A stretch of 64,000 bases of DNA, taken from contig CAVSHR010000004.1 in the NCBI GenBank assembly GCA_963727625.1, positions 96,001-160,000 on the forward strand, written 5' to 3'. This stretch comes from an uncultured delta proteobacterium (lineage in GTDB: Bacteria > Desulfobacterota > Binatia > UBA9968). The notes under the pieces are model-generated. The model had not been told where the DNA came from, ran no database searches, and saw nothing but the letters and a program-made list of their open reading frames with translations. This document shows positions 1 through 64,000 of this stretch, one piece after another; position 1 is the first letter of the stretch; the number at the start of each line of letters is the position of its first letter. The position numbers and the translations under genes are program-made.

Positions 1-4
1 AGAG

Positions 5-118
5 GTTCAAAAGAGTTCAAGCCGTTTAATTCGTTTTTGGAAGAGGGGCGTGCAAATGGCTGAACGCCTTGGCTTTCCCAACGGTTTGAGCGATTTGAAC
101 TACTTGAACATCTTGAAC
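5..118. repeat. Inverted pair of ~9-bp-period tandem arrays (GTTCAAnnn ... nnnTTGAAC), REP-like
   Basis: Left units gttcaaaaga/gttcaagcc/gtttaattc (5-32); right units ggtttgagc/gatttgaac/tacttgaac/atcttgaac (83-118); related units at 44372-44407 and 45210-45245. Confidence 0.7.
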
Positions 119-126
119 TCTTCCGG

Positions 127-1548
127 TTAATCTTCGATCCCGTATTCCTTCCAGCGCTTCGCGACCAAATCCAAATGTTCCTTCGGTGGTAACGAGATCG
201 CCGGGTATTTGTGCTTCCTGGTGGCGTCGATCGCGACGCGAGAACCGACGTAGCGACTCGGGTGATGCTGCAACACGTCGGCCGGTGCCTGGGAGGGGTC
301 GAGGCCAACAGCCTGAACGTCGCGTTCAATGTAGACATCCTTTTCGGGACGGACATGCCAACTCAGCGCCCAATCGACGGCAAAATCGTCCCAGACATCG
401 ACATCGTGGTCGACGACGACGGTGATCTTGCCAAAACCCGTGCGTTGCGACCAGGCGCCGTACATGAGCTGGCGGACCTGACCGTCGAACTGTTTGTTGA
501 GCGAAATGACCAAATAAGCGCCGCTGCCACCCGCTTCCTTCAATCTTAAATCCTTGATCGGAATGCGCAGCGTGTCTTTCAAATGCTTAAACAGCGGCCA
601 CTCGCGGCCGACGCCGCGAATGCAGCTCGACTCCGACGGCGGCATTTGGCTGATGAAGGCTTGATAGAGCGGCTTGTGGCGGAAGGTCATGCATTTAATG
701 TTGAAGAACGGCTCGTTGCCGGCGGGGCCCATGTAACCCGTGTATTCACCGAACGGACCTTCATGTTCGACGGCGTTGGCAGGGATTTCCCCCTCAAGAA
801 CGATCTCTGCGCTTGCCGGCACTTCCAACGGTACGGTTTCACAGGGCACAAGATCGACCGCCTCGCCGCGTAACGCGCCGGCCACCGCGAACTCGTCCAA
901 CGCCTCCGACATTTTAGACACCGACACGTAGCCGATGGTCGGATCGGCACCAATGACGACGGCCAATGGCGTCGGTTTGTTTTGTGCGTTGTTCTTGTAG
1001 ATATGCCACGCCATGTCTTGGCGCTTACCGATCAACAGACCCGTCTTATTCGGACCTTTGACCTGCATGCGATAGGTGCCGACATTACGCACGCCGGTTT
1101 CCGGATCTTTGGTGATCAGATAAGGGGAGGTGAAGAACGGCGCGGGATCTTCGCCGACGGTCCAAGTCGGCACGGGCAGCTTGGTGATGTCCACGTCTTT
1201 GCCGTGCAGAATATTTTCCTTGCAGGGCGCTTGCTTGACGAGCCTTGGTGGAATGGGATTCTCCAGCGCATTATCCCATTTGCGGTTGATGCCTTCGACC
1301 GAATCGGCCTCGAGTCCGAGGGCGTAAATCTCACGCGACGCGCCGAGCACGCCGGCGACCACAGGAATGTCAAAACCTTTGACATTTTCGAAGACGAGCG
1401 CCGGGCGCTTGCTCGGCGAAATTTTCTTGAAAAGTTGCCGGCAGACGGCGGCGATTTCCCAGTCCTTGTCGACCTCCTTGGTGACCCGTCTGAGTTTGCC
1501 CTGCTTTTCAAGCGCGGCGACATAATCGCGGAGATCGCGGTAAGCCAT
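127..1548 (-). CDS. UbiD family (prFMN-dependent) decarboxylase
   Basis: MAYRDLRDYV start with GGAGG RBS; motifs RNVGTYRMQ, VPASAEIVLEG, EGPFGEYTGY, LDPSQ, IDATR. Confidence 0.93.
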   Translation of the reverse strand: MAYRDLRDYVAALEKQGKLRRVTKEVDKDWEIAAVCRQLFKKISPSKRPALVFENVKGFDIPVVAGVLGASREIYALGLEADSVEGINRKWDNALENPIPPRLVKQAPCKENILHGKDVDITKLPVPTWTVGEDPAPFFTSPYLITKDPETGVRNVGTYRMQVKGPNKTGLLIGKRQDMAWHIYKNNAQNKPTPLAVVIGADPTIGYVSVSKMSEALDEFAVAGALRGEAVDLVPCETVPLEVPASAEIVLEGEIPANAVEHEGPFGEYTGYMGPAGNEPFFNIKCMTFRHKPLYQAFISQMPPSESSCIRGVGREWPLFKHLKDTLRIPIKDLRLKEAGGSGAYLVISLNKQFDGQVRQLMYGAWSQRTGFGKITVVVDHDVDVWDDFAVDWALSWHVRPEKDVYIERDVQAVGLDPSQAPADVLQHHPSRYVGSRVAIDATRKHKYPAISLPPKEHLDLVAKRWKEYGIED

Positions 1549-1763
1549 GAATCCTCCCCAGAACCGATGACTGTCAGTGAAATATTTTTTTCGTATACTA
1601 GACGCAAATCGTTTACATATCAACGTTCGCGATATGAAAGAACGCCAAAACGACAGGAAAGCTGCGGCCCCAGTACGCGCGCATAGCTCTAAGGCAAGAG
1701 AAAGTAAAGCCGTACAAGCGCAAAGAACCGGTAACTAGAGAAGGCAGGCGCGCGCAACGGTTT

Positions 1764-2687
1764 TTAGGCTCTAATTTCAGCGCGCATGAAGATGATATAG
1801 GATATACCAAAGCACACGGCGACCAACGCAAAGAGTGTCGTGATGTGCGGCCAGATTAAATTCAAGCTTTGATCCAGGGCCAACGGCGTCGGGAGGATTC
1901 CTTCGGCTTGGCTCTGCAGGGCTACGCCAAAGACGCGGGCCGCGGGATTAAGCAAAATGCTGACGCTTTCGGAGAACAGCGTGCTCGGTGAAATCCGGTC
2001 GACGACGTTTTCGATATCGGCGCGGCGGGCGATGGCCTCGGGAGTGGTGGCGTCCGGAACGATCATGCCGGAGATCGCCGAGCTGAACACCGAGACAAAC
2101 AACGTTAAGAAAAGCCAGACCGCTATCGACGCCAAGGCGGCGGTGACGGTTTTTTGAAATACCAATGAAAAGAGCATCGCGAGGGCGAGCCAGAAGCCGA
2201 CGTAGAATACTCCCACGGTCGTGAAGATCAGCATGCGCCAGAGCTCCTCGGCATTGGGTGGAAACCCCAGCAGTGTGATGCCGAGGCCGATCACCAGCAG
2301 CAGGATCGAACCCCAGAGAACCGCGACGGTGGTGAGGCCGGCGAGAAACTTGCCGTTGATGAAACTGTCCCGATAGATTGGTTGTGAGAGCACTCGACTG
2401 AGCGTGCCGCGCGCGTATTCGCCGCTGATGGAATCGAATCCCAGGGTGATGCCGACCAGCGGCCCAAAAAAACCGAGAAATGTCGCCAAAGAAAATATCG
2501 ACTCGCCGCTGGAGGTCAAGAGCAGAAGAAATGCGTATTGCGGGGGCACCGTATCGGTATTTTGCCGGATCGCCTGGCCGGTGGCATAGGTGGCCCAGAG
2601 CCCCGATAAGATGATAATGATCAGCAGGATCATGAAACGGCGGCTGCTAAAGTGATCGGCCAATTCTTTCCAGAACACCACACTCAT
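1764..2687 (-). CDS. ABC transporter permease (ABC-2/NosY-like)
   Basis: VFWKELADHF start, GFDSISGEYARGTLSRVLSQPIYR motif, multiple TM segments, adjacent to ABC ATPase. Confidence 0.88.
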   Translation of the reverse strand: MSVVFWKELADHFSSRRFMILLIIIILSGLWATYATGQAIRQNTDTVPPQYAFLLLLTSSGESIFSLATFLGFFGPLVGITLGFDSISGEYARGTLSRVLSQPIYRDSFINGKFLAGLTTVAVLWGSILLLVIGLGITLLGFPPNAEELWRMLIFTTVGVFYVGFWLALAMLFSLVFQKTVTAALASIAVWLFLTLFVSVFSSAISGMIVPDATTPEAIARRADIENVVDRISPSTLFSESVSILLNPAARVFGVALQSQAEGILPTPLALDQSLNLIWPHITTLFALVAVCFGISYIIFMRAEIRA

Positions 2688-2691
2688 GTTT

Positions 2692-3624
2692 TTAGGCCTC
2701 GCGGAAATATTTTAGATAGATCTCTTCCAAGGTCGGGTCTTCGGAGCGCAGTTGGAGCAGCTGCAGCCCCTTGCGCGTGACCAGAGCGACAACCTCCCGG
2801 CGCACGTCCTGGGTGCAGCGCAGAAACCACCCGTTGGGCCGCGCTTCGATCTCATCGACGCCATGAATGCTTTGCAGATCGCGGTCCAAACCGTTGGTGT
2901 CGCCGCTGACATCGAGCAAGAAATTCCATTCGCGGCCTTTCAGGATCGCTTTGCCCAGGTCGTCCATCTGGCCTTGAACGATGAGTTTTCCTTTGACGAT
3001 GATACCGATACGGGTACAAATCTGCTGAACCTGCTGCAATTGATGCGAAGACAACATCACGGTCAGTCCGTACTCGCGGTTCAAATTTTTGATCAGTTCA
3101 AGAATGCGGATGGCACCGTCGGGGTCGATGCCCAGGGTCGGTTCGTCAAGAATGATCGCTTTGGGATTTTTTATCAAAACTTCGGCGATGCCCAAGCGCT
3201 GTTTCATGCCGCGGGAAAATTCTTTCACCCAGCGCCGGCTGTCGTCGGCGAGGCCGACCTGCTCCAAAACCTGGGAAGCGCGCCGGCGCGTCTCGTCTTC
3301 CGGAATGCGGTTGAGCCGCGCCATGTAAAGCAGATTCTCTCTGGCGCTGATGTCGTCGTAGAAGCCCGGATTTTCCGGAAGGTAGCCGACCCGTCGTTTG
3401 ACGTCCAACGATTCATGAGTCGGGTTGAAACCGCACACGGAGACCTGGCCTGAAGTCGGTTCAGTCAAGCCAAGCAACATCAATATGGTCGTAGTTTTGC
3501 CGGCGCCGTTGGGACCGAGGAATCCGAATACCTCGCCTTCCTGCACCGTCAGGTTGAGGGCGTTGACCGCGAGTTTTTCGCGGTAACGCTTGGTCAAGTC
3601 TTTGGTTTCGACAACAGCGCTCAT
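2692..3624 (-). CDS. ABC transporter ATP-binding protein
   Basis: Walker A GPNGAGKTT, signature FSRGMKQR, Walker B IILDEP, H-loop SSH. Confidence 0.95.
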   Translation of the reverse strand: MSAVVETKDLTKRYREKLAVNALNLTVQEGEVFGFLGPNGAGKTTTILMLLGLTEPTSGQVSVCGFNPTHESLDVKRRVGYLPENPGFYDDISARENLLYMARLNRIPEDETRRRASQVLEQVGLADDSRRWVKEFSRGMKQRLGIAEVLIKNPKAIILDEPTLGIDPDGAIRILELIKNLNREYGLTVMLSSHQLQQVQQICTRIGIIVKGKLIVQGQMDDLGKAILKGREWNFLLDVSGDTNGLDRDLQSIHGVDEIEARPNGWFLRCTQDVRREVVALVTRKGLQLLQLRSEDPTLEEIYLKYFREA

Positions 3625-4865
3625 CGACGGCCCAGACGGAAAAACACCGCAGCCAGCCCAAGCACGACCAGACCGACGATGCCAAAACCGATCCAGCCCC
3701 AGATCGTCGGGGTGGAAACAGTCACGCGAAACTCGGCTGATTTATTTGCCTCCACGGAATTCGCGGTAAGCGTCAACATATAATCGCCGGCGATGGTTCG
3801 GTCCGGCGCCAAAATATCCATTTTGATCTGGCGCACTTCACCGGGGCCCAACGAATCGATCTTCTCCGGCTTGAATTCGACGGTCCATTTGTCGCTGGGT
3901 TTTTTGGTGACAAAACTGAGGTTGCGAATCGGCGCCGTGCCGGCGTTGCCGACGACGAAGTCGATCGCGGTTTTCGTTCCGGCGATCACCGACGTATTGA
4001 GGGTGCCCGCCAGCGTACCCATTTTCAGATCTTGGGTGCCTTTCAACGAAACTTTGACACTCGTCGATGCCTCGTAGGCGCCGGCACGCGCGGAGATCGT
4101 GACCGGATATTCCTTGGCGTCGGCGGTGGCGGGAGTGTCGATCTCCACGCTCAAGGTTTCCGATCCGTTTTCTTTGACTTGAATCGACGAGATTTGCTGA
4201 TCGCCGAACTGCGGCTTGAAACGCACGTTCCAACCTTGCGGCGCTTTCGCGACTAAAGAAGTCGGCAGCGGTTTGTTGGTTTCATTTTTCAGGTCGATGG
4301 TAAATTTTAAAGTCTGCCCGGAGCCGGCGCTGAGCACAGGGTATTGACTGCTGAGCTTGATGCCGCCGGTTTCAATCTTCTTGGAGGTTACTCGGTAATT
4401 GATTGTTTCAACGTACCGAGTGGTTCCCTTGGTGTCTTTCGCCGTCACCTTGATCGGGTAAGTTCCCGGTTTAGTCTTTTCGGGAACTTTGGCTTTGAAC
4501 TCAAGGGTGGTCGATTTGTTCGCAGTTTGATCGCCGCCTTGCACCATGACCGAGCGCACTGGAAAGCTCGGATATCTCGAGTTGAAGTTGACCTCCCAAC
4601 CGGCAGGAACGCCTTCAATCATCAGACTGACCTCCACCGGTTCCTTGGTTCGGTTAACGATCTCAGCGTCCATCGTGGCGTCTTGTCCCTGACCCACGGT
4701 GAGATCCTTGAACGGTAGGATCAGGTTGAATGATTCTTTTGACGGGGGCGCAGCAGTCGTCTCGGCGGCTAAGCCGATCGAAATAAAACTCGCTGAGAAA
4801 ACCAAACACAAGGCGAACAGCAGCGAAAACTTCGGCAGGCGCGGTCTGATTGCCCCGACCCTCAT
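3621..4865 (-). CDS. Membrane-anchored protein with three NEW3-like Ig-fold repeats
   Basis: Signal peptide, repeated PAGWEVNF/PQGWNVRF/SDKWTVEF units each followed by a PGTY/AKEY/AGDY-type motif, C-terminal TM ending GRR; start taken at ATG 4865 after a GAGGG RBS. Confidence 0.75.
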   Translation of the reverse strand: MRVGAIRPRLPKFSLLFALCLVFSASFISIGLAAETTAAPPSKESFNLILPFKDLTVGQGQDATMDAEIVNRTKEPVEVSLMIEGVPAGWEVNFNSRYPSFPVRSVMVQGGDQTANKSTTLEFKAKVPEKTKPGTYPIKVTAKDTKGTTRYVETINYRVTSKKIETGGIKLSSQYPVLSAGSGQTLKFTIDLKNETNKPLPTSLVAKAPQGWNVRFKPQFGDQQISSIQVKENGSETLSVEIDTPATADAKEYPVTISARAGAYEASTSVKVSLKGTQDLKMGTLAGTLNTSVIAGTKTAIDFVVGNAGTAPIRNLSFVTKKPSDKWTVEFKPEKIDSLGPGEVRQIKMDILAPDRTIAGDYMLTLTANSVEANKSAEFRVTVSTPTIWGWIGFGIVGLVVLGLAAVFFRLGRR

Positions 4866-4942
4866 ATCAACCCCCTCGTTAGTAAAAAAATTATTTTGAT
4901 AGATAACCGTTATCATTACGACCGTCAAGGGCCTTTAGCGGT

Positions 4943-5395
4943 TTAAGCTCTTCCGAGTTGGCGCAACCCTTCGTAAAGCACGATGGAAACCGCATTGGAA
5001 AGATTGAGGCTGCGCACTCCGCTGCCCATCATCGGAATTCGCAGCGCGCGCGCGGGATCGCGATCAATAAATGCCTGCGGCAAGCCCCGCGTTTCGGGGC
5101 CAAACACGAGAAAGTCATCGTCGTGATAGTGTATCGCCGAATAGGATTTGCTCGCGCGCTTGGAGAAAAACCACAGTTGCCGCGGCGCCGCAGCGTCGAG
5201 AAAACACTGCCAGGATGGATGCACATTCAAGTCGACGAACTCCCAATAGTCGAGCCCGGCGCGTTTTAAATGTTTGTCATCGATTTTGAACCCCAGGGGC
5301 TCGATCAAATGAAGCGGCGTGAGAGTCGCGGCGCACAGGCGCGCCACGCTGCCGGTGTTGGGCGGAATCTCGGGTTGGTACAAGACTACTTGCAC
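4943..5395 (-). CDS. trmL: tRNA (cytidine/uridine(34)-2'-O)-methyltransferase
   Basis: [41 protein letters not shown] motifs. Confidence 0.95.
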
Positions 5396-5835
5396 GGCGC
5401 GCTTTCCAGCACCAAGGTTACCGGGCCGTCGTTTACCAGCGACACTTCCATGTGCGCTTGAAAACGCCCGGTGGCGACAACCAGGCCGGAGTCGCGTAAA
5501 CGCTGCGCGAAACGCCGGTACAATCGTTCGGCTCGCTCGGCGGGCGCCGCGCCGGCAAAAGAGGGGCGATTGCCTTTTCGGCAGTCGCCGTACAGGGTGA
5601 ACTGCGAAACCACCAGGAGCGCGCCGCCGGTGTCCGTCACCGATCGGTTCATTTTTCCTTGTTCGTCGTCGAAAATACGGAGGGATTTGATTTTGTCGGC
5701 GAAACTGTCGGCGTCCTCATCGTCGTCTTCCGTGCCGACGCCCAGGAAAACGCACAGGCCGGCGCCGATCTTGCCGACAATTAGATTGGCTACAGAGACT
5801 GTTGCTTGGGAAACTCTTTGAACGACGACGCGCAC
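5386..5835 (-). CDS. dtd: D-aminoacyl-tRNA deacylase
   Basis: VVVQRV start (GTG 5835), LRIF..GKMN, SQFTL, GNRPSF, NDGPVT. Confidence 0.95.
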
Positions 5836-6002
5836 GGTACGTTGAATCAGTCCTCGAATAAGACGGCATGTCCCGAGCGACGCAAGCCGGTGACCCGTCA
5901 CTGCTCGGCTCCGTCCCCACTATCAAACTGTTAACAGAGATTGTTCCTGGTGACAACAATGTCGAAGATGTTAGTATCCGATGATCTTTTGCCTGTGATT
6001 CC

Positions 6003-6749
6003 ATGCGTACACGGAGAGTTTTGCGGTTATTTTTGCCCGCCTTCTTTGCGGCATTTCTCCTGCCTCGGGTTTTCCCGATGGATTTGGGCCGAGCTTTCGC
6101 ATTCGAGGCGGCTTCTCAGGCCGGCAGCCTCGAAGGCAAAGTAATTCTCGCTGCGCTGTTTAAAAAAACTCGGCCGTTGCGGGTATTTAAGAACCGTGAT
6201 TTTTGCGGCGCCACGGTGGTTAACGAGACCCTGCTGGTGGGCGCCGAGGGCGGCCTGCGAAACGCCGTCGTTCTACTGCATTCGCTTGCGGCGAAGGCCG
6301 TAACGCGCCCGATGTTTTTGACGCTCGACAATCAGCGCTGTCGTTTCGCGCCTCATGTCCAAGTCGCCACGATTGGCAGCGAGCTGCTATTGACCAACAG
6401 CGATCCGATTCTCCACACCGTGCATGCGCGATTGGGAGCCGAGACTTTGTTTAACGTCGGTCTGCCGATATGGCGCCGGGTCAGCAAATTGCTCGACCGC
6501 GTCGGCATGATTAGAATCAACTGCGATGTCTTGCACACCTGGATGAGCGCCGCGATCGTGGTCACCAATACGCCATACTTTGCATTGACCGACGCCGCCG
6601 GCCGCTTCAGGATCGACGGCCTGCCCGCCGGTGAGTATGAAATGGAAACGTGGCATGAGATTTTGGGATCGCGCCGGATGCTCGTTTCAGTTGCACCCGA
6701 TGCTCTGAGCAATGTCGAGGTGATTTATTCCCCGGCAAAAATCCGTTAG
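6003..6749 (+). CDS. Secreted cupredoxin-like plus carboxypeptidase-regulatory-like domain protein
   Basis: CRFAPHV, NSDPILHTVH, CDVLHTWM, YFALTD..GRFRIDGLPAGEY..WHE. Confidence 0.7.
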   Translation: MRTRRVLRLFLPAFFAAFLLPRVFPMDLGRAFAFEAASQAGSLEGKVILAALFKKTRPLRVFKNRDFCGATVVNETLLVGAEGGLRNAVVLLHSLAAKAVTRPMFLTLDNQRCRFAPHVQVATIGSELLLTNSDPILHTVHARLGAETLFNVGLPIWRRVSKLLDRVGMIRINCDVLHTWMSAAIVVTNTPYFALTDAAGRFRIDGLPAGEYEMETWHEILGSRRMLVSVAPDALSNVEVIYSPAKIR

Positions 6750-6805
6750 TACTAGATGGCGGCAGGGGACATGATATCCTCGCTCGCATTGGTGGATTCA
6801 TTGCG

Positions 6806-7588
6806 ATGTATCCCGTAATCTTTCAATTCGGTCCGATCACGATTTACAGCTTTGGCCTCTTCATGGCGCTGGCGGCGCTGTCGGCGGCCTGGGTGGTTCA
6901 CACCGAGCTCAAGCGCAGAGGGTTTGATCCCGAGGTCGCCTCAACGATGGTTTTCGCCGCGGCCATCGGCGGATTGGTCGGCGCGCGGCTTTTGTTCATT
7001 GTCGAAGAGTGGAGCAATTTTCTCGCCGCGCCCTTAAGCTTTATCTTCACGGGCGCCGGTTTTACCTGGTACGGCGGTTTTCTAGGCGGAACCGCCGCGG
7101 TTTCCTGGGTGGTTAGGAAAAACAAAATTCCTTGGCTCGTCGGCGCCGATATCGCCGCTCCTGCCTTGGCGATCGCCTACGGCGTGGGGCGCATCGGTTG
7201 CCACGTGGCCGGCGACGGCGATTGGGGAAAGGTCACCGACATGCCGTGGGGCGTTGCCTATACCAACGCGATCATCGGCTGGGTCAATCCGACAACCGGA
7301 ATTCCGTATCCGCCGGGTGTGCGCGTCCATCCCACGCCCCTTTACGAATTCGGCGAATCGGTGATCGTGTTCGCGGTTCTCTGGTCGATGCGGAAGCGGG
7401 GCTACGCTCCCGGAACGCTGGCGTGGCTCTACCTGATACTTGCCGGTTTTGCACGTTTTATCGTCGAGTTTTGGCGCATCAATCCGGCGCTGGGATGGGG
7501 GCTCAGCGAATCCCAATGGTTCAGTCTCGGGCTGATCGCGCTTGGGTTATTTCTCCTCGCCACGCGATCGGTCAGGGCGGCAACTTGA
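6806..7588 (+). CDS. lgt: Prolipoprotein diacylglyceryl transferase
   Basis: GARL, WYGG, GRIGC, HPTPLYE, RFIVEFWR motifs. Confidence 0.93.
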   Translation: MYPVIFQFGPITIYSFGLFMALAALSAAWVVHTELKRRGFDPEVASTMVFAAAIGGLVGARLLFIVEEWSNFLAAPLSFIFTGAGFTWYGGFLGGTAAVSWVVRKNKIPWLVGADIAAPALAIAYGVGRIGCHVAGDGDWGKVTDMPWGVAYTNAIIGWVNPTTGIPYPPGVRVHPTPLYEFGESVIVFAVLWSMRKRGYAPGTLAWLYLILAGFARFIVEFWRINPALGWGLSESQWFSLGLIALGLFLLATRSVRAAT

Positions 7589-7627
7589 AATCGGATCAAT
7601 TGCTAGGCACACTTCGGCGCAGTGTTG

Positions 7628-8026
7628 ATGAAACGATATATCGTCATATTCAGCTGTCTGTCGGTGTTTTACGCTGGAGCCGATTGGGCCTTTGTGGGTT
7701 GTCGTAATCTCGCCGGCGACGGCGCCTGGCATCATCACGCCGCAGAAACAGCTTCGCCGCGTCCACCAGACGCGCCGCCGTCCCACCATAACCATTCGGT
7801 TCCGGGCAAGATCCACTGCTTGAATTTTTTCGGCGAGTTTCTTCAGAGCGCACGGGTAACGGTCAATCCGGATCGCGGCTCGGTCAGCTACACCACCCGG
7901 GGCGGAATGCAGCTCAGTGGCAATCTTGCCGGCGCGATACCGCAACATTGGATCAATGGTCCGCCCGATTCAGGCACTGTAAAAACTTTTCCGCGCCATC
8001 TGCTTCTTTCTGTGCTCCGCATCTAA
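7628..8026 (+). CDS. Secreted His/Cys-containing upstream (leader-like) protein, copy 1
   Basis: Signal peptide ending WAF; HHH and HHNH; GKIHC; C-terminus GPP...RHLLLSVLRI; motifs shared with 12425-12832. Confidence 0.7.
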   Translation: MKRYIVIFSCLSVFYAGADWAFVGCRNLAGDGAWHHHAAETASPRPPDAPPSHHNHSVPGKIHCLNFFGEFLQSARVTVNPDRGSVSYTTRGGMQLSGNLAGAIPQHWINGPPDSGTVKTFPRHLLLSVLRI

Positions 8027-8051
8027 CGCCGTGCTGCCGGCGGTTTTTTTT
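8027..8051 (+). terminator. Intrinsic terminator-like hairpin abutting the leader ORF stop codon
   Basis: cgccg-tgctgc-cggcg followed by g and T8, starting immediately after TAA (8024-8026). Confidence 0.65.
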
Positions 8052-8145
8052 CACTGTCTCCCATAAAATTTGTTTAAGCGAGCAATCGGGAGCATTGGCG
8101 GTCCGACGTTTACAGGTCCGGCTCGCGATCTATCGAGGATCAACT

Positions 8146-8832
8146 ATGCACTTTCGACAATGGACGACGATTGTCGTCTCGATATTCTCATTGTTTAGCG
8201 CTGCGGTATCGGTAAGAGCCCACGGCGAAGGCAAGACACAGGGACCGGGCGAGTCGAGCGCCGAGCTACATCATCCCGCGGATTGGCGCTTCAGCATGCC
8301 GCGGGGCGATGCCGCCAAGGGGCGCCAGGTTTTTCAAAAATTCGAATGTTACGACTGCCACGAAGTGCGAGGGGAAAACTTTCCTTTCCCTACGGACATC
8401 AGCGCACCCGAGTTAAGTCAAATGGGATCCTTACACCCAATGGAGTTCTTTGCAGAGTCGGTGATCAATCCCGACGCCGTCGTTCCGAAACAGTATCGTG
8501 ACGCGGAGGGGAAGTCGCCCATGTCCCGCTATCACATCGACAAAATGACCCTGAGGGAATTTATCGATCTAACAACTTTTATCGCTTCCCTGAAGCCTCC
8601 TGCCGCCGCGAAGAGAGTGACCGGCCTCGGAAAAATCATCGCGATCACGACCTCGACTGGCGAGTTGGTACTCGACCACGAGCGTCTCCAAGGATTCATG
8701 GACGCGATGACCATGGGCTATAAGGTCAGCGCGCCGAAACTACTTGATGGCCTCAAACCCGGCGACAGGGTTTCGTTTACCCTCGACACCTCGCGCCGTG
8801 TCATCACTAAGATCGAAAAGGTAAAGCATTAA
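8146..8832 (+). CDS. Cytochrome c (SoxX-like class I) fused to CusF-type copper-binding domain
   Basis: ATG 8146 after GAGG; signal peptide; GDAAKGRQVF..CYDCH; ESVINP; C-terminal LDHERLQGFMDAMTMGY..LKPGDRVSF. Confidence 0.85.
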   Translation: MHFRQWTTIVVSIFSLFSAAVSVRAHGEGKTQGPGESSAELHHPADWRFSMPRGDAAKGRQVFQKFECYDCHEVRGENFPFPTDISAPELSQMGSLHPMEFFAESVINPDAVVPKQYRDAEGKSPMSRYHIDKMTLREFIDLTTFIASLKPPAAAKRVTGLGKIIAITTSTGELVLDHERLQGFMDAMTMGYKVSAPKLLDGLKPGDRVSFTLDTSRRVITKIEKVKH

Positions 8833-8843
8833 CGAGAGGATTT

Positions 8844-9314
8844 ATGCAATTCACAAAAAAGTTGTTACTGATGCTCTTTGGATTTTCGCTCTCCGGTTGT
8901 TCCTCGTATATTCCGGCCGCGCTAACGCCAAATCATCCGGCCCATCCTGACGCGGCGTTGGGACTGGCAGGACCGCGCTCGATGACGCTCGTCTACGCGG
9001 CGTCGGATTTACCGTCTCAAGCGAAGCCCGTGCGGTCCGTGGACGAGGAACGGACCGAACTCGATGCGCACAGCAGCGCGCAGGGTGCAACGCCAAGACT
9101 CGCGACCGGCGAAGGCAGCGTGATCGCGGTGGTGCCCGGGGCGAGCCAACTGGTGGTCGAGCATGGCGAGATCAAGGGCTTCATGGACGCCATGACTATG
9201 GGTTACCGCGTTGAGCCGAAGCAATTGCTCGATCTCATTAAAGCGGGTGACAAGGTGCGCTTCTCCATCGACGTGGAGAAAAAAACCATCGTCAAGCTGA
9301 AGAAAATTCCCTGA
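8844..9314 (+). CDS. CusF-family copper-binding lipoprotein
   Basis: Lipobox LSGC, HPAHP, VEHGEIKGFMDAMTMGY..IKAGDKVRF. Confidence 0.85.
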   Translation: MQFTKKLLLMLFGFSLSGCSSYIPAALTPNHPAHPDAALGLAGPRSMTLVYAASDLPSQAKPVRSVDEERTELDAHSSAQGATPRLATGEGSVIAVVPGASQLVVEHGEIKGFMDAMTMGYRVEPKQLLDLIKAGDKVRFSIDVEKKTIVKLKKIP

Positions 9315-9343
9315 CGGCGAAAGGTTTTCGCTGGAGCAATCCT

Positions 9344-10762
9344 ATGTCTTGGTTAAGAAACATTACCGGTTTGATTATTTATGCCACGTTCGTGAGCGGA
9401 TGTGCGTCGGTTGATTTATCGGCGGGCTTTCCCGATGTGCGGTCCAATGTTCAACAGCAACTGGGCATGTCGCTTTACTGGAATAACGGCACCAATCTCG
9501 ATCGGGAGGTGGATGAGAAGTTAAAAGCGATCTTGAGAGAAAAATTGACCGCGGAGCGGGCGGTGCAGGTCGCGCTGCTCAACAACCGCGAGTTGCAGGG
9601 CGTGTACGCGGACTTGGGCGTGGCGCAGGCCGATCTGGTGCAGGCCGGCTTATTAAAGAATCCGTTGTTCGATGCGGTTGTAACTTTTCCTGTTGTTGGC
9701 GGCCGGCCGGACTTCGAGCTCACCGCTGCCATGGGCTTTCTTGATGTTTTCTATCTTCCCCTGAGAAAGCGAGTGGCAGAGGGCCGATTCGCCGAAGCCA
9801 AGTCGCGGGTGACCGGAGCAGTGCTCGATCTTGCCGGAAAGGTGCGATCGGCATTTTTCGACCATCTCGCGAATGTGCAGATAATCGAACTTAGTCAGTC
9901 GATCGTCCAAGGTCTGGGGGCGTCGGTCGACATTACCCAAAGATTGCACGAGGCCGGCAACTCTTCCGATCTCGATCACGCCCGTGAAAGACTCCTCTTG
10001 GAGGTTGGGAAGCTGCAGCTCCGCAGGGCCGAGATCCTGAGCCGGCAAAGCCGGGAACAACTGAATGTATTGATGGGACTTTGGGGCGACGAAACTGAAT
10101 GGCAGAGCGATGGGCGATTGCCCGATATTTCTAAAGACGAAATTTCCTTGCAGGAATTCGAACGGATGGCGGTCGAGCGAAGTTTTAATCTCGCTGAGGG
10201 ACGGCAAAGAATTATCGCTGCAGGCGAGCAACTCGGACTCAATCGTGCAACCGCCTTGATTCCTGATCTGGATGCCGGTGCGCGGGGAGAGCGCGGCGAC
10301 GGAGCTTGGGCCGTCGGGCCGGTGCTCCAATTTCCTATTCCGGTATTCGATCAGGGCCAGGCTCGAACCGCCCGTGCCGCGGCGGAGCTACGCCGCGCCG
10401 AGCAGGAATTTTACGCATTGGCCGTGCGTGTGCGGGCGACAGCCAGGATGGTGGCCGATCGCTTAATCGGTGCCCGCGATCGTGTGCTCTATTATCGAGA
10501 CGTGGTGTTACCCTTACAGCAGCAGGTAGTCGATGAGACGCAATTGAATTACAACGCGATGCAGCTCGGCCCGATCGATTGGCTGCGCGCGCGTGAACAA
10601 CAGATCGGAACGGCTGCAAGCTACGTCGAAGCGTTGCGCGACTATTGGCTAGCGCATAGCGACTACCAGCAGTTGTTGATCGGCCGCTTGCCGCAACAGA
10701 GCGCGACGGTGACGACGCCAGTGACGCGGGTTACGGCTGCCGCCGTTGACGTGAACCACTGA
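9344..10762 (+). CDS. TolC-family outer membrane lipoprotein (copper-resistance-associated type)
   Basis: Lipobox VSGC, AVQVALLNN..LQ..LGVAQADLVQAGLLKNP, IPVFDQGQ, YNAMQ. Confidence 0.9.
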   Translation: MSWLRNITGLIIYATFVSGCASVDLSAGFPDVRSNVQQQLGMSLYWNNGTNLDREVDEKLKAILREKLTAERAVQVALLNNRELQGVYADLGVAQADLVQAGLLKNPLFDAVVTFPVVGGRPDFELTAAMGFLDVFYLPLRKRVAEGRFAEAKSRVTGAVLDLAGKVRSAFFDHLANVQIIELSQSIVQGLGASVDITQRLHEAGNSSDLDHARERLLLEVGKLQLRRAEILSRQSREQLNVLMGLWGDETEWQSDGRLPDISKDEISLQEFERMAVERSFNLAEGRQRIIAAGEQLGLNRATALIPDLDAGARGERGDGAWAVGPVLQFPIPVFDQGQARTARAAAELRRAEQEFYALAVRVRATARMVADRLIGARDRVLYYRDVVLPLQQQVVDETQLNYNAMQLGPIDWLRAREQQIGTAASYVEALRDYWLAHSDYQQLLIGRLPQQSATVTTPVTRVTAAAVDVNH

Positions 10763-10779
10763 CGAGGAGAATTGATGAG

Positions 10780-12192
10780 ATGAAGAACAAACTTTCGCGT
10801 CGCCAGATGCTTGGCCTCGGCATCGCCGGTCTCGCTGGTACCGTTGTATTGCCGAAGGGTCACGCCGAAGCGCTAGCCGGAAACGAATACGCGCCGGCTA
10901 ATAATTCACTGAACGAACGGCGCGCTCGCTGGGAAAAAAGTTACAGCGGTGGCAAAACAGACGTAAAACCGTTGCGGCCCGGTTCGGCGGAAACGGATTA
11001 TCAACCGATCGTCGTTCCCAACGGCGGCACGCTGCAGTTCAAGATCATCGACGGCGTGAAAGTCTTTCACCTGATCGCCGAAGAGGTAAACCATGCCTTC
11101 GATGCCGGATTGCGCGCCAGATGCTGGGGTTTTAATGGCCGGGTCAATGCAACGGTGTTGGAGGCGGTGGAGGGTGAGCGCGTGCGGATTTACGTGACCA
11201 ATCGCTTGCCGGTTTCGACCTCCGTCCATTGGCATGGCATCTATCTGCCCAACGGCATGGACGGGGTCGGCGGTTTGACCCAGCCCTATATCAAGCCGGG
11301 CGAAACGGTGAAATACGAATGGACGCTGCGCCAGCACGGCACACTGATGTACCATTCCCATCACGATGAGATGACGCAGATGGGCATGGGCATGATCGGC
11401 ATGTTCATCGTCCACCCGAGAAAACCGGCTCCCGAGTATCGCGTCGACCGGGATTTTGCTCTGCTCCTGAGCGAGTGGGTCATCGAGGCTGGCACGGCGC
11501 GGCCCAACACGCTTAAAATGAACGATGCCAACGTGCTGACGATCAACGGCAAGGTGTTTCCGTCGACGGCGGCGCTGGTCTGCAAGACCGGCGACAGGGT
11601 GCGGCTCCGAGTCGGCAACCTGAGCGCCATGAGCCATCACCCCTTGCACATCCACGGCTATCATTTTCGCATCACCGCCACCGACGGCGAAGATATTCCC
11701 TTGAGCGCGCAGTGGCCCGAGGTGACGGCGCTGATCGGTGTGGGCCAAACGCGCAATCTCGAATTCATCGCGGACGCGCCCGGCGACTGGGCGATCCACT
11801 GCCACATGACGCACCATGTGATGAACCAGATGGGGCACCAGTTTCCCAATTTGGTCGGCATGAACGCCGATGGTCTGGAAGAAAAATTGCGTCCGCTCTT
11901 GCCGGCCTACATGACCATGGGGAACACGGGCATGGATATGGGCAAAATGACGGAGGTGATGCCGTATCCCCGCAATACCATATCGATGAAGGGGGCCACA
12001 GGTCCGTTCGGCGATTACATTTCCATGGGTGGGATGATGACAGTGATCAAAGTGCGTGACCGTTTGAAAAGTTACGACGAGGATCCGGGCTGGTACCAAC
12101 ATCCGCCGGGAACTCTGGCGCTCAAAGCTACTGAGGCGGATCTGGCGCGTGACGGAATTGCGCTTTTCACCGGAGCGGCGGGTTCCCTATAG
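10780..12192 (+). CDS. Tat-exported two-domain multicopper oxidase
   Basis: SRRQML Tat motif; HWHG, YHSH, HPLHIHG, HCHMTHHVMNQM; Met-rich tail; DPGWYQHPPGT. Confidence 0.93.
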   Translation: MKNKLSRRQMLGLGIAGLAGTVVLPKGHAEALAGNEYAPANNSLNERRARWEKSYSGGKTDVKPLRPGSAETDYQPIVVPNGGTLQFKIIDGVKVFHLIAEEVNHAFDAGLRARCWGFNGRVNATVLEAVEGERVRIYVTNRLPVSTSVHWHGIYLPNGMDGVGGLTQPYIKPGETVKYEWTLRQHGTLMYHSHHDEMTQMGMGMIGMFIVHPRKPAPEYRVDRDFALLLSEWVIEAGTARPNTLKMNDANVLTINGKVFPSTAALVCKTGDRVRLRVGNLSAMSHHPLHIHGYHFRITATDGEDIPLSAQWPEVTALIGVGQTRNLEFIADAPGDWAIHCHMTHHVMNQMGHQFPNLVGMNADGLEEKLRPLLPAYMTMGNTGMDMGKMTEVMPYPRNTISMKGATGPFGDYISMGGMMTVIKVRDRLKSYDEDPGWYQHPPGTLALKATEADLARDGIALFTGAAGSL

Positions 12193-12708
12193 CTAATCGG
12201 AATCAAGGGCACGTGCAACTCTATCATCGTCGGTGGCGCTGAAGCTAATTTTCTTGGAATTGAAAATTTAGATGCTTGGCGTTGTCAATCTTGAGAAGGA
12301 AGACGCAAGGAGATCCGGTGACTGTCTAGCATTATCCTGGCCTTCTGACCGTGGCGGGTATCTTGCTTACTCCATTTGTTATCAATGAGCGCGCCTAGCA
12401 TGACAGTTCGATGTCTAAAATCCTGTGGATCGGTTTGCTTGGCTAGTGTTACTCACCTATTCAAGCATAGCATGGGCCTTTGGCGGCTGTCGCGAGGACG
12501 GTGAGGAGCTTGCTAGCGAGCAATTGGCCAGCGGCGATTTCGCAAACGCGAGTCCGATCAACCTTGTTGCGCGTTCTGTTGATGAACCGGTCGGCAGGGT
12601 GCATTGCGTTGCAACTTATTACGCGTTTGACGCGATCGCACAATATTCTTCGATTGGGTTTTTGAAACAGCCCCTCAGCGGTATCCAGTTAACGTCTTTC
12701 ATTTCAAA
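11943..12708 (+). repeat. Donor copy of ~770-bp diverged duplication (partner 24461-25233)
   Basis: Colinear identity from the MCO 3' end through the intergenic region and the 5' two-thirds of the leader ORF, ending at tttcaaa. Confidence 0.92.
12352..12367 (+). promoter_or_regulatory. Putative sigma54 (-24/-12) promoter
   Basis: TGGCgggtatcTTGCT has exact GG-N10-GC spacing; both boxes are conserved in the duplicate at 24869-24884. Confidence 0.6.
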
Positions 12709-12832
12709 CAAATCCACATCAGCGGGTGGAGTTGAAATGTTCGGTGGACATTCCCCGCGTGGTTGGCTTGCTAGGTCTTCGCCGCCGAGTCTTCTATCTC
12801 GTCATCTTCTGCTCGCCGTTTGGCTAATCTGA
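12425..12832 (+). CDS. Secreted upstream (leader-like) protein, copy 2
   Basis: YSSIAWAFGGCR, PVGRVHC, C-terminus SPP..RHLLLAVWLI; start codon uncertain (GTG). Confidence 0.65.
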   Translation: MDRFAWLVLLTYSSIAWAFGGCREDGEELASEQLASGDFANASPINLVARSVDEPVGRVHCVATYYAFDAIAQYSSIGFLKQPLSGIQLTSFISNKSTSAGGVEMFGGHSPRGWLARSSPPSLLSRHLLLAVWLI

Positions 12833-12850
12833 CGCTCCTCCTGTCTTTTG

Positions 12851-12875
12851 CGATGCCTGGTTTACCGAGGCATCG
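12851..12875 (+). promoter_or_regulatory. Stem-loop downstream of leader ORF copy 2
   Basis: cgatgcct-ggtttaccg-aggcatcg, perfect 8-bp stem; no immediate U-tract. Confidence 0.5.
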
Positions 12876-12991
12876 GTCGGTAATACATTTTCGTGGGATT
12901 GAAGCAGTTTTCTTTTCTTCGTGAAAAATTTATGAAGCCGATTCCCATACAAACCGTCCGGCGAGGTCTGACAATAAGGAGCAAAAAGAGC

Positions 12992-13402
12992 ATGAAACCA
13001 CTAAAATTATTTCTCATGGCATTTCTCCTAGTAGGTTTCGTGGGATGGGGAGAAAGTTACGCAGTAGGTGCCTCGGATGCGACGCAAACGGTTTCAGGTG
13101 GAGGAGTGACGGTGGCCGTGACCTACATGAACCCGCGCAGCCATGAGAGTCCCCAGTTCCAAGTGACGCTTAACACCCACTCGGTTACTTTAGACAGCTA
13201 TGATCTTAAGACCATAGCGTTACTGCGCGATGGCGCAGGAAAAACTTACGCACCGATAAAGTTCGAGAACAAAGGCGCTGGCCATCACCGCCAGGTCGCA
13301 TTGACGTTTCCAAAAATATCCGAAGGAGCGAAGCGGGTCGAAGTCATTATTAAAGACGTCGCAGGAGTCAAGGAAAGAACATTTCGCTGGAACATTCAGT
13401 AA
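12992..13402 (+). CDS. Secreted hypothetical protein with THS and GHHR motifs (probable metal-binding)
   Basis: Signal peptide, LNTHSVTLDSYDL, GAGHHR; AAGGAG upstream. Confidence 0.75.
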   Translation: MKPLKLFLMAFLLVGFVGWGESYAVGASDATQTVSGGGVTVAVTYMNPRSHESPQFQVTLNTHSVTLDSYDLKTIALLRDGAGKTYAPIKFENKGAGHHRQVALTFPKISEGAKRVEVIIKDVAGVKERTFRWNIQ

Positions 13403-13449
13403 ATTAGATACCGGATTGGGGGCGAACGCGATGAATTCGGAGGTCGGTC

Positions 13450-13602
13450 ATGGGAGAGTTCTTACAAAGCAATTGGTTTTGGATCGTCCTGGTGGTTTTT
13501 TTTATCTGGATGCACGCCTCGGGGTATGGCTGCGGAGGGCATGGCGGGCATAGAAACCATGGTGATCGAATCCAGAAGCCTGATGAGGATCAGCCTCGGT
13601 AG
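13450..13602 (+). CDS. Small His-rich membrane protein (DUF2933-like), 50 aa, not in the ORF track
   Basis: Read manually: MGEFLQSNWFWIVLVVFFIWMHASGYGCGGHGGHRNHGDRIQKPDEDQPR; GGAGG RBS at 13439. Confidence 0.7.
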   Translation: MGEFLQSNWFWIVLVVFFIWMHASGYGCGGHGGHRNHGDRIQKPDEDQPR

Positions 13603-13678
13603 AGAGCGGACCTTGAGAGCCCCACCTGAGGCTCATGTCGCCGTGGATTTGGCATCCTAAGCGGCGAGAAAGAACGCG

Positions 13679-14014
13679 ATGTGTCACATATTTCTAGTAC
13701 TTCCGATTATCGCACTACCAGTGTTCTGGTTCTTGCCTTGGCAGCAAGCGGTGCTCCTTTATGCCGCCGTCTGCCTCGTATCTGGGGGTTTCTATTGGCT
13801 GATGTGGGGAACCATGAGCCGGCCTGCAGCCACGGGTATTGAGGGAATGATCGGCGGAATCGGAACGGTATTTCGCTACGCTGAAGGTAAGACGAAAGTG
13901 TTTTACCGGGGCGAGATTTGGGATGCTGTGAGTAAAGACCGGATGTCTCCGGACGAACGAGTCGAGATCATTGGGGTCGACAGGATGAAACTGGTCGTGC
14001 GCCATCGGGCTTGA
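13679..14014 (+). CDS. NfeD-like C-terminal domain membrane protein
   Basis: Two TMs, TGIEGMIG..G, GEIWDA, VEIIGVDRMKLVV; MCH N-terminus. Confidence 0.8.
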   Translation: MCHIFLVLPIIALPVFWFLPWQQAVLLYAAVCLVSGGFYWLMWGTMSRPAATGIEGMIGGIGTVFRYAEGKTKVFYRGEIWDAVSKDRMSPDERVEIIGVDRMKLVVRHRA

Positions 14015-14021
14015 TCGGCCG

Positions 14022-14447
14022 TTGGGGGTTTTAAACGTGGGAGTATCTAGGCAGATTGCGCTGGTTGGTGGAGCCATTCTCACAGTGGTCGGTATCATTG
14101 CCGGCGGCCGCTATCTGACTCAGGAAGGCGCCGATCAGCAAAGAACGGTTATCGTTCCGAAGCTTTCTCCGGAAGCGACAATAGGAGAGGCGGTTTTCGT
14201 AGCTAACTGTGGCGGCTGTCACGGCAAGGATGCGGCCGGGACCGACAAAGGACCGACCCTGGTCAAGCAAATTTACAGCCCTTCGCACCACAGTGATTTT
14301 TCCTTCGTGCGCGCGGTCACTGTGGGGGCGCCGCAGCATCATTGGTTATTTGGAACGATGCCGGCACAGCCCCAGGTAACACGGGAGCAAATAGATCAGA
14401 TCGTGTTTTATATCCGGGAGCTTCAGCAGGCCAAGGGGATAAGCTGA
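14022..14447 (+). CDS. Monoheme cytochrome c with HH motifs
   Basis: N-terminal TM, CGGCHG, GPTLV, SHHSD, QHHWLFGTMP. Confidence 0.88.
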   Translation: MGVLNVGVSRQIALVGGAILTVVGIIAGGRYLTQEGADQQRTVIVPKLSPEATIGEAVFVANCGGCHGKDAAGTDKGPTLVKQIYSPSHHSDFSFVRAVTVGAPQHHWLFGTMPAQPQVTREQIDQIVFYIRELQQAKGIS

Positions 14448-14594
14448 GATTATGCTGAACAATCGCATTCTGACGGGGTCAATGGCGACATTTACCACAT
14501 GACCCACACCAATGGAGCTACAGCCGACAAAGAACTAAATCAATAAGGCGTTCATGATTCATCTTGGTCACAATGGCAATGGTGACTGCGGCAG

Positions 14595-15086
14595 ATGCAC
14601 GATTTGTTTGTCGACGAGGCAAGGGAAAAAATGAGCCGAGCTAGGATTGTTTGGAGATCCATTCTTTACGGCTTTGTCGCAACGGCGGCACTTCTGGGAG
14701 TCTACTTTGTGATTCTTGCCGCGCTTTCCGGTTGGGATTTCACCGTCAGTCAGTTTTTCGAGTTTTGGTATTTCATCGTTTCTTTGGCGGTGGGCTTCGG
14801 TGTGCAGATTGGGCTTTACAGTTATCTACGCAACGCTGTCCGGAGCATGGACATGTCCGGAAAAGTGGTTGCCGTGTCGGGGACGACTTCCACCGCAGCC
14901 ATGATTTCGTGCTGCGCACATTACCTGACCAACATCCTTCCGGTGGTCGGCGCCGCCGGCGCGGTCGCGCTGGTGGCTCAATACCAGATCGAATTCTTTT
15001 GGTTTGGATTAGCGTGCAATCTGGCTGGAATTATTTACATGACCACAAGGGTAGCCAAATTTTCCCGCGCTCATGCCATGAAATGA
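14595..15086 (+). CDS. Membrane protein with SCCAH motif
   Basis: About four TMs; GTTSTAAMISCCAHYL; alternative start at 14631. Confidence 0.8.
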   Translation: MHDLFVDEAREKMSRARIVWRSILYGFVATAALLGVYFVILAALSGWDFTVSQFFEFWYFIVSLAVGFGVQIGLYSYLRNAVRSMDMSGKVVAVSGTTSTAAMISCCAHYLTNILPVVGAAGAVALVAQYQIEFFWFGLACNLAGIIYMTTRVAKFSRAHAMK

Positions 15087-15231
15087 CCGAGCAATGAAAG
15101 CGCCGATGAACTTAACAACTGCGGTTAAAATATTTTTGAGAACCGACGGCATGGGGGCGAAAAACGATTCAGCTCATCGGGGTATTAATCTGAGGGAAAT
15201 TTACGGGTTGGATCTGGTCGCCGGCGCTGCC

Positions 15232-15495
15232 ATGGATGGATTGTGGGGAGGTTTATATGACTGCGGTTACGGATCGCACCCGACGATGTGGGGTGCTTGA
15301 GGATTTGCCATGATGCTGATGATGATTCTGTTTTGGGGTCTGATTATTGTTGCGGTTGTCTTGGGCGTTCGCTGGTTCGTCGGACAGGGAAAGGAGTCGC
15401 CATCGGACTCGCCCCTCGATATCCTGCGCCAACGCTACGCGCGCGGCGAGATGAATAAGGAAGAGTTCGAATCAAGAAAGCAAGATCTAAGCTAG
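15232..15495 (+). pseudogene. SHOCT-domain membrane protein interrupted by in-frame TGA (15298-15300); 61-aa product possible from 15310
   Basis: MDGLWGG...MWGA*GFAMMLMMILFWG...PLDILRQRYARGEMNKEEFE all in one frame. Confidence 0.7.
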
Positions 15496-16415
15496 TGTTG
15501 AATGGCAAACATAGCGGAATGAATCTCTCATGGATCCTGGGTGCCGCGGTGCTGCTGGCTCTAGCGTCCGCGAACGTGCCCGCGCAGGAAAGTCCGGGAA
15601 CGGGGAGAATGATGGAAGACCAGGATGTCGCAGGCATGCCGATGGGTCGCGCGCTTGCACCGACACCCTTTTATCGAGAACGGACCTTTCTTGTTTTGCT
15701 CGGCGTGGGCATCGGGGGAGTTGGAATTTTCGCATATCGTGTCGGTGGCTCTCGCTGGCGCTGGAAAAAAGCGCCTGCAAGTTCCGTAAGCGAAGCGGTT
15801 CTGGTCGTGGATTTAGTAGGTTCCACTCATCTTGCGACTCATTACGGCGAAGGATTGGCTTTGCGTGCCGCAGAGGTTTTGCAAGAGCGCACTTTAGCGT
15901 TGGCGGAAAGCCGCAGACTGCTTTTCGCAAAAAATACCGGCGACGGTTGCTTTATGACTTTCCCCAATGTTTTGGATGCGTGCGAGACGGCGATCGCGTT
16001 GTTGAGAGATGTTATTGATCGGCCGCCGGATCTTTCGCCGGTACCAAGCATCGAGCTGCGCGCGGGGATCAGCTACGGCGAGATTTTCATGGATTCGGGA
16101 AATGATCGTCATGCCTCGGCCATCAATAAGGCATTTCGCCTTGAAGGGCTGTCGCGTGAGAGCTTTGCCCAGGTGGAAGGCGAGAACAGCATGGTGACCG
16201 AAATCGCCGAACGTAATCGGATCTTCCTCGATGAAGAGGCGGCTCAAGAGTTACAGACCGGGGGAAGTGCCAAGATTCCTTTACGTTTTCTGGGTTTTGC
16301 ACGATTAAAGGGGTTTTCTGGATTGCACCGCGTGTACGAGGTGCCCTGGACGTCGTCGGTTCTAGAGCCTCACGAGCGTGCAGACGACGGGGGCGGCGAA
16401 ACGAGACACCGATGA
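15495..16415 (+). CDS. Membrane-anchored class III adenylate/guanylate cyclase
   Basis: VVDLVGST, KNTGDG, LRAGISYGE, DRHASAINKAFRLE; signal peptide, short Met-rich segment, one TM. Confidence 0.88.
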   Translation: MLNGKHSGMNLSWILGAAVLLALASANVPAQESPGTGRMMEDQDVAGMPMGRALAPTPFYRERTFLVLLGVGIGGVGIFAYRVGGSRWRWKKAPASSVSEAVLVVDLVGSTHLATHYGEGLALRAAEVLQERTLALAESRRLLFAKNTGDGCFMTFPNVLDACETAIALLRDVIDRPPDLSPVPSIELRAGISYGEIFMDSGNDRHASAINKAFRLEGLSRESFAQVEGENSMVTEIAERNRIFLDEEAAQELQTGGSAKIPLRFLGFARLKGFSGLHRVYEVPWTSSVLEPHERADDGGGETRHR

Positions 16416-16421
16416 AACTTA

Positions 16422-16517
16422 CAATCGGACTCATCCCTCGAGATTCTGCCCCAACGATATGCGCGCGGCGAGATGAGCAGGGATAAGTTCGCAGCGAAGA
16501 GGCGAGATCTGCTGTAG
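16422..16517 (+). pseudogene. SHOCT C-terminal remnant (similar to ~15400-15495)
   Basis: QSDSSLEILPQRYARGEMSRDKFAAKRRDLL* with no start or TM. Confidence 0.75.
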
Positions 16518-16545
16518 TGTTTTTGGCTGAACCGAGGCGAACCCT

Positions 16546-16671
16546 ATGCTTTACGTTACTGAGACAACTAAGGATTTCGATACGGCGGTGAAAGATCTGG
16601 AAGAGGGCGTGAAGAGACATAAGTACGGCGTCTTGTCGTGTCCCACCAGATTCGGAACACGGGATAAGTGA
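16546..16671 (+). pseudogene. Truncated DUF302-like N-terminus
   Basis: MLYVTETTKDFDTAVKDLEEGVKRHKYGVL then early stop; GAGG RBS; family recalled from memory. Confidence 0.55.
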
Positions 16672-16919
16672 GAGTAAAATGGCCATAGATAGGCGGGGAA
16701 GACCTGCCAGGAGGACGAGATGGCCAAATGCATGCGGGAGGTGAATTGATGCTTCCACAAGTCGCGGTCGGACGCCGATGTGTTGCAGACGAAATCACTA
16801 TTGATCGCTCGCTCCCTGGAAACGGTCCGATGAAGTAGATTGCAGTCCAATTTTGAGGAAGCCGACGTGACAATCTTTGCTTGTAAGTTTGGGTTTCGAA
16901 GCGGCGATAGGAGAGAGAA

Positions 16920-17582
16920 ATGGACGAGGGAGCCGACATAGGTTTCTGGGAACTTTCGATCATCATGGTCGTGATCGCGTCCTGGATTCTTTACCGCTAT
17001 GTCGCCCCCAAGGGGTGGAGAGAGTGGACAAGAGCTGGTCTGGTCCAGGCTTTCATCATCGCTTTATATGCGGAAATGTACGGATTTCCACTGACGATTT
17101 ATTTGTTGACGGGTTGGTTGGGGATAAAAATCCCGTGGGCGCACGATAGCGGCCATCTCTGGGCGTATCTCTTCGGCTGGGGACCTCTGGGCGTGATGGT
17201 AGAAATGCTCGTGGGATACACCTTCGTCTTTGCCGGGGTCTCGCTGCTCGCTGAGGGCTGGAGGGAAGTTTACTTTGCAACCAAAGAAGGACGGCTGGCC
17301 ACGGACAAGCTTTACGGTGTCGTCCGGCATCCTCAATATACGGGCATCTTTCTCGCGATCTTCGGCCAATTGATTCACTGGCCGACGATTCCGACGGTGG
17401 TTTTGTTTCCCATCATCGTGTGGGCTTACTACCGGCTCTCGAAAAAAGAAGAGCAACAGATGGTGCAAAAATACGGAGCGGCTTATGAGGCGTACCAACG
17501 TCGCGTGCCTATGTTCATTCCCAGGCAGGGCGAGTGGAAAAAGCTGATGTCGGCCGGGCAATTTAGGGAGAGCGAGCGATGA
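16920..17582 (+). CDS. Isoprenylcysteine carboxyl methyltransferase-family membrane protein
   Basis: AFIIALYAEMYGFPLTIY, LY..VRHPQYTG, EE....YG..Y..Y..RVPMFIP. Confidence 0.88.
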   Translation: MDEGADIGFWELSIIMVVIASWILYRYVAPKGWREWTRAGLVQAFIIALYAEMYGFPLTIYLLTGWLGIKIPWAHDSGHLWAYLFGWGPLGVMVEMLVGYTFVFAGVSLLAEGWREVYFATKEGRLATDKLYGVVRHPQYTGIFLAIFGQLIHWPTIPTVVLFPIIVWAYYRLSKKEEQQMVQKYGAAYEAYQRRVPMFIPRQGEWKKLMSAGQFRESER

Positions 17583-17703
17583 AGAACCGAATGGTGAAGG
17601 AGGCCAGGCAAGGGATTGTCCGTGCTGGTTAAGGAACAAGGAAGCTATCCGTCGATCCGATGAGCGGCGGCATGATCAGATGACCGGCTGTCAGGAGAAC
17701 GTT

Positions 17704-18324
17704 ATGGCACGAAAGAATCGAGAGCGTAATCAGTCAAAGAGGCAGGGAACAGATCGAAAGCGGAGGTCACGAGCGCCAGTGCGATTCCTACTCGGGAGTG
17801 TCATTGCGATAGGAGTCGTCGCGGGTTTGGTCTTCGGCTACGGCTGGGGTCCGGCAACCAGCGTGTCCGAACAGCAAAGTGCGGCCCAGGATGACAATCC
17901 TGTACCTCTTTCCACCCGCGGGAAAACTATCTCCGGATGGCATGATATGACGGCCCAGCCCTCGTACACTTATAGAACCCCGCCGCCCAAAGGCACACCT
18001 CAGCCCGACGTAACCGTGACCCCGGCCAACCGCGATCTGACTTCTGTGGGAAGTAAAGATGTGATCAATTTAAGTTACGCGGTGATCAATCAGGGCAATC
18101 AGGACCTGGTTGTTGACAGCATGGTTACCTCCTGCGGTTGCACTACGGCGGAGCTGAGCAACAACATTATTCCGCCGGGAACCAGGGCGGATCTCAAAGT
18201 GCGGTTTGACGTGGGATTCCACAAGATGGAGCAAGGTGAGCGAGTCGTGCGAATCGTGTGGATGAGGACAAATGACCCCGATACTCCGATTGCTATAGCA
18301 CGCCTGACGGCAACGATTCGATAA
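17704..18324 (+). CDS. DUF1573-domain protein (membrane anchored)
   Basis: NQGNQDLVV..TSCGCT, IPPG, TNDP; GWHDM motif. Confidence 0.8.
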   Translation: MARKNRERNQSKRQGTDRKRRSRAPVRFLLGSVIAIGVVAGLVFGYGWGPATSVSEQQSAAQDDNPVPLSTRGKTISGWHDMTAQPSYTYRTPPPKGTPQPDVTVTPANRDLTSVGSKDVINLSYAVINQGNQDLVVDSMVTSCGCTTAELSNNIIPPGTRADLKVRFDVGFHKMEQGERVVRIVWMRTNDPDTPIAIARLTATIR

Positions 18325-18341
18325 CGGGGATAGAGACCAAA

Positions 18342-19595
18342 ATGATGCGTCGTTTCCAGATGCTGAGCCGCATATTGGGCGTAGGGGTGATTGCGGCCAG
18401 CCTTGTAACGCCGGTATCGGCCCAATCCAAGGCCCCTGAGAAGATCCATGTTTTCTTCAGTGCCGGCTGTGCCGATTGCTGGCCTTACGTTGAGAAGCTG
18501 CTGTTACCTGCGCTTAAGCAAGCCGGCTTCACTGCCGAGCCGGTGATCCATGATTTCACCCGGCCTGGCGGCCGACAATTGTTGGCCGAGCAGGCCAAGG
18601 CGGTAGGACTGCCCCGTCGAATCGCCGATTCCCTTTATGCGTTTGCCCCTCGACCCGATGGGGGACTGTTGGTTGTCCTTGGGCATGTGCCGCGCCCCCT
18701 GCTGGAAGAGCTGCTGGCGCGTCGGGATTTGCCGCACAAGCTGGTCATCCAGCAGCCCAAGATGCATGGCGATCCTGAGGAATATCTCCTCTGGTCCTTT
18801 GCCGGTGAGGTCCTGAGCTTCCCGATCGACACACCCTTGAGCGCGGCGCTGCCCTCATTGCCGCCCACTTCCAACCGGACTGTGCTGGACCCGGACGATG
18901 CCGACCTGGCGACGTTACTGCCGGCGGTCATAGTCACGGGTTTGCTCGATAGCATTAATCCGTGCGCCTTCGCCGTCATCCTGCTTTTGATTGCGTTCCT
19001 CTTCACGATTCGCAGGAGCCGCAGTCAAATCCTTGGCTTGGGTGCTATCTATGTCGCGGTGATCTTCGTAGTCTATTTGGCGATAGGCCTCGGTATTCTG
19101 AGCACGGTACGCTTGAGCGATGAGCCGCACTTTGTCGCACGCGTTGGCAGCTATTTGCTGATCGGGCTGGGTCTTCTGAACCTGATCGAGTACCTATGGC
19201 CTGCATTCCCCATCAAATTGCACATGCCGGCCGTAGCTCACAAGAAAGTAAGCCAGCTTCTCAAACTTGCATCGGTGCCGGCCACCATCGGCATCGGCTT
19301 CATCGTCGGCCTGTGCACCTTTCCTTGCTCCGGTGGAATCTATGTCAGCATCATCACGCTTTTGAACGCCAAAACGACGCTGGGCTGGGGTTTGGTGTAC
19401 CTGACGCTATATAACCTCCTCTTTATTCTTCCCCTGATTATTATCTTGCTGGTCGTGGGCAACCGTGTAGTGGCAAAACAATTGGCGACCTGGGAACGAG
19501 AGCACGCCCTGAGCCTGCGGCTATGGTTTGGCGTGACGATGATCGGCCTAGGGGCGGCAATGTTGTGGGTGGTCATCCCAGGAGGAACGGTATGA
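18342..19595 (+). CDS. Thioredoxin-like CxxC domain fused to DsbD/CcdA-type transmembrane domain
   Basis: FFSAGCADC; GLLDSINPCAF; CTFPCSGGIY; LYNLLFILPL. Confidence 0.85.
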   Translation: MMRRFQMLSRILGVGVIAASLVTPVSAQSKAPEKIHVFFSAGCADCWPYVEKLLLPALKQAGFTAEPVIHDFTRPGGRQLLAEQAKAVGLPRRIADSLYAFAPRPDGGLLVVLGHVPRPLLEELLARRDLPHKLVIQQPKMHGDPEEYLLWSFAGEVLSFPIDTPLSAALPSLPPTSNRTVLDPDDADLATLLPAVIVTGLLDSINPCAFAVILLLIAFLFTIRRSRSQILGLGAIYVAVIFVVYLAIGLGILSTVRLSDEPHFVARVGSYLLIGLGLLNLIEYLWPAFPIKLHMPAVAHKKVSQLLKLASVPATIGIGFIVGLCTFPCSGGIYVSIITLLNAKTTLGWGLVYLTLYNLLFILPLIIILLVVGNRVVAKQLATWEREHALSLRLWFGVTMIGLGAAMLWVVIPGGTV

Positions 19596-20032
19596 GGCAG
19601 CATAGAATGCTTCAAAAAAGAACATTTTGGGCTAAGCATCGACTCAGTGGCGAGCTGTTGGCCCTGAGTTTTTTGGTCCTGCTGCTTGGCGGGTGCGCCG
19701 GCGGAAAGCCCGATATTGCAGTGGAGACAAAACGACATGACTTCGGCCCGGTCAAGCAGGGCGATGTTGTTACCACTGAAATCGCAGTGCGAAACACGGG
19801 GAATAAGCAGTTAAAAATTGAATCCGTTGCCACTTCCTGTGGCTGCACCTCGGCGCAAGTGACGCCGAAAATCATTCCCTCGGGCGGCGAAGGCACGCTG
19901 CTTATTCGGTACGACTCAGGATCTCATCCCGACAAAGGCCCGATCGAGCGCCATGTCTACATTGCCTCCAACGACCCGGAGAAGTCCGAGGTGGACATAC
20001 TAATCACCGCAGACGTTCAGTCGCCAACTTAG
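19592..20032 (+). CDS. DUF1573-domain lipoprotein
   Basis: Lipobox LGGC, HDFG, NTG..LKI..ATSCGCT, SNDP; ATGA overlap with the upstream gene. Confidence 0.82.
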   Translation: MRQHRMLQKRTFWAKHRLSGELLALSFLVLLLGGCAGGKPDIAVETKRHDFGPVKQGDVVTTEIAVRNTGNKQLKIESVATSCGCTSAQVTPKIIPSGGEGTLLIRYDSGSHPDKGPIERHVYIASNDPEKSEVDILITADVQSPT

Positions 20033-20168
20033 GAAGGCAAAGTTGGAAATTTGCGGAGGTAGCAATAGGTTATTACCCCATGACGGATACCTGCTGCGTA
20101 TCAAATGGGGCAATGTCGAAGGAACTGAAGTAACGATACTTCGGTAACGATTTGGGAGGTGAGAATTG

Positions 20169-22592
20169 ATGACCGATCCAATTTGCGGGATGGAAGTTGA
20201 GCCGAATAGCGCTGCGGGAAAGCACCAGCACAACGGGCAGGTCTATTATTTTTGCAGCGTGCATTGCCTGGAACGATTCAAGTCGGACCCAGCGAAGTTT
20301 TTACAACCTCGTTCGGAGGAGAGCGGGAAAGGGACTGCAACAGAAAAAGCCAAGCAAAGCACGACGACTGTGTATGTCTGTCCGATGGACCCTGAGGTTC
20401 GCGAAAACAAACCCGGGCCTTGCCCCAAGTGCGGCATGGCGCTAGAGCCCGAGGAGCCCGCGGCGCCAGCGGTGAAAACCGAATATGTTTGCCCGATGCA
20501 TCCGGAGATCGTCAGGCCGGAGCCCGGTTCCTGTCCGATCTGCGGTATGGCATTGGAGCCGCGAACCGTCACGCTTGAAGAGGAAGCGAATCCAGAACTC
20601 GTTGATATGACACGAAGGTTTTGGATTAGCGCGGTTTTGAGCGCGCCGCTTCTTTTGTTTGCACTTACGGAATTTTTTCCCGGCCAACCGGTCCATCGCT
20701 GGTTTTCGCCGCATGCTCTCAACTGGTTTCAATTAACCCTCGCCACCCCGGTCGTCCTTTGGGGGGGCTGGCCGTTCTTCCAGCGCGGCTGGGCATCGAT
20801 CGTCAATCGCAGCCTCAACATGTTCACGCTGATCGCGATCGGCGTCGGCACTGCCTATATCTACAGCATTGTCGCCGCGCTGTTTCCCGAACTGTTCCCC
20901 GATTCATTTCGCGGGCCGGACGGAGAAGTGGCAGTTTATTTTGACGCGGCGGCGGTTATCACGACCTTGGTGCTGCTGGGTCAGGTACTGGAGCTCCGCG
21001 CGCGTAGCCGAACCAGCAGCGCTATCAAGGCGCTCCTGGGGCTTGCGCCCAAGACCGCGCGCCTGCTGCGCGACGACGGCGGCGAAGAAGACATTCCGCT
21101 GGAGCGCGTTCAGCCCGGGGATCGCCTTCGGGTCCGCCCCGGGGAAAAAATTCCCGTCGACGGTATCGTTATAGACGGTAGTACTTCGGTCGACGAGTCG
21201 ATGATCAGCGGGGAGCCAATTCCAGTAGAGAAGGTTAAAGACAACCGGGTTACGGGAGGCACGGTCAACGGGACCGGCAGTTTTACCATGCGAGCTGATC
21301 GGGTGGGCAGCGAGACGCTGCTCGCGCAAATCGTCCGGATGGTCAGCGAAGCGCAGCGCAGCCGCGCGCCGATCCAAAAGTTGGCGGATATCGTTGCCGG
21401 CTACTTCGTGCCCGTCGTTGTCTTGGTGGCGATTGTGACATTTGTGATCTGGGGATGGGTAGGGCCGGCGCCGCGCCTGGCTCATGCTCTGGTCAATGCG
21501 GTGGCGGTATTGATCATCGCATGCCCTTGCGCATTGGGCTTGGCGACACCCATGTCGATCATGGTTGGCACCGGACGAGGCGCGAGTGCCGGGGTTTTGA
21601 TCAAGAATGCCGAAGCGCTGGAGGTGATGGAAAAGATCGACACGCTTGTGGTCGATAAGACCGGGACACTCACCGAGGGCAAGCCCCGCCTCGTTTCCGT
21701 GATGCCGGCGAGCGGTAAAAACGAAGACGACATCCTGCGCTTCGCGGCGAGCCTGGAACTGGGGAGCGAGCATCCGCTCGCCGCCGCCATTGTCGATGGC
21801 GCTCGTGAGCGGGACATCAAGCTTACTGAGGCAACGGACTTTCGCTCTATTACGGGAAAAGGCGTGCTCGGTACCGTAGACGGAAAAGCAGTGGGGCTGG
21901 GCAATCAAAAGCTCCTGGAAGAAATGGGTGTCCAACCTACGGAATTGTCGAATCGCGCTGAGGAGCTGCGCCGCGACGGACAGACCGTGATGTCTGTCGT
22001 TGTAGGGCGCGAGCTCGTAGGACTGGTCGGCGTGGCCGATCCGATCAAGAAATCGACTCCCGAGGCGATCCAACTGTTGCACGAGGAAGGGATTAAAATC
22101 GTCATGCTCACCGGCGACAATCGTACGACGGCAGAGGCCGTGGCCGGCAAGCTCGGGATCGATGAGATTCAAGCGGAGGTCTTGCCCGAGCAAAAGGGCG
22201 AGGTGGTCAAGCGTCTCCAGGCCGAAGGGAGAATGGTCGCGATGGCCGGCGACGGAATCAATGACGCTCCCGCTCTGGCTCAAGCCCATGTGGGTATAGC
22301 GATGGGAACGGGCACCGACGTGGCGATGGAAAGCGCGGGGATCACCCTCGTCAAAGGCGACCTCAGAGGGATTGCCAACGCCCGCCGGTTGAGCCATGCG
22401 ACGATGCGGAACATACGCCAGAACCTGTTTTTTGCTTTCGTCTACAATAGCTTGGGAATTCCAATCGCGGCCGGGGTGCTCTATCCCTTTTGGGGTCTGC
22501 TGCTCAGCCCGATCATAGCGAGCGCGGCGATGACGTTCAGCTCGGTTTCGGTTATCACCAACGCGCTGCGACTCAACAAAATCAAGCTGTAG
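20169..22592 (+). CDS. copA: Cu(I)-translocating P1B-type ATPase with YHS and heavy-metal-binding domains
   Basis: DPICGM/YFCS..C, two CPM...CPxCGM repeats, [34 protein letters not shown]. Confidence 0.95.
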
Positions 22593-22787
22593 GAGTGCAG
22601 GTGTCAAGCGAGATAATTTCGAATTTGGGCCGGCGGGCGGCCACGAGAGTGATAAGGGACGGCACTTTTTCTATTGGCGCAAAGTGTTAGTCTTTGAGTA
22701 AGAAAAAAATGCAAATTAAATTGGAATTCGTTGCGGGTTGACGGTCGGAAAACCGTTTCTGATGACGAAATAAAGGGAGCTACGAAA

Positions 22788-23087
22788 ATGAAACGAAAGA
22801 CGCCTGCGATTGCTGCAATCCTATTTCTTGTCGCGCTCGCATCCGAAGTTTCTGCGCAAATGGGCGGGGGCATGATGGGGCCGCGTTCCGGTATGGGGCA
22901 GGGAGGGATGGGGGGCGGTCAAGGCTATGGCCCCGGCTACGGCCCAAGCCCGGAGGGAGGGCAATCCTCTCCGAATCTCACCCCTGAAGAACAAAAAGCC
23001 CGGGCCAAAGCTTTCGTTGAGGATTATCTGCGGCGTAATCTGCCGGAGTATGAGCTGCAAAAGAAAGACACCAAGAAAAGTAAGTGA
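22788..23087 (+). CDS. Small secreted Gly/Met-rich protein
   Basis: Signal peptide, QMGGGMMGP..., C-terminal PNLTPEEQKARAKAFVEDYLRRNLPEYEL. Confidence 0.8.
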   Translation: MKRKTPAIAAILFLVALASEVSAQMGGGMMGPRSGMGQGGMGGGQGYGPGYGPSPEGGQSSPNLTPEEQKARAKAFVEDYLRRNLPEYELQKKDTKKSK

Positions 23088-23210
23088 CACCGAGAATGTT
23101 TCCGATATAGAGCCGCGGCTCACTTCCGCACGCCGTGATTCAGCGGAGAGGCTTTCTGTAAGCGGTAACTATCCAATGAGACCAAGAGAGAAAGTAAAAG
23201 GAGTAGCACA

Positions 23211-23729
23211 ATGAAAAAGAAAGCGTCGGCACTAGTTGCCATATTGTTTGTTGTCGGCCTGGCAACCTCTGCGTTAGCTCAGCCATCGGCGCCCGGCGAT
23301 CAGGGTCCCCGTCAGGGACCTGGGTATGGTATGGGGCGAGGCCAAGGACCTGGTTATGGCCCGGGATATGGTTACGGAATGGGCCCGGGGATGATGGGAC
23401 CGGGCTACGGTTATGGACCGAACATGGGGCCGTGGATGATGGGCCCGGGTTGGCACGGAGGCTATGGAATGGGGCCGGGCATGATGGGCCCGGGATATGG
23501 ATACGGAATGGGACCATGGATGATGGGACCGGGCTACGGTTATGGACCGAACATGGGGCCGTGGATGATGGGCCCGGGATATGGTTATGCACCCGGCGAA
23601 GGCCAGGCCTATCCCGACCTAACGCCTGAAGAGCGGGAAGCAAAGACAAAGGCTTTCGTAGAAGAATACCTGAAGCGTCACTTGCCAGGTTATACTCTAG
23701 AAAAAAAGCAGCCGACGAAGAAGAAATAA
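23211..23729 (+). CDS. Secreted Gly/Pro/Met/Tyr repeat protein, paralog of 22788-23087
   Basis: AAGGAG RBS, signal peptide, GPGMMGPGYGYG repeats, C-terminal PDLTPEEREAKTKAFVEEYLKRHLPGYTL. Confidence 0.85.
   Translation: MKKKASALVAILFVVGLATSALAQPSAPGDQGPRQGPGYGMGRGQGPGYGPGYGYGMGPGMMGPGYGYGPNMGPWMMGPGWHGGYGMGPGMMGPGYGYGMGPWMMGPGYGYGPNMGPWMMGPGYGYAPGEGQAYPDLTPEEREAKTKAFVEEYLKRHLPGYTLEKKQPTKKK
23358..23578 (+). repeat. Intragenic ~92-bp direct repeat, offset 129 bp
   Basis: 23358-23449 and 23487-23578 are nearly identical. Confidence 0.85.
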
Positions 23730-23856
23730 GTTATTCCGTGAAAACGGAGGAAATCATTCCTTGCTTGTAGTTTTTATTTCAGGAGGGAAGAGATTTCCTC
23801 CGTCTGATTCGATTGGACCCGTACGGGTCGGGGCTCATGGTATCGAGGAGACAAAA

Positions 23857-24153
23857 ATGAAAGCTCTGTCAATGGTTGGAGAAATGCTGATTCAATGGCA
23901 GCCAGGCTATCAAGGGCCCTGGGGTTGGCATTACAACATGATGGGAGGTGGATGGGGGATATTCATGTTTATCTTTATGTTGATATTTTTGGGCCTGGTG
24001 ATCACCGGAATTGTTATTCTCGTGCGCTACTTGTCACCACACGCCAGGTCGAAGCCGTCTGAAGGTGCGTTGGAGATTCTCAAACGGCGCTACGCGCGAG
24101 GAGAAATTCAAAAAGCCGAATTCGAGGAAAAGAGGAAGGATCTAGAATCGTAG
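23857..24153 (+). CDS. SHOCT-domain membrane protein
   Basis: GAGGAG RBS; WGWHYNMMGGGWG, TM, ALEILKRRYARGEIQKAEFEEKRKDL. Confidence 0.85.
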   Translation: MKALSMVGEMLIQWQPGYQGPWGWHYNMMGGGWGIFMFIFMLIFLGLVITGIVILVRYLSPHARSKPSEGALEILKRRYARGEIQKAEFEEKRKDLES

Positions 24154-24425
24154 CACGACAATATTTTTCTAGCTGGCTTCGCTTTTTGCGGCTTCTCGTT
24201 GCCGAGGTTCTCTCCTCGGAAAATTGTTGAAGCGTCCGAAGGCGTTCTCGAACAATGCCGCGACATTCCAACATGTTTGGCGGGGACGAAACTAGCTCTC
24301 TATAGCGTTGACATTCTTCTTCAACACGGAGGGTAACGCGCAGGCGGGTAATAAACATTTAGTTTTTGGAGGCTAGATGGCGATCTTCGAATCGTTGGCG
24401 CAAACGTTGAAAACGTTGGCGGTGG
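23980..24425 (+). repeat. ~445-bp diverged direct repeat (partner 33568-34014)
   Basis: SHOCT 3' half, intergenic region and the ATGGCGATCTTCGAATCGTTGGCGCAAACGTTGAAAA start are shared. Confidence 0.9.
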
Positions 24426-24460
24426 GCTTCGGTGTGCAGATTGGGCTTTGGCGAGAACAG

Positions 24461-24709
24461 CAAGGTGACCGAGGCGATGCCGATGCCGAAGAACACCGTC
24501 GCCATGAAGGGGCTGACCGGCCAGTTCGGCGATTACATTTCCATGAGTGGTATGATGACCGTCGCCAAAGTACGCGACCGTTTGAAAAGTTACGACGAGG
24601 ATCCGGGCTGGTACCAACATCCGCCGGGAACCCTGGCGCTCAAAGCTACTGAGGCGGATCTGCGCGTGACGGAATTGCGGTTTTTAACGGAGCGGCCGGT
24701 TCCCAATAG
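24461..24709 (+). pseudogene. Multicopper oxidase C-terminal remnant
   Basis: KVTEAMPMPKNTVAMKG..FGDYISM..; no N-terminal domains; frameshift near 24662. Confidence 0.85.
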
Positions 24710-24868
24710 CCAATCGGGATCAAGGCCACCTGCAACTATATCAATGCCGGTTGCGCTGAAGCTAATTTTCTTGGAATCAAAAATTTACCTGCTTGGCGTT
24801 CTCAATTTTAAGAAGTAAGATGCAAGGAGATCAAGTGATTGCCTAGCATGATCCCGGTCCTCTGACCT

Positions 24869-24884
24869 TGGCGGGAATTTTGCT
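24869..24884 (+). promoter_or_regulatory. Putative sigma54 promoter (duplicated copy)
   Basis: TGGCgggaattTTGCT, GG-N10-GC. Confidence 0.55.
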
Positions 24885-24961
24885 TGCTACGTTTGCTACC
24901 TATATATATAGTGAGCGCGCTTTAGCGTGACAGTTCGATATCAAAAATCCATTGGAAAGGT

Positions 24962-25240
24962 TTGCTTGGCGGTGTTATTCACCTTTCAAGCGTAGCCTGG
25001 GCCTTTGATGACTGTCGCCGGGACAGTGAGGAGCATGCTAGCGAGCAATGGTTCCGCGGCGATTTCGTAAGCCCGAGGCCGCTCAGCCTTGTTGCGCGTT
25101 CTGCTGATGAACCAGTCGGCAGGGTGCATTGCGTTGCAACTGATTACGCGTTTGACGCGATCGCACAATCTTCTTCGATTGCGTTTTTGAAACAGGCTTT
25201 CAGCGGTGTCCAGTTAACGTCTTTCGTTTCAAATGTTTAA
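24962..25240 (+). pseudogene. Truncated leader-like ORF, copy 3
   Basis: VAWAFDDCR..PVGRVHC; two 1-nt deletions in the signal region relative to copy 2; lacks the RHLLL tail. Confidence 0.75.
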
Positions 25241-25529
25241 GTCCAAGAAATTATGCGTATCACTATTACTATTCGGATTTGTGTGGCTCATCACTTCGTC
25301 TTCGTGGGCGGCTGAAGCAACCCCTGCCGCCGAAGCACAAAAGAAGGCGCAGCTCTTTATCCAGGGCGCGCAGCTGTGGCCTGAATACCGCGGCAATTGC
25401 TACAACCCTCGGGGACCCTCAGAGAGGTCTCCCGCGGATTGGGATCTTATCATGATGCATATGCGTGCGCGGGCGAATTTACCGCCGGACGCGGCGGAGG
25501 CGATACTCGAGTTTCTGAAGAAAAGATAG
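25233..25529 (+). CDS. Cytochrome c-like protein with degenerate heme motif (RGNCY instead of CxxCH)
   Basis: Signal peptide, GAQLW..YRGNCYNPR.P, W..IMMHMRARANL. Confidence 0.65.
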   Translation: MFKSKKLCVSLLLFGFVWLITSSSWAAEATPAAEAQKKAQLFIQGAQLWPEYRGNCYNPRGPSERSPADWDLIMMHMRARANLPPDAAEAILEFLKKR

Positions 25530-25589
25530 ATTCCAAAAATCATCCGCAAGACGCGGACTAAAAAGAAACAAGAAAGGAAAGCACTTACT

Positions 25590-25979
25590 ATGAGAACGTT
25601 TGTATGGATGACCGTGTTGGGGCTTGTGCTTGGGGGAGCGGTGTGGGCAATGGCGCAGCAGCAGGCCCAGATGGGTGCGAGCCAGTCTCCTCAGGGAGCG
25701 GGAGGAGCTGGTTCGAATTACTCAAGCCTCTGTGTGGGTTGTCACGGCGCGACCGGCAAGGGCAACGGTCCGGCGGCCGCGGCGCTCAATCCGAAGCCGA
25801 AGGATTTTACGGATTGTAAGTTAATGACGCAGATTTCAGACGACACCCTATTTAAGACCATTAAGGGCGGTGGCCAGAGTGTTGGGCTTTCTCCGACGAT
25901 GCCCCCTTGGGGCGGGGCGATTACGGAACCGCAGATCCACGAACTCGTGAAATACATCCGTGGCTTCTGCAAAAAATAG
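25590..25979 (+). CDS. Monoheme class I cytochrome c
   Basis: CVGCHGATGKGNGP, PKPKDFT, MPPW. Confidence 0.92.
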   Translation: MRTFVWMTVLGLVLGGAVWAMAQQQAQMGASQSPQGAGGAGSNYSSLCVGCHGATGKGNGPAAAALNPKPKDFTDCKLMTQISDDTLFKTIKGGGQSVGLSPTMPPWGGAITEPQIHELVKYIRGFCKK

Positions 25980-25985
25980 TGAACA

Positions 25986-26483
25986 ATGAAGTGGCTGGCG
26001 GCGATAGGGCTGTTTGTTTTTCTTCTGTTAGCTTTTTGGTTTGGACCAGCGTCTTCTCGCAGGGAGCCCGCGCCAATGCAGCCTATTGCCTTCAATCATA
26101 AAATTCATGCGGGCGATTACCAAATTGCCTGTGAGTACTGCCATATTTATGCCAGGAAGTCCGCGGTAGCGGGTATTCCTTCGGCTCAACGCTGCATGGG
26201 CTGCCACAAAATCACTGCCGCGGGTAATCCAGAAGTGCAAAAACTGCGGGGGTACTGGGAGCGCAGGGTGCCCCTCCAGTGGAGCAAAGTTACCTCCATG
26301 CCTGATTATGTTTACTTCGAGCACTGGCCCCATGTCCGGTCTAACATCGCCTGTCAGACCTGCCATGGTCCTGTTGAAACCATGGAGCAGGTAAAACGGG
26401 TCAGGGCTCTAGACATGAGCGAATGTGTTTCGTGCCATCGCGAGCAACAGGCGAGTATCGATTGCGTTATCTGCCACCGTTGA
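25986..26483 (+). CDS. actA: Membrane-anchored pentaheme cytochrome c, ACIII subunit A
   Basis: QPIAFNHKIH; five CxxCH (CEYCH, CMGCH, CQTCH, CVSCH, CVICH). Confidence 0.88.
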   Translation: MKWLAAIGLFVFLLLAFWFGPASSRREPAPMQPIAFNHKIHAGDYQIACEYCHIYARKSAVAGIPSAQRCMGCHKITAAGNPEVQKLRGYWERRVPLQWSKVTSMPDYVYFEHWPHVRSNIACQTCHGPVETMEQVKRVRALDMSECVSCHREQQASIDCVICHR

Positions 26484-26494
26484 AAACATTTTCT

Positions 26495-29416
26495 ATGGAG
26501 ATCAAGCGGAGAGATTTTTTAAAACTACTCGGAGCAGGGGGAGCCACAACTGCGATTTCCGGCTGTTCCCCTGACTTACCGGAAAAACTCATTCCATATC
26601 TTATTCCAGCGGAGGGGATCGTGCCGGGGCAAGCGACTTGGTACGCCACGGTCTGCAGGGAATGTCCAGCAGGATGTGGAATGCTCGTTAAGACCATGGA
26701 AGGACGGGCAATCAAGGTCGAAGGAAACCCGCTCCATCCGGTAAATCAAGGAAAGCTCTGTGCGCGGGGACAGGCGAGTGTTCAGGGACTATATAATCCA
26801 GACCGGATAACCCGACCCGGCAAAAGAGGAACGGACGGATCGCTTCAACCGATCGCATGGAAAGACGCGGAAGCGGTTCTTGCCGGTCAAATTTCGGAGC
26901 TTAAGGGATCTGGAAAACGCATCGCTTTTGTTACTCCGCTTCTAACCGGAAGCCAGGATCACCTTGTGGAATTATGGCTCAAGGCCGTAGGGGGCGGGCC
27001 GCGTCTTCGTTATGAAGCGGTTAGTTATGAGTCATTGCGGGAGGCGAATCGTCTCGCATTCGGTGCGGCCGAGATTCCTTATTACGACCTCGAGCAGGCC
27101 CGCTTGATGCTCTCCTTTGGCGCGGACTTTCTAGAGACTTGGCTCTCGCCTGTGGAGTTCGCCCGGCAATTCGCCTCCATGCGTACTTACCGGGACGCTC
27201 GGCTTGCTCGTTTCGCATATATCGGACCTCGACTTTCGCTTACCGCGGCTAACAGCGACGAGTGGATTGCCATTCGACCTGGAACGGAGGTTTTTCTTGC
27301 CCTGAGCATGGTTCAGGTTATTCTCGCCGAGGGTTTGGCGATAGCTCTGCCGCAGTCAGAAACCCAAGAGCTTCACGGCTACGTGGCTGATTTTACTCCT
27401 GAGCGGATGGCTGAAAAATGCGGAATCTCGTCCGACAAAATTCGCGTTCTTGCTCGGGCTTTCGCCCGTGAGAGGCCGAGCTTGGCCATTGCCGATGGCA
27501 AGAGTTCCAACGGGACCGATACCTGCCTTGCGGTTAACCTCCTAAATTACATTGTTGGCAACGTCGGGAGTACAGTCCGCTTCGGAGCCAACGGAGCTGC
27601 CGGCCAAGTTTCATCGTACGAAGATTTTCTTAAGCTCATCGACGAGATTGAACGCGGGGAAATTGCCGTTTTACTTTTAGCCGGCGTCAATCCTCTGTTC
27701 AGCCTGCCGGATGCGAAGCGTTTCCAGGAGGCGCTAAAAAAGGTTTCTTTGATTGCAAGCTTTTCGAGTTTTCCCGATGAAATCGCCGCGGTGTCACACT
27801 TAGTTCTGCCTGACCATACATTTCTGGAAAGTTGGGGCGACTACGAGCCTTGGGAAGGCGTCCGCGGTCTGCAGCAGCCCGCGATGATGCCGCTATACGA
27901 TACCAAAAATCTTGGCGATGTGCTGCTTTCAGTGGCGAGTCGGATGGGGTTGCAAAAAACTCTGCCATGGGAGAATTTTTATAGTTATTTGAGAGACGAG
28001 TGGCAAAAGATTTACCGGGATCAAAACGCGCAAGGGGATTTTGAAACCTTTTGGACTCGGACGCTTCAGCAGGGAGGGGTTTTTCAATCTCCACCCTCAC
28101 GCGCCGTCCGATTGAATACCGAGGCGATTAAGCGCCGATATGAACCATCGGCTTTTGCGGGTCGTGAAGATGATTTGACGTTGATCCCCTATCCTTCGGC
28201 GAACTTTTATGATGGCCGCATGGCCAATCGCCCCTGGTTGCAGCAACTCCCGGACGCTCTGACGCAAATCGCCTGGGATAGCTGGGTGGATATAAATCCT
28301 CGAGACGCCGAACGTCTCGGCGTGAACGAGGCGGACATGCTTGTTCTTCAGTCTCCTTCGGGCCGGATCCAGGTGCCGGCCCATGTAACAGGCGGTGTTC
28401 GCGCTGGTGCCGTAGCCGTTCCTGTTGGCCAGGGACATACCGAGTTTGGCCGCTACGCCGCGGGTCGAGGAGCCAATCCGATTGCGCTTTTGCAAAGCGC
28501 GCCTGAGAAAGCTTCGGGCGGGCTGGTTTGGCTCGGCACTCGGGTAATTGTGACGCGAAGCGGAGAACGCTATCCTTTAGCCGCCACGATTGGAAGTGAT
28601 CGCCCCAACGAGCGGAGCATCACGCAGACAATATCCTTAGGCGCTCTGCAACGGCAATCCGAGCCAAAGCCCAAACCCGAGCTGCTGGCTATGTATCCCG
28701 ACCACCCGCATCCGAAACACCGGTGGGGGATGGTCATCGATCTGAACGCCTGTATCGGCTGTGGAGCTTGCATGGCGGCATGCAGTGCCGAAAATAATAT
28801 TGCGATCGTGGAAAAGGATCAGGTGGGTAAAGGACGCGAGATGTCGTGGATACGGATCGAGCGATTCGACGAAGGGGAAACTGACCGTCCGGATCAACAC
28901 TTCATTCCGATGCTCTGTCAGCACTGTGACAATGCCCCATGTGAGCCGGTCTGTCCCGTTTACGCGACCTATCACAATCCGGAAGGGCTTAACGTCCAGG
29001 TGTACAACCGCTGTGTGGGCACGCGGTATTGCTCCAACAATTGTCCTTATAAGGTACGGCGTTTCAATTGGTCCACGGCGAAATGGCCGGAGCCGCTGAA
29101 CCTGCAACTCAATCCGGATGTGACCGTTCGAGAGATGGGGGTCATGGAAAAGTGCAGCTTCTGCGTCCAGCGAATCCGAGTTGGAGAGTTGGCGGCTAAA
29201 GAAGCCGATCGGCAGGTCCGTGACGGAGAGATCGTTCCGGCGTGTGCTCAGACCTGCCCGACGCGCGCGATAGTTTTCGGGGATCTAGATGATCGCGAGA
29301 GTGAGGTGGCAAAACTCGCCAAGGATCCGAGAGGCTATCATGTGCTGGAGGAACTTAATACCAAGCCTGCCGTGACCTACTTAAAGAAAATAAAGCCCGG
29401 GCCGCTGGAAGGATAG
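26495..29416 (+). CDS. actB: ACIII subunit B: molybdopterin-oxidoreductase-like domain fused to Fe-S domain
   Basis: Tat KRRDFLK; CRECPAGC...KLCARG; CIGCGACMAAC, CQHCDNAPCEPVC, CVGTRYCSNNC, CSFC..CAQTC. Confidence 0.9.
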   Translation: MEIKRRDFLKLLGAGGATTAISGCSPDLPEKLIPYLIPAEGIVPGQATWYATVCRECPAGCGMLVKTMEGRAIKVEGNPLHPVNQGKLCARGQASVQGLYNPDRITRPGKRGTDGSLQPIAWKDAEAVLAGQISELKGSGKRIAFVTPLLTGSQDHLVELWLKAVGGGPRLRYEAVSYESLREANRLAFGAAEIPYYDLEQARLMLSFGADFLETWLSPVEFARQFASMRTYRDARLARFAYIGPRLSLTAANSDEWIAIRPGTEVFLALSMVQVILAEGLAIALPQSETQELHGYVADFTPERMAEKCGISSDKIRVLARAFARERPSLAIADGKSSNGTDTCLAVNLLNYIVGNVGSTVRFGANGAAGQVSSYEDFLKLIDEIERGEIAVLLLAGVNPLFSLPDAKRFQEALKKVSLIASFSSFPDEIAAVSHLVLPDHTFLESWGDYEPWEGVRGLQQPAMMPLYDTKNLGDVLLSVASRMGLQKTLPWENFYSYLRDEWQKIYRDQNAQGDFETFWTRTLQQGGVFQSPPSRAVRLNTEAIKRRYEPSAFAGREDDLTLIPYPSANFYDGRMANRPWLQQLPDALTQIAWDSWVDINPRDAERLGVNEADMLVLQSPSGRIQVPAHVTGGVRAGAVAVPVGQGHTEFGRYAAGRGANPIALLQSAPEKASGGLVWLGTRVIVTRSGERYPLAATIGSDRPNERSITQTISLGALQRQSEPKPKPELLAMYPDHPHPKHRWGMVIDLNACIGCGACMAACSAENNIAIVEKDQVGKGREMSWIRIERFDEGETDRPDQHFIPMLCQHCDNAPCEPVCPVYATYHNPEGLNVQVYNRCVGTRYCSNNCPYKVRRFNWSTAKWPEPLNLQLNPDVTVREMGVMEKCSFCVQRIRVGELAAKEADRQVRDGEIVPACAQTCPTRAIVFGDLDDRESEVAKLAKDPRGYHVLEELNTKPAVTYLKKIKPGPLEG

Positions 29417-30742
29417 ATGTCTCAGCTGAGCTATACTCAAGTCGATCACGACATTCTTTCGGCCATGAAAGCGCCGGGGCGGGGCTATTATTTGCTTTTG
29501 TTGGCGGACGTTTTGGTTTTGGCGTGGGGGATTTATGCCTGGCGCTACCAGATCGTTAACGGACTAGGCGTCTCGGGTCTTACGCATCCCGTCATGTGGG
29601 CTATTTACATCACCAATTTTGTCTTTTGGGTCGGAATCGCCCATTCGGGAACGCTTATCTCGGCGATACTTTACCTGTTTAGAGTTCGCTGGCGGGCGGG
29701 TATTTATCGCACCGCGGAAGCGGTTACCGTTTTCGCTCTTTTCACTGCCGGTCTTTTCCCGATTATTCATTTGGGTCGTCCGTGGTTTTTTTACTGGCTT
29801 CTCCCTTATCCTCAAGTCGGGGGATTGTGGGTTAATTTTCGCTCTCCCTTGGTGTGGGACGTTTTTGCCGTGATGACCTACATGATTATCAGCATGCTTT
29901 TCTTTTTCACCGGTCTGGTACCCGACATGGCCGTAGTTAGAAATCGCACTTCGGGTTGGCGCCATAAGATCTACGCCTTCCTGGCTCAGGGATGGCAGGG
30001 GACCGACAGGCAGTGGCGTCACTACAAGGCTGCTTATCTTTTTTTAGCCGCGCTTGCCACTCCGCTGGTTATCTCGGTTCACAGCGTGGTTTCCTGGGAC
30101 TTCGCTCAGACTATCGTTCCCGGGTGGCACAGCACCATTTTTGCTCCTTACTTTGTGGCGGGTGCCATCCATTCGGGGTTGGCCATGGTCATCACGCTGC
30201 TGATCCCGTTAAGAAAAGCGTTCCGGCTCGATGCCTATCTAACTCAGGGACACCTTGAATATCTGGCGAAGCTCATTATCCTCACCGGCCTGATCGTAGG
30301 TTACTCCTACATGGTAGAAACCTACATTGCTTGGTACAGCAACAACATCCCCGAATGGCAACGCTTCACCTTTCAGATCACAGGGGAGTATGCCATTCCT
30401 TTCTGGATCATGATTCTCTTTAATTCGCTCGTGCCGCTCCTCTTTTTTATCAAGCCCATACGGACGAGCACCCCTTGGCTCTTTGGCATTGCCATCCTGA
30501 TCAACATCGGAATGTGGACGGAACGTTTTGTCATCATCGTTACCTCGCTCGCCCACGAGTATGACCCGTACTCCTGGGGACTTTATCTCCCCACTTGGGT
30601 GGATATCAGCATCACGGCCGGCAGCTTTGCTTGGTTCTTTTTCTGGATTCTTCTGTTTGCAAAGTTTTTGCCGGTGGTTTGTATCGTGGAGGTTAAGGAA
30701 GAGTTGCCGCCACCAGTCATGGCTCAAGGAGAAGTGACATAA
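29417..30742 (+). CDS. actC: ACIII subunit C (NrfD/PsrC-family quinol-binding)
   Basis: ITNFVFWVGIAHSGTLISAIL, HLGRPW, SPLVWDV, SVHSVVSWDF, GWHSTIFAPYFV. Confidence 0.92.
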   Translation: MSQLSYTQVDHDILSAMKAPGRGYYLLLLADVLVLAWGIYAWRYQIVNGLGVSGLTHPVMWAIYITNFVFWVGIAHSGTLISAILYLFRVRWRAGIYRTAEAVTVFALFTAGLFPIIHLGRPWFFYWLLPYPQVGGLWVNFRSPLVWDVFAVMTYMIISMLFFFTGLVPDMAVVRNRTSGWRHKIYAFLAQGWQGTDRQWRHYKAAYLFLAALATPLVISVHSVVSWDFAQTIVPGWHSTIFAPYFVAGAIHSGLAMVITLLIPLRKAFRLDAYLTQGHLEYLAKLIILTGLIVGYSYMVETYIAWYSNNIPEWQRFTFQITGEYAIPFWIMILFNSLVPLLFFIKPIRTSTPWLFGIAILINIGMWTERFVIIVTSLAHEYDPYSWGLYLPTWVDISITAGSFAWFFFWILLFAKFLPVVCIVEVKEELPPPVMAQGEVT

Positions 30743-30743
30743 C

Positions 30744-31262
30744 ATGGCAGGACCACATTCGGGTTTGGTGGGAAGCTTTCGTCATCTCGATAGCCTGCTC
30801 CATGCTGTCGAGACCTTAAAGAAAACGGGCTACCGGGAATTGCAAGCTCTGTCTCCAATCCCCCATCATTCCATAGATGAGGCGCTTGAGAAGCCAACCA
30901 GTCCGGTGCGTTTGTTTACGCTCATTGGCTGTCTGCTCGGAAGCGTCACCGGGTTTGTCCTGACTATCGCGACCTCATTGCACTACCCTCTGATCACCGG
31001 GGGAAAACCTATCGTTTCCATTCCCCCTTTTCTTATCATTGTCTTTGAGCTCACAATTCTCTTTGGCGGACTCCTAACGCTGGCTGGGATGCTTTGGAAT
31101 GCCCGTCTGCCGCGGGTTCACATCGTTCCAGCTTACAATCCCCGCTTTTCCGAAGACCGCTTCGGTCTTTGGGTCCCATGCGACGAAAATAAATTTGACG
31201 AAGTAACCCGACTACTGCAGAGCGCCGGCGCTGAACAGGTTACTTCAGCGAGCAGATCATAA
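30744..31262 (+). CDS. actD: ACIII subunit D (DUF3341)
   Basis: SPIPHH, GGKP, FELTILFG, RFSEDRFGL. Confidence 0.88.
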   Translation: MAGPHSGLVGSFRHLDSLLHAVETLKKTGYRELQALSPIPHHSIDEALEKPTSPVRLFTLIGCLLGSVTGFVLTIATSLHYPLITGGKPIVSIPPFLIIVFELTILFGGLLTLAGMLWNARLPRVHIVPAYNPRFSEDRFGLWVPCDENKFDEVTRLLQSAGAEQVTSASRS

Positions 31263-31283
31263 AGCGGCGGACCGGTCATTACC

Positions 31284-32576
31284 GTGGAAGAAAACTCACT
31301 GCACGAAGATTGGCAAAAGAACTGGCTACTTCGACCGAGTATTCCGCGAAGCTTGGTTTGGATATTCGGCATATTAGTCGGCTTTGGCGTGGTCGCATTC
31401 GTGACCGGCCTTCTGTTGGACCCGATACGAAGCTGGCAAAGCTATTTGATCAACTTCTTGTTTTGGAGCGGCCTCGCTCAGGGTGGAGTAGTGTTTGCCG
31501 CAATTTACCATGTAGTCGGAGCGAAATGGGGATCAACGGTCCGGCGCCTGGCCGAGGGAATGGCGACATTTTTACCGGTAAGCTTTGTTCTTTTCCTGCC
31601 TTTATTTTTCGGCGTGAGAATGTTTTTTGGTCACCTCCGTGAAGTCAATCCGAACCGTGGAGCCTGGTTTGACCCGCGGTTCATTTTCGTAAGGGGCGCG
31701 CTGGGCCTAGGGTTGATGACAGTTCTGAGCCTATTTTTTGTCTACTATTCTCTCCGTCCTGAAGTCGGTTTTGCCCAGGAGCGCAAACTTGGGCAAAATA
31801 GCTGGCTCTACAGCTGGATGACTGAGGGATGGAAAGGCGTAGGGGCAGAGACACGGCATGGCGAAGTAGGGATGAATTTCCTCGCGGCGGGAGTCCTTCT
31901 GGCTTACCCAATGATCTATACGTTTATGGCGTTTGATCTAATCATGGCGCTAGATCCGTTCTGGTACAGCTCTTTATTCGGCGGTTATTTCTTTATCAGC
32001 ACCTTCTATTTAGGTCTGGCTGGCATCGCCGTTATCGCTGTACTCATCCGTTGGGATTTAGGGAATTCAGTGATCACAAATGCTCAGCTCCAGGATCTCG
32101 GAAAGCTCCTTCTCGGGTTCAACTTGACCTATGTAGCCATGGTCTGGGCTCAATACATTGTAATCTGGTATGGCAATCTACCGGAAGAAACCCAATTCAT
32201 CATTCTTCGGGTTTGGGAAATGCCGTGGGCGCCTCTCTCGTGGGCGGTGCTGGTTATGAGTGTGCTGATTCCGTTTTTGGTTTTTTTAAGCCAGCGGGCA
32301 AAGCAGGTGCCATGGGTCATATTTCTGGTAGGCATACTGATTCTCGCGGGGTTGTGGCTGGAGCGGTATGTGCTGGTCGTGCCCTCCTTGTGGAAACGAG
32401 GAGGCGCTCCCTTTGGTTGGATCGAAGTGGGAATAACCTTGGGATTTTTGGGTGGCGTCGGGTTGAGCTTTGTTTTCTTTTTGCAAAACTTTCCAGTTGT
32501 CCCATTCCATCGACCCTTATTTCTTTCTGAATCCGAACAAGAAAATAAGGTTGTTGAGAATCCTTCCGGAGCATAA
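31284..32576 (+). CDS. actF: ACIII subunit F (NrfD-like)
   Basis: D..MALDPFWYSSLFG, DLGKLL, QYIVIWYGNLPEE. Confidence 0.88.
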   Translation: MEENSLHEDWQKNWLLRPSIPRSLVWIFGILVGFGVVAFVTGLLLDPIRSWQSYLINFLFWSGLAQGGVVFAAIYHVVGAKWGSTVRRLAEGMATFLPVSFVLFLPLFFGVRMFFGHLREVNPNRGAWFDPRFIFVRGALGLGLMTVLSLFFVYYSLRPEVGFAQERKLGQNSWLYSWMTEGWKGVGAETRHGEVGMNFLAAGVLLAYPMIYTFMAFDLIMALDPFWYSSLFGGYFFISTFYLGLAGIAVIAVLIRWDLGNSVITNAQLQDLGKLLLGFNLTYVAMVWAQYIVIWYGNLPEETQFIILRVWEMPWAPLSWAVLVMSVLIPFLVFLSQRAKQVPWVIFLVGILILAGLWLERYVLVVPSLWKRGGAPFGWIEVGITLGFLGGVGLSFVFFLQNFPVVPFHRPLFLSESEQENKVVENPSGA

Positions 32577-32580
32577 AATC

Positions 32581-33156
32581 ATGCATTCCCGCCAAACCGA
32601 TATTGCAGACGGATCGGTATCGCGACGCCGCGGTAGCCGAAAGAATTCGAGAACTCGCACGACGAAGCACTTGGGACTGTATTTCCTGGGCGTATTAAGC
32701 CTCCTGTTCATGGAGTTTAATCTTGCCTATGGCTGGCCATGGAGCACCGACATGAGTAATCAACCGTCTGTTAGACCTCAGGAAGGGCCGCGAGTTCCGC
32801 CGATGCATTCTATCCCAACGCAGGGCAAAGAAGCGGTCATCGACCGGGTTGCGGCTGGAAAGAAATTGCAGAACCCAATAAAGGCGACAAAGACATCCAT
32901 AGAAAACGGCAAGCGTTTGTTTCAGATTTACTGCGCGTCTTGCCACGGACCCGAAGCTAAGGGAAATGGCCCGGTTGCCAAAAAATTTGTCCCTCCGCCC
33001 AACTTGACATTAGAGGTGTTTCGTAAACGGCCGGATGGATTTATCTACGAAACCATAAGAAGTGGAGGTCCGATCATGCCAAGTCAGGGGGTAGCACTTC
33101 TCCCAAAGGAACGTTGGGACATCGTCAACTATTTACGGGTTCTTCAGCAACGATAA
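32581..33156 (+). CDS. actE: ACIII subunit E-like monoheme cytochrome c
   Basis: DMSNQPS, LQNP, GKRLFQIYCASCHG, IMPS, ERWDIVNYLR; start uncertain. Confidence 0.8.
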   Translation: MHSRQTDIADGSVSRRRGSRKNSRTRTTKHLGLYFLGVLSLLFMEFNLAYGWPWSTDMSNQPSVRPQEGPRVPPMHSIPTQGKEAVIDRVAAGKKLQNPIKATKTSIENGKRLFQIYCASCHGPEAKGNGPVAKKFVPPPNLTLEVFRKRPDGFIYETIRSGGPIMPSQGVALLPKERWDIVNYLRVLQQR

Positions 33157-33567
33157 CGTGCGAAAAAGCGAAACCGCGGAATTCCACATGTAGATTGATG
33201 GTTCGCACGGTTCTTTCCGAATAGACCATAACGCTTGTGCGGGACGTAATTGCGTGATGCCAATGTCAAATATTGAATGGCAAGGCAGCACGCAGTCTAC
33301 CGACCCGGATAATTTCCGGTCCCGGGTCTGTGATACCGTGATCGATGAGTTAAAGAGGTTGGCTAATTCATTGGCGTAAGTTCGCATAGTTCAGCTCAAC
33401 GCTACTGCGGCCAGCAGCGGCGTTGCCGGGTTCTTGGGTGCTGAGATTTCCATTTTGGATGGCATGGTGTTAACGCGGATTGGAGACTTACCCATGGCAA
33501 CGCGCCTTTATTCGAACTCACCGTGGCTTTTCATTAATGCTTAGCAAGGTGCAGATCTCGATCTCAC

Positions 33568-34014
33568 TTGATATTTTGGTTCCGGTGATCGCCGGAATTG
33601 TTGTAGTCGTGCGCTATTTGTCAGCGCGCTCGAGATCGAAGCCGTCTGAAGGTACGTTGGAAAATCTCAAACGGCGCTTGGCGCGAGGAAAAATTCTAAA
33701 CGCCGGATTCTAGGAAATTAGGATGGATCTAGATTTGGAACGCGATACTGACCTACTAGCCGGCTTCGATATCCCGCGGCTTCCCGTATCGATGACTCAC
33801 GCTCCGGAAAATTGTCGAAGAATTAGAAGGCGTTCCCGAACAGCTCCGCAAAGCTCCAATGCTTTTGGCCCGGACGAAACTAGATTTCGATAGAGTTTAA
33901 CTATTTTTTCAACAGCGACGGTAACACGCGCAAGGAAGTTATAGGTATTTTGTTTGGAGGGTAGATGGCGATCTTCGAATCGTTGGCGCAAACGTTGAAA
34001 AAGTTGGCGGTAGG
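33568..34014 (+). repeat. Second copy of the 23980-24425 repeat, including a decayed SHOCT remnant (33568-33713)
   Basis: RYLSARSRSKPSEGTLENLKRRLARG then a premature TAG. Confidence 0.88.
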
Positions 34015-34183
34015 TGATCGGGTCAAGGTTACACTTCGGCCGGAATTGGGACGTTTTCCCAATCCGGTTGAAGGTCATATCACGGAAAAGGATGACGCCG
34101 GAAATTTTTTGCTGGAATCAGGTGGGAGGGATGTTAAAGTCGGCGCCGGCGAGATCCTATCCATTACTAAAATGTCGAGCTAA
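33965..34183 (+). CDS. Small hypothetical protein (possible SH3/Sm-like beta fold)
   Basis: GGAGG RBS; LAVGDRVKVTL..VEGHITE; its first 15 codons are duplicated at 24377. Confidence 0.65.
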   Translation: MAIFESLAQTLKKLAVGDRVKVTLRPELGRFPNPVEGHITEKDDAGNFLLESGGRDVKVGAGEILSITKMSS

Positions 34184-34207
34184 CTCTACGTTCAAACGTT
34201 GTCTCTC

Positions 34208-34438
34208 ATGGCTTCCTGTCAGCACGTCAATTTGGAGCTCTTGCCGATTCGAAAGCGAACCATGCGCTGCCGCCGTTGTCATTTGACCATGGATGGCGCC
34301 GAGCTCGGGGACGGCCATTGTCCCGAGTGTTTCGAAACAACAGGTGTGCGCCGCTATGATTTCGAACAGCTCGACAGCGGCGGAGACGTGGTCACCTATC
34401 GGTGCGAGGAATGCGGCGCGATCATCAAATGTTCCTAA
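34208..34438 (+). CDS. Small Cys-rich zinc-ribbon-like protein
   Basis: CQH, CRRC, CPEC, CEEC. Confidence 0.7.
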   Translation: MASCQHVNLELLPIRKRTMRCRRCHLTMDGAELGDGHCPECFETTGVRRYDFEQLDSGGDVVTYRCEECGAIIKCS

Positions 34439-34599
34439 AGCGTCGCGACCCCTTGTTCCTGTGCTGAATTGCAATTTCCAGCGCGTGGAAGCCACGCTCC
34501 GAATTCGAGATAGCCTAAAAAATACGCCGGGTTAGAAGGCTGCCGGTGTGGCTGTCAAGCAGGTAACCTTGGCTTGGGAAAGGAACTTCAGTTGCCGTT

Positions 34600-35718
34600 C
34601 TACAACCAAGCCCGGTACATCACTTCCAGGACTTGCCGGGCGACAGCGGGACCATCCATGCCTCTCGCGTGAAGCTCGGCGCAGCAAATTCGCCGGCAAA
34701 AGGCGATGACGGCTTGATTGATGATCATGGCTTTGCCATTCATTGTCGCGTGGCCCGACATACGGCCGTGGCGCAGGAAAACCGTTTCTTCGGGATGATA
34801 GATTAGATCGCAAAAGCCGGTCTGGATTGGAATCGCCTCGACCCGCCGCATAGAAACACGCTGGTTCGATTCGATGTCGCTCTGCGCCGCCTGCCGCCAG
34901 CGGTTTTCGAAATCAACTAGGCCAAACTCACCTTCGGGGAATGACGGTGGATGAGCCGGCGCTAAAGCCGAGTAGGGTTCGAGCAGCGTGGCCATGCCAT
35001 TTGCAAGCCGGCGGATACCGCCCTGGCCTTTGGTCGTGCAGTTGACGATCAGAACAGTTTCCGACGCCCGCTCGATTAAGCCTTCTTCCGTGATCGCCGC
35101 TGCCTGGCCCCCGGCTTTGCAGATTTCCTCCGCGAGTGCGATCGCGTGATCGACCGTCCGGTTGCATATAAACAATTTACCGCCCTCGATCAAGTCGGCA
35201 ACGTGGAAGCCCACGGCTCGGGCTGAACCGCCTGCGCCGAGGAGCAATACGTTGGCTGCCTTTAGCGAGGCCACGAAGGGCCGATCCTGATCCGGCTGTG
35301 GGTTAAGAATGCTTTCGATGAAACCTTCGCCGTCAGTGTTGTAGCCGATCAGTGTCCCATTCGATTCTCGAACGACGGTGTTTACCGCCCCGATGCGCAC
35401 TGCGCCGGGATCGATGTCATCGAGAAAATCCATCACCCGAACTTTATGCGGCACGGTGACGTTTGCACCCAGGAACCGGTCGGAGTCCTTGAGCGCTCCG
35501 ACGAGGTCAGCAAGCATGGTGTCACCGACGTCGAAGGCCAAATAAGTCGCATCCATCCCCAGATGAGCGAACGCGGCGTTCCACAGGGCAGGGCTTTTTG
35601 AATAATGAGACGGGGCGTCGCCGATGATTCCGGCAAAGCGGTTTTCACCGAGGGCGGTAGCCGTGATCGAATTGGATACGCACCGACGAATGGTTTCGAT
35701 GTCTTGCTGAGGTGCCAT
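34600..35718 (-). CDS. aroE: Shikimate dehydrogenase
   Basis: SKSPALWN, NVTVPHK, IGAVNT, YNTDGEGF, GAGGSA, DLIYHP.ET. Confidence 0.9.
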   Translation of the reverse strand: MAPQQDIETIRRCVSNSITATALGENRFAGIIGDAPSHYSKSPALWNAAFAHLGMDATYLAFDVGDTMLADLVGALKDSDRFLGANVTVPHKVRVMDFLDDIDPGAVRIGAVNTVVRESNGTLIGYNTDGEGFIESILNPQPDQDRPFVASLKAANVLLLGAGGSARAVGFHVADLIEGGKLFICNRTVDHAIALAEEICKAGGQAAAITEEGLIERASETVLIVNCTTKGQGGIRRLANGMATLLEPYSALAPAHPPSFPEGEFGLVDFENRWRQAAQSDIESNQRVSMRRVEAIPIQTGFCDLIYHPEETVFLRHGRMSGHATMNGKAMIINQAVIAFCRRICCAELHARGMDGPAVARQVLEVMYRAWL

Positions 35719-35784
35719 AGCCGAGTTGAATTACCGTGGCATGGCGGAAAAGATTTGGCAACTATAGAGAAAGCTTGGTACGAC

Positions 35785-37218
35785 TCAGGCAGCTTTCTTG
35801 ATGGAGAACTTGCCGTCGGAGAACATCAGCATGGTATTGCGTTGGTCGACGATGGATTCCATGACGACGCCCCGCCCCCAGAGTTGCTGGACATACTTCA
35901 AAGTTCTTTCGGCGTAATCGAGCTGGAGATCGCGGCCGTCGTGATAATGCTTGAGCAACAACGTGCGGTTGTTGAGATAGTCGGAGTCCTCAACTTTAAT
36001 GACCGGTATCGTCGCGGTCCCGACGTTTTGGATCAGAGTTTCTTTGATCTGGCGCCAGTTATCTTCGTCGGCGACGCGGCTGACCACCTGGTCGTTGCCC
36101 CGGGTCTTGTATTCAAAGAGATTGAGCTCCCGGATCAGCTCTTCGGTCAAGTAACGGCGTAAAAACGAGGCGTCCCGCTCCACGTCGCGCACTTCAAATA
36201 ATTTGTCCATTCCGCTCTTCCGGCGCGGGCCGAATTCCGCGATTTCCGCCGCCGTCGGATTGTCCCAGCGTTTTTGGATATCCTCCCAAACTTTCATGCC
36301 GACATGGTAGGGGTTCAAATCGCCGGCAGAGGGGCGGAGCACTTGGGTGTGGCGGATGATGAACTCCATGTGCAAGCCTTGGGGCAGTTCCAACGCTTCG
36401 ACGATGCGCTTGTGCCAAAAACTGGCCCAGCCTTCGTTCATAATCTTTGTCTCTATTTGCGGCACGAAGTATTGCGCCTGCTTGTGAATGATCGTCAACA
36501 AGTCCTTTTCCCATTCGGACAACTGCGGGTTGTGGTCGCGGATGAAAATTAAGAGGTCCTCATCCGGGTAAAGCGGGACTTTGTTGAAATTCGGCGCGGG
36601 GGGCTCCTTGCGTCGGTGTATGGCGCTGAACGGATCGGCTGGGGGCTCGAATTCCGAAATTTTCATTTCGAGCTCTTCCTCGGCGGTCGGTTTTTTAATC
36701 GCCAAGTTGCGCCGGCACTGCAACGACAGCGCGTGCGCCGCGTCGAGCACCGCTTCGACTTTTTCCAAACCGATGCTGGGATCCTCGACGTAATGACGCA
36801 CGCGATTGGCTTGGTTTTTGAAAGTCTCGATGGTGAATTCGGCGCGGGTGGAACGGAAGGTAAAATTGTTCTTGAAAAAATCGTTGTGGCCATAGACATG
36901 GGCCATCGTCAAGATTTGCAAGGCGAGGCTGTTGTCGCGCATGAGATAGGCGATCGAGGGATTGGAGTTGATGACCATTTCATAGGGCAAACCGCTCACA
37001 CCGTACTCGTAGAGCGTTTTCAATTTTTCGAAGTTCTTGCCGTAGGACCAGTGCGGGTAGTGGGACGGCATGCCGGAGTAAACCATATAGGAAAGCATGT
37101 CGTCGTGATCGCAAATTTCAAATTCTTGGGGAAAGGGGTCGAGGCCGAGGCGCTCGACGAGCGCGAGGATTTTGTCGTTCCAGCGCTCGAGATCTGCGAG
37201 GGTATAATCCACCGACAT
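35785..37218 (-). CDS. spoVR: SpoVR family protein
   Basis: YPHWSYGK, YEMVINSNP, AHVYGHNDFFKNN, TKIMNEGWAS, NPY. Confidence 0.95.
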   Translation of the reverse strand: MSVDYTLADLERWNDKILALVERLGLDPFPQEFEICDHDDMLSYMVYSGMPSHYPHWSYGKNFEKLKTLYEYGVSGLPYEMVINSNPSIAYLMRDNSLALQILTMAHVYGHNDFFKNNFTFRSTRAEFTIETFKNQANRVRHYVEDPSIGLEKVEAVLDAAHALSLQCRRNLAIKKPTAEEELEMKISEFEPPADPFSAIHRRKEPPAPNFNKVPLYPDEDLLIFIRDHNPQLSEWEKDLLTIIHKQAQYFVPQIETKIMNEGWASFWHKRIVEALELPQGLHMEFIIRHTQVLRPSAGDLNPYHVGMKVWEDIQKRWDNPTAAEIAEFGPRRKSGMDKLFEVRDVERDASFLRRYLTEELIRELNLFEYKTRGNDQVVSRVADEDNWRQIKETLIQNVGTATIPVIKVEDSDYLNNRTLLLKHYHDGRDLQLDYAERTLKYVQQLWGRGVVMESIVDQRNTMLMFSDGKFSIKKAA

Positions 37219-37226
37219 CTGCAAAT

Positions 37227-38411
37227 TTAAGCGGCGTCTTCGCGCGCGCGATCCTTGCTCAAAAATATTTTAAACGAGGTCCAAATGTCTTCTTTCTTTT
37301 GGATCAACACCGTCTGAAAGTTGCTTTCCTGGATCTGCGAGAAAAAAGTGACCATGCTGCTGCCGTAATAACCGGCGCCGAGCGGCTTGATTTCGCCGTA
37401 GCCGAACAGGTTTGCCGTGCGGGCAAGCTCCTGCGCGGCCTTGAGAGCGGCCTCATTGTCGGATTCGAAGTTGTCGCCGTCGGAGCAATGAAACACGTAA
37501 ACATTCCAGAGCGCGGGGTGGTAGCGTGCTTCGATGATTTCCAGCGCTTTGTTGTATCCTGAAGAAATGAACGTGCCTCCGGACTCGCCCTTGTGAAAAA
37601 ATTCCTCTTCGCTCACTTCGCGGGCCTCTGTGTGATGGGCGATGAAGACGATTTCGACGTTTTGATAACGGGTGCAAAGGAACTGGTACAAGAGAAAGAA
37701 AAAACTGCGCGCCAAATATTTTTTCATGGTGTCCATGGAGCCGGAGGTGTCCATGATGCAAAGCACCACGGCGTTGGATTCGTTGCGCGTGTCGGTGACC
37801 GTGTGATGATAGCGCAGATCGTCCTGATGAAAGGGAAAACGTCGCCCCGGCGCGACGCCGGGGGATTGCTGCCTGAGCGTGGCCTTTTTGCGCTTGACCC
37901 GCGAGCGGGCGGTGCGTTTTTTGTCCAGACGCACGCGGATTCCCTTGCGGCGAAAGCCTTTTTGGCGAAAAAGTCGCTCGATCTCGATTTGACGCAAGCG
38001 TTTGCGCTCGATGTCGGGCAGTTCGAGATCCTCGAACATCAGCTCGACCAGCTCGTCGAGGCTTACGTCGGTTTCATAGTAATCGACGCCGGGACGGTCG
38101 CCTGCCTGCCGCCCCGATTTTCCCTCTTTGCCTTGGCCTACCACATCCCCGGGCTTAGGATCGCCGTCGCCACCCTCGCCGACGCCGGGAGCGTTCTCGC
38201 CATAGATGAAGCGGTACTCCTTGATGCCGCGGATCGGAACTTTGATGATTCGGTTGCGATCTTTGCCGATAATCGACTCTTCGGCGATGATGTCGGCGAT
38301 ATTATCGCGGATTGCTTCGCGAATCTTTTGCCGATGGCGCAGTCGGTCACCGGCGCTACGATCGCTGCGCTGTGCCGACGATGGGTTGTACGGGCGAAAA
38401 ATGGTAGTCAA
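37227..38411 (-). CDS. yeaH: YeaH/YhbH (DUF444) vWA-like protein
   Basis: DRLRH, MDTSGSM, ESGGT, SDGDN, FGYGEI. Confidence 0.93.
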   Translation of the reverse strand: MTTIFRPYNPSSAQRSDRSAGDRLRHRQKIREAIRDNIADIIAEESIIGKDRNRIIKVPIRGIKEYRFIYGENAPGVGEGGDGDPKPGDVVGQGKEGKSGRQAGDRPGVDYYETDVSLDELVELMFEDLELPDIERKRLRQIEIERLFRQKGFRRKGIRVRLDKKRTARSRVKRKKATLRQQSPGVAPGRRFPFHQDDLRYHHTVTDTRNESNAVVLCIMDTSGSMDTMKKYLARSFFFLLYQFLCTRYQNVEIVFIAHHTEAREVSEEEFFHKGESGGTFISSGYNKALEIIEARYHPALWNVYVFHCSDGDNFESDNEAALKAAQELARTANLFGYGEIKPLGAGYYGSSMVTFFSQIQESNFQTVLIQKKEDIWTSFKIFLSKDRAREDAA

Positions 38412-38450
38412 ATCGACACCTACGATCTTATTTCGGGATCCGACTTCCGG

Positions 38451-40385
38451 TTAATCCTTCCATAAATTATTAGCGGCGTACTTGAGCGCTACATCGACGC
38501 AGCTTGGGCAGTAACCGTGCTCGAGCAGGTTTTTGACCATGGCGTCGTATTTCTCGGACTGCTCTTCATCGCGCATGCGCGCTTTGGTAATCACCCGGCT
38601 CAGGTCACGAACGGAAGTGCTTAGTTTTTTCTCGATCGCTTCCTTCAGCGGTTCGTAACTTCGATAGTCGATTTTCTCGGCGCGCCGGTTGGCGGCCCAC
38701 AGATAGGCGATCACTTCCTGGCGAAAACCGTCCGCCGCCGAGCCGATGATCGCAATCTGTTCTTCGATGGACTTCATGAAGCCTTCGTCGGGCGCCAGCT
38801 CTTCTTTGGTGTTGCGGTCTTTGACTTTGCTCTTGTTGACGTAGGCCTCGGCGTGGTCGAGATAGTTTTGGAACAGCGCTTCGGCCTGTTCTTGATAGGA
38901 GTAGACGAAGGCGCGGGTGATCTCTTTTTCGAGGACCTCCAGATATTCCTTGTGCAGCGTATCCTGGAGGAATTCGAGATGCTGTTTGCGCGTGTCGTCG
39001 GAAAGATCGGCTTCCTTGACCATGTTGATCAAAGCCTCGCGGACGTTGATTGCGTTAATGCAGTTGCCTGCCGTGTTGTCTGACAAAGCGTTGTCCAATG
39101 CCTTCATAATGAAGCGGGTGGAAATACCGGTCATGCCTTCCCGTTTGCTGCTGTCGCGCAACTCCTGGACGTCGACTTTTTTCGCCCGGCCTTTCTCAAC
39201 CACTTCCTCGCCGTTGTAGAGCTTGAGTTTGGTCATCAGATCGCACTTGTTGGTTGGCTCTAGCCGGGACAGGATCGCGAACATCGAGGCGATTTCCAAC
39301 GTGTGCGGCGCGACGTGCGCGCGAAAGTCGGAATTGCGGATGATCTTCTGATAAATTTTGACTTCCTCGGACAATCTCAGGTTGTACGGCACCCGCACCA
39401 CGACGATGCGGTCAAGAATGGCTTCGTTGGTGTGGTCCGCCTTAAACTTTTGCCACTCCGCTTCGTTGGAGTGAGCGACGATCACGGTGTCGACGTAAAC
39501 CAGTCCGTGGCGTCCCGGCGCCGGCACCACCTTTTCCTGAGTCGCGGTGATCATGCAGTGCAGATATTCGATCTCGTTCTTAAAGACTTCGATGAACTCG
39601 ACCATGCCCCGATTGCCGATGTTGAGCGCGCCGTTCAGTTCGAGCACGCGCGGGTCCCCCTCGGAATATAAGTCGAGCTTGGAAATATCTTCGCTGCCGA
39701 TCAATACCGAGGTGTCCTGGTTGTTCGGATCCACGGGCGGCACTACGCCGATGCCCACTCGAGCCCGTTTGGAAAACTCCACGGTGACCACGGGAAACTC
39801 TTCATATTTACCGGCATACTCTTGAGTCAGCTTGTACCGGCAGACGGGACAGAGGTCGCCCTCGATGTGGACGCCGAGCATTTTCTCGAACTCCTTGCGC
39901 AGATGGCGCGGAATAAGATGCAAGGGATCCTCAAACATCGGACAACCTTCGATGGCATAGAACGGCTCGCTTTCCTCCAGGCCGCGATGCAGCTTTTCCA
40001 CCAGCGAACTTTTGCCTGAGCCGACTGGACCCATGAGATAGAGTACCTGGCGGCTCTCTTCGCCCTTCAGCGAGGCGGCGTGAAAATAACGGACGATCTG
40101 GGAAACGGTTTTCTCAATGCCGAAGAATTCGTCGGCGAAGAAGTTAAAGAGCTTGATGGATTCGTCTTTGTAGAGCCTTTTGACGCGGGGATCGTTGTTC
40201 TCGTGGATATCGCCCACGCCGGCTTTCATGATCACATCGTACATGCGCGCATGGGCCAGCTTGGTAGTCGTCGGGTCGGCCTTGACTTTTTCCAGATACC
40301 CCAGCAGGTTGCCACGCCAAGAACGCGTTAGGTGCGAGTCCCGATCCTTCTTGATCAGTTGTTCGATTTCCTTGTTATGGTCCAT
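38451..40385 (-). CDS. prkA: PrkA/YeaG family AAA+ serine protein kinase
   Basis: FFGIE, GPVGSGKSS, NRGMVEFIE, NEAILDR, EGMTGISTRF. Confidence 0.95.
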   Translation of the reverse strand: MDHNKEIEQLIKKDRDSHLTRSWRGNLLGYLEKVKADPTTTKLAHARMYDVIMKAGVGDIHENNDPRVKRLYKDESIKLFNFFADEFFGIEKTVSQIVRYFHAASLKGEESRQVLYLMGPVGSGKSSLVEKLHRGLEESEPFYAIEGCPMFEDPLHLIPRHLRKEFEKMLGVHIEGDLCPVCRYKLTQEYAGKYEEFPVVTVEFSKRARVGIGVVPPVDPNNQDTSVLIGSEDISKLDLYSEGDPRVLELNGALNIGNRGMVEFIEVFKNEIEYLHCMITATQEKVVPAPGRHGLVYVDTVIVAHSNEAEWQKFKADHTNEAILDRIVVVRVPYNLRLSEEVKIYQKIIRNSDFRAHVAPHTLEIASMFAILSRLEPTNKCDLMTKLKLYNGEEVVEKGRAKKVDVQELRDSSKREGMTGISTRFIMKALDNALSDNTAGNCINAINVREALINMVKEADLSDDTRKQHLEFLQDTLHKEYLEVLEKEITRAFVYSYQEQAEALFQNYLDHAEAYVNKSKVKDRNTKEELAPDEGFMKSIEEQIAIIGSAADGFRQEVIAYLWAANRRAEKIDYRSYEPLKEAIEKKLSTSVRDLSRVITKARMRDEEQSEKYDAMVKNLLEHGYCPSCVDVALKYAANNLWKD

Positions 40386-40886
40386 TCCGGCAGCCTCCCT
40401 TGTTCTTGTTCCTACCGATAATAATTGGTGCGCACGCGCCTTTAGGTCGGCAATTCAAACCCACGAACAATGGCAGCGAAAGGTTAAAGCTGGATAAATG
40501 GTGCAAAGCTGGCGAGGATGCTATTTTAAACTCTTGTATCACGTCGCGAATGAAAAACCACCAATCGCAGAGCCTGTGACGAGATCGGATGGGGGCGGGA
40601 CGGGGGAGTATTTTACAGCTTGCATGCGACCTCCTTTTCACTTTTTGCTGGTGGGCCAGCCATGCGGCTCTTACTCGTTAGACGCCCGAAGGCGAGATGC
40701 TATTCACCTTCTAAACATTTGATTGTATTGCAACGCAAATCGGCACTGTTGTCAAGGTAATTCGGTGTCATCACCCGGCCGGTGCGGGATGAAAATATCC
40801 TGTGTGATTATCTTCCGAAGCGTTGTCTGTTAGAATGGACATAAGGCGCCACCTGCGTGGGAATGCGGGAAGAGACGACAGAGATC

Positions 40887-41411
40887 ATGCGACAAGAAGC
40901 ACTACAAATCGAAGCGGGCATACGATGGTACGCCGTCCGTACCAAGGTCAATCGGGAAAAGGATGTCGAGAAACGGTTCACCGATCTCAAGATTGAGGTC
41001 TTTCTTCCATGGATGCGCACGCGGCGGCGCATCGGAAGCCGGCATCACTGGGTGTTGGCACCGCTGTTTCCCGGCTATATTTTTTGCCATCTGGATATGG
41101 TGGCCTCCGGTAAGGCGGCGCGCTACGCACCGGGTGTGAAGGACTTCCTCACTTTCGGCAGCCGTATCGCGGAAGTGGGCGAGGATATCATCGCGGCCTT
41201 GAAAGAGCGCTGTCCGGGAGGCGTTGCCGAGATCGACCCGCTGAACGCCAAACCGGGCGAGGTCGTGCGCATCAACGAGGGGCCGTTCTCCGGCCTGGAG
41301 GCGATTTTCCAGAGCACCCTCAAAGGCAGCGAACGAGTCGCCGTCTTGCTCGATATTCTCGGCCGCCAAACCCGCATCGTGTTGCCCCGTGAAACCATCG
41401 CCAAGTTATAA
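40887..41411 (+). CDS. RfaH-like NusG paralog (transcription antiterminator)
   Basis: WYAVRTK, PLFPGYIF, KOW motif GEVVRINEGPFSGLEAIF, RVAVLLDILGR. Confidence 0.88.
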   Translation: MRQEALQIEAGIRWYAVRTKVNREKDVEKRFTDLKIEVFLPWMRTRRRIGSRHHWVLAPLFPGYIFCHLDMVASGKAARYAPGVKDFLTFGSRIAEVGEDIIAALKERCPGGVAEIDPLNAKPGEVVRINEGPFSGLEAIFQSTLKGSERVAVLLDILGRQTRIVLPRETIAKL

Positions 41412-41593
41412 AGTCAGCCAACCGCGATAAATTTGAGCGCGCTGTCGATCCCGCCCGTCCGTGACGGCCCTCGACGCGCTGCGGTTCCGAACGCGTGATA
41501 CAAGGTTTTTGCGGCCACCGCGTTTCTTGACAGTGTTCGTCCCGCCTTGATAAATGCCGTTGCATCCGAGTTGATCTTGCGAGGGGGAAACCT

Positions 41594-44077
41594 ATGGGCG
41601 ACCGAACCTGGCAGAGTCGGCTAATTTTCCTTGTCCCGGGGTTGTGTGTCCTTGTCCTGGTCGGACAGACATTTCTTTTCACCGGTCGCTGGTTGAGCGA
41701 GCCCTTTCCCGGTTTTTTTGTTTATAAAAACTTGACGGTGGGGCCGTATTACGCGCCGGGGTGGACTGGCGCCGGAACGGGTTTGCGCTCGCTGGACCAG
41801 ATCGCCCGTATCGACGGGCGACAGGTGCGCAAGCGCGCGGAGCTTTATGATACAGTCCACCGCGCCCCCGCGGGCTCGCTGTTTCGATACCAGGTGCGGC
41901 GCGATGGTCAGACCATGGAATTGACGATCCCGTCGATGAACTTCGGCTTGCGTGATTGGTTTCTGAGCTTCGGCCTCTATACCGTGATCGGTCTGGCCTT
42001 TCTACTCATCGGCATGGCGCCCTATTTCTACCGGGCTTCGGCTGCCGTGGCGCTGCCGTTAGGATTTATGGTCTTGATGGTCTTCGTTTGGTTTCAAACC
42101 ACCTTTGATTTTGTGACCGATGGCGTGCTGCCCAAGGAGTTGCGCATCTTCGCGTTGACGTTGACGCCGAGCGCGGCGATTCACTTGGCGTTGCTGCTTA
42201 AGAACATGAACCTCGCGCCATCAGTCAGACCTTTTTCTCTTGCGGCCATCTACGGAATCGGCGCGGTTCTCGGAACGCTCAACAGCCTGACATTTTTTGC
42301 GGCGCCGCGAATTTGGCTCCCGATCTATCGCAGCGCCTATATTTTTGTTTGCATCGGCGCCGTAACGTTTCTCTGGATTGTCGGCCAATCCTTGCGCCGC
42401 GCCCAATCCGGTCTTGATCGCTCGCGCCTGCGCGTGATGTTCGTCGGCGCCTTGGTCGGATTTTTGGTTCCCGCAATGATGACCGTGGTAGCCAGTGTGT
42501 TCGACTTGCCGATTCCATTTAATGTCGCTTTGATACCGACGATCATGTTCCCCATATCCATCGCCTACGCATTGTTGAAATACAGCTTGTTCGACCTAGG
42601 CAATGCCTTGAAAGTCGCGGTGAGCCGCTTCGGCCTGTTCGCTTTGTTGATCGCCATCTATTCGGTCGTGGCGTTCCTAATGGCGCCGTGGGCCGGTCAG
42701 TATGCCAAAGACCCGCTCGTGCCGGTCTTCTTCTCGATTCTCGTCGTGGCGATTTTTAATCCACTGCTACGCTCGCTGGAGCGCGTCGTTGATCGGTACA
42801 TTTATAGGCAGGCCTATGATCCCGCCAAGGTTCAAAGCGAAGTTAGTCTGTTTCTTCGCACCCTCGACGACGCGCCGGCCTTAGCAGAAGGATTTATCCA
42901 GCGGATCACCCGGCCGTTGGGGATCGCCGAGGCCTGCGTGTTGTATCGCGCCAAAAACATGAACGAGTTTTTAACCGGGTCGACCCGGTCCTCATCACCA
43001 ATGGCCGTTACCGTTGCCGGAGCATACGACGCGGTTGCTGAACTGCTGGAGCGCGCCACCGATCGGGGCATTTCGCCCGGCGAAGTGACGACCAGCCCGC
43101 GCTATCGAGACAAAAAAGAGCAGTTTCTAGCGATATTCGATCAATGCAAAGCGGCGTTTTTTATACCGATGGTCTATATGCGCGAAGTACGGGGCGTGGT
43201 CTGTTGCGGCGCCAAACGCTCGGGCCAGGAATACAGCGGCGAGGATCTGCGCCTCTTGGTGACGTTGACCGACCAGCTGGCTCTGTCATTGGAAAACGGC
43301 CGGCTCTACCAGGAGTCGGTTGAGGCGCGGCAAAAGGCCGAGGCGAGCAACAAAAGGCTGCTCGAGATGGATCGCATCAAGAAAGATTTTGTCGCGAATA
43401 TTTGCCACGAGTTGCGCACTCCGGTCAGCACGATCATCGGTTACAGCGAAGTTCTCAGCGATCCAGGGTTTACGGGCGATCCGCGGGAAATGCTCAACCG
43501 CCTGGTCAATAACGGCCAGGAGCTGTCGAAGCTGATGGACAATCTGATGAATTTTTCGCGGATGGAGACGGACGGGCCCGCGGCCCAATTTGAGCTCGTC
43601 AAGCTCAAGGAAATCTTGACCGCCCTGGAGCTGATGACCCAGCGGCTTATTCGCGAGCGGCCGATTCAATTTGGGATTCATCTAGACGCCGCGGTGGATA
43701 CCATTGAAAGCGACGGCCAAAAGCTTCAGCAAATCCTGGTTCAGCTCTTGACCAACGCGCTCAAGTTTACCGAGAAAGGGCGCATCGAGCTGTCGATCCG
43801 CATGCGCGGCGACGCCGGTCGCGACCTTTTGGAAATCGCCGTCGCCGATACCGGCATCGGCATCAAACGCGAAGACCAGGAAATAATCTTCGACGATTTT
43901 CGCCAACTCGAAGATTCTTCGACACGGCGGTACGGCGGCACCGGTCTCGGACTCGGCTTATGTAAGAAACTGGCCGCTGCCCTGGGCGGCGAAATCCAGG
44001 TGGCCAGCGAATACGGCGTCGGCAGCGTGTTCAGCTTGCTCTTGCCGATCCGGATGGGGGAAATCGCCGCGGCGTGA
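41594..44077 (+). CDS. Sensor histidine kinase (PDZ - multi-TM - GAF - HisKA - HATPase)
   Basis: GLRSLDQIARIDG (PDZ-like), YSGEDLRLL..L..Q..L..EN, CHELRTP, NALKFT, DTGIG, GTGLGL. Confidence 0.92.
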   Translation: MGDRTWQSRLIFLVPGLCVLVLVGQTFLFTGRWLSEPFPGFFVYKNLTVGPYYAPGWTGAGTGLRSLDQIARIDGRQVRKRAELYDTVHRAPAGSLFRYQVRRDGQTMELTIPSMNFGLRDWFLSFGLYTVIGLAFLLIGMAPYFYRASAAVALPLGFMVLMVFVWFQTTFDFVTDGVLPKELRIFALTLTPSAAIHLALLLKNMNLAPSVRPFSLAAIYGIGAVLGTLNSLTFFAAPRIWLPIYRSAYIFVCIGAVTFLWIVGQSLRRAQSGLDRSRLRVMFVGALVGFLVPAMMTVVASVFDLPIPFNVALIPTIMFPISIAYALLKYSLFDLGNALKVAVSRFGLFALLIAIYSVVAFLMAPWAGQYAKDPLVPVFFSILVVAIFNPLLRSLERVVDRYIYRQAYDPAKVQSEVSLFLRTLDDAPALAEGFIQRITRPLGIAEACVLYRAKNMNEFLTGSTRSSSPMAVTVAGAYDAVAELLERATDRGISPGEVTTSPRYRDKKEQFLAIFDQCKAAFFIPMVYMREVRGVVCCGAKRSGQEYSGEDLRLLVTLTDQLALSLENGRLYQESVEARQKAEASNKRLLEMDRIKKDFVANICHELRTPVSTIIGYSEVLSDPGFTGDPREMLNRLVNNGQELSKLMDNLMNFSRMETDGPAAQFELVKLKEILTALELMTQRLIRERPIQFGIHLDAAVDTIESDGQKLQQILVQLLTNALKFTEKGRIELSIRMRGDAGRDLLEIAVADTGIGIKREDQEIIFDDFRQLEDSSTRRYGGTGLGLGLCKKLAAALGGEIQVASEYGVGSVFSLLLPIRMGEIAAA

Positions 44078-44165
44078 CGGCGCTAGTTTAGGCAAGGTTC
44101 TCCCTATAATTTTATCCGAGAGCTGTGCTAGGGTACCGGCAGTTTTTCAAGGGAAGGACGTTGAG

Positions 44166-44363
44166 ATGATGCCGCAATTGCGCCAGTTGGTGATCGCCGC
44201 CGAAGATCCGAAGCGCAGCAATGAAGAGATGCAAGCGCGGGAGGAGAAGGCCGGGGTACGTCGGGGCACGGCGCGGCCGGCGCGCATTCCGTTCGCCGAG
44301 TACCGTACCCACGACCCGGAAGGCAACGGCATCGATATCTCGCAGAAGGGGTGGAAAGTCTAA
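44166..44363 (+). pseudogene. Internally deleted VOC/glyoxalase gene remnant
   Basis: N-terminal LRQLVIAAEDP joined to C-terminal PFAEYRTHDPEGNGIDISQKGWKV. Confidence 0.6.
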
Positions 44364-44371
44364 AGCCAGGG

Positions 44372-44407
44372 GTTCCAATCGTTCAAATCGTTCAAGCCGA
44401 TCAAAAC
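44372..44407 (+). repeat. 9-bp-period array (left arm)
   Basis: gttccaatc gttcaaatc gttcaagcc gatcaaaac. Confidence 0.7.
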
Positions 44408-44462
44408 GTTGCTTAATCCGTATTAGATTGCTGGAAAGCTTTCAACCATAGGTAATCTCGAA

Positions 44463-45116
44463 ATGGCGGTTAATAGCGAAGAGTTTTTGCAAGAAATATT
44501 AGCGCCGGTGCAGGAGTTTTGCCGAACGCTCGACGCCAATCCGCCGGCCTACAGCTATATCCCATTACGCACGGACGCAGAGCGCATCCGCGTGATGCAG
44601 AGCCGACTGTACAATGAGTTGCGCGCGGCTGATCTTTTTGGCACGTGGCTCAAGACCACGCCGGAGCTGGATGTCAAAGCGACGATGGCGGAGTCGGCCC
44701 ATGAAGAGATGGTCCACGCGCAGCTCTTGTCCAAGCGCATTCGCGATCTCGGCGCCGAGCCTTTTGACTACAAGCCGCTGCCGGCGCAAATTGCCATGTT
44801 CAACGCCATGGAAGGGCTCAATGATACATGCGAACGTGTCGCCGGTTTGTCTCTGGCGGGGGAAACCGTGGCCAATTACCTTATTCAAATGTGCCTTAAA
44901 TCCACGGATGTGCCGGAGTGGATCAAGCAGCCCTATCGAAAGATCACCGAAGACGAAGAAGGGCATGGCAGGGTGCCGCAGCACTTCCTCAAGCTCTACG
45001 CCAATACGGAAGACCGCCAGGACCGCGTGCGCCGCGCCGTGGCGATGCGCATGGTGCTGTTCCGCGAGTATCTCGCCAGTCTGGATCGCTGGTCGATGGG
45101 CAAAGATCGCTGGTAA
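44463..45116 (+). CDS. Ferritin-like (diiron four-helix) protein
   Basis: NELRAA, HEEMVH, GETVA, DEEGH ligand pattern. Confidence 0.82.
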   Translation: MAVNSEEFLQEILAPVQEFCRTLDANPPAYSYIPLRTDAERIRVMQSRLYNELRAADLFGTWLKTTPELDVKATMAESAHEEMVHAQLLSKRIRDLGAEPFDYKPLPAQIAMFNAMEGLNDTCERVAGLSLAGETVANYLIQMCLKSTDVPEWIKQPYRKITEDEEGHGRVPQHFLKLYANTEDRQDRVRRAVAMRMVLFREYLASLDRWSMGKDRW

Positions 45117-45209
45117 GCGTTCCGGTCATTCGACACACCGGAACCGTCACTCAGCGGGCTCCACGGCATGCTATTCGGGGCAGAGTCTAGTCCATTTGGC
45201 TTTATCAAT

Positions 45210-45245
45210 GTCCGGATCGGTTTGAACGTCTGGAACGATTGGAAC
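45210..45245 (-). repeat. 9-bp-period array (right arm, inverted)
   Basis: Reverse complement reads gttccaatc gttccagac gttcaaacc gatccggac. Confidence 0.68.
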
Positions 45246-45320
45246 CGTTGCCAGGCAGATTCCCTTGAAGCGTGGCGGCGAATTTCGCTATATCGAACTG
45301 AAACCTTTTTGGAGGGCAGA

Positions 45321-46256
45321 ATGAAAATCCTATTCTTCGATGACTTCAAGTTAGGTGTCCTGAGCGGCGACACCGTAGTCGACCTCTGGTCCCTGGTTCA
45401 GGAGATTCCCCACACCGGGCCGCATAATCTCATCGGCGGCTTGATCGAGCGGTTCGGTGAATATCGGGCAGGGCTGGAAAAAGCTGCGGCGAGCGGAAAG
45501 GGAGTTCCGCTCAAAAATGTGCGCATCCGTCCGCCGCTGCCGCGGCCAGTCAACATCGACTGCATGGCGGTGAATTATATGGAAGACGGCACGCGCAAAG
45601 AGCCGGCGCCGATCAATGCATTCCACAAGTCGCCCGGCTGTGTTATCGGCGACAACGACACCATGGTGCTGCCCGATGTGCCGGCGACGATCTTCGAGGG
45701 AGAAGCAGAGATTGCGGTGGTGATCGGTAAACGAGCCGCCAACGTGCCCGCGGCCCAGGCGATGGAGCATGTGTTCGGTTATATGAACTTCATCGACGGC
45801 TCGGCGCGCGGTCTGCCGCCGTCGGGCAATACTTTTTATCAGATGAAGTCGCGCGAGACCTTCGCGCCGATGGGTCCGTTCCTCGTGACCTCCGATGAGA
45901 TCAAAGACCCGCATAACCTGCAAGTGCAGCTATGGAACAACGGCACACTGATGCAAAACTACAACAGCAGCGACATGGCGCATAAGATCCCGCGCTGCAT
46001 CGAGTGGATCTCCTCGATTCATCCGCTCGAGCCCGGCGACGTGCTCGCTTGTGGGACCAATCATCGCGGCTTGAATCCATTTCAGGACGGCGATTTTATC
46101 GAGCTCGAGACCAAACCCCTCGGGCGATTACGCGTGCAGATCCGCGACGATCTCAAACGCACCTGGGCCAGGGAGACGCGATTACAGCGACAGGAGAAAG
46201 GGCTGGAAGGGCACACGCCGCAGCTTACCGGGAAGTATGCGAAGACAACCGGGTAG
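45321..46256 (+). CDS. Fumarylacetoacetate hydrolase family protein
   Basis: AVNY, FHK, EGEAE, DGSARG, K..TFAPMGP, LEPGDVLACGT. Confidence 0.92.
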   Translation: MKILFFDDFKLGVLSGDTVVDLWSLVQEIPHTGPHNLIGGLIERFGEYRAGLEKAAASGKGVPLKNVRIRPPLPRPVNIDCMAVNYMEDGTRKEPAPINAFHKSPGCVIGDNDTMVLPDVPATIFEGEAEIAVVIGKRAANVPAAQAMEHVFGYMNFIDGSARGLPPSGNTFYQMKSRETFAPMGPFLVTSDEIKDPHNLQVQLWNNGTLMQNYNSSDMAHKIPRCIEWISSIHPLEPGDVLACGTNHRGLNPFQDGDFIELETKPLGRLRVQIRDDLKRTWARETRLQRQEKGLEGHTPQLTGKYAKTTG

Positions 46257-46351
46257 ACCAGTCGGATTGGAGCGCTGGAGCATTGGAGGGTTGGTTCATA
46301 CCGAGAGGCGGGACCGCGAGTCCAAGTGAAACCTTTTGTTTGGAGGTGACC

Positions 46352-46879
46352 ATGGCGGCAGTAACCGGGCTCGGGCATGTCGGCATCTACGTGCGTGACT
46401 TGGAACGGATGGTCGCGTTTTATCGCGACACGCTCGGTATGCGCATCACGAAGCAGAATTGGCGCGCCGGGATTGTCTTCTTGAGCGCTGATCCCGCCGC
46501 CGATCACGAGATCGCGCTTTTTCGCGGGCGCCCGGACGACGCAGATTCCCGCTTGATCAATCAGATTTCGCTGCGCGTCGCGACGCTCGACGATCTCCGC
46601 GCGATGCATCGGCGATTGCTAGCCGCAGGCCTGCGCATCGATGCCCTGGTCAATCACGTGAGCGCGCTCGGCTGTTATTATTTCGATCCGGAGGGCAATC
46701 GCTCGGAAGTGTTTTGGGTGACGGGGAGAGCCTGCTGGGTTCCGATCGCGCACCTGATCGACATCGAGCAGCCGGACGAGGCGGTTTTGGCCGAAATCGA
46801 TAAACTCTGGGAGCGGCTGCGTCACGTCGGCATGGGTGAGCGGATGGCCAACGAGCCGGCGTCGCTTCAGCTCGATTAA
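46352..46879 (+). CDS. VOC (glyoxalase/extradiol dioxygenase fold) protein
   Basis: LGHVGIYVRDL..FY..LGM, DHEIAL, YYFDPEGNRSE; GGAGG RBS. Confidence 0.9.
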   Translation: MAAVTGLGHVGIYVRDLERMVAFYRDTLGMRITKQNWRAGIVFLSADPAADHEIALFRGRPDDADSRLINQISLRVATLDDLRAMHRRLLAAGLRIDALVNHVSALGCYYFDPEGNRSEVFWVTGRACWVPIAHLIDIEQPDEAVLAEIDKLWERLRHVGMGERMANEPASLQLD

Positions 46880-46965
46880 AAATTCCCAGAACAGGCAGCT
46901 CATAGCTCCTCAGCGATGAGTCTGTTCCTCGGGTGACACTGGAATCCAAAGCATCGGAGGTTTTT

Positions 46966-47667
46966 ATGGCTCAACAAGAAATTGCATTGGTCGTCGGTTC
47001 AGGCCCGGGGCTCAGCGCCTCGTTGGCCCGGTTGTTCAAAAAAGAGGGAATGTCGGTCGCCGTCGCTGCGCGCGAGATCAAGAAACTGGACGGCTTGGTC
47101 AAAGAAATCGACGGGCGGGCTTATCCCTGCAACGCCAGCGTGCCCGAAGACGTGGAGCAGTTATTCAATTCGGTCAGCAAGGATATCGGCGCGCCTAATC
47201 TCGTAGTCTATAACGCCAGCGGAAGAGTACGCGGGCCGCTGGCCGAGCTCGATCCCGAAGAGGTGCGCAAGACCATTATGATCACTTGCTACGGCGGTTT
47301 TCTGGTGGGGCAGGCGGCGGCTAAACGAATGCTTCAGGCCGGCGGCGGGACGATCCTTTTCACCGGTGCGTCCGCGAGCGTCAAGGGATACGCCAATTCG
47401 GCCGCATTCGCCATGGGCAAGATGGGATTGACCGGACTGGTGCAGAGCATGGCGCGGGAGCTGCAGCCGCAAAATATTCACGTGGCTCAGGTGGTCATCG
47501 ACGGCGGCATTCACAACCCGGCGCGCGCCGAGAGGAACACGGCGCGGGGACCTGACGGCACGCTTGCTCCCGACGCCATCGCAGAGACCTATCTTCATTT
47601 GCATCGCCAGCACCGCAGCTCCTGGGCGTCGCAGATTGAACTGCGCCCCTGGTGCGAGAAATTTTAG
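46966..47667 (+). CDS. Short-chain dehydrogenase/reductase
   Basis: VVGSGPGLS, VYNAS, FTGASAS, FAMGK, QSMAREL, VIDGGI. Confidence 0.92.
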   Translation: MAQQEIALVVGSGPGLSASLARLFKKEGMSVAVAAREIKKLDGLVKEIDGRAYPCNASVPEDVEQLFNSVSKDIGAPNLVVYNASGRVRGPLAELDPEEVRKTIMITCYGGFLVGQAAAKRMLQAGGGTILFTGASASVKGYANSAAFAMGKMGLTGLVQSMARELQPQNIHVAQVVIDGGIHNPARAERNTARGPDGTLAPDAIAETYLHLHRQHRSSWASQIELRPWCEKF

Positions 47668-47885
47668 CCCGCGCGAGGGTCGATATAGGTCGTTTGACGT
47701 CGGTCTCGCTGCATTTCGGTGCGTGAAGAAATGTCATCGACCTTGGTCCGTCCCGCAACCGGAGGTTGCGGCCGTGTTGTGCAAGTTCAAGCGCTATTCT
47801 ACTATTCAGTTGATCCTGTTGGCAGGTAGAGACGATTACCAACGACCCAATGATTAGAGTCAAGGCACAGGGCGACTGACAAACA

Positions 47886-48809
47886 ATGGCCAGTTTTCAG
47901 GCCAAATTGGTTCGATCCAAGTTTCGAATGCTAGTCGCAATCCTTACCGGTGTCGCGGCATTGATCGGCGGCGGTTGTAATCTCGTGCTCGAGCCGATCG
48001 AGCAGCGTTTCCTGTTTCGTCCCTGGAGTGCAGACCCGGCGCAGCTTTCGTTGGTTGCGTCGCGCGGCAACGGTATCGAAGAAGTGCACCTCAAAACACC
48101 GGACGGCGTGACCCTGCACGGCTGGCTCAAGCATCCCGAAGCGGCACGGGCCGGTGGACGTTTTCCCTTGGTGATCGTCTTGGGTGGCGTGCGCCGCGAA
48201 ACTTCTTGGCTGATCGATCGCGCCGGCAAGTCCGAGCGCTGGGGCTGGCTGTTCGTCAATTACCGCGGCTTTGGTCTTTCCGAAGGCGAGCCCTCCGAGC
48301 GAGTCATCTTAAAAGACACAAGGCTTATTTACGACTACGCTGCCGCACGGCCCGACGTGGATGCTTCGAGCATCGTTGTGCTCGGCCGCAGCCTTGGCAC
48401 CTATTTCACCGTCGCTCTCGCGAAAACACGCCGCCTGCACGGCGCAATCCTCGCCACCCCGTTCGACAGTTTCGCCGCGCTCGGCGAAGAACGTTATCCG
48501 TGGCTGCCGGTCGGACTGATCCTTGGTGGGCGCTACGACGCCGCGGCAATGGCGCCGAAAATCAATATACCGGCGCTTTTTATTCTAGCCGAAAACGACA
48601 GCGTCACGCCGGTCAAAAACGGAGAGGCGCTTGCTCGTGCCTGGGGCGGGCCGCAACACACCGTCAGGCTCGCGGGGGCGCGACACTATGGGATCGAGCG
48701 GAGCGATGAGTTCTGGAACGCAGTCGGGGATTTCCTGCTCGAGATCGAGTCGAGCCCCCCACCGCTTAACGGACATGTATTGGACGCCGCCGCGCGGGCT
48801 GGCGAGTAG
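47886..48809 (+). CDS. Alpha/beta hydrolase (possible lipoprotein)
   Basis: NYRGFGLSEG, GRSLG nucleophile elbow, D..TP, H in GARH. Confidence 0.88.
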   Translation: MASFQAKLVRSKFRMLVAILTGVAALIGGGCNLVLEPIEQRFLFRPWSADPAQLSLVASRGNGIEEVHLKTPDGVTLHGWLKHPEAARAGGRFPLVIVLGGVRRETSWLIDRAGKSERWGWLFVNYRGFGLSEGEPSERVILKDTRLIYDYAAARPDVDASSIVVLGRSLGTYFTVALAKTRRLHGAILATPFDSFAALGEERYPWLPVGLILGGRYDAAAMAPKINIPALFILAENDSVTPVKNGEALARAWGGPQHTVRLAGARHYGIERSDEFWNAVGDFLLEIESSPPPLNGHVLDAAARAGE

Positions 48810-48929
48810 CCTAAACTTTCCGAGTTATTTTTTCGAGTTGCCAATCGCGGGTGTGCGATGAAGCTGCGTTTCTGATTTTATCGCGCGTCAATAACCTTTC
48901 ATTTCAGATTCAATGTTGATTCTGGTCTC

Positions 48930-49835
48930 TTGAAGATCATTGTACTGCGCGATTCCTGGCGTTCCCATCCACTGGCGTGGATCCACCGCGCCGAGACTCA
49001 ATCCATGTTTTTCGAGCTGTGTGATGCCGGACACAACCTCAACCTGATGCGATTCAGGGGTAAGCCGGTCGCGAACCCGTCCGCCGATGCGATTCTTCTC
49101 CGACTTTCGGATCCGATCATGCGCGCGGCCGTCCAAGCATTCACCTGCGCCGGCGTGCCGTTCGTAGTGCCGAGCGCGGCTGTGTTCGAACGGTGTTTCG
49201 ATAAATACGAAGCGTATCGAATAACTGATGCCGGCGGCATCGAGTGCCCGAAGACCGCGCTTGGGAGCGACCCGGACGCTGTCGCATTTCCGTTAGTGCT
49301 CAAACCCCGGCTTGGTTCCGATTCGATCGGTATAAAGCTCTGGAAAAAGGCGCCGCTTCCGGCGCGGCTTCGAAACGATGGCTACGTCGTACAGCGGCAG
49401 GTGCGGGGCGCGGAGTTGACCGTCGCCGTATTTCGCGATCGTGCGGGTATGCCGTTGCGCATCTTTGTGCCGGAAGGAATGCCGTATTCGGTCACTCGCA
49501 AATATCTATGGCGCCCGGCACCTGCGGCGGTTACCGACAATTCCCTGGCAGAGCGGGTGCGTAGCTCGGCGCTCACGCTCGCCGGGCTCTTGGGTGTCGA
49601 TTGGGGCGCGCGCGTCGACTTGATTCACGACGCTGTATCCGACCGGCTGTACTTTCTCGAATGCGATGTTGCGCCCCTCGTCGGCGCAGGGTCGGCGTTT
49701 GCCGCCAGCTTCCGGGCGGCTGGGGTCGACCGTGCGGAACAGTTGCGGATGTTGGTGAGCGAAATCCCGAGTAGCGTGAGCTCGATGGAAATGCGGCTCA
49801 CAATCGGAAAGAGTAAACCGGGAACTTACCCATAA
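48930..49835 (+). CDS. ATP-grasp (Ddl-like) ligase
   Basis: DKY, FPLVLKP..GSDSIG, GAELTV, ARVD, YFLECD. Confidence 0.75.
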   Translation: MKIIVLRDSWRSHPLAWIHRAETQSMFFELCDAGHNLNLMRFRGKPVANPSADAILLRLSDPIMRAAVQAFTCAGVPFVVPSAAVFERCFDKYEAYRITDAGGIECPKTALGSDPDAVAFPLVLKPRLGSDSIGIKLWKKAPLPARLRNDGYVVQRQVRGAELTVAVFRDRAGMPLRIFVPEGMPYSVTRKYLWRPAPAAVTDNSLAERVRSSALTLAGLLGVDWGARVDLIHDAVSDRLYFLECDVAPLVGAGSAFAASFRAAGVDRAEQLRMLVSEIPSSVSSMEMRLTIGKSKPGTYP

Positions 49836-49883
49836 ATGACTCCAGACGATCCGAATGCGAACGCACGATGTGGCCGGAACTCT

Positions 49884-50627
49884 ATGCTTAATTCTCGCCT
49901 ACCTTTGCTATCACTTTTTTTCCTAATAGTGCTCGCGTGGTTTTGGCCCGTGAGACCCTTGGCCGCAAGTGGCCCAGCCGATAGCGCATATCGCCAAGGA
50001 GGGTTGGAAAGGTTCGAACGCGGCTTGGCGAGAGTCCAACCTCTATTGACGCGCTACGGTTATGGCGCAGTAACGGTGGCCATTTTGGTGGAAGGGATGG
50101 GGATCCCCGCGCCCGGGCAGACTTTGCTTATTGCCAGCGCGTTAGAAGCGGCCGGCGGTAGAATGCATATCGCTTGGATACTGATGCTCGCAACCCTAGC
50201 GGCATTCATCGGAAACAGCATCGGGTACGCCATCGGGCGTTGGGGCGGCCACGCTGTGCTTCGTAAGCTCAATGTCTATCTGGAGCGTCAGGGTCGCCTC
50301 GAAGATCTCTTTAGGCGGCGCGGCGGTATCGTCGTCTTGCTCGCCCGCTTTGTCGACGGTCTGAGACAGATGAACGGCATCGCCGCGGGTATCTTGCGAA
50401 TGCCCTGGTGGGCGTTTGCGGCGTACAACGTCGCCGGCGCGATCCTTTGGACATTCGCTTGGGGCCTTGGCGCCTACTATCTGGAACGTGATATTCACAT
50501 GCTCGCGGGATTGTTTCAGCGGCATCATCGAATTTTGTACATGCTTGCGAGCGCAGCGTTGCTCTTGCTGGTCATTTACTTACTGCGACGTGGAAAGTCG
50601 CAAGAACCAGGAGAAAGAGATGCTTGA
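49884..50627 (+). CDS. DedA family membrane protein
   Basis: EGMGIPAPGQTLL, GNSIGYAIGR.GG, ARFVDGLRQ..AG. Confidence 0.9.
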   Translation: MLNSRLPLLSLFFLIVLAWFWPVRPLAASGPADSAYRQGGLERFERGLARVQPLLTRYGYGAVTVAILVEGMGIPAPGQTLLIASALEAAGGRMHIAWILMLATLAAFIGNSIGYAIGRWGGHAVLRKLNVYLERQGRLEDLFRRRGGIVVLLARFVDGLRQMNGIAAGILRMPWWAFAAYNVAGAILWTFAWGLGAYYLERDIHMLAGLFQRHHRILYMLASAALLLLVIYLLRRGKSQEPGERDA

Positions 50628-50960
50628 ACTCTACCATGGGACAACTTCGGTCTGTGCGTAAAAAGGTAAGGCTGAGTCTGGCTGAAAAGGGGTTGGAGTG
50701 GCAGGGCCGGATCTTTCGCTCGCGGACATCGCTGCGACCCCTACATGACGTGGCTCGAAATGCTGCGGTTGTCCCCCATGTGGGACAAAAGGCCCGGGGA
50801 CGCCAAATGGTGGGAGCGCATCAAGGCTCGGCCGTCCTATGAAAGCGCAATCACGAAATGGTTGCGATCCCAGGACATCGCGCGCTACGAGAAAATGGCC
50901 GATCCGTGGGGCGACGTGCGCAGAAACCTGGTGGCGGTGGAAGCGGGCGGGGCAAACTGA
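50620..50960 (+). pseudogene. Glutathione S-transferase remnant (stop/frameshift, internal deletion)
   Basis: MLELYHGTTSVCA* / KVRLSLAEKGLEW / SLADIAATP / WWERIKARPSY spread across frames. Confidence 0.8.
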
Positions 50961-50988
50961 GCCCAGCGCGGTCGTGTGCGTACCGCGA

Positions 50989-51711
50989 CTAGCTTTCTTC
51001 CAACTCCGGATAACGCCGAAAAATACCGGACTGATTGAACGGCAAACGCCGCGGAGATGACAAGTAAGCGGCGAGTCGGGGGCGCGCCATGACGCGATCG
51101 TGGAGTGCGATCAGGCGCGGATATTGCGGTTCGAGTTGCGCCATCGTGCGCGGGAAGGCATAGCGCAATCCCTCGATGATCTGAAATAACGACAGATCGA
51201 CGTACGAAGCTTTCTTGCCGAGGACGAAAGCGGCGCCTTTGGGGTTTCGCTTCAAGATTCTTTCGAAATAGCCGAGAAATTTGGGTATGCGGTTCGCTCT
51301 GAAATGGGCGGCGCGCTTTTTGGCTTCGGCGGCCTGTTCTTCGTAGTAGAGAACGTTGGCGATCGGATGGTGCGTCTGGCCGGTTTCGTACAGCCAATCG
51401 GCGACCGTCAATTGCAGCTGATTCGCCCACACCCGGCTCGCTTCAGCTTTCGGCACCAGACCGAGCCGCGGCGCAAGAAACTGGAGAATATTCGCGGTCT
51501 GTGAGATCAGAAACTTGCCGGCCCTCAGGATGGGCGGGGCGTAGGGCGGATGGTCCAGCGACGGGGATTCCATGAATTTTATGATGCCCGGCCGGCCGAA
51601 GTTTGGATCGCGTGCCACGTCGACGTAGTCCGCATCGGCATCTTCGAGTGCCAGACGGATGAATTCGCCTCGGCCTTGGATCAACGGTTGGTAGTAAAGT
51701 TCGTATCGCAT
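50989..51711 (-). CDS. Glutathione S-transferase family protein
   Basis: IQGRGEFIRLALE, PYAPP.L, ISQTANIL, YVDLSLFQ. Confidence 0.92.
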   Translation of the reverse strand: MRYELYYQPLIQGRGEFIRLALEDADADYVDVARDPNFGRPGIIKFMESPSLDHPPYAPPILRAGKFLISQTANILQFLAPRLGLVPKAEASRVWANQLQLTVADWLYETGQTHHPIANVLYYEEQAAEAKKRAAHFRANRIPKFLGYFERILKRNPKGAAFVLGKKASYVDLSLFQIIEGLRYAFPRTMAQLEPQYPRLIALHDRVMARPRLAAYLSSPRRLPFNQSGIFRRYPELEES

Positions 51712-51909
51712 AACGGTCCTCCTGAAATCGACAGGCGATCATCGTCAGCTCTGTATACCCGATGACGGGGCTTAAAAAAACCGCGTTGTGGCGCTGTTGG
51801 TGGTTCACTTTCGCGTTATCGCTAGCAACAGATCCGGGCAGTGCTTTGCTATTTCGCCTTGACGGGATTAAAGCAAATCGTCTAGCTTTGCGTTAGAAGG
51901 AGAACGCGC

Positions 51910-52752
51910 ATGACCAAGAAAAAAGAATACAGCTGCGTGCTGGTGAAAACCGACAACGAAGGCATCACCTGGATCACGTTCAATCGGCCGGAGAAGCGCA
52001 ACGCGATGAGCCCGACGCTGCACAGCGAGATGGAGGAAATCCTGTTCGGCTTGGAGACCGACGAAGAAACCAAAGTCATCGTGCTCACCGGCGCGGGCAA
52101 CAGCTGGAGCGCGGGAATGGATCTGAAGCAGTATTTCCGCGAGACCGATAAGGACCCGGTGGCGCGCTTCCGTGCAGCGACGGCGCACCGGCGCTGGGCG
52201 ACGGAGTTGCTCAACTGGTCGCGCAAGCCGTCGATCGCCATGGTCAACGGCTACTGTTACGGCGGAGCATTCGTATCCCTGGCGGCATGCGACATCGTCA
52301 TCGCGGCGGAGGATGCGACCTTCGGTCTATCGGAGGTCAATTGGGGCATCATTCCAGGGGGCAATGTGAGCAAAGTCTTCGGCGACATGGTGTCGCACCG
52401 CAACGCATTGTTTTATGCCATGACCGGGCGCACCATCGACGGCCGCAAGGCGGTGGAATTGGGCATCGCGACGTTGTCGGTGCCGGCGGACCAATTGCGC
52501 GAGGAAACCGTGACCATCGCGCGCGAGCTGATGGCGAAGGCGCCGATGGTGCTGGCTTATACCAAACAAGCGATCCGCGCCGTGCGCGGCATGGACATGG
52601 ACCAAGCCTACGAATATCTGGGCGCGAAGAGCATGGCGCTGCGCGCGGCCGACCCTGAACAGACGCGGGCGCGCGGCATGCGCGAATTTCTCGACGAGAA
52701 AAAATTTCGCCCCGGACTGGGACCGGTTAAACGGCCGGCGGGCGAAAAGTGA
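51910..52752 (+). CDS. p-hydroxycinnamoyl-CoA hydratase/lyase-like crotonase
   Basis: NRPEKRNAMSP, AGMDLKQYFRE, FGLSEVNWGIIPGG, K.FRPGLG. Confidence 0.85.
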   Translation: MTKKKEYSCVLVKTDNEGITWITFNRPEKRNAMSPTLHSEMEEILFGLETDEETKVIVLTGAGNSWSAGMDLKQYFRETDKDPVARFRAATAHRRWATELLNWSRKPSIAMVNGYCYGGAFVSLAACDIVIAAEDATFGLSEVNWGIIPGGNVSKVFGDMVSHRNALFYAMTGRTIDGRKAVELGIATLSVPADQLREETVTIARELMAKAPMVLAYTKQAIRAVRGMDMDQAYEYLGAKSMALRAADPEQTRARGMREFLDEKKFRPGLGPVKRPAGEK

Positions 52753-52803
52753 AACGCGCTTTTTCCATTAACGGCCGTAAAAAACGATCAGAGGGAGACT
52801 CGC

Positions 52804-53733
52804 TTGTCGGAACACGATGCAAATTTAACAAAAGTCGGTTTTGTCGGACTCGGTACCATCGGCGCCGTCATTGCGCGACATCTTCGCGACGCAGGTTATC
52901 CTTTGGTCGTGCACGACATTCGCTCGGAGGCTACGGACGCGTTGGTCGGTCAGGGAGCGAAACCTGTGGAATCGCCGGTGGAAGTAGCGCGCGATTGCCC
53001 GGTAATGTTTACTTCGCTTCCAGGTCCCCCCGAGGTCGAAAAAGTCGCACTTGGTAACGACGGCCTGCTACACGGGATTCGTGATGGCAGCGTCTACGTC
53101 GACCTTTCGAGCAGCAGTGCGAATCTTATCAAACAAATCAGCAGCGAGTTTCGCCCACGCGGGGCTCGGGTCATGGACGCCCCGCTCATCGTCGGCAAGA
53201 ACGGGGTCGCCAACAAAAGCCTGCAAGTCTTGGCCTCGGGCGATGCGGACATGTTCTCGGCTGTGCAGCCGCTTTTAAATTGCTTCGCGGACAATGTTGT
53301 CTACACCGGGGAGTTGGGAACGGGTACGGTGATCAAGTTGGCGCATAATTTGGTGCGCCGGGGCATTGGACTGGCGATCGGCGAAGGTCTTGTACTCGGC
53401 GCCAAGGCAGGCGTGGCTCCTCAACGGCTGTGGGAATGTATGCATTGGGGCTTGGATGCGCAGCTCCATCAGTTGTTGAAGACTTTCTCGGACACGGTAT
53501 TTAAGGGAAATTACCAAGCCCCCGCCAGCTTTGACATCGGACTGTCGCGCAAAGACGTCGGCTTGGCGACCGAGCTCGGCAGAACGTACGACGTTCCCAT
53601 GCCCATCGCAGCTTTGGTCGAGCAAATGATGATCCGCGCGGTCAACCGCGGCTGGTCCAAACAAGGGACCGCGTCGTTGTTTCGCCTCCAAGAAGAGGCC
53701 GCGGGAATCGAAGTGCGAACGCCAGCGAATTGA
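52804..53733 (+). CDS. Beta-hydroxyacid dehydrogenase (3-hydroxyisobutyrate dehydrogenase family)
   Basis: GFVGLGTIG, TSLPGP, DLSS, DAP, KLAHN, KDVGLA. Confidence 0.88.
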   Translation: MSEHDANLTKVGFVGLGTIGAVIARHLRDAGYPLVVHDIRSEATDALVGQGAKPVESPVEVARDCPVMFTSLPGPPEVEKVALGNDGLLHGIRDGSVYVDLSSSSANLIKQISSEFRPRGARVMDAPLIVGKNGVANKSLQVLASGDADMFSAVQPLLNCFADNVVYTGELGTGTVIKLAHNLVRRGIGLAIGEGLVLGAKAGVAPQRLWECMHWGLDAQLHQLLKTFSDTVFKGNYQAPASFDIGLSRKDVGLATELGRTYDVPMPIAALVEQMMIRAVNRGWSKQGTASLFRLQEEAAGIEVRTPAN

Positions 53734-54038
53734 AGTGTGGCGACTTATCGCTTTCTGGCAAATGGGGAACTTGGATGGATCATCAGCTTCAGGGTAAGAA
53801 GGCGATCGGAATCGGCGCCAGCTAGCGTGATCCGCTATCTGGGCAGCGCCATGGATAGGCATTATTAACCATTGATCCCGCGTTCTTTTAGCTCTCACGG
53901 TTAGTGACGTGGCAACAGTACTCGATCCGTCATTGGCACGAGGCATTGTGCGAGTCGGTATTCTCGCTTTCGGATGTCACTGCGCGGTTGTTTTAGGATC
54001 TGATCGCGTTAAATTAATCGAAATAAAATGGTGGTATT

Positions 54039-55229
54039 TTGCGTCGAGTTACTCTAACAGTCATCGCCTGTTTGGCTTTCTCCGGCTTGCTTTACGGTTT
54101 GGGTTTGCCGCCGTTTCGTAAGAGTGCGTCGGTCGATAGCCAACCGGCGCGAAAAGGCAGTCCGGTTCTCGCTGTGGAAGTGGGCGAAGTTCGACGCGGC
54201 AGCGTCGAAGAGCAGATCAGCGCCGTGGGTTCGTTAATAGCGCGCCGTACGGTCGACGTGGCACCAAAAATCAGCGGTCGAGTCGAGCGAGTGCTCGTCC
54301 AGGTCGGCGACCGCGTTAAGCGCGGCCAGTTGATTGCGCAACTGGATGCGCGCGCGCTCGAAGAGGAGGTGAGGGAGGCCGAAGCCGGGATCAAGGTTGC
54401 CGAGGCGACTTTAAAAGGCAAGCAGGCCGAGTTGGTCGATCTCTCAAGAAAGGTGGAAAGAGCCAAACGCTTGTTCGAAAAGCGCTTCGTGTCGCGCCAA
54501 GAGCTGGACACCTTGGACTCGGAGCGCAACGCAGCGGCGGCCCAAGTGGACCTGGCACGGGCGCAGATCGTTCAGGTAAAGGCCCGCTTGGCAAACACAA
54601 AACTGCAACTCAGCGAGGCGCAGCTCAAAGCGCCGTTTTCCGCCTTCGTCGATAAACGGCTGGTCGATCCCGGCGCGATGGTGAGTTCCGGTACGCCGAT
54701 CGCCGGTCTCGTTGATATCAACCGCGTTAAAGTCATTATTCCGGTGGTCGAAAAAACTTATCCAAAAATTTCCGTCGGCCAAAGGGTGATCGTTACCTGC
54801 GACGCTTTCAGCGGTCAGCGCTTCGAAGGAAAAGTGGTGCGGCTGGCGCCGGTGTTGAGCCAAGAGACGCGCACCGGCGAGGTGGAAATCGAAGTCGATA
54901 ATCCGAACGCTCAGCTCAAACCCGGAATGTTCGCCAGGGTCGAAATCACCATCGGCCAACGCCGCGACGTGTTGCTGGTGCCGGAAGGAGCGCTGGTGAA
55001 AACGCCTTCGGGACATGGAGTTTTTCGCGTAGAAGTAAGGAACGACGACCGGGCGAAAGTCCAGCTCGTTCCGGTGGTTCCCGGCTCCAGCCGGCACGGC
55101 CAAATCGAGGTTCGCGGCGGGGTAAGGGCGGGGGATCGAGTGGTTACCCTTGGGGTCAATCTGCTCAAAGACGGTCAAAATATCCGAGTGACCAGAGGAA
55201 AGCCGCGAGGAGCGCGCCGTGAGTCTTAG
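54039..55229 (+). CDS. RND efflux periplasmic adaptor (MFP)
   Basis: SGRV..V.VGDRVKRGQ, coiled coil, APF, LKPGMFA. Confidence 0.92.
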   Translation: MRRVTLTVIACLAFSGLLYGLGLPPFRKSASVDSQPARKGSPVLAVEVGEVRRGSVEEQISAVGSLIARRTVDVAPKISGRVERVLVQVGDRVKRGQLIAQLDARALEEEVREAEAGIKVAEATLKGKQAELVDLSRKVERAKRLFEKRFVSRQELDTLDSERNAAAAQVDLARAQIVQVKARLANTKLQLSEAQLKAPFSAFVDKRLVDPGAMVSSGTPIAGLVDINRVKVIIPVVEKTYPKISVGQRVIVTCDAFSGQRFEGKVVRLAPVLSQETRTGEVEIEVDNPNAQLKPGMFARVEITIGQRRDVLLVPEGALVKTPSGHGVFRVEVRNDDRAKVQLVPVVPGSSRHGQIEVRGGVRAGDRVVTLGVNLLKDGQNIRVTRGKPRGARRES

Positions 55230-58200
55230 CCAGATGGCCGTGCGCCGGCCAGTGACAACCTATATGGCCGTGCTCATCGTGCTGATCCTCGGCGCGGTTG
55301 CGATTTTAAAAATTCCCGTCGAGCTCATGCCCGAGATCACTTTTCCCACGGTCACGGTCAATACCCGGTACGAAAACGTTAGCCCGGGCGAAATCGAGAC
55401 GTTGATCACCGAGCCGGTAGAAAAGGCGGTTAGCTCGGTGGCCGGGATCGAAGAAGTCAGCTCGGTTTCGGTGGAAGGGCGCAGCCAAGTGCGCGTGAGC
55501 TTCGTTTGGGGCACGGACCTCGACAGCGCGGTCAGCGACCTGCGCGAGAAACTCGACGGTATTCGCGACGATCTGCCGCGCGATGCCAAAGCTCCGGCGA
55601 TCTCGAAGTACGACGTTAACGCGTCGCCGATCATGTTCATCGGCATCGCCGGCGATATGGACGATGTTTCTCTACGGACCTTGGTGGAGAATCAGATTCG
55701 CTACCGGCTCGAGCGCGTCGCCGGCGTGGCTTCAGCGGAGATCCGCGGCGGTCTGGAGCGGGAAATTCATGTCGATCTTTTCCTCGACAAACTGCGCGCG
55801 CTGAATATCTCGCCGGCGGAAATCGAGCGCGCGCTGAGCGCCGAAAACGTCGACCTCCCGGCCGGCCATATCGATCGGGCGCATATGGAACTGACGGTGC
55901 GCACGCTTGGCCAGTTCACCGATTTGGAGCAGATGCGCAGTATGGTCGTGGCGCTGCGCCGGGGTACGCCGATTTATTTGCGCGATCTGGCGAGGGTGGA
56001 AGATTCGTTCCGAGAGATCGACCATGTGGTGCGCATCAACGGCCGTGGCGCGGTGATCGTGTCGCTGCTCAAGCAGCCCAACGCCAACACCGTGGAAGTC
56101 GTCGACCGCGTGAGCCGCGAGATTGACCAGATCAACCGGGATTTTCCGCAGATCGAGATCAGGTCGCTCAGAGAAAACGCCAGCTACATCCGCCGGGCAA
56201 TCAATAACGTGACCCGTTCCGCGCTGCTCGGCAGCGCTCTCGCCGTCGCGATCTTGCTGTTGTTCCTGCGCAGCCTGCGCAGCACAGTGGTCGTCGCCGT
56301 GGCGATCCCGGTCTCCATTGTGGCGACCTTCGCGCTGATGTTCTTCGAAGGCTTCACGATCAACATCATGTCCTTTGGCGGCCTGGCCCTTGGCGTCGGC
56401 ATGCTGGTCGACAACTCCATCGTGGTGCTGGAAAATATCTTCCGGCATCGCGATCAAGGCAAAGATCGCGGCGCTGCGGTGTACCACGGCACCCGTGAAG
56501 TGACCGGCGCCATTGTCGCCTCGACGCTCACCACCGTCGTGGTGTTTTTGCCGCTGCTGTTTATCCCCGGCACCGCCGGGGAGCTCTTCAAGCAGCTTGC
56601 CTGGGTCATCTTTTTTTCTCTGATGGTTTCTTTGCTTGTGGCGCTTACCCTGGTGCCGGTGATGTCCTATCAGCTGATGGGTCTGCCTGGACGGGGCGAT
56701 ATTGGCGCGATACGGAAATGCGCCGCCGCCGCGAAAGCGATGATGGACGGGCTGGAACAAGGCTACCGGGCGCTGCTGATACGTGCTCTCGACAATAAAG
56801 CTCTGTTGTTTTTTGTCGCGGCGATCCTTTTCTTCGGCAGTCTATTGCTTCTCTCCGAAGTGGGCACTGAATTTATGCCCAAAGCGGACGAGGGCGAGGT
56901 GCAAATTCTCGCGGAAATGGGCGAAGGCACGAAAATCAGCGCCATGGATACGGCCTTCGCCAAGATCGAGGCGATCGTCAAACGACAGGTGCCCGAGGCG
57001 CAAAACCTGTTCGTTCATTTCGGTCAGTTCGGCGGCCGGGCCCGCGGCAAGAATCAAGGCCATGTGCATATCTGGCTCGGCCCGAAAAAAGAGCGGCACC
57101 GCTCCGATGAAGACATCGCTCGGGATTTGCGCCGCCGGGTGAATGCGGTTGCCGGCGTAGTCGCGCGGGTGCGGGCGCGATCCGGACTCTTCGTGTTCCG
57201 CCGTCTCGGCCTTGCCGGGGATGACAATCTCGAGGTCAACCTGCGCGGTCATGACTTGATCGCCGCCCAGCGCATCGCCGGCGAGATCAAATCCCATATG
57301 GAGCAAGTCGTCGGCATCAGCGGCGTGCGCATCAACCGCCAGGGCGGACAGCCCGAGCTCGGCGTTCATATCGATCGCGAAAAAGCCGCGGCGTTGGGGA
57401 TTCCGGTAACGACGATCGCGCAAACCGTGAAAACCGCGTTGGTCGGCACGCGCGCGACGCTTTATCGCGACGGCGGCGACGAGTTCGACGTGCTGGTGCG
57501 TCTGGCCGAACGCGACCGGCTCACGCAGCAGGCGGTTTTGGATATCACGGTGCCGACGCCGTCGGGTAAATCGGTGGCATTGCGAAATCTCATCAGGCTC
57601 GAGGAGCGCAAAGGCCCGACGGAAATCCACCGGCTCAATCAGGAACGCATCATTTCACTGTCCGGAGAAGTGACCGGACGGGACATGGGCGCCGTCATTC
57701 AGGATCTGCAAGCACGGCTGCGCTCGGTAAAGTTACCGGCGGATTTTTCATTGGACGTTGGCGGCGACTATCATGAGCAGCGCGAAGCCTTTCGCGAGCT
57801 GCGGTGGGGACTGCTATTGGCGGTTGTCTTGGTTTATATGGTGATGGCGGCGCAATTCGAATCGCTGCGCGATCCCCTGCTGATCATGTTTTCTCTGCCG
57901 CTGGCGACGGTGGGGATCCTGATCTCGCTGTGGGTCACCAGCTCGACGATCAACGTCAACTCTTTCATCGGCATCATTTTGCTTACCGGCATCGTCGTTA
58001 ACAACGCCATCGTCCTGGTGGATTACATCAACTTGAAGATCCGCGAGGATGGGCTCGACGTGCGCGAGGCGGTCATCACCGGCTCTACAGCCCGCCTGCG
58101 GCCGGTGCTGATGACGACCTTGACCACGGTATTGGCGATGGTGCCGCTCGCTTTGGCTGCCGGCGAGGGCGGTGAGGTGCAAGCGCCTCTGGCGCGGGTG

Positions 58201-58347
58201 GTGATTGGCGGTTTGACCAGCTCGACGCTGATCACGCTGGTTTTCATTCCCGCGCTTTATGCCGCGGCGCGCCAATGGAAAGGCGTCAAAGCTTGGCAGA
58301 GCGGGCGCTCGTTGATCTACGGCAGCAGCCGCATCGCCAACAAATAG
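55219..58347 (+). CDS. RND efflux permease (AcrB/SwrC-like, HAE type)
   Basis: AVRRPVTT, GMLVDNSIVVLENI, GIVVNNAIVLVD, RLRPVLMT; lacks CusA-type motifs. Confidence 0.95.
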   Translation: MSLSQMAVRRPVTTYMAVLIVLILGAVAILKIPVELMPEITFPTVTVNTRYENVSPGEIETLITEPVEKAVSSVAGIEEVSSVSVEGRSQVRVSFVWGTDLDSAVSDLREKLDGIRDDLPRDAKAPAISKYDVNASPIMFIGIAGDMDDVSLRTLVENQIRYRLERVAGVASAEIRGGLEREIHVDLFLDKLRALNISPAEIERALSAENVDLPAGHIDRAHMELTVRTLGQFTDLEQMRSMVVALRRGTPIYLRDLARVEDSFREIDHVVRINGRGAVIVSLLKQPNANTVEVVDRVSREIDQINRDFPQIEIRSLRENASYIRRAINNVTRSALLGSALAVAILLLFLRSLRSTVVVAVAIPVSIVATFALMFFEGFTINIMSFGGLALGVGMLVDNSIVVLENIFRHRDQGKDRGAAVYHGTREVTGAIVASTLTTVVVFLPLLFIPGTAGELFKQLAWVIFFSLMVSLLVALTLVPVMSYQLMGLPGRGDIGAIRKCAAAAKAMMDGLEQGYRALLIRALDNKALLFFVAAILFFGSLLLLSEVGTEFMPKADEGEVQILAEMGEGTKISAMDTAFAKIEAIVKRQVPEAQNLFVHFGQFGGRARGKNQGHVHIWLGPKKERHRSDEDIARDLRRRVNAVAGVVARVRARSGLFVFRRLGLAGDDNLEVNLRGHDLIAAQRIAGEIKSHMEQVVGISGVRINRQGGQPELGVHIDREKAAALGIPVTTIAQTVKTALVGTRATLYRDGGDEFDVLVRLAERDRLTQQAVLDITVPTPSGKSVALRNLIRLEERKGPTEIHRLNQERIISLSGEVTGRDMGAVIQDLQARLRSVKLPADFSLDVGGDYHEQREAFRELRWGLLLAVVLVYMVMAAQFESLRDPLLIMFSLPLATVGILISLWVTSSTINVNSFIGIILLTGIVVNNAIVLVDYINLKIREDGLDVREAVITGSTARLRPVLMTTLTTVLAMVPLALAAGEGGEVQAPLARVVIGGLTSSTLITLVFIPALYAAARQWKGVKAWQSGRSLIYGSSRIANK

Positions 58348-58656
58348 CCGAATCTGATCGTCTTCACGGGATCACTGCCGTGGTTACCAGCGGGCTGGCT
58401 TTTTCATTCACAAACGATACAAATGATTGCGCAAGGGCCGCCGCTTCGGTTGAATTCTCTGAATTGTCATTGCGCCACGAGACCGGTTTCGTTCTTCTTA
58501 CGAAACCGGTAGCTCCGAGCGAAGGACGATTTCCATCGGGGGGGCTTGCCAGAGCTTATTTAAATACGCTATCAGGGAAAGTCGCGCTCTCCAGCTGATT
58601 ACCGACGGCGGGACGTGAGACCGCAGAGGCGCGAGAACTTCAGGGGGAGGTATCCA

Positions 58657-60516
58657 GTGAAAACATCGACTGCCAAACAAAGGAACGAAATGAACGATCG
58701 GCCAAACAAAATCGCTCAAATAGACCGGCCTCAAGCGCTGGGTAAACCGCAGATGAAGTGGGGCAGCGACGTGGTTGCCGAGGTCATGCGCCGGCTCAAT
58801 CTCAAATATATCGCGCTGGTGCCCGGCGCCAGCTACCGCGGCTTTCACGACAGCATTGTCAACTATCTCGGCAACGAAAACCCGCAGATGGTGATTTGCC
58901 TGCACGAAGAGCATGCGGTATCAATCGCGGACGGCTACGGCAAGGTAACCGAAGCGCCGATGGCGGTGGCGCTGCATGCCAACGTTGGTTTGATGCACGC
59001 GGCCATGCCGATTTTCAACGCCTGGTGCGACCGCACGCCGATGATCATCTTCGGCGCCACCGGCCCGGTGGACGCGCACCGCCGCCGCCCCTGGATAGAC
59101 TGGATTCATACGGCGAAAGATCAGGCGTCGATTATTCGCGATTACACAAAATGGGACGATCAGCCGGCCTCGCCGCAAGCGGCGGTGGAATCGGTTCTGC
59201 GGGCCAATCAGATCACGCGGAGCGCGCCCTACGGTCCGGTTTACATCTGCCTTGACGCCGGACTCCAGGAAGCGCCGTTGAGCGAAGAGATTTCAATTCC
59301 CCAGGCGGCGCGTTTCGCGCCGGCGCTCTCGCCCGCCGTGCCGCGAGTCTCTCTGCAGAAAGCGATCAAAGCCATCGAGCAGTCGAGATTTCCGCTGATT
59401 CTCGCCGGCCGCGTTTCGCGCAAGCAACAGGATTGGGACAACCGCGTGCGCTTCGCCGAGGCGATCGGCGCGGCCGTGTTGAGCAGCAGCAACGATCCCT
59501 CGGCGTTCCCGACCACCCATCCACTCCATCTCGCCGCCCCTTGCTTGCGCCCGAGCGCCAACGCTGCGGCGCTGATCAAGCAGGCCGATCTAATCATCAG
59601 CCTTGACTGGCTCGATCTCGCCGGCGTTTTACGTCTGAGCCTCGGTGCGGCTCAGACCCAGAATCCTGCGGACAAGACCATTCTTCATTGCTCCGTCGAC
59701 AGCATTCGCACCAACGGCTGGAGCATGGATCATCAGGCGCTCGCCGCGGTGGATATTCCGATCTTCGCCGAACCGGATCAGTTCGTCGCGCAAATGATCG
59801 AAGAGATGGGCGTCAAGAAGAGCCGTAAAATCAAATTTCGCCCCGAGATGAAAAGGCTCTTGCATTGGAACCATGCGCTCAAGGGCAAATCGGCACCGAC
59901 GCGCGGCAAACCGATGTCGATGTGGGACATGGCGATGACCGTGCGTGAATTCGCCAAGGGAAAGCCCGTGACCTTCGCTCGGCTGCCGATCGGATGGCCG
60001 GGAGAGGCGTACGAGTTCGACGGACCGCTTTCGTTCATGGGCAACGACGGTGGTGGCGCGGTCGGTACCGGGCCGGGGCATACCATCGGCGCCGCGTTGG
60101 CGCTCAAGGATAGCGGCCGGCTCACCATCGGCGTCATCGGCGACGGCGATTATCTGATGGGCGCCAACGCGCTCTGGAGCGCGTCGCACTTCGAGATTCC
60201 GGTGATGATCGTGGTCGCCGATAACCGCTCCTATTACAACGACGAGATGCACCAGGAGCGGGTGGCGCAAATGCGCAACCGGCCGACGCAAAACCGCTGG
60301 ATCGGCCAGCAGATCGATCAACCGCGAGTCGATTTGGTCGCAATGGCACGCGCCCAGGGTTTTGACAGCGAGCCTCCGGTGTCGAATTCCGAGGCACTGG
60401 CCAAGGCGCTCAAAAAAGGCGCCGAAGTTGTAGCCAAGGGCGGGCGCTATTTCATCGACTCACTGGTAACACCCGGTTACGCCGACGCCGGCCCCGATCA
60501 GCGGTCGGGCGGATAG
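58657..60516 (+). CDS. Thiamine pyrophosphate-dependent enzyme (benzoylformate decarboxylase/ALS-like)
   Basis: PGASYRG.HDS, CLHEEHAV..A.GY, GDGD...DNRSYYND; GTG start after GGAGG. Confidence 0.92.
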   Translation: MKTSTAKQRNEMNDRPNKIAQIDRPQALGKPQMKWGSDVVAEVMRRLNLKYIALVPGASYRGFHDSIVNYLGNENPQMVICLHEEHAVSIADGYGKVTEAPMAVALHANVGLMHAAMPIFNAWCDRTPMIIFGATGPVDAHRRRPWIDWIHTAKDQASIIRDYTKWDDQPASPQAAVESVLRANQITRSAPYGPVYICLDAGLQEAPLSEEISIPQAARFAPALSPAVPRVSLQKAIKAIEQSRFPLILAGRVSRKQQDWDNRVRFAEAIGAAVLSSSNDPSAFPTTHPLHLAAPCLRPSANAAALIKQADLIISLDWLDLAGVLRLSLGAAQTQNPADKTILHCSVDSIRTNGWSMDHQALAAVDIPIFAEPDQFVAQMIEEMGVKKSRKIKFRPEMKRLLHWNHALKGKSAPTRGKPMSMWDMAMTVREFAKGKPVTFARLPIGWPGEAYEFDGPLSFMGNDGGGAVGTGPGHTIGAALALKDSGRLTIGVIGDGDYLMGANALWSASHFEIPVMIVVADNRSYYNDEMHQERVAQMRNRPTQNRWIGQQIDQPRVDLVAMARAQGFDSEPPVSNSEALAKALKKGAEVVAKGGRYFIDSLVTPGYADAGPDQRSGG

Positions 60517-60517
60517 C

Positions 60518-60538
60518 CGGGCAGCCGCCCGCTTTCTT
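60518..60538 (+). terminator. Possible intrinsic terminator
   Basis: cgggc-agcc-gcccg then ctttctt right after the stop codon. Confidence 0.4.
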
Positions 60539-60772
60539 GGTTCTGCGACTCTTGAAATTAGAAGAGGGATCTGGCGCCTGTTTACGAATAGGAAAAGAAA
60601 GGTCGCCAGTCCCTCACTCTATCTTAAAGGTTCTCCTTTCGCTGCAATCATCCTTACCCGGTTTTTCCAACTCCTGAAACAAAATCACCCCCGATATTGT
60701 GGCGCCTTTCCGTTTAGTTTACTCTAAACCTACCGCGAAGTTTTTATCGGGGATCGCAAACGAGGGGACGCG

Positions 60773-61432
60773 ATGAAGCTCAGAATCATTTTAAGTTTTA
60801 TCACTCTTTTGACTCTCTGCTTGGCCACTTCGAAGGTTCACGCCGCGATGCAAGACGACGTCGACCGGGCGGTAGGCATCATCGAACGCTTCGAGGAGAT
60901 ACCCGAGAAGTCGATCCCTCCATGGGTGATGCGCGACGCAAAAGGGTTGGCGATTCTGACTATCACTAAAGCTGGATTCATCCTGAGCGGTAGGGGCGGC
61001 ACCGGAATTGTAATTGCGCGTACGGATAACGGCTGGAGTGGTCCGTCGGCGATCGGTTCGGGAGGGATAGGGGTCGGATTTCAGGCCGGCGTGCAGGTCT
61101 CCGAATACGTGATTATTCTCAATTCTCAAGAAGCCGTCAAGGCGTTTTCCAAAGGTAGCAACGTAACTCTGGGTGGGAATCTCAGCGCGGCGATCGGTCC
61201 GGTCGGGCGCTCCGCGGAAGCCGGGGCGGCGCCCCAGGCGGCGATCTATACATATAGCAGGAGCCAGGGGATTTTTGCCGGGATCTCTTTAGAAGGAACG
61301 GTCATTGCAACGCGCTACCAAGCCAACGAGGAGTACTACGGCAAACCGGTTTACACCAGCGATATCCTTACCGGCGCGGCCAAGCCGCCGGCGGGCGCGC
61401 AGAAATTGATCGATGCCCTGAAGAAATTCTGA
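60773..61432 (+). CDS. Ysc84/SYLF lipid-binding domain protein
   Basis: KAGFI.SG..G.G, WSGPS, GFQAG, YSRSQGIFAGISLEG, N..YYG. Confidence 0.92.
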   Translation: MKLRIILSFITLLTLCLATSKVHAAMQDDVDRAVGIIERFEEIPEKSIPPWVMRDAKGLAILTITKAGFILSGRGGTGIVIARTDNGWSGPSAIGSGGIGVGFQAGVQVSEYVIILNSQEAVKAFSKGSNVTLGGNLSAAIGPVGRSAEAGAAPQAAIYTYSRSQGIFAGISLEGTVIATRYQANEEYYGKPVYTSDILTGAAKPPAGAQKLIDALKKF

Positions 61433-61943
61433 AGATCGATTACGCTGAGACATCCTTGCAAGCCTCCATGACTCAAGGCCATGAGTGATGGTAAAAATTC
61501 CGCGGTCGAGTGGCGCTTTACGACTCGATCTGGCCAACGATTCAGCAGGTTCCCAGACGTTACTTGCATGTCTAAAAGTCACTGACCGCTTGTCAGCGAG
61601 ATTGCCATTGAGAATATCTCGATCGATGGCGTTGGTGAGCCCCGGCGGCATGCTGTACATCGAGACACCGCCCAATCGCATCTGCACCACCCTCAAATGA
61701 AGATATTGACCGATGGGAAGGAGCTGGGTTTCTCCGCGCCCGCCACAGGCTTAAAATAACTACCGGGCAGGAGACCAAGAAACGTCGTTAAGCTCACGTC
61801 AACCTCTGGCTGAATGAATCCGAATTCGAAGGCAAACGATTGTCTGGACCGTTTCATCGCAAAAACGCCGATGAGTCGATTGACGACGATCCGCAAGAAT
61901 CACAGCCCTTTTCTTGGTTGCCAATTTTCGCTAATGCTGGCCC

Positions 61944-62615
61944 ATGGCAAAAAAATTCACTGTACAATTACGGAGACGCTCGCAGCGCATCTGGCGGGCG
62001 ATCGAAGGCCATGCGTTCTTGCGCGAGCTCCATGCCGGCACCTTGCCGATGAATCGTTTCAGCTATTTTATCCTGCAGGACTACGTCTACCTACTCGACT
62101 TCGCGCAGGTGCTGTGCCTAGGTGGGTCCAAGTCCCCCGATCTCAAAATCCTCGAATTATTTTGCCGCCATGCGCTCGGCGCAGTGGAAGTCGAGCGCAG
62201 CTTCCATGCCGGCTTCGGCAAGAGCTTGGGATTGTCGGGGCAACAATTGGACGCCGTTCCGAAGGGCCCGATTACTCAAGCGTATATTGCCCACCTGCAA
62301 TCGGTGGCGCGAGGCGGCAGTCTCGCCGAGTTGGTCGCCGCGGTGCTTCCCTGTTACTGGATCTACGGCGAAATCGGCCGGCGCCTGTACCGCAACCGCC
62401 CGCGCAAGCCGAAGATTTATCGCGAGTGGATCGAGACCTACGCATCGGAATCCTTTTGGCGGCCGGTGCGCGAGCAAATTCAATTGATGGACAGGCTCGG
62501 CGCCGCTGCCAGCGGCAACGAGAAGAAGCGTCTGACCGAACATTTCATTGTGAGCAGCCGCTACGAATTCATGTTCTGGGACCAGGCCTATCGAGTGGAA
62601 AGTTGGCCGGTCTGA
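61944..62615 (+). CDS. tenA: Thiaminase II
   Basis: H.FL.EL..GTL, YILQDYVYL, LPCYWIY, WIETY, EFMFWD.AY. Confidence 0.92.
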   Translation: MAKKFTVQLRRRSQRIWRAIEGHAFLRELHAGTLPMNRFSYFILQDYVYLLDFAQVLCLGGSKSPDLKILELFCRHALGAVEVERSFHAGFGKSLGLSGQQLDAVPKGPITQAYIAHLQSVARGGSLAELVAAVLPCYWIYGEIGRRLYRNRPRKPKIYREWIETYASESFWRPVREQIQLMDRLGAAASGNEKKRLTEHFIVSSRYEFMFWDQAYRVESWPV

Positions 62616-63160
62616 ATTCTCGCCTTTGCCAAAGAATGCGGTTAAGGAATCGCCCTAGGAACGAGGCTGCGGCGCGGAGAGTTGCGTTTGTGCCTTGTTT
62701 TCGAGCTTCTGCGATGCCAGCAGAATCTCATCTCGGCACTTGATGAGATTCCGGCCAAAGATATTGGGTTTGCTTGTACTCTTGGGTTCCGATAAACTAT
62801 TTTTAGGTCCTGCCTTGATCCTACTGGCGCGCAAGAGGTCGGAGACCGGTTTACAGACTCCTAACGGCATGGACGTCGGCGTGGCTTAAACGCCGAAAGA
62901 TTCCCGGTCTTGCCCAATCATCCCTCTTCCAAGATCCGCAGGCTTTCACTGGCTTGTTTGAAGCGGGGGAGTGATCCATCCACTATTCGTAATCGCCGTA
63001 CCCTGTTAGATTGCCCCGGGGTGACAAGAAATTCGGGACCAAATCCAATGCCGTCTTCGAAAAGGAGACACGATCGAAGGCAACATCGGGGACAATTCCA
63101 GCCGGTAACTGCAGCAACCTTTTGACGTTTTTGCAGATGAAACAAACGCAAAGGAAATCA

Positions 63161-63463
63161 ATGATGGAGTTGGCCAAACGGTTATTTGTCGGAATCAAAA
63201 TCTCGAAGAGTCTGCAACGGGAGTTGGATACCCCAACACCCGGGACCCATCACTACCTCGACGGGGGCGACCATCTCGACGATCTCCAGGTTATCAATTT
63301 AGGAGACCATAGAATCATCGGCAGATATATCGAAGACGGTTGTCCGGCGCAGGCCATCACCGAAGTCGGCCGGAATGTGTGTAGGGTCGTGAAATTGATG
63401 AGCCGTGGACGCATCGAGGAAAACGAGGTTCATATTTACTCGGGTGAAGCCTCCGCGCATTAA
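63161..63463 (+). CDS. Hypothetical protein
   Basis: AAGGA RBS; ~100-aa plausible ORF abutting the next gene. Confidence 0.6.
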   Translation: MMELAKRLFVGIKISKSLQRELDTPTPGTHHYLDGGDHLDDLQVINLGDHRIIGRYIEDGCPAQAITEVGRNVCRVVKLMSRGRIEENEVHIYSGEASAH

Positions 63464-63940
63464 ATGGCCGAGGCTCGTTTCGTTCCCTTGGAGATGTATA
63501 GAATGGATACGATCAATATCAGTTTACGAGACGGTACATTGGTGCGCCATAAGAAGAAGGGATATGAAGGCAGGATTCAAGGGACGACTGGAATCAAAAC
63601 CTGCTTCACGAGAGGCGGTGATTTGTTGGGAGTACCGTCGACCAGGGAGACTTTTCAGTACCGTGTAGTAGTCGTTGGCCAGTCGATGCGACTCATCGCG
63701 CCGATTGAAGATCTAGAAATTCTCGAGGCTTCCGCGGAAATTATATGTATTCGTTGCAACAAATCCTTTCGCACCAATCCGGGTGTGGCGGGAAAAGTCG
63801 GCGGGCGTTGCGCGTGCGGCGGATGGATCTGTCCTCTCTGTCTAGGATGCCAAGCGGATGACGCTGTCAAACTAAAGGTGAAGTCCTGCGTAACCCAGCG
63901 CAAACGAATGCAGAAAAAACTCGCCAATGAAAGGAAATAG
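63464..63940 (+). CDS. Hypothetical protein with C-terminal Cys cluster
   Basis: CIRC, CAC, WICPLC..C; start uncertain. Confidence 0.65.
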   Translation: MAEARFVPLEMYRMDTINISLRDGTLVRHKKKGYEGRIQGTTGIKTCFTRGGDLLGVPSTRETFQYRVVVVGQSMRLIAPIEDLEILEASAEIICIRCNKSFRTNPGVAGKVGGRCACGGWICPLCLGCQADDAVKLKVKSCVTQRKRMQKKLANERK

Positions 63941-64000
63941 ACTGCCCCAAAACCAGCCATCCAATTGCCGTCGATAATCGTCACTTTTAGACGCCAACTG

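Follow-up and report, generated by a model that had tools for sequence, protein, structure and literature searches.

We describe a family of small His/Cys-rich proteins whose member at positions 7628–8026 of the window (the whole stretch of 64,000 nt that was analyzed), hereafter copy 1, quite possibly, if short of probably, represents a copper sensor of the CutF/CruR type that works in cis as a nascent chain during co-translational export, with its ribosome occluding a transcription terminator. Sequence searches establish that the family exists, that its amino-acid sequence is conserved and that it lacks annotation, and it looks like a divergent relative of the known copper-sensing leader peptides, with the CutF/CruR architecture. 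The locus of copy 1 comprises the following features:

6806–7588, + strand: lgt, prolipoprotein diacylglyceryl transferase (Pfam LGT, E 9e-52), 39 nt upstream of copy 1
7628–8026, + strand: copy 1 (famA), putatively exported, leader-like His/Cys-rich protein of 132 aa, stop codon TAA at 8024–8026, without a Pfam match
7628–7699, + strand: putative signal peptide or N-terminal hydrophobic segment of copy 1, residues 1–24, MKR followed by the h-region and AGADWAFVG
7700–7819, + strand: putative metal-sensing segment of copy 1, with Cys25, a His-rich stretch, and His63 and Cys64 (7814–7819)
7955–7966, + strand: xGPP of copy 1 (N110-G111-P112-P113), candidate ribosome pause motif, based on spacing statistics and the CruR spacing (PMC9426467)
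7994–8023, + strand: conserved C-terminal tail of copy 1, RHLLLSVLRI, the best-conserved region (3.09 bits per position)
8027–8051, + strand: intrinsic-terminator-like element, CGCCG-TGCTGC-CGGCG, then G and T8
8052–8145, + strand: spacer to the first copper gene, with a Shine–Dalgarno (SD) sequence GAGGA at 8135–8139, local hairpins only and no promoter-like match
8146–8832, + strand: cytochrome c–CusF fusion (Pfam; synteny)
8844–9314, + strand: CusF-domain protein, a CusF lipoprotein (Pfam; synteny)
9344–10762, + strand: outer-membrane efflux protein, OEP (Pfam; synteny)
10780–12192, + strand: multicopper oxidase (Pfam; synteny)
12425–12832, + strand: copy 2 (famB), 135-aa paralog, with the tail RHLLLAVWLI, PP 16–15 residues from the end and a stop codon without a hairpin
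24926–25240, + strand: copy 3, remnant of a truncated pseudogene, part of the 777-nt duplicate of 11942–12708

Among 1.84 billion proteins, 80 cluster representatives matched the family at E ≤ 1e-3, all about 130 aa long; among the listed matches, most extended to the last residue of the protein, at about 125–135 aa. Scans of genome contigs and metagenome contigs with query A1 gave no match, a scan with query A4 gave matches, and a word-index search with copy 2 as a query gave none. An alignment of 61 sequences underlies the conservation counts, profile matches and AF2 model reported here. After the tail (3.09 bits), the HC motif (2.96), the signal peptide (2.33) and GPP (2.31) were the best-conserved elements, while the protein body was poorly conserved (1.0–1.3 bits). 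The L, L, S and R residues of the tail are invariant, each being encoded by 3–5 synonymous codons across 24 genes.

Copy 1 starts with ATG and encodes 9 His and 3 Cys residues in its 132 aa; neither it nor the copy 2 protein had a Pfam match at E ≤ 10. Its N-terminus reaches a Kyte–Doolittle hydrophobicity of 1.89 (15-aa maximum), with an Asp present within the h-region. The AF2 model, based on the 61 sequences, predicts a helix at residues 2–33 (pLDDT 89–96), to which its confidence is confined (pTM 0.33). C25 and H63 are invariant across the 61 sequences, and C64 is kept in at least 90%. A lipoprotein reading of the family was rejected, as the lipobox is not conserved, many members having N, D, E, K or I just ahead of Cys25.

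In copy 1, 45 residues separate C64 from N110, and 19 residues remain after NGPP (residues 110–113). Across the family, the index difference from the HC Cys to the first Pro is 46–48 in 32 of the 50 scored sequences, and the first Pro lies 18–25 positions from the C-terminus in 39 of the 51 PP-bearing members; PP is missing from 10/61. An earlier note on this DNA had proposed exactly 39 aa between the two Cys residues. The spacing is indeed the same in copies 1 and 2 (C25..C64 and C22..C61), but the index difference of 39 corresponds to 38 residues between them, and across the family it is narrow rather than fixed (35–45, with modes 38 and 39).

Copy 2 starts with GTG and encodes 135 aa. A single BLASTP comparison with copy 1 gave 34/132 identities (26%) at E 3e-6, by which the two are distant paralogs, and the motifs proposed in the earlier note were indeed common to both: a hydrophobic N-terminus leading into WAFxGCR, G(K/R)(I/V)HC, PP, and RHLLLxVxxI followed directly by the stop. 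The proposed 68–74 aa from HC to the C-terminus was also accurate (68 in copy 1, 74 in copy 2). In copy 2, 58 residues intervene between the metal motif and the proline motif, which departs from the ~45-residue spacing. Copy 3, taken in the earlier note for a further copy, proved otherwise: the segments 11942–12708 and 24460–25233 form a 777-nt segmental duplicate with 84% identity, which also holds the truncated 3′ end of the multicopper oxidase gene. Copy 3 has no start, signal peptide or tail and differs from copy 2 by 32 nonsynonymous and 5 synonymous codon changes; judged by its sequence, it is a decaying partial duplicate of copy 2 and not an independent copy.

The family member is always found directly upstream of copper genes, on the same strand. 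In complete metagenomic loci, the next homologous gene on the same strand encoded the cytochrome c–CusF protein in 27/31 cases and an OEP in 1/31, while in the remaining 3/31 the contig ended before the next gene; the expectation that homologs lie upstream of metal operons thus held for 28 of the 31. Gene order downstream of the family gene was the same in relatives. Upstream, lgt, the probable source of transcription into copy 1, adjoins the family gene in many but not all relatives, and this neighbor varies, so that the constant neighbor is the downstream gene and not lgt. Within the window, only copy 1 clearly stands as the first ORF ahead of a copper operon, as had been proposed for both copies. 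Copy 2 is not clearly so, being flanked by the oxidase upstream and an unannotated 136-aa gene downstream. A search of the 64,000-nt window for five regulator families (OmpR-, MerR-, CsoR- and ArsR-type regulators and sigma-70-family genes) found none.

The stop codon of copy 1 directly abuts a GC hairpin and a T-run, in agreement with the earlier note: CGCCG (8027–8031) begins one base after the TAA and is followed by the loop TGCTGC, CGGCG (8038–8042), a single G and T8 (8044–8051). The predicted fold has an energy of −8.7 kcal/mol, and 13/200 shuffles fold as well. A terminator was scored when a hairpin of ≤ −7 kcal/mol started ≤ 5 nt from the first base of the stop codon and at least 5 T occurred in 8 positions. 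By this definition it is present at 21 of 30 distinct famA gene ends and missing from 9/30, these being orthologs in conserved synteny and therefore not independent counts, against a background of 23/4334 ORFs of ≥ 200 aa in the source genome (0.5%). In 11 of 17 stable folds the bases of the stop codon are used in the stem. Stem sequences, and even pairing registers, vary between homologs; the hairpins are short (4–8 pairs), several T-runs are interrupted, and the per-sequence shuffle control is modest (≤ 5/200 shuffles folding as well in 9/20). The hairpin and T-run at the stop are conserved across divergent homologs of the copy 1 clade.

The pairing of tail and adjacent hairpin, which the earlier note expected in homologs generally, stood only in part. 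The tail is kept throughout, whereas no terminator at the stop was found in the clade of copy 2 or in outgroup members, and the role of the tail therefore cannot depend on the terminator. A terminator-like hairpin does occur 3′ of copy 2, at 12862–12883, 29 nt downstream. "Tail plus terminator" is consequently not a family-wide mechanism.

The spacer between the family gene and the next gene measures 77–119 nt, copy 1 having 119 nt. An independent promoter within 8052–8145 had been named in the earlier note as evidence that would speak against its proposal; no sigma-70-like promoter was found there, and sigma-54- and ECF-like motifs sought by eye in the spacer were unconvincing. AT-rich blocks and a second hairpin are conserved among homologous spacers; these could belong to an independent promoter or a 5′ UTR. 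RNAalifold found no common structure in a MAFFT alignment of 25 spacers, since hairpin registers differ between sub-clades. A classical trp/his-type attenuator with mutually exclusive hairpins was rejected, as no competing antiterminator fold was predicted; the fold of 7967–8052 contained the terminator hairpin alone and an unstructured, pyrimidine-rich tail-coding stretch. An Rfam search over 7000–13500 returned nothing beyond a chance-level PYLIS match.

No Pfam or NCBIfam match at threshold was found for the family, in line with its proposal as a new one, but sub-threshold HMM matches qualify this novelty: LpqS in 18/61 members, DUF2946 in 6/61, CopL in 4/61 and CzcI in 1/61 (E 0.01). The best HMM link is LpqS (NCBIfam NF052429), with 18/61 members at E ≤ 1 and a best E of 1.2e-5; residues 13–128 of one member align to profile positions 10–119 of 126. 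All scores lie below the curated cut-off of 35 bits, one member reaching 23.3 bits, and the LpqS profile did not match the copy 1 and copy 2 proteins. A match to DUF2946 (PF11162), which the earlier note had suggested checking, appeared below the gathering cut-off of 23.7 bits (best E 0.0012). The DUF2946 search of the source genome gave 0 matches at E ≤ 1, and in 301 genomes of the phylum it gave 3 marginal ones, lying inside open frames of 636 aa and 247 aa and in a 156-aa frame with an internal stop. A Nitrobacter plasmid ORF family (alphaproteobacterial), a CutF-like positional analog upstream of a homologous TolC–oxidase pair, was tried and rejected (hhalign probability 0.8%); hhalign against this one positional analog family gives homology to DUF2946 no support. 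On these profile comparisons, the family is not without relatives and not a wholly new kind.

The closest functional parallels are CruR and CutF. CruR (Bp2923) of Bordetella pertussis belongs to Pfam DUF2946, and its C93 and P141 are 48 positions apart, a spacing reported as conserved across DUF2946 (PMC9426467). As described there, CruR resembles the present family in several ways: it is small, carries an export signal at its N-terminus and is encoded at the head of a copper-related operon, where a long spacer separates it from the following gene, and its Cys metal motif is followed at a fixed distance by Pro-Pro (48 vs. 46–48 in 32/50 here). Copy 1 itself shares with DUF2946 the putative export signal, the first position in a copper operon and the 45-residue spacing. 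In the CruR account the metal motif is CXXC, whereas copy 1 has a single His63-Cys64 and the distant Cys25, and the RAPP of the CruR/DUF2946 group is replaced by xGPP at the same spacing; the earlier suggestion of an analogous attenuator lacking CxxC and RAPP agrees with this. CruR further relies on Rho-dependent termination and controls an uptake transporter that copper switches off, whereas copy 1 has an intrinsic hairpin and U-run at its stop and is followed by efflux and oxidase genes.

The earlier note, which compared the family with CruR, SecM and MifM, overlooked CutF of Rhodobacter capsulatus cutFOG, a copper-sensing leader upstream of a multicopper oxidase (PMC9973294; 10.1101/2022.11.11.516240; 10.1101/2025.02.05.636593). 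According to these reports, CutF likewise has a signal peptide for Sec export and a copper motif that faces the periplasm, with a proline motif ~45 residues further on, and CutF-like genes occur next to OEP, CusF and related genes. CutF works through the melting of a stem-loop in which the next gene's ribosome-binding site is buried, across a short spacer (PMC9973294), and these reports describe no conserved hydrophobic tail comparable to HLLLSVxRI. With 132 aa and a 119-nt spacer, copy 1 agrees with one part of the operational definition of CutF-like proteins given by Ozturk et al., but their filter of PP within the last 15 residues excludes it (PP 21–20 from the end). The main text of the CutF paper (PMC9973294) does not mention "Nitrospir".

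Other leaders share fewer features. Mycobacterial lpqS heads an operon under the control of a copper repressor, in which, as reported, complementation with the downstream cysK2 needed lpqS to be included (PMC13712938); it differs in phylum and downstream genes. CopL (Xanthomonas/Stenotrophomonas; NF033807) and CzcI (Cupriavidus) are likewise small and rich in Cys and His, and their genes immediately precede copA or czcCBA; copper induction is reported to need CopL in cis, and CzcI is described as having no proline motif (PMC9973294). Unlike in the copy 1 clade, the available descriptions of CopL and CzcI include no terminator at the stop. For SecM, MifM and VemP the downstream gene is a protein-export component, whereas copper genes, not Sec/YidC, follow copy 1. 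In pyrBI, a closely following ribosome physically blocks formation of the terminator hairpin. TnaC offers a similar likeness, as the position of the leader-peptide ribosome at or near the stop is reported to decide whether transcription continues (PMC9973294). Both of these leaders, however, are cytoplasmic rather than exported, and sense tryptophan or UTP-dependent polymerase pausing instead of a periplasmic metal.

Taken with these parallels, the features of copy 1 suggest the following sequence of events. The conserved hydrophobic signal sequence would bring the ribosome–nascent chain complex to the Sec translocon. With the ribosome at xGPP and then at the tail, the segment of Cys25, the His-rich stretch and His63-Cys64 would have reached the periplasmic mouth of the channel or passed it; this spacing is observed, and its meaning is read by analogy with CruR and CutF. 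Copper binding may then alter the speed of the ribosome past GPP and the tail, or its dwell time at the stop. In the copy 1 clade the read-out would be the intrinsic terminator, with a stem that begins at the stop codon or takes it in. While translating the last codons or standing at the stop, a ribosome would cover the 5′ arm, letting RNA polymerase read through into the copper genes, while a lagging, paused or absent ribosome would allow the hairpin and U-run to form and end transcription. Copper should raise read-through, as expected for a resistance operon, the direction not being readable from sequence; either a pause further upstream might be relieved, as in CruR, or the ribosome might be kept at the stop, as in TnaC. 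Arrest, metal sensing and attenuation by copy 1 are inferred steps of this scheme.

Several other explanations were weighed against this one. Copy 1 could be a stable exported copper-binding protein, either a disordered metal sponge or chaperone or membrane-tethered, made together with lgt and ended by an ordinary terminator, with the operon driven by its own promoter in the ~100-nt spacer. This main rival is conceivable but rather unlikely. A terminator immediately behind a gene would by default be taken as an ordinary one (29/4334 long ORFs of the source genome have one within 3 nt of the stop), and the 9 His and 3 Cys residues, the disorder predicted by AF2, the conserved AT-rich blocks and second hairpin of the spacer, and the missing stop-codon terminator in copy 2 and outgroups all fit it. 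Predicted disorder is also typical of periplasmic metal sponges such as SilE/PcoE. However, the mature body is the least conserved part and the signal peptide and last ten residues the most, which is unusual for a binding protein; it is the downstream gene, not lgt, that is constant; the spacer shows no promoter-like site and no regulator of the five families lies nearby; and the architecture and spacing match those of leader peptides shown to act in cis. That the ORF arose by chance and is no gene, as the absence of a database annotation or Pfam match might suggest, is effectively refuted by its 80 representative homologs of constant length, with the peptide conserved through synonymous codon change and the synteny retained.

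A ribosome on the ORF might alternatively gate the ribosome-binding site of the cytochrome c–CusF gene through the spacer RNA, the hairpin and T-run being incidental or RNA-stabilizing. Such translational control is the demonstrated mechanism of CutF, and small hairpins overlapping the SD can be drawn here (GAUCU/GGAUC, ~8127–8141) and in several homologs. We regard it as improbable, because the stop-to-SD distance of about 70–110 nt is too far for direct melting by a ribosome at the stop, the spacer of copy 1 folds no more stably than shuffles (z −0.30) and no consensus structure emerged. Little probability likewise attaches to a membrane-anchored protein with an uncleaved signal anchor, which would act in trans to regulate in response to metal or to serve as an anti-sigma-like partner, a role that has been proposed for CzcI. 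The AF2 helix does continue past the predicted cleavage region, and besides the weak CzcI match the ESM Atlas look-alikes include a CzcI cluster (0.93), but the search of five families found no partner regulator or sigma factor in the window, the cytoplasmic part would be Met-Lys-Arg alone, and it is the far C-terminal end that is conserved.

Leader peptides that sense copper (CruR, CutF, CopL) were discovered recently, and most descriptions come from Pseudomonadota. The nascent-chain sensor reading of copy 1, if true, would extend the principle to another, largely uncultured soil lineage with different sensing and tail motifs, and would add an intrinsic terminator at the stop as a third read-out beside Rho-dependent termination and ribosome-binding-site unmasking. 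A bolder version is more doubtful: lineage-specific exported nascent-chain metal sensors that use as the read-out a Rho-independent terminator placed on their own stop codon and often taking it in, with HLLLSVxRI-stop as a sequence for arrest or termination stalling that is new and separate from RAPP, RAGP and polyproline. If true, it would be the first arrest-peptide-type periplasmic sensor tied to intrinsic termination through direct ribosome occlusion. Whole clades are missed by the published PP-within-15-residues filter and the Pfam model, and in the invariant ten-residue tail there is a concrete candidate for a new peptide that interacts with the ribosome or modulates release. At the famA gene ends, the codon that follows this tail is UAG or UAA in 30/30, with no UGA.

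Single-pair BLASTP aligned two intact ORFs, copy 1 and copy 2, with 34 of 132 identities (26%, E 3e-6). Both encode a hydrophobic N-terminus with WAFxGCR at its end, a G(K/R)(I/V)HC motif, a PP and a C-terminal RHLLLxVxxI-stop, confirming the earlier note's view of two divergent ORFs with a common signal peptide and common HC, PP and tail motifs. The two Cys are identically spaced in both copies, 39 positions apart; the earlier figure of 39 residues between them was this position difference, the intervening residues numbering 38. The distance from HC to the end, given earlier as 68–74 aa, was recovered as 68 residues in copy 1 and 74 in copy 2. The copy 1 start agrees with the MKR start of all homologs. 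The features concerned are as follows.

39 nt upstream of copy 1: lgt
7628-8026, + strand: copy 1, 132 aa, ATG start
8024-8026, + strand: stop codon TAA of copy 1
8027-8042, + strand: hairpin CGCCG-TGCTGC-CGGCG, directly after the stop and followed by G
8044-8051, + strand: T8, after the hairpin and G
8146-8832: cytochrome c-CusF fusion, downstream of copy 1
8844-9314: CusF-domain protein, downstream of copy 1
9344-10762: outer-membrane efflux protein (OEP), downstream of copy 1
10780-12192: multicopper oxidase, downstream of copy 1
12425-12832, + strand: copy 2, 135 aa, GTG start
20166-22592: P-type ATPase with YHS and heavy-metal-binding domains
24926-25240, + strand: copy 3, part of a 777-nt duplicate

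Copy 3, previously counted as a third copy backing the motifs, belongs to a segmental duplication (11942-12708 versus 24460-25233, 84% identity) that runs from the multicopper oxidase 3' end across the intergenic region into copy 2, which it covers for its first ~95 codons. The second duplicate is truncated on both sides and decaying, with the oxidase 3' end cut off; copy 3 has no start, signal peptide or tail, and its codon differences from copy 2 comprise 32 nonsynonymous and 5 synonymous changes. Copy 3 is a decaying remnant of copy 2 and gives no independent support.

A word-index search returned three homologs of copy 1 (51–61% identity) and none of copy 2. A five-sequence profile run against 1.84 billion representatives recovered 80 representatives of the family at E <= 1e-3, of which 29 also passed E <= 1e-10; their length is mostly 125–135 aa, and most matches listed extend to the last residue. 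Among 61 aligned members, C25 and H63 (copy 1 numbering) are invariant, and conservation reaches at least 90% at A21, C64 and the final Ile. Information content is concentrated in the tail, the HC motif, the signal peptide and xGPP:

Information content along the family alignment (bits per position)
Tail, last ten residues: 3.09
HC motif: 2.96
Signal peptide: 2.33
xGPP: 2.31
His-rich stretch: 1.31
Residues 73-109: 1.03

AlphaFold2, supplied with the 61-sequence alignment, was confident only for an N-terminal helix (residues 2–33), with pLDDT ~50 elsewhere and a pTM of 0.33. The invariant tail Leu, Leu, Ser and Arg each use three to five different codons across 24 genes of the copy-1 clade, so selection acts on the peptide rather than on the RNA. 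In whole genomes, the profile matched 28 of 61 relatives at E <= 1, a tally that takes in two unpublished genomes (G005 and G035), which underlie none of the other claims; strong full-length matches came only from the window's own genus and a second genus in the same family, and the window's genome yielded only copies 1, 2 and 3. The candidate family is thus real, on the strength of its representatives, near-constant length and conserved motifs and tail, as well as previously unannotated and lineage-restricted. In three relatives the copy-1 ortholog is interrupted (L023 in G003, L035 in G014 and L036 in G018), by an in-frame TAG in one and a frame split in two. Identifiable neighbours seem intact (in L036 from cytochrome c-CusF through the oxidase, in L035 lgt), and the interruptions are either true decay of the gene or errors of assembly.

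The recurring gene order in relatives is (CarboxypepD_reg-like) - lgt - family gene - cytochrome c-CusF - CusF protein - OEP - oxidase - second family gene - 136-aa gene. One relative genome carries two successive family-gene/cytochrome c-CusF pairs, and an OEP-like gene follows more distant members. A profile-based check of the proposal that homologs lie upstream of metal genes upheld it at 28 of 31 complete genes on metagenome contigs, where the next same-strand gene encodes cytochrome c-CusF (27) or OEP (1); the other 3 contigs end within about 180 nt of the family gene. The upstream neighbour varies (lgt, another cytochrome c, or other). The following gene, whose ATG is preceded by a ribosome-binding motif, starts 77–119 nt after the stop, mostly 96–107 nt. 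In the window, copy 2 likewise follows the multicopper oxidase and precedes an unannotated 136-aa exported protein, after which come a 50-aa His-rich ORF, an NfeD-like protein and a cytochrome c. A search for five regulator families (OmpR-, MerR-, CsoR- and ArsR-type and sigma-70) found none inside the window, and the closest sigma gene lies ~10 kb upstream of copy 1, outside it.

The hairpin abutting the copy 1 stop has a predicted folding energy of -8.7 kcal/mol. When we required a perfect stem of at least 4 pairs, at least 3 of them G-C, a loop of 3–8 nt and at least 5 T in 8, a site began no more than 3 nt from the stop in 18 of 47 distinct family gene ends, a set including broken copies, copy 2's clade and outgroups, versus 29 of 4334 genome ORFs of at least 200 aa. 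With RNAfold criteria (an MFE of -7 kcal/mol or lower over the 29 nt from the stop, pairing that begins within 5 nt, and 5 or more T among the 8 bases following the stem), 21 of 30 distinct copy-1-clade ends passed versus 23 of the 4334 genome ORFs (0.53%), although these genes are orthologs and the counts are thus not independent; nine ends failed, and some T-runs are interrupted. Among 20 ends folded individually, 17 gave -7.4 to -13.7 kcal/mol, with stop-codon bases inside the stem in 11 of the 17; the stems are short, and only in 9 of the 20 did no more than 5 of 200 shuffles fold as well. Stem sequences vary among homologs (UACCGC/GCGGUA, AGCCGC/GCGGCU and CAGCGC/GCGCUG, for example), and RNAalifold on a MAFFT alignment found no consensus structure because the pairing register varies between sub-clades. 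The 30 clade genes stop with UAG (22) or UAA (8) and never with UGA, the commonest stop of the genome's long ORFs (1725 of 4334), an avoidance that may stem from base-pairing of the stop codon within the hairpin or from a need for release factor 1.

Among the family gene ends examined, those of copy 2, its relatives and the outgroups keep the tail and have no hairpin at the stop, so that a hairpin with T-run at the stop, described earlier for copy 1, extends to most of its clade but not beyond. Copy 2 has a terminator-like hairpin 29 nt downstream of its stop. At 12852-12883, two overlapping and mutually exclusive hairpins, GATGCCT/AGGCATC and, just ahead of a T-rich run, TTACCGA/TCGGTAA, look like an antiterminator/terminator arrangement, one not common to the downstream sequences of four copy-2-type relatives inspected.

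Neither copy matches any Pfam model at E <= 10, and none of the 61 members attains the cut-off of any model; the sub-threshold matches were as follows.

Sub-threshold matches among 61 family members
LpqS_Mycobact: 18 members, best E 1.2e-5
DUF2946: 6 members, best E 0.0012
CopL_fam: 4 members, best E 0.011
CzcI family: 1 member, E 0.01

For one member the LpqS alignment spans residues 13-128 (profile 10-119 of 126; 23.3 bits against a cut-off of 35), and ESM Atlas look-alikes, useful as leads only, include one cluster named 'Copper resistance protein' and another of CzcI. In PMC9426467, CruR (DUF2946) is encoded by an upstream ORF; its nascent chain detects copper via CXXC, and its arrest at a C-terminal RAPP governs Rho-dependent termination, with 45 residues from CXXC to RAPP (C93 to P141, an index difference of 48), a spacing reported as conserved across DUF2946. 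PMC9973294 describes CutF (DUF2946) as a copper sensor that is exported during its translation and encoded ahead of a multicopper oxidase; by stalling at a C-terminal proline motif it frees the ribosome-binding site of the following gene. Its authors tally 5,334 'CutF-like' proteins, often upstream of OEP, CusA, CusB and CusF genes, and report CopL as active only in cis and CzcI as having no proline motif.

The present family shares the CutF/CruR architecture. Like CruR, copy 1 has 45 residues between C64 and N110 of NGPP, and in 32 of 50 members scored the Cys and the Pro stand 46, 47 or 48 positions apart; copy 2 and its subgroup depart from CruR, at 57–60 positions. PP lies 18–25 residues from the end in 39 of 51 PP-bearing members and is absent from 10 of 61. 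Unlike CruR, the family has no CXXC and no RAPP near its end, as the earlier note stated, but the sub-threshold matches and CruR-like spacing speak against an unrelated family. A Nitrobacter hamburgensis plasmid (NC_007960.1) offers a CutF-like positional analog, a 158-aa hypothetical protein encoded at L074 2543-3019, downstream of the gene for a metal-sensitive repressor and upstream of a homolog of the window's TolC-oxidase pair. The protein has a hydrophobic segment at its N-terminus, a stretch rich in His, CCGLxC, and APP..YRPPIS at its C-terminal end. Its DUF2946 match (E 0.073) likewise falls short of the cut-off, and its relatives number 245 at E <= 1e-5. Profile-profile comparison of our family with that of the analog gave a probability of 0.8%, and the Pfam DUF2946 model found only three marginal matches in 301 genomes of the phylum. 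Given the shared architecture and spacing, the missing motifs and cut-offs and these two negative tests, we file the family beside the CutF/CruR/CopL/LpqS group, to which it is probably distantly related and whose mode of action it would share by analogy, and not as a demonstrated DUF2946 member.

Sequence comparison establishes a conserved small protein with export features, Cys/His-to-GPP spacing, a tail and a position before copper genes, and, in one clade, a stop-codon hairpin with T-run. A ribosome footprint extends ~12–15 nt beyond the P site, and in pyrBI-type coupling attenuation ribosome position decides whether a terminator forms. We propose a scheme joining this logic to a CruR/CutF-type sensor: the nascent chain would be exported co-translationally, its metal-binding part would reach the periplasmic side with the ribosome at xGPP or the tail, and copper would alter how the ribosome advances. 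While positioned on the last codons or stop, a ribosome would cover the hairpin 5' arm and let polymerase read through; a lagging one would permit termination. The resistance genes would be turned on if copper relieved a pause, as happens in CruR, or if the ribosome were retained at the stop, the TnaC case; a prolonged stall at GPP, the CutF case, would turn them off. No competing antiterminator was predicted, the tail-coding RNA being pyrimidine-rich and unstructured. Every member has the tail but only some have the terminator, so the tail must serve a more general role: it could cause arrest, modulate release, or mark the released peptide for degradation or recognition.

The chief alternative is a stable exported copper-binding protein, with an ordinary terminator closing the lgt-containing unit and a separate promoter in the spacer (8052-8145 and its homologs). 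The spacer does hold conserved AT-rich blocks, an AAT-TGAAAT-like block between the T-run and a second hairpin, and that hairpin itself, ~45–75 nt after the stop (spacer alignment A5). The stems of the second hairpin differ between homologs yet stay paired (TTGTCG/CGACAA, TTGCCG/CGGCAA, GACCGA/TCGGTC), and such compensating substitutions point to an RNA element rather than a protein operator. The spacer matched no Rfam family and no sigma-70-like promoter, a pattern from which promoters of this lineage may differ. The leader-peptide attenuator reading as a whole is partly supported: the observation, family, position and clade terminator stand, but the terminator is not family-wide. The family appears from its sequences to be a branch of copper-responsive leader-peptide-like proteins; its candidate read-out, a terminator at the stop, is unlike both characterised read-outs (CruR and CutF) and is not a categorically new mechanism class. 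The family is worth an experiment.

Other genes of the window also drew attention. Adjoining the copper ATPase, 22731-23087 and 23211-23729 encode two exported Gly/Met/Pro/Tyr-rich proteins with MGPGYGYG-type repeats and a common C-terminal motif, TPEE..KAFVE.YL..LP.Y; they have no Pfam match and may be methionine-rich metal-binding proteins. Two small membrane proteins (15310-15495 and 23761-24153) have a common ending, ...L..RYARGE(M/I).K.EFE..K.DL, and one of them recurs close to copy-2 orthologs in a relative. From 25986-30742 and beyond, multihaem CxxCH motifs, a molybdopterin/4Fe-4S-like large subunit and a polytopic membrane subunit form a cluster that, judged by eye, resembles one of the alternative complex III-like kind.
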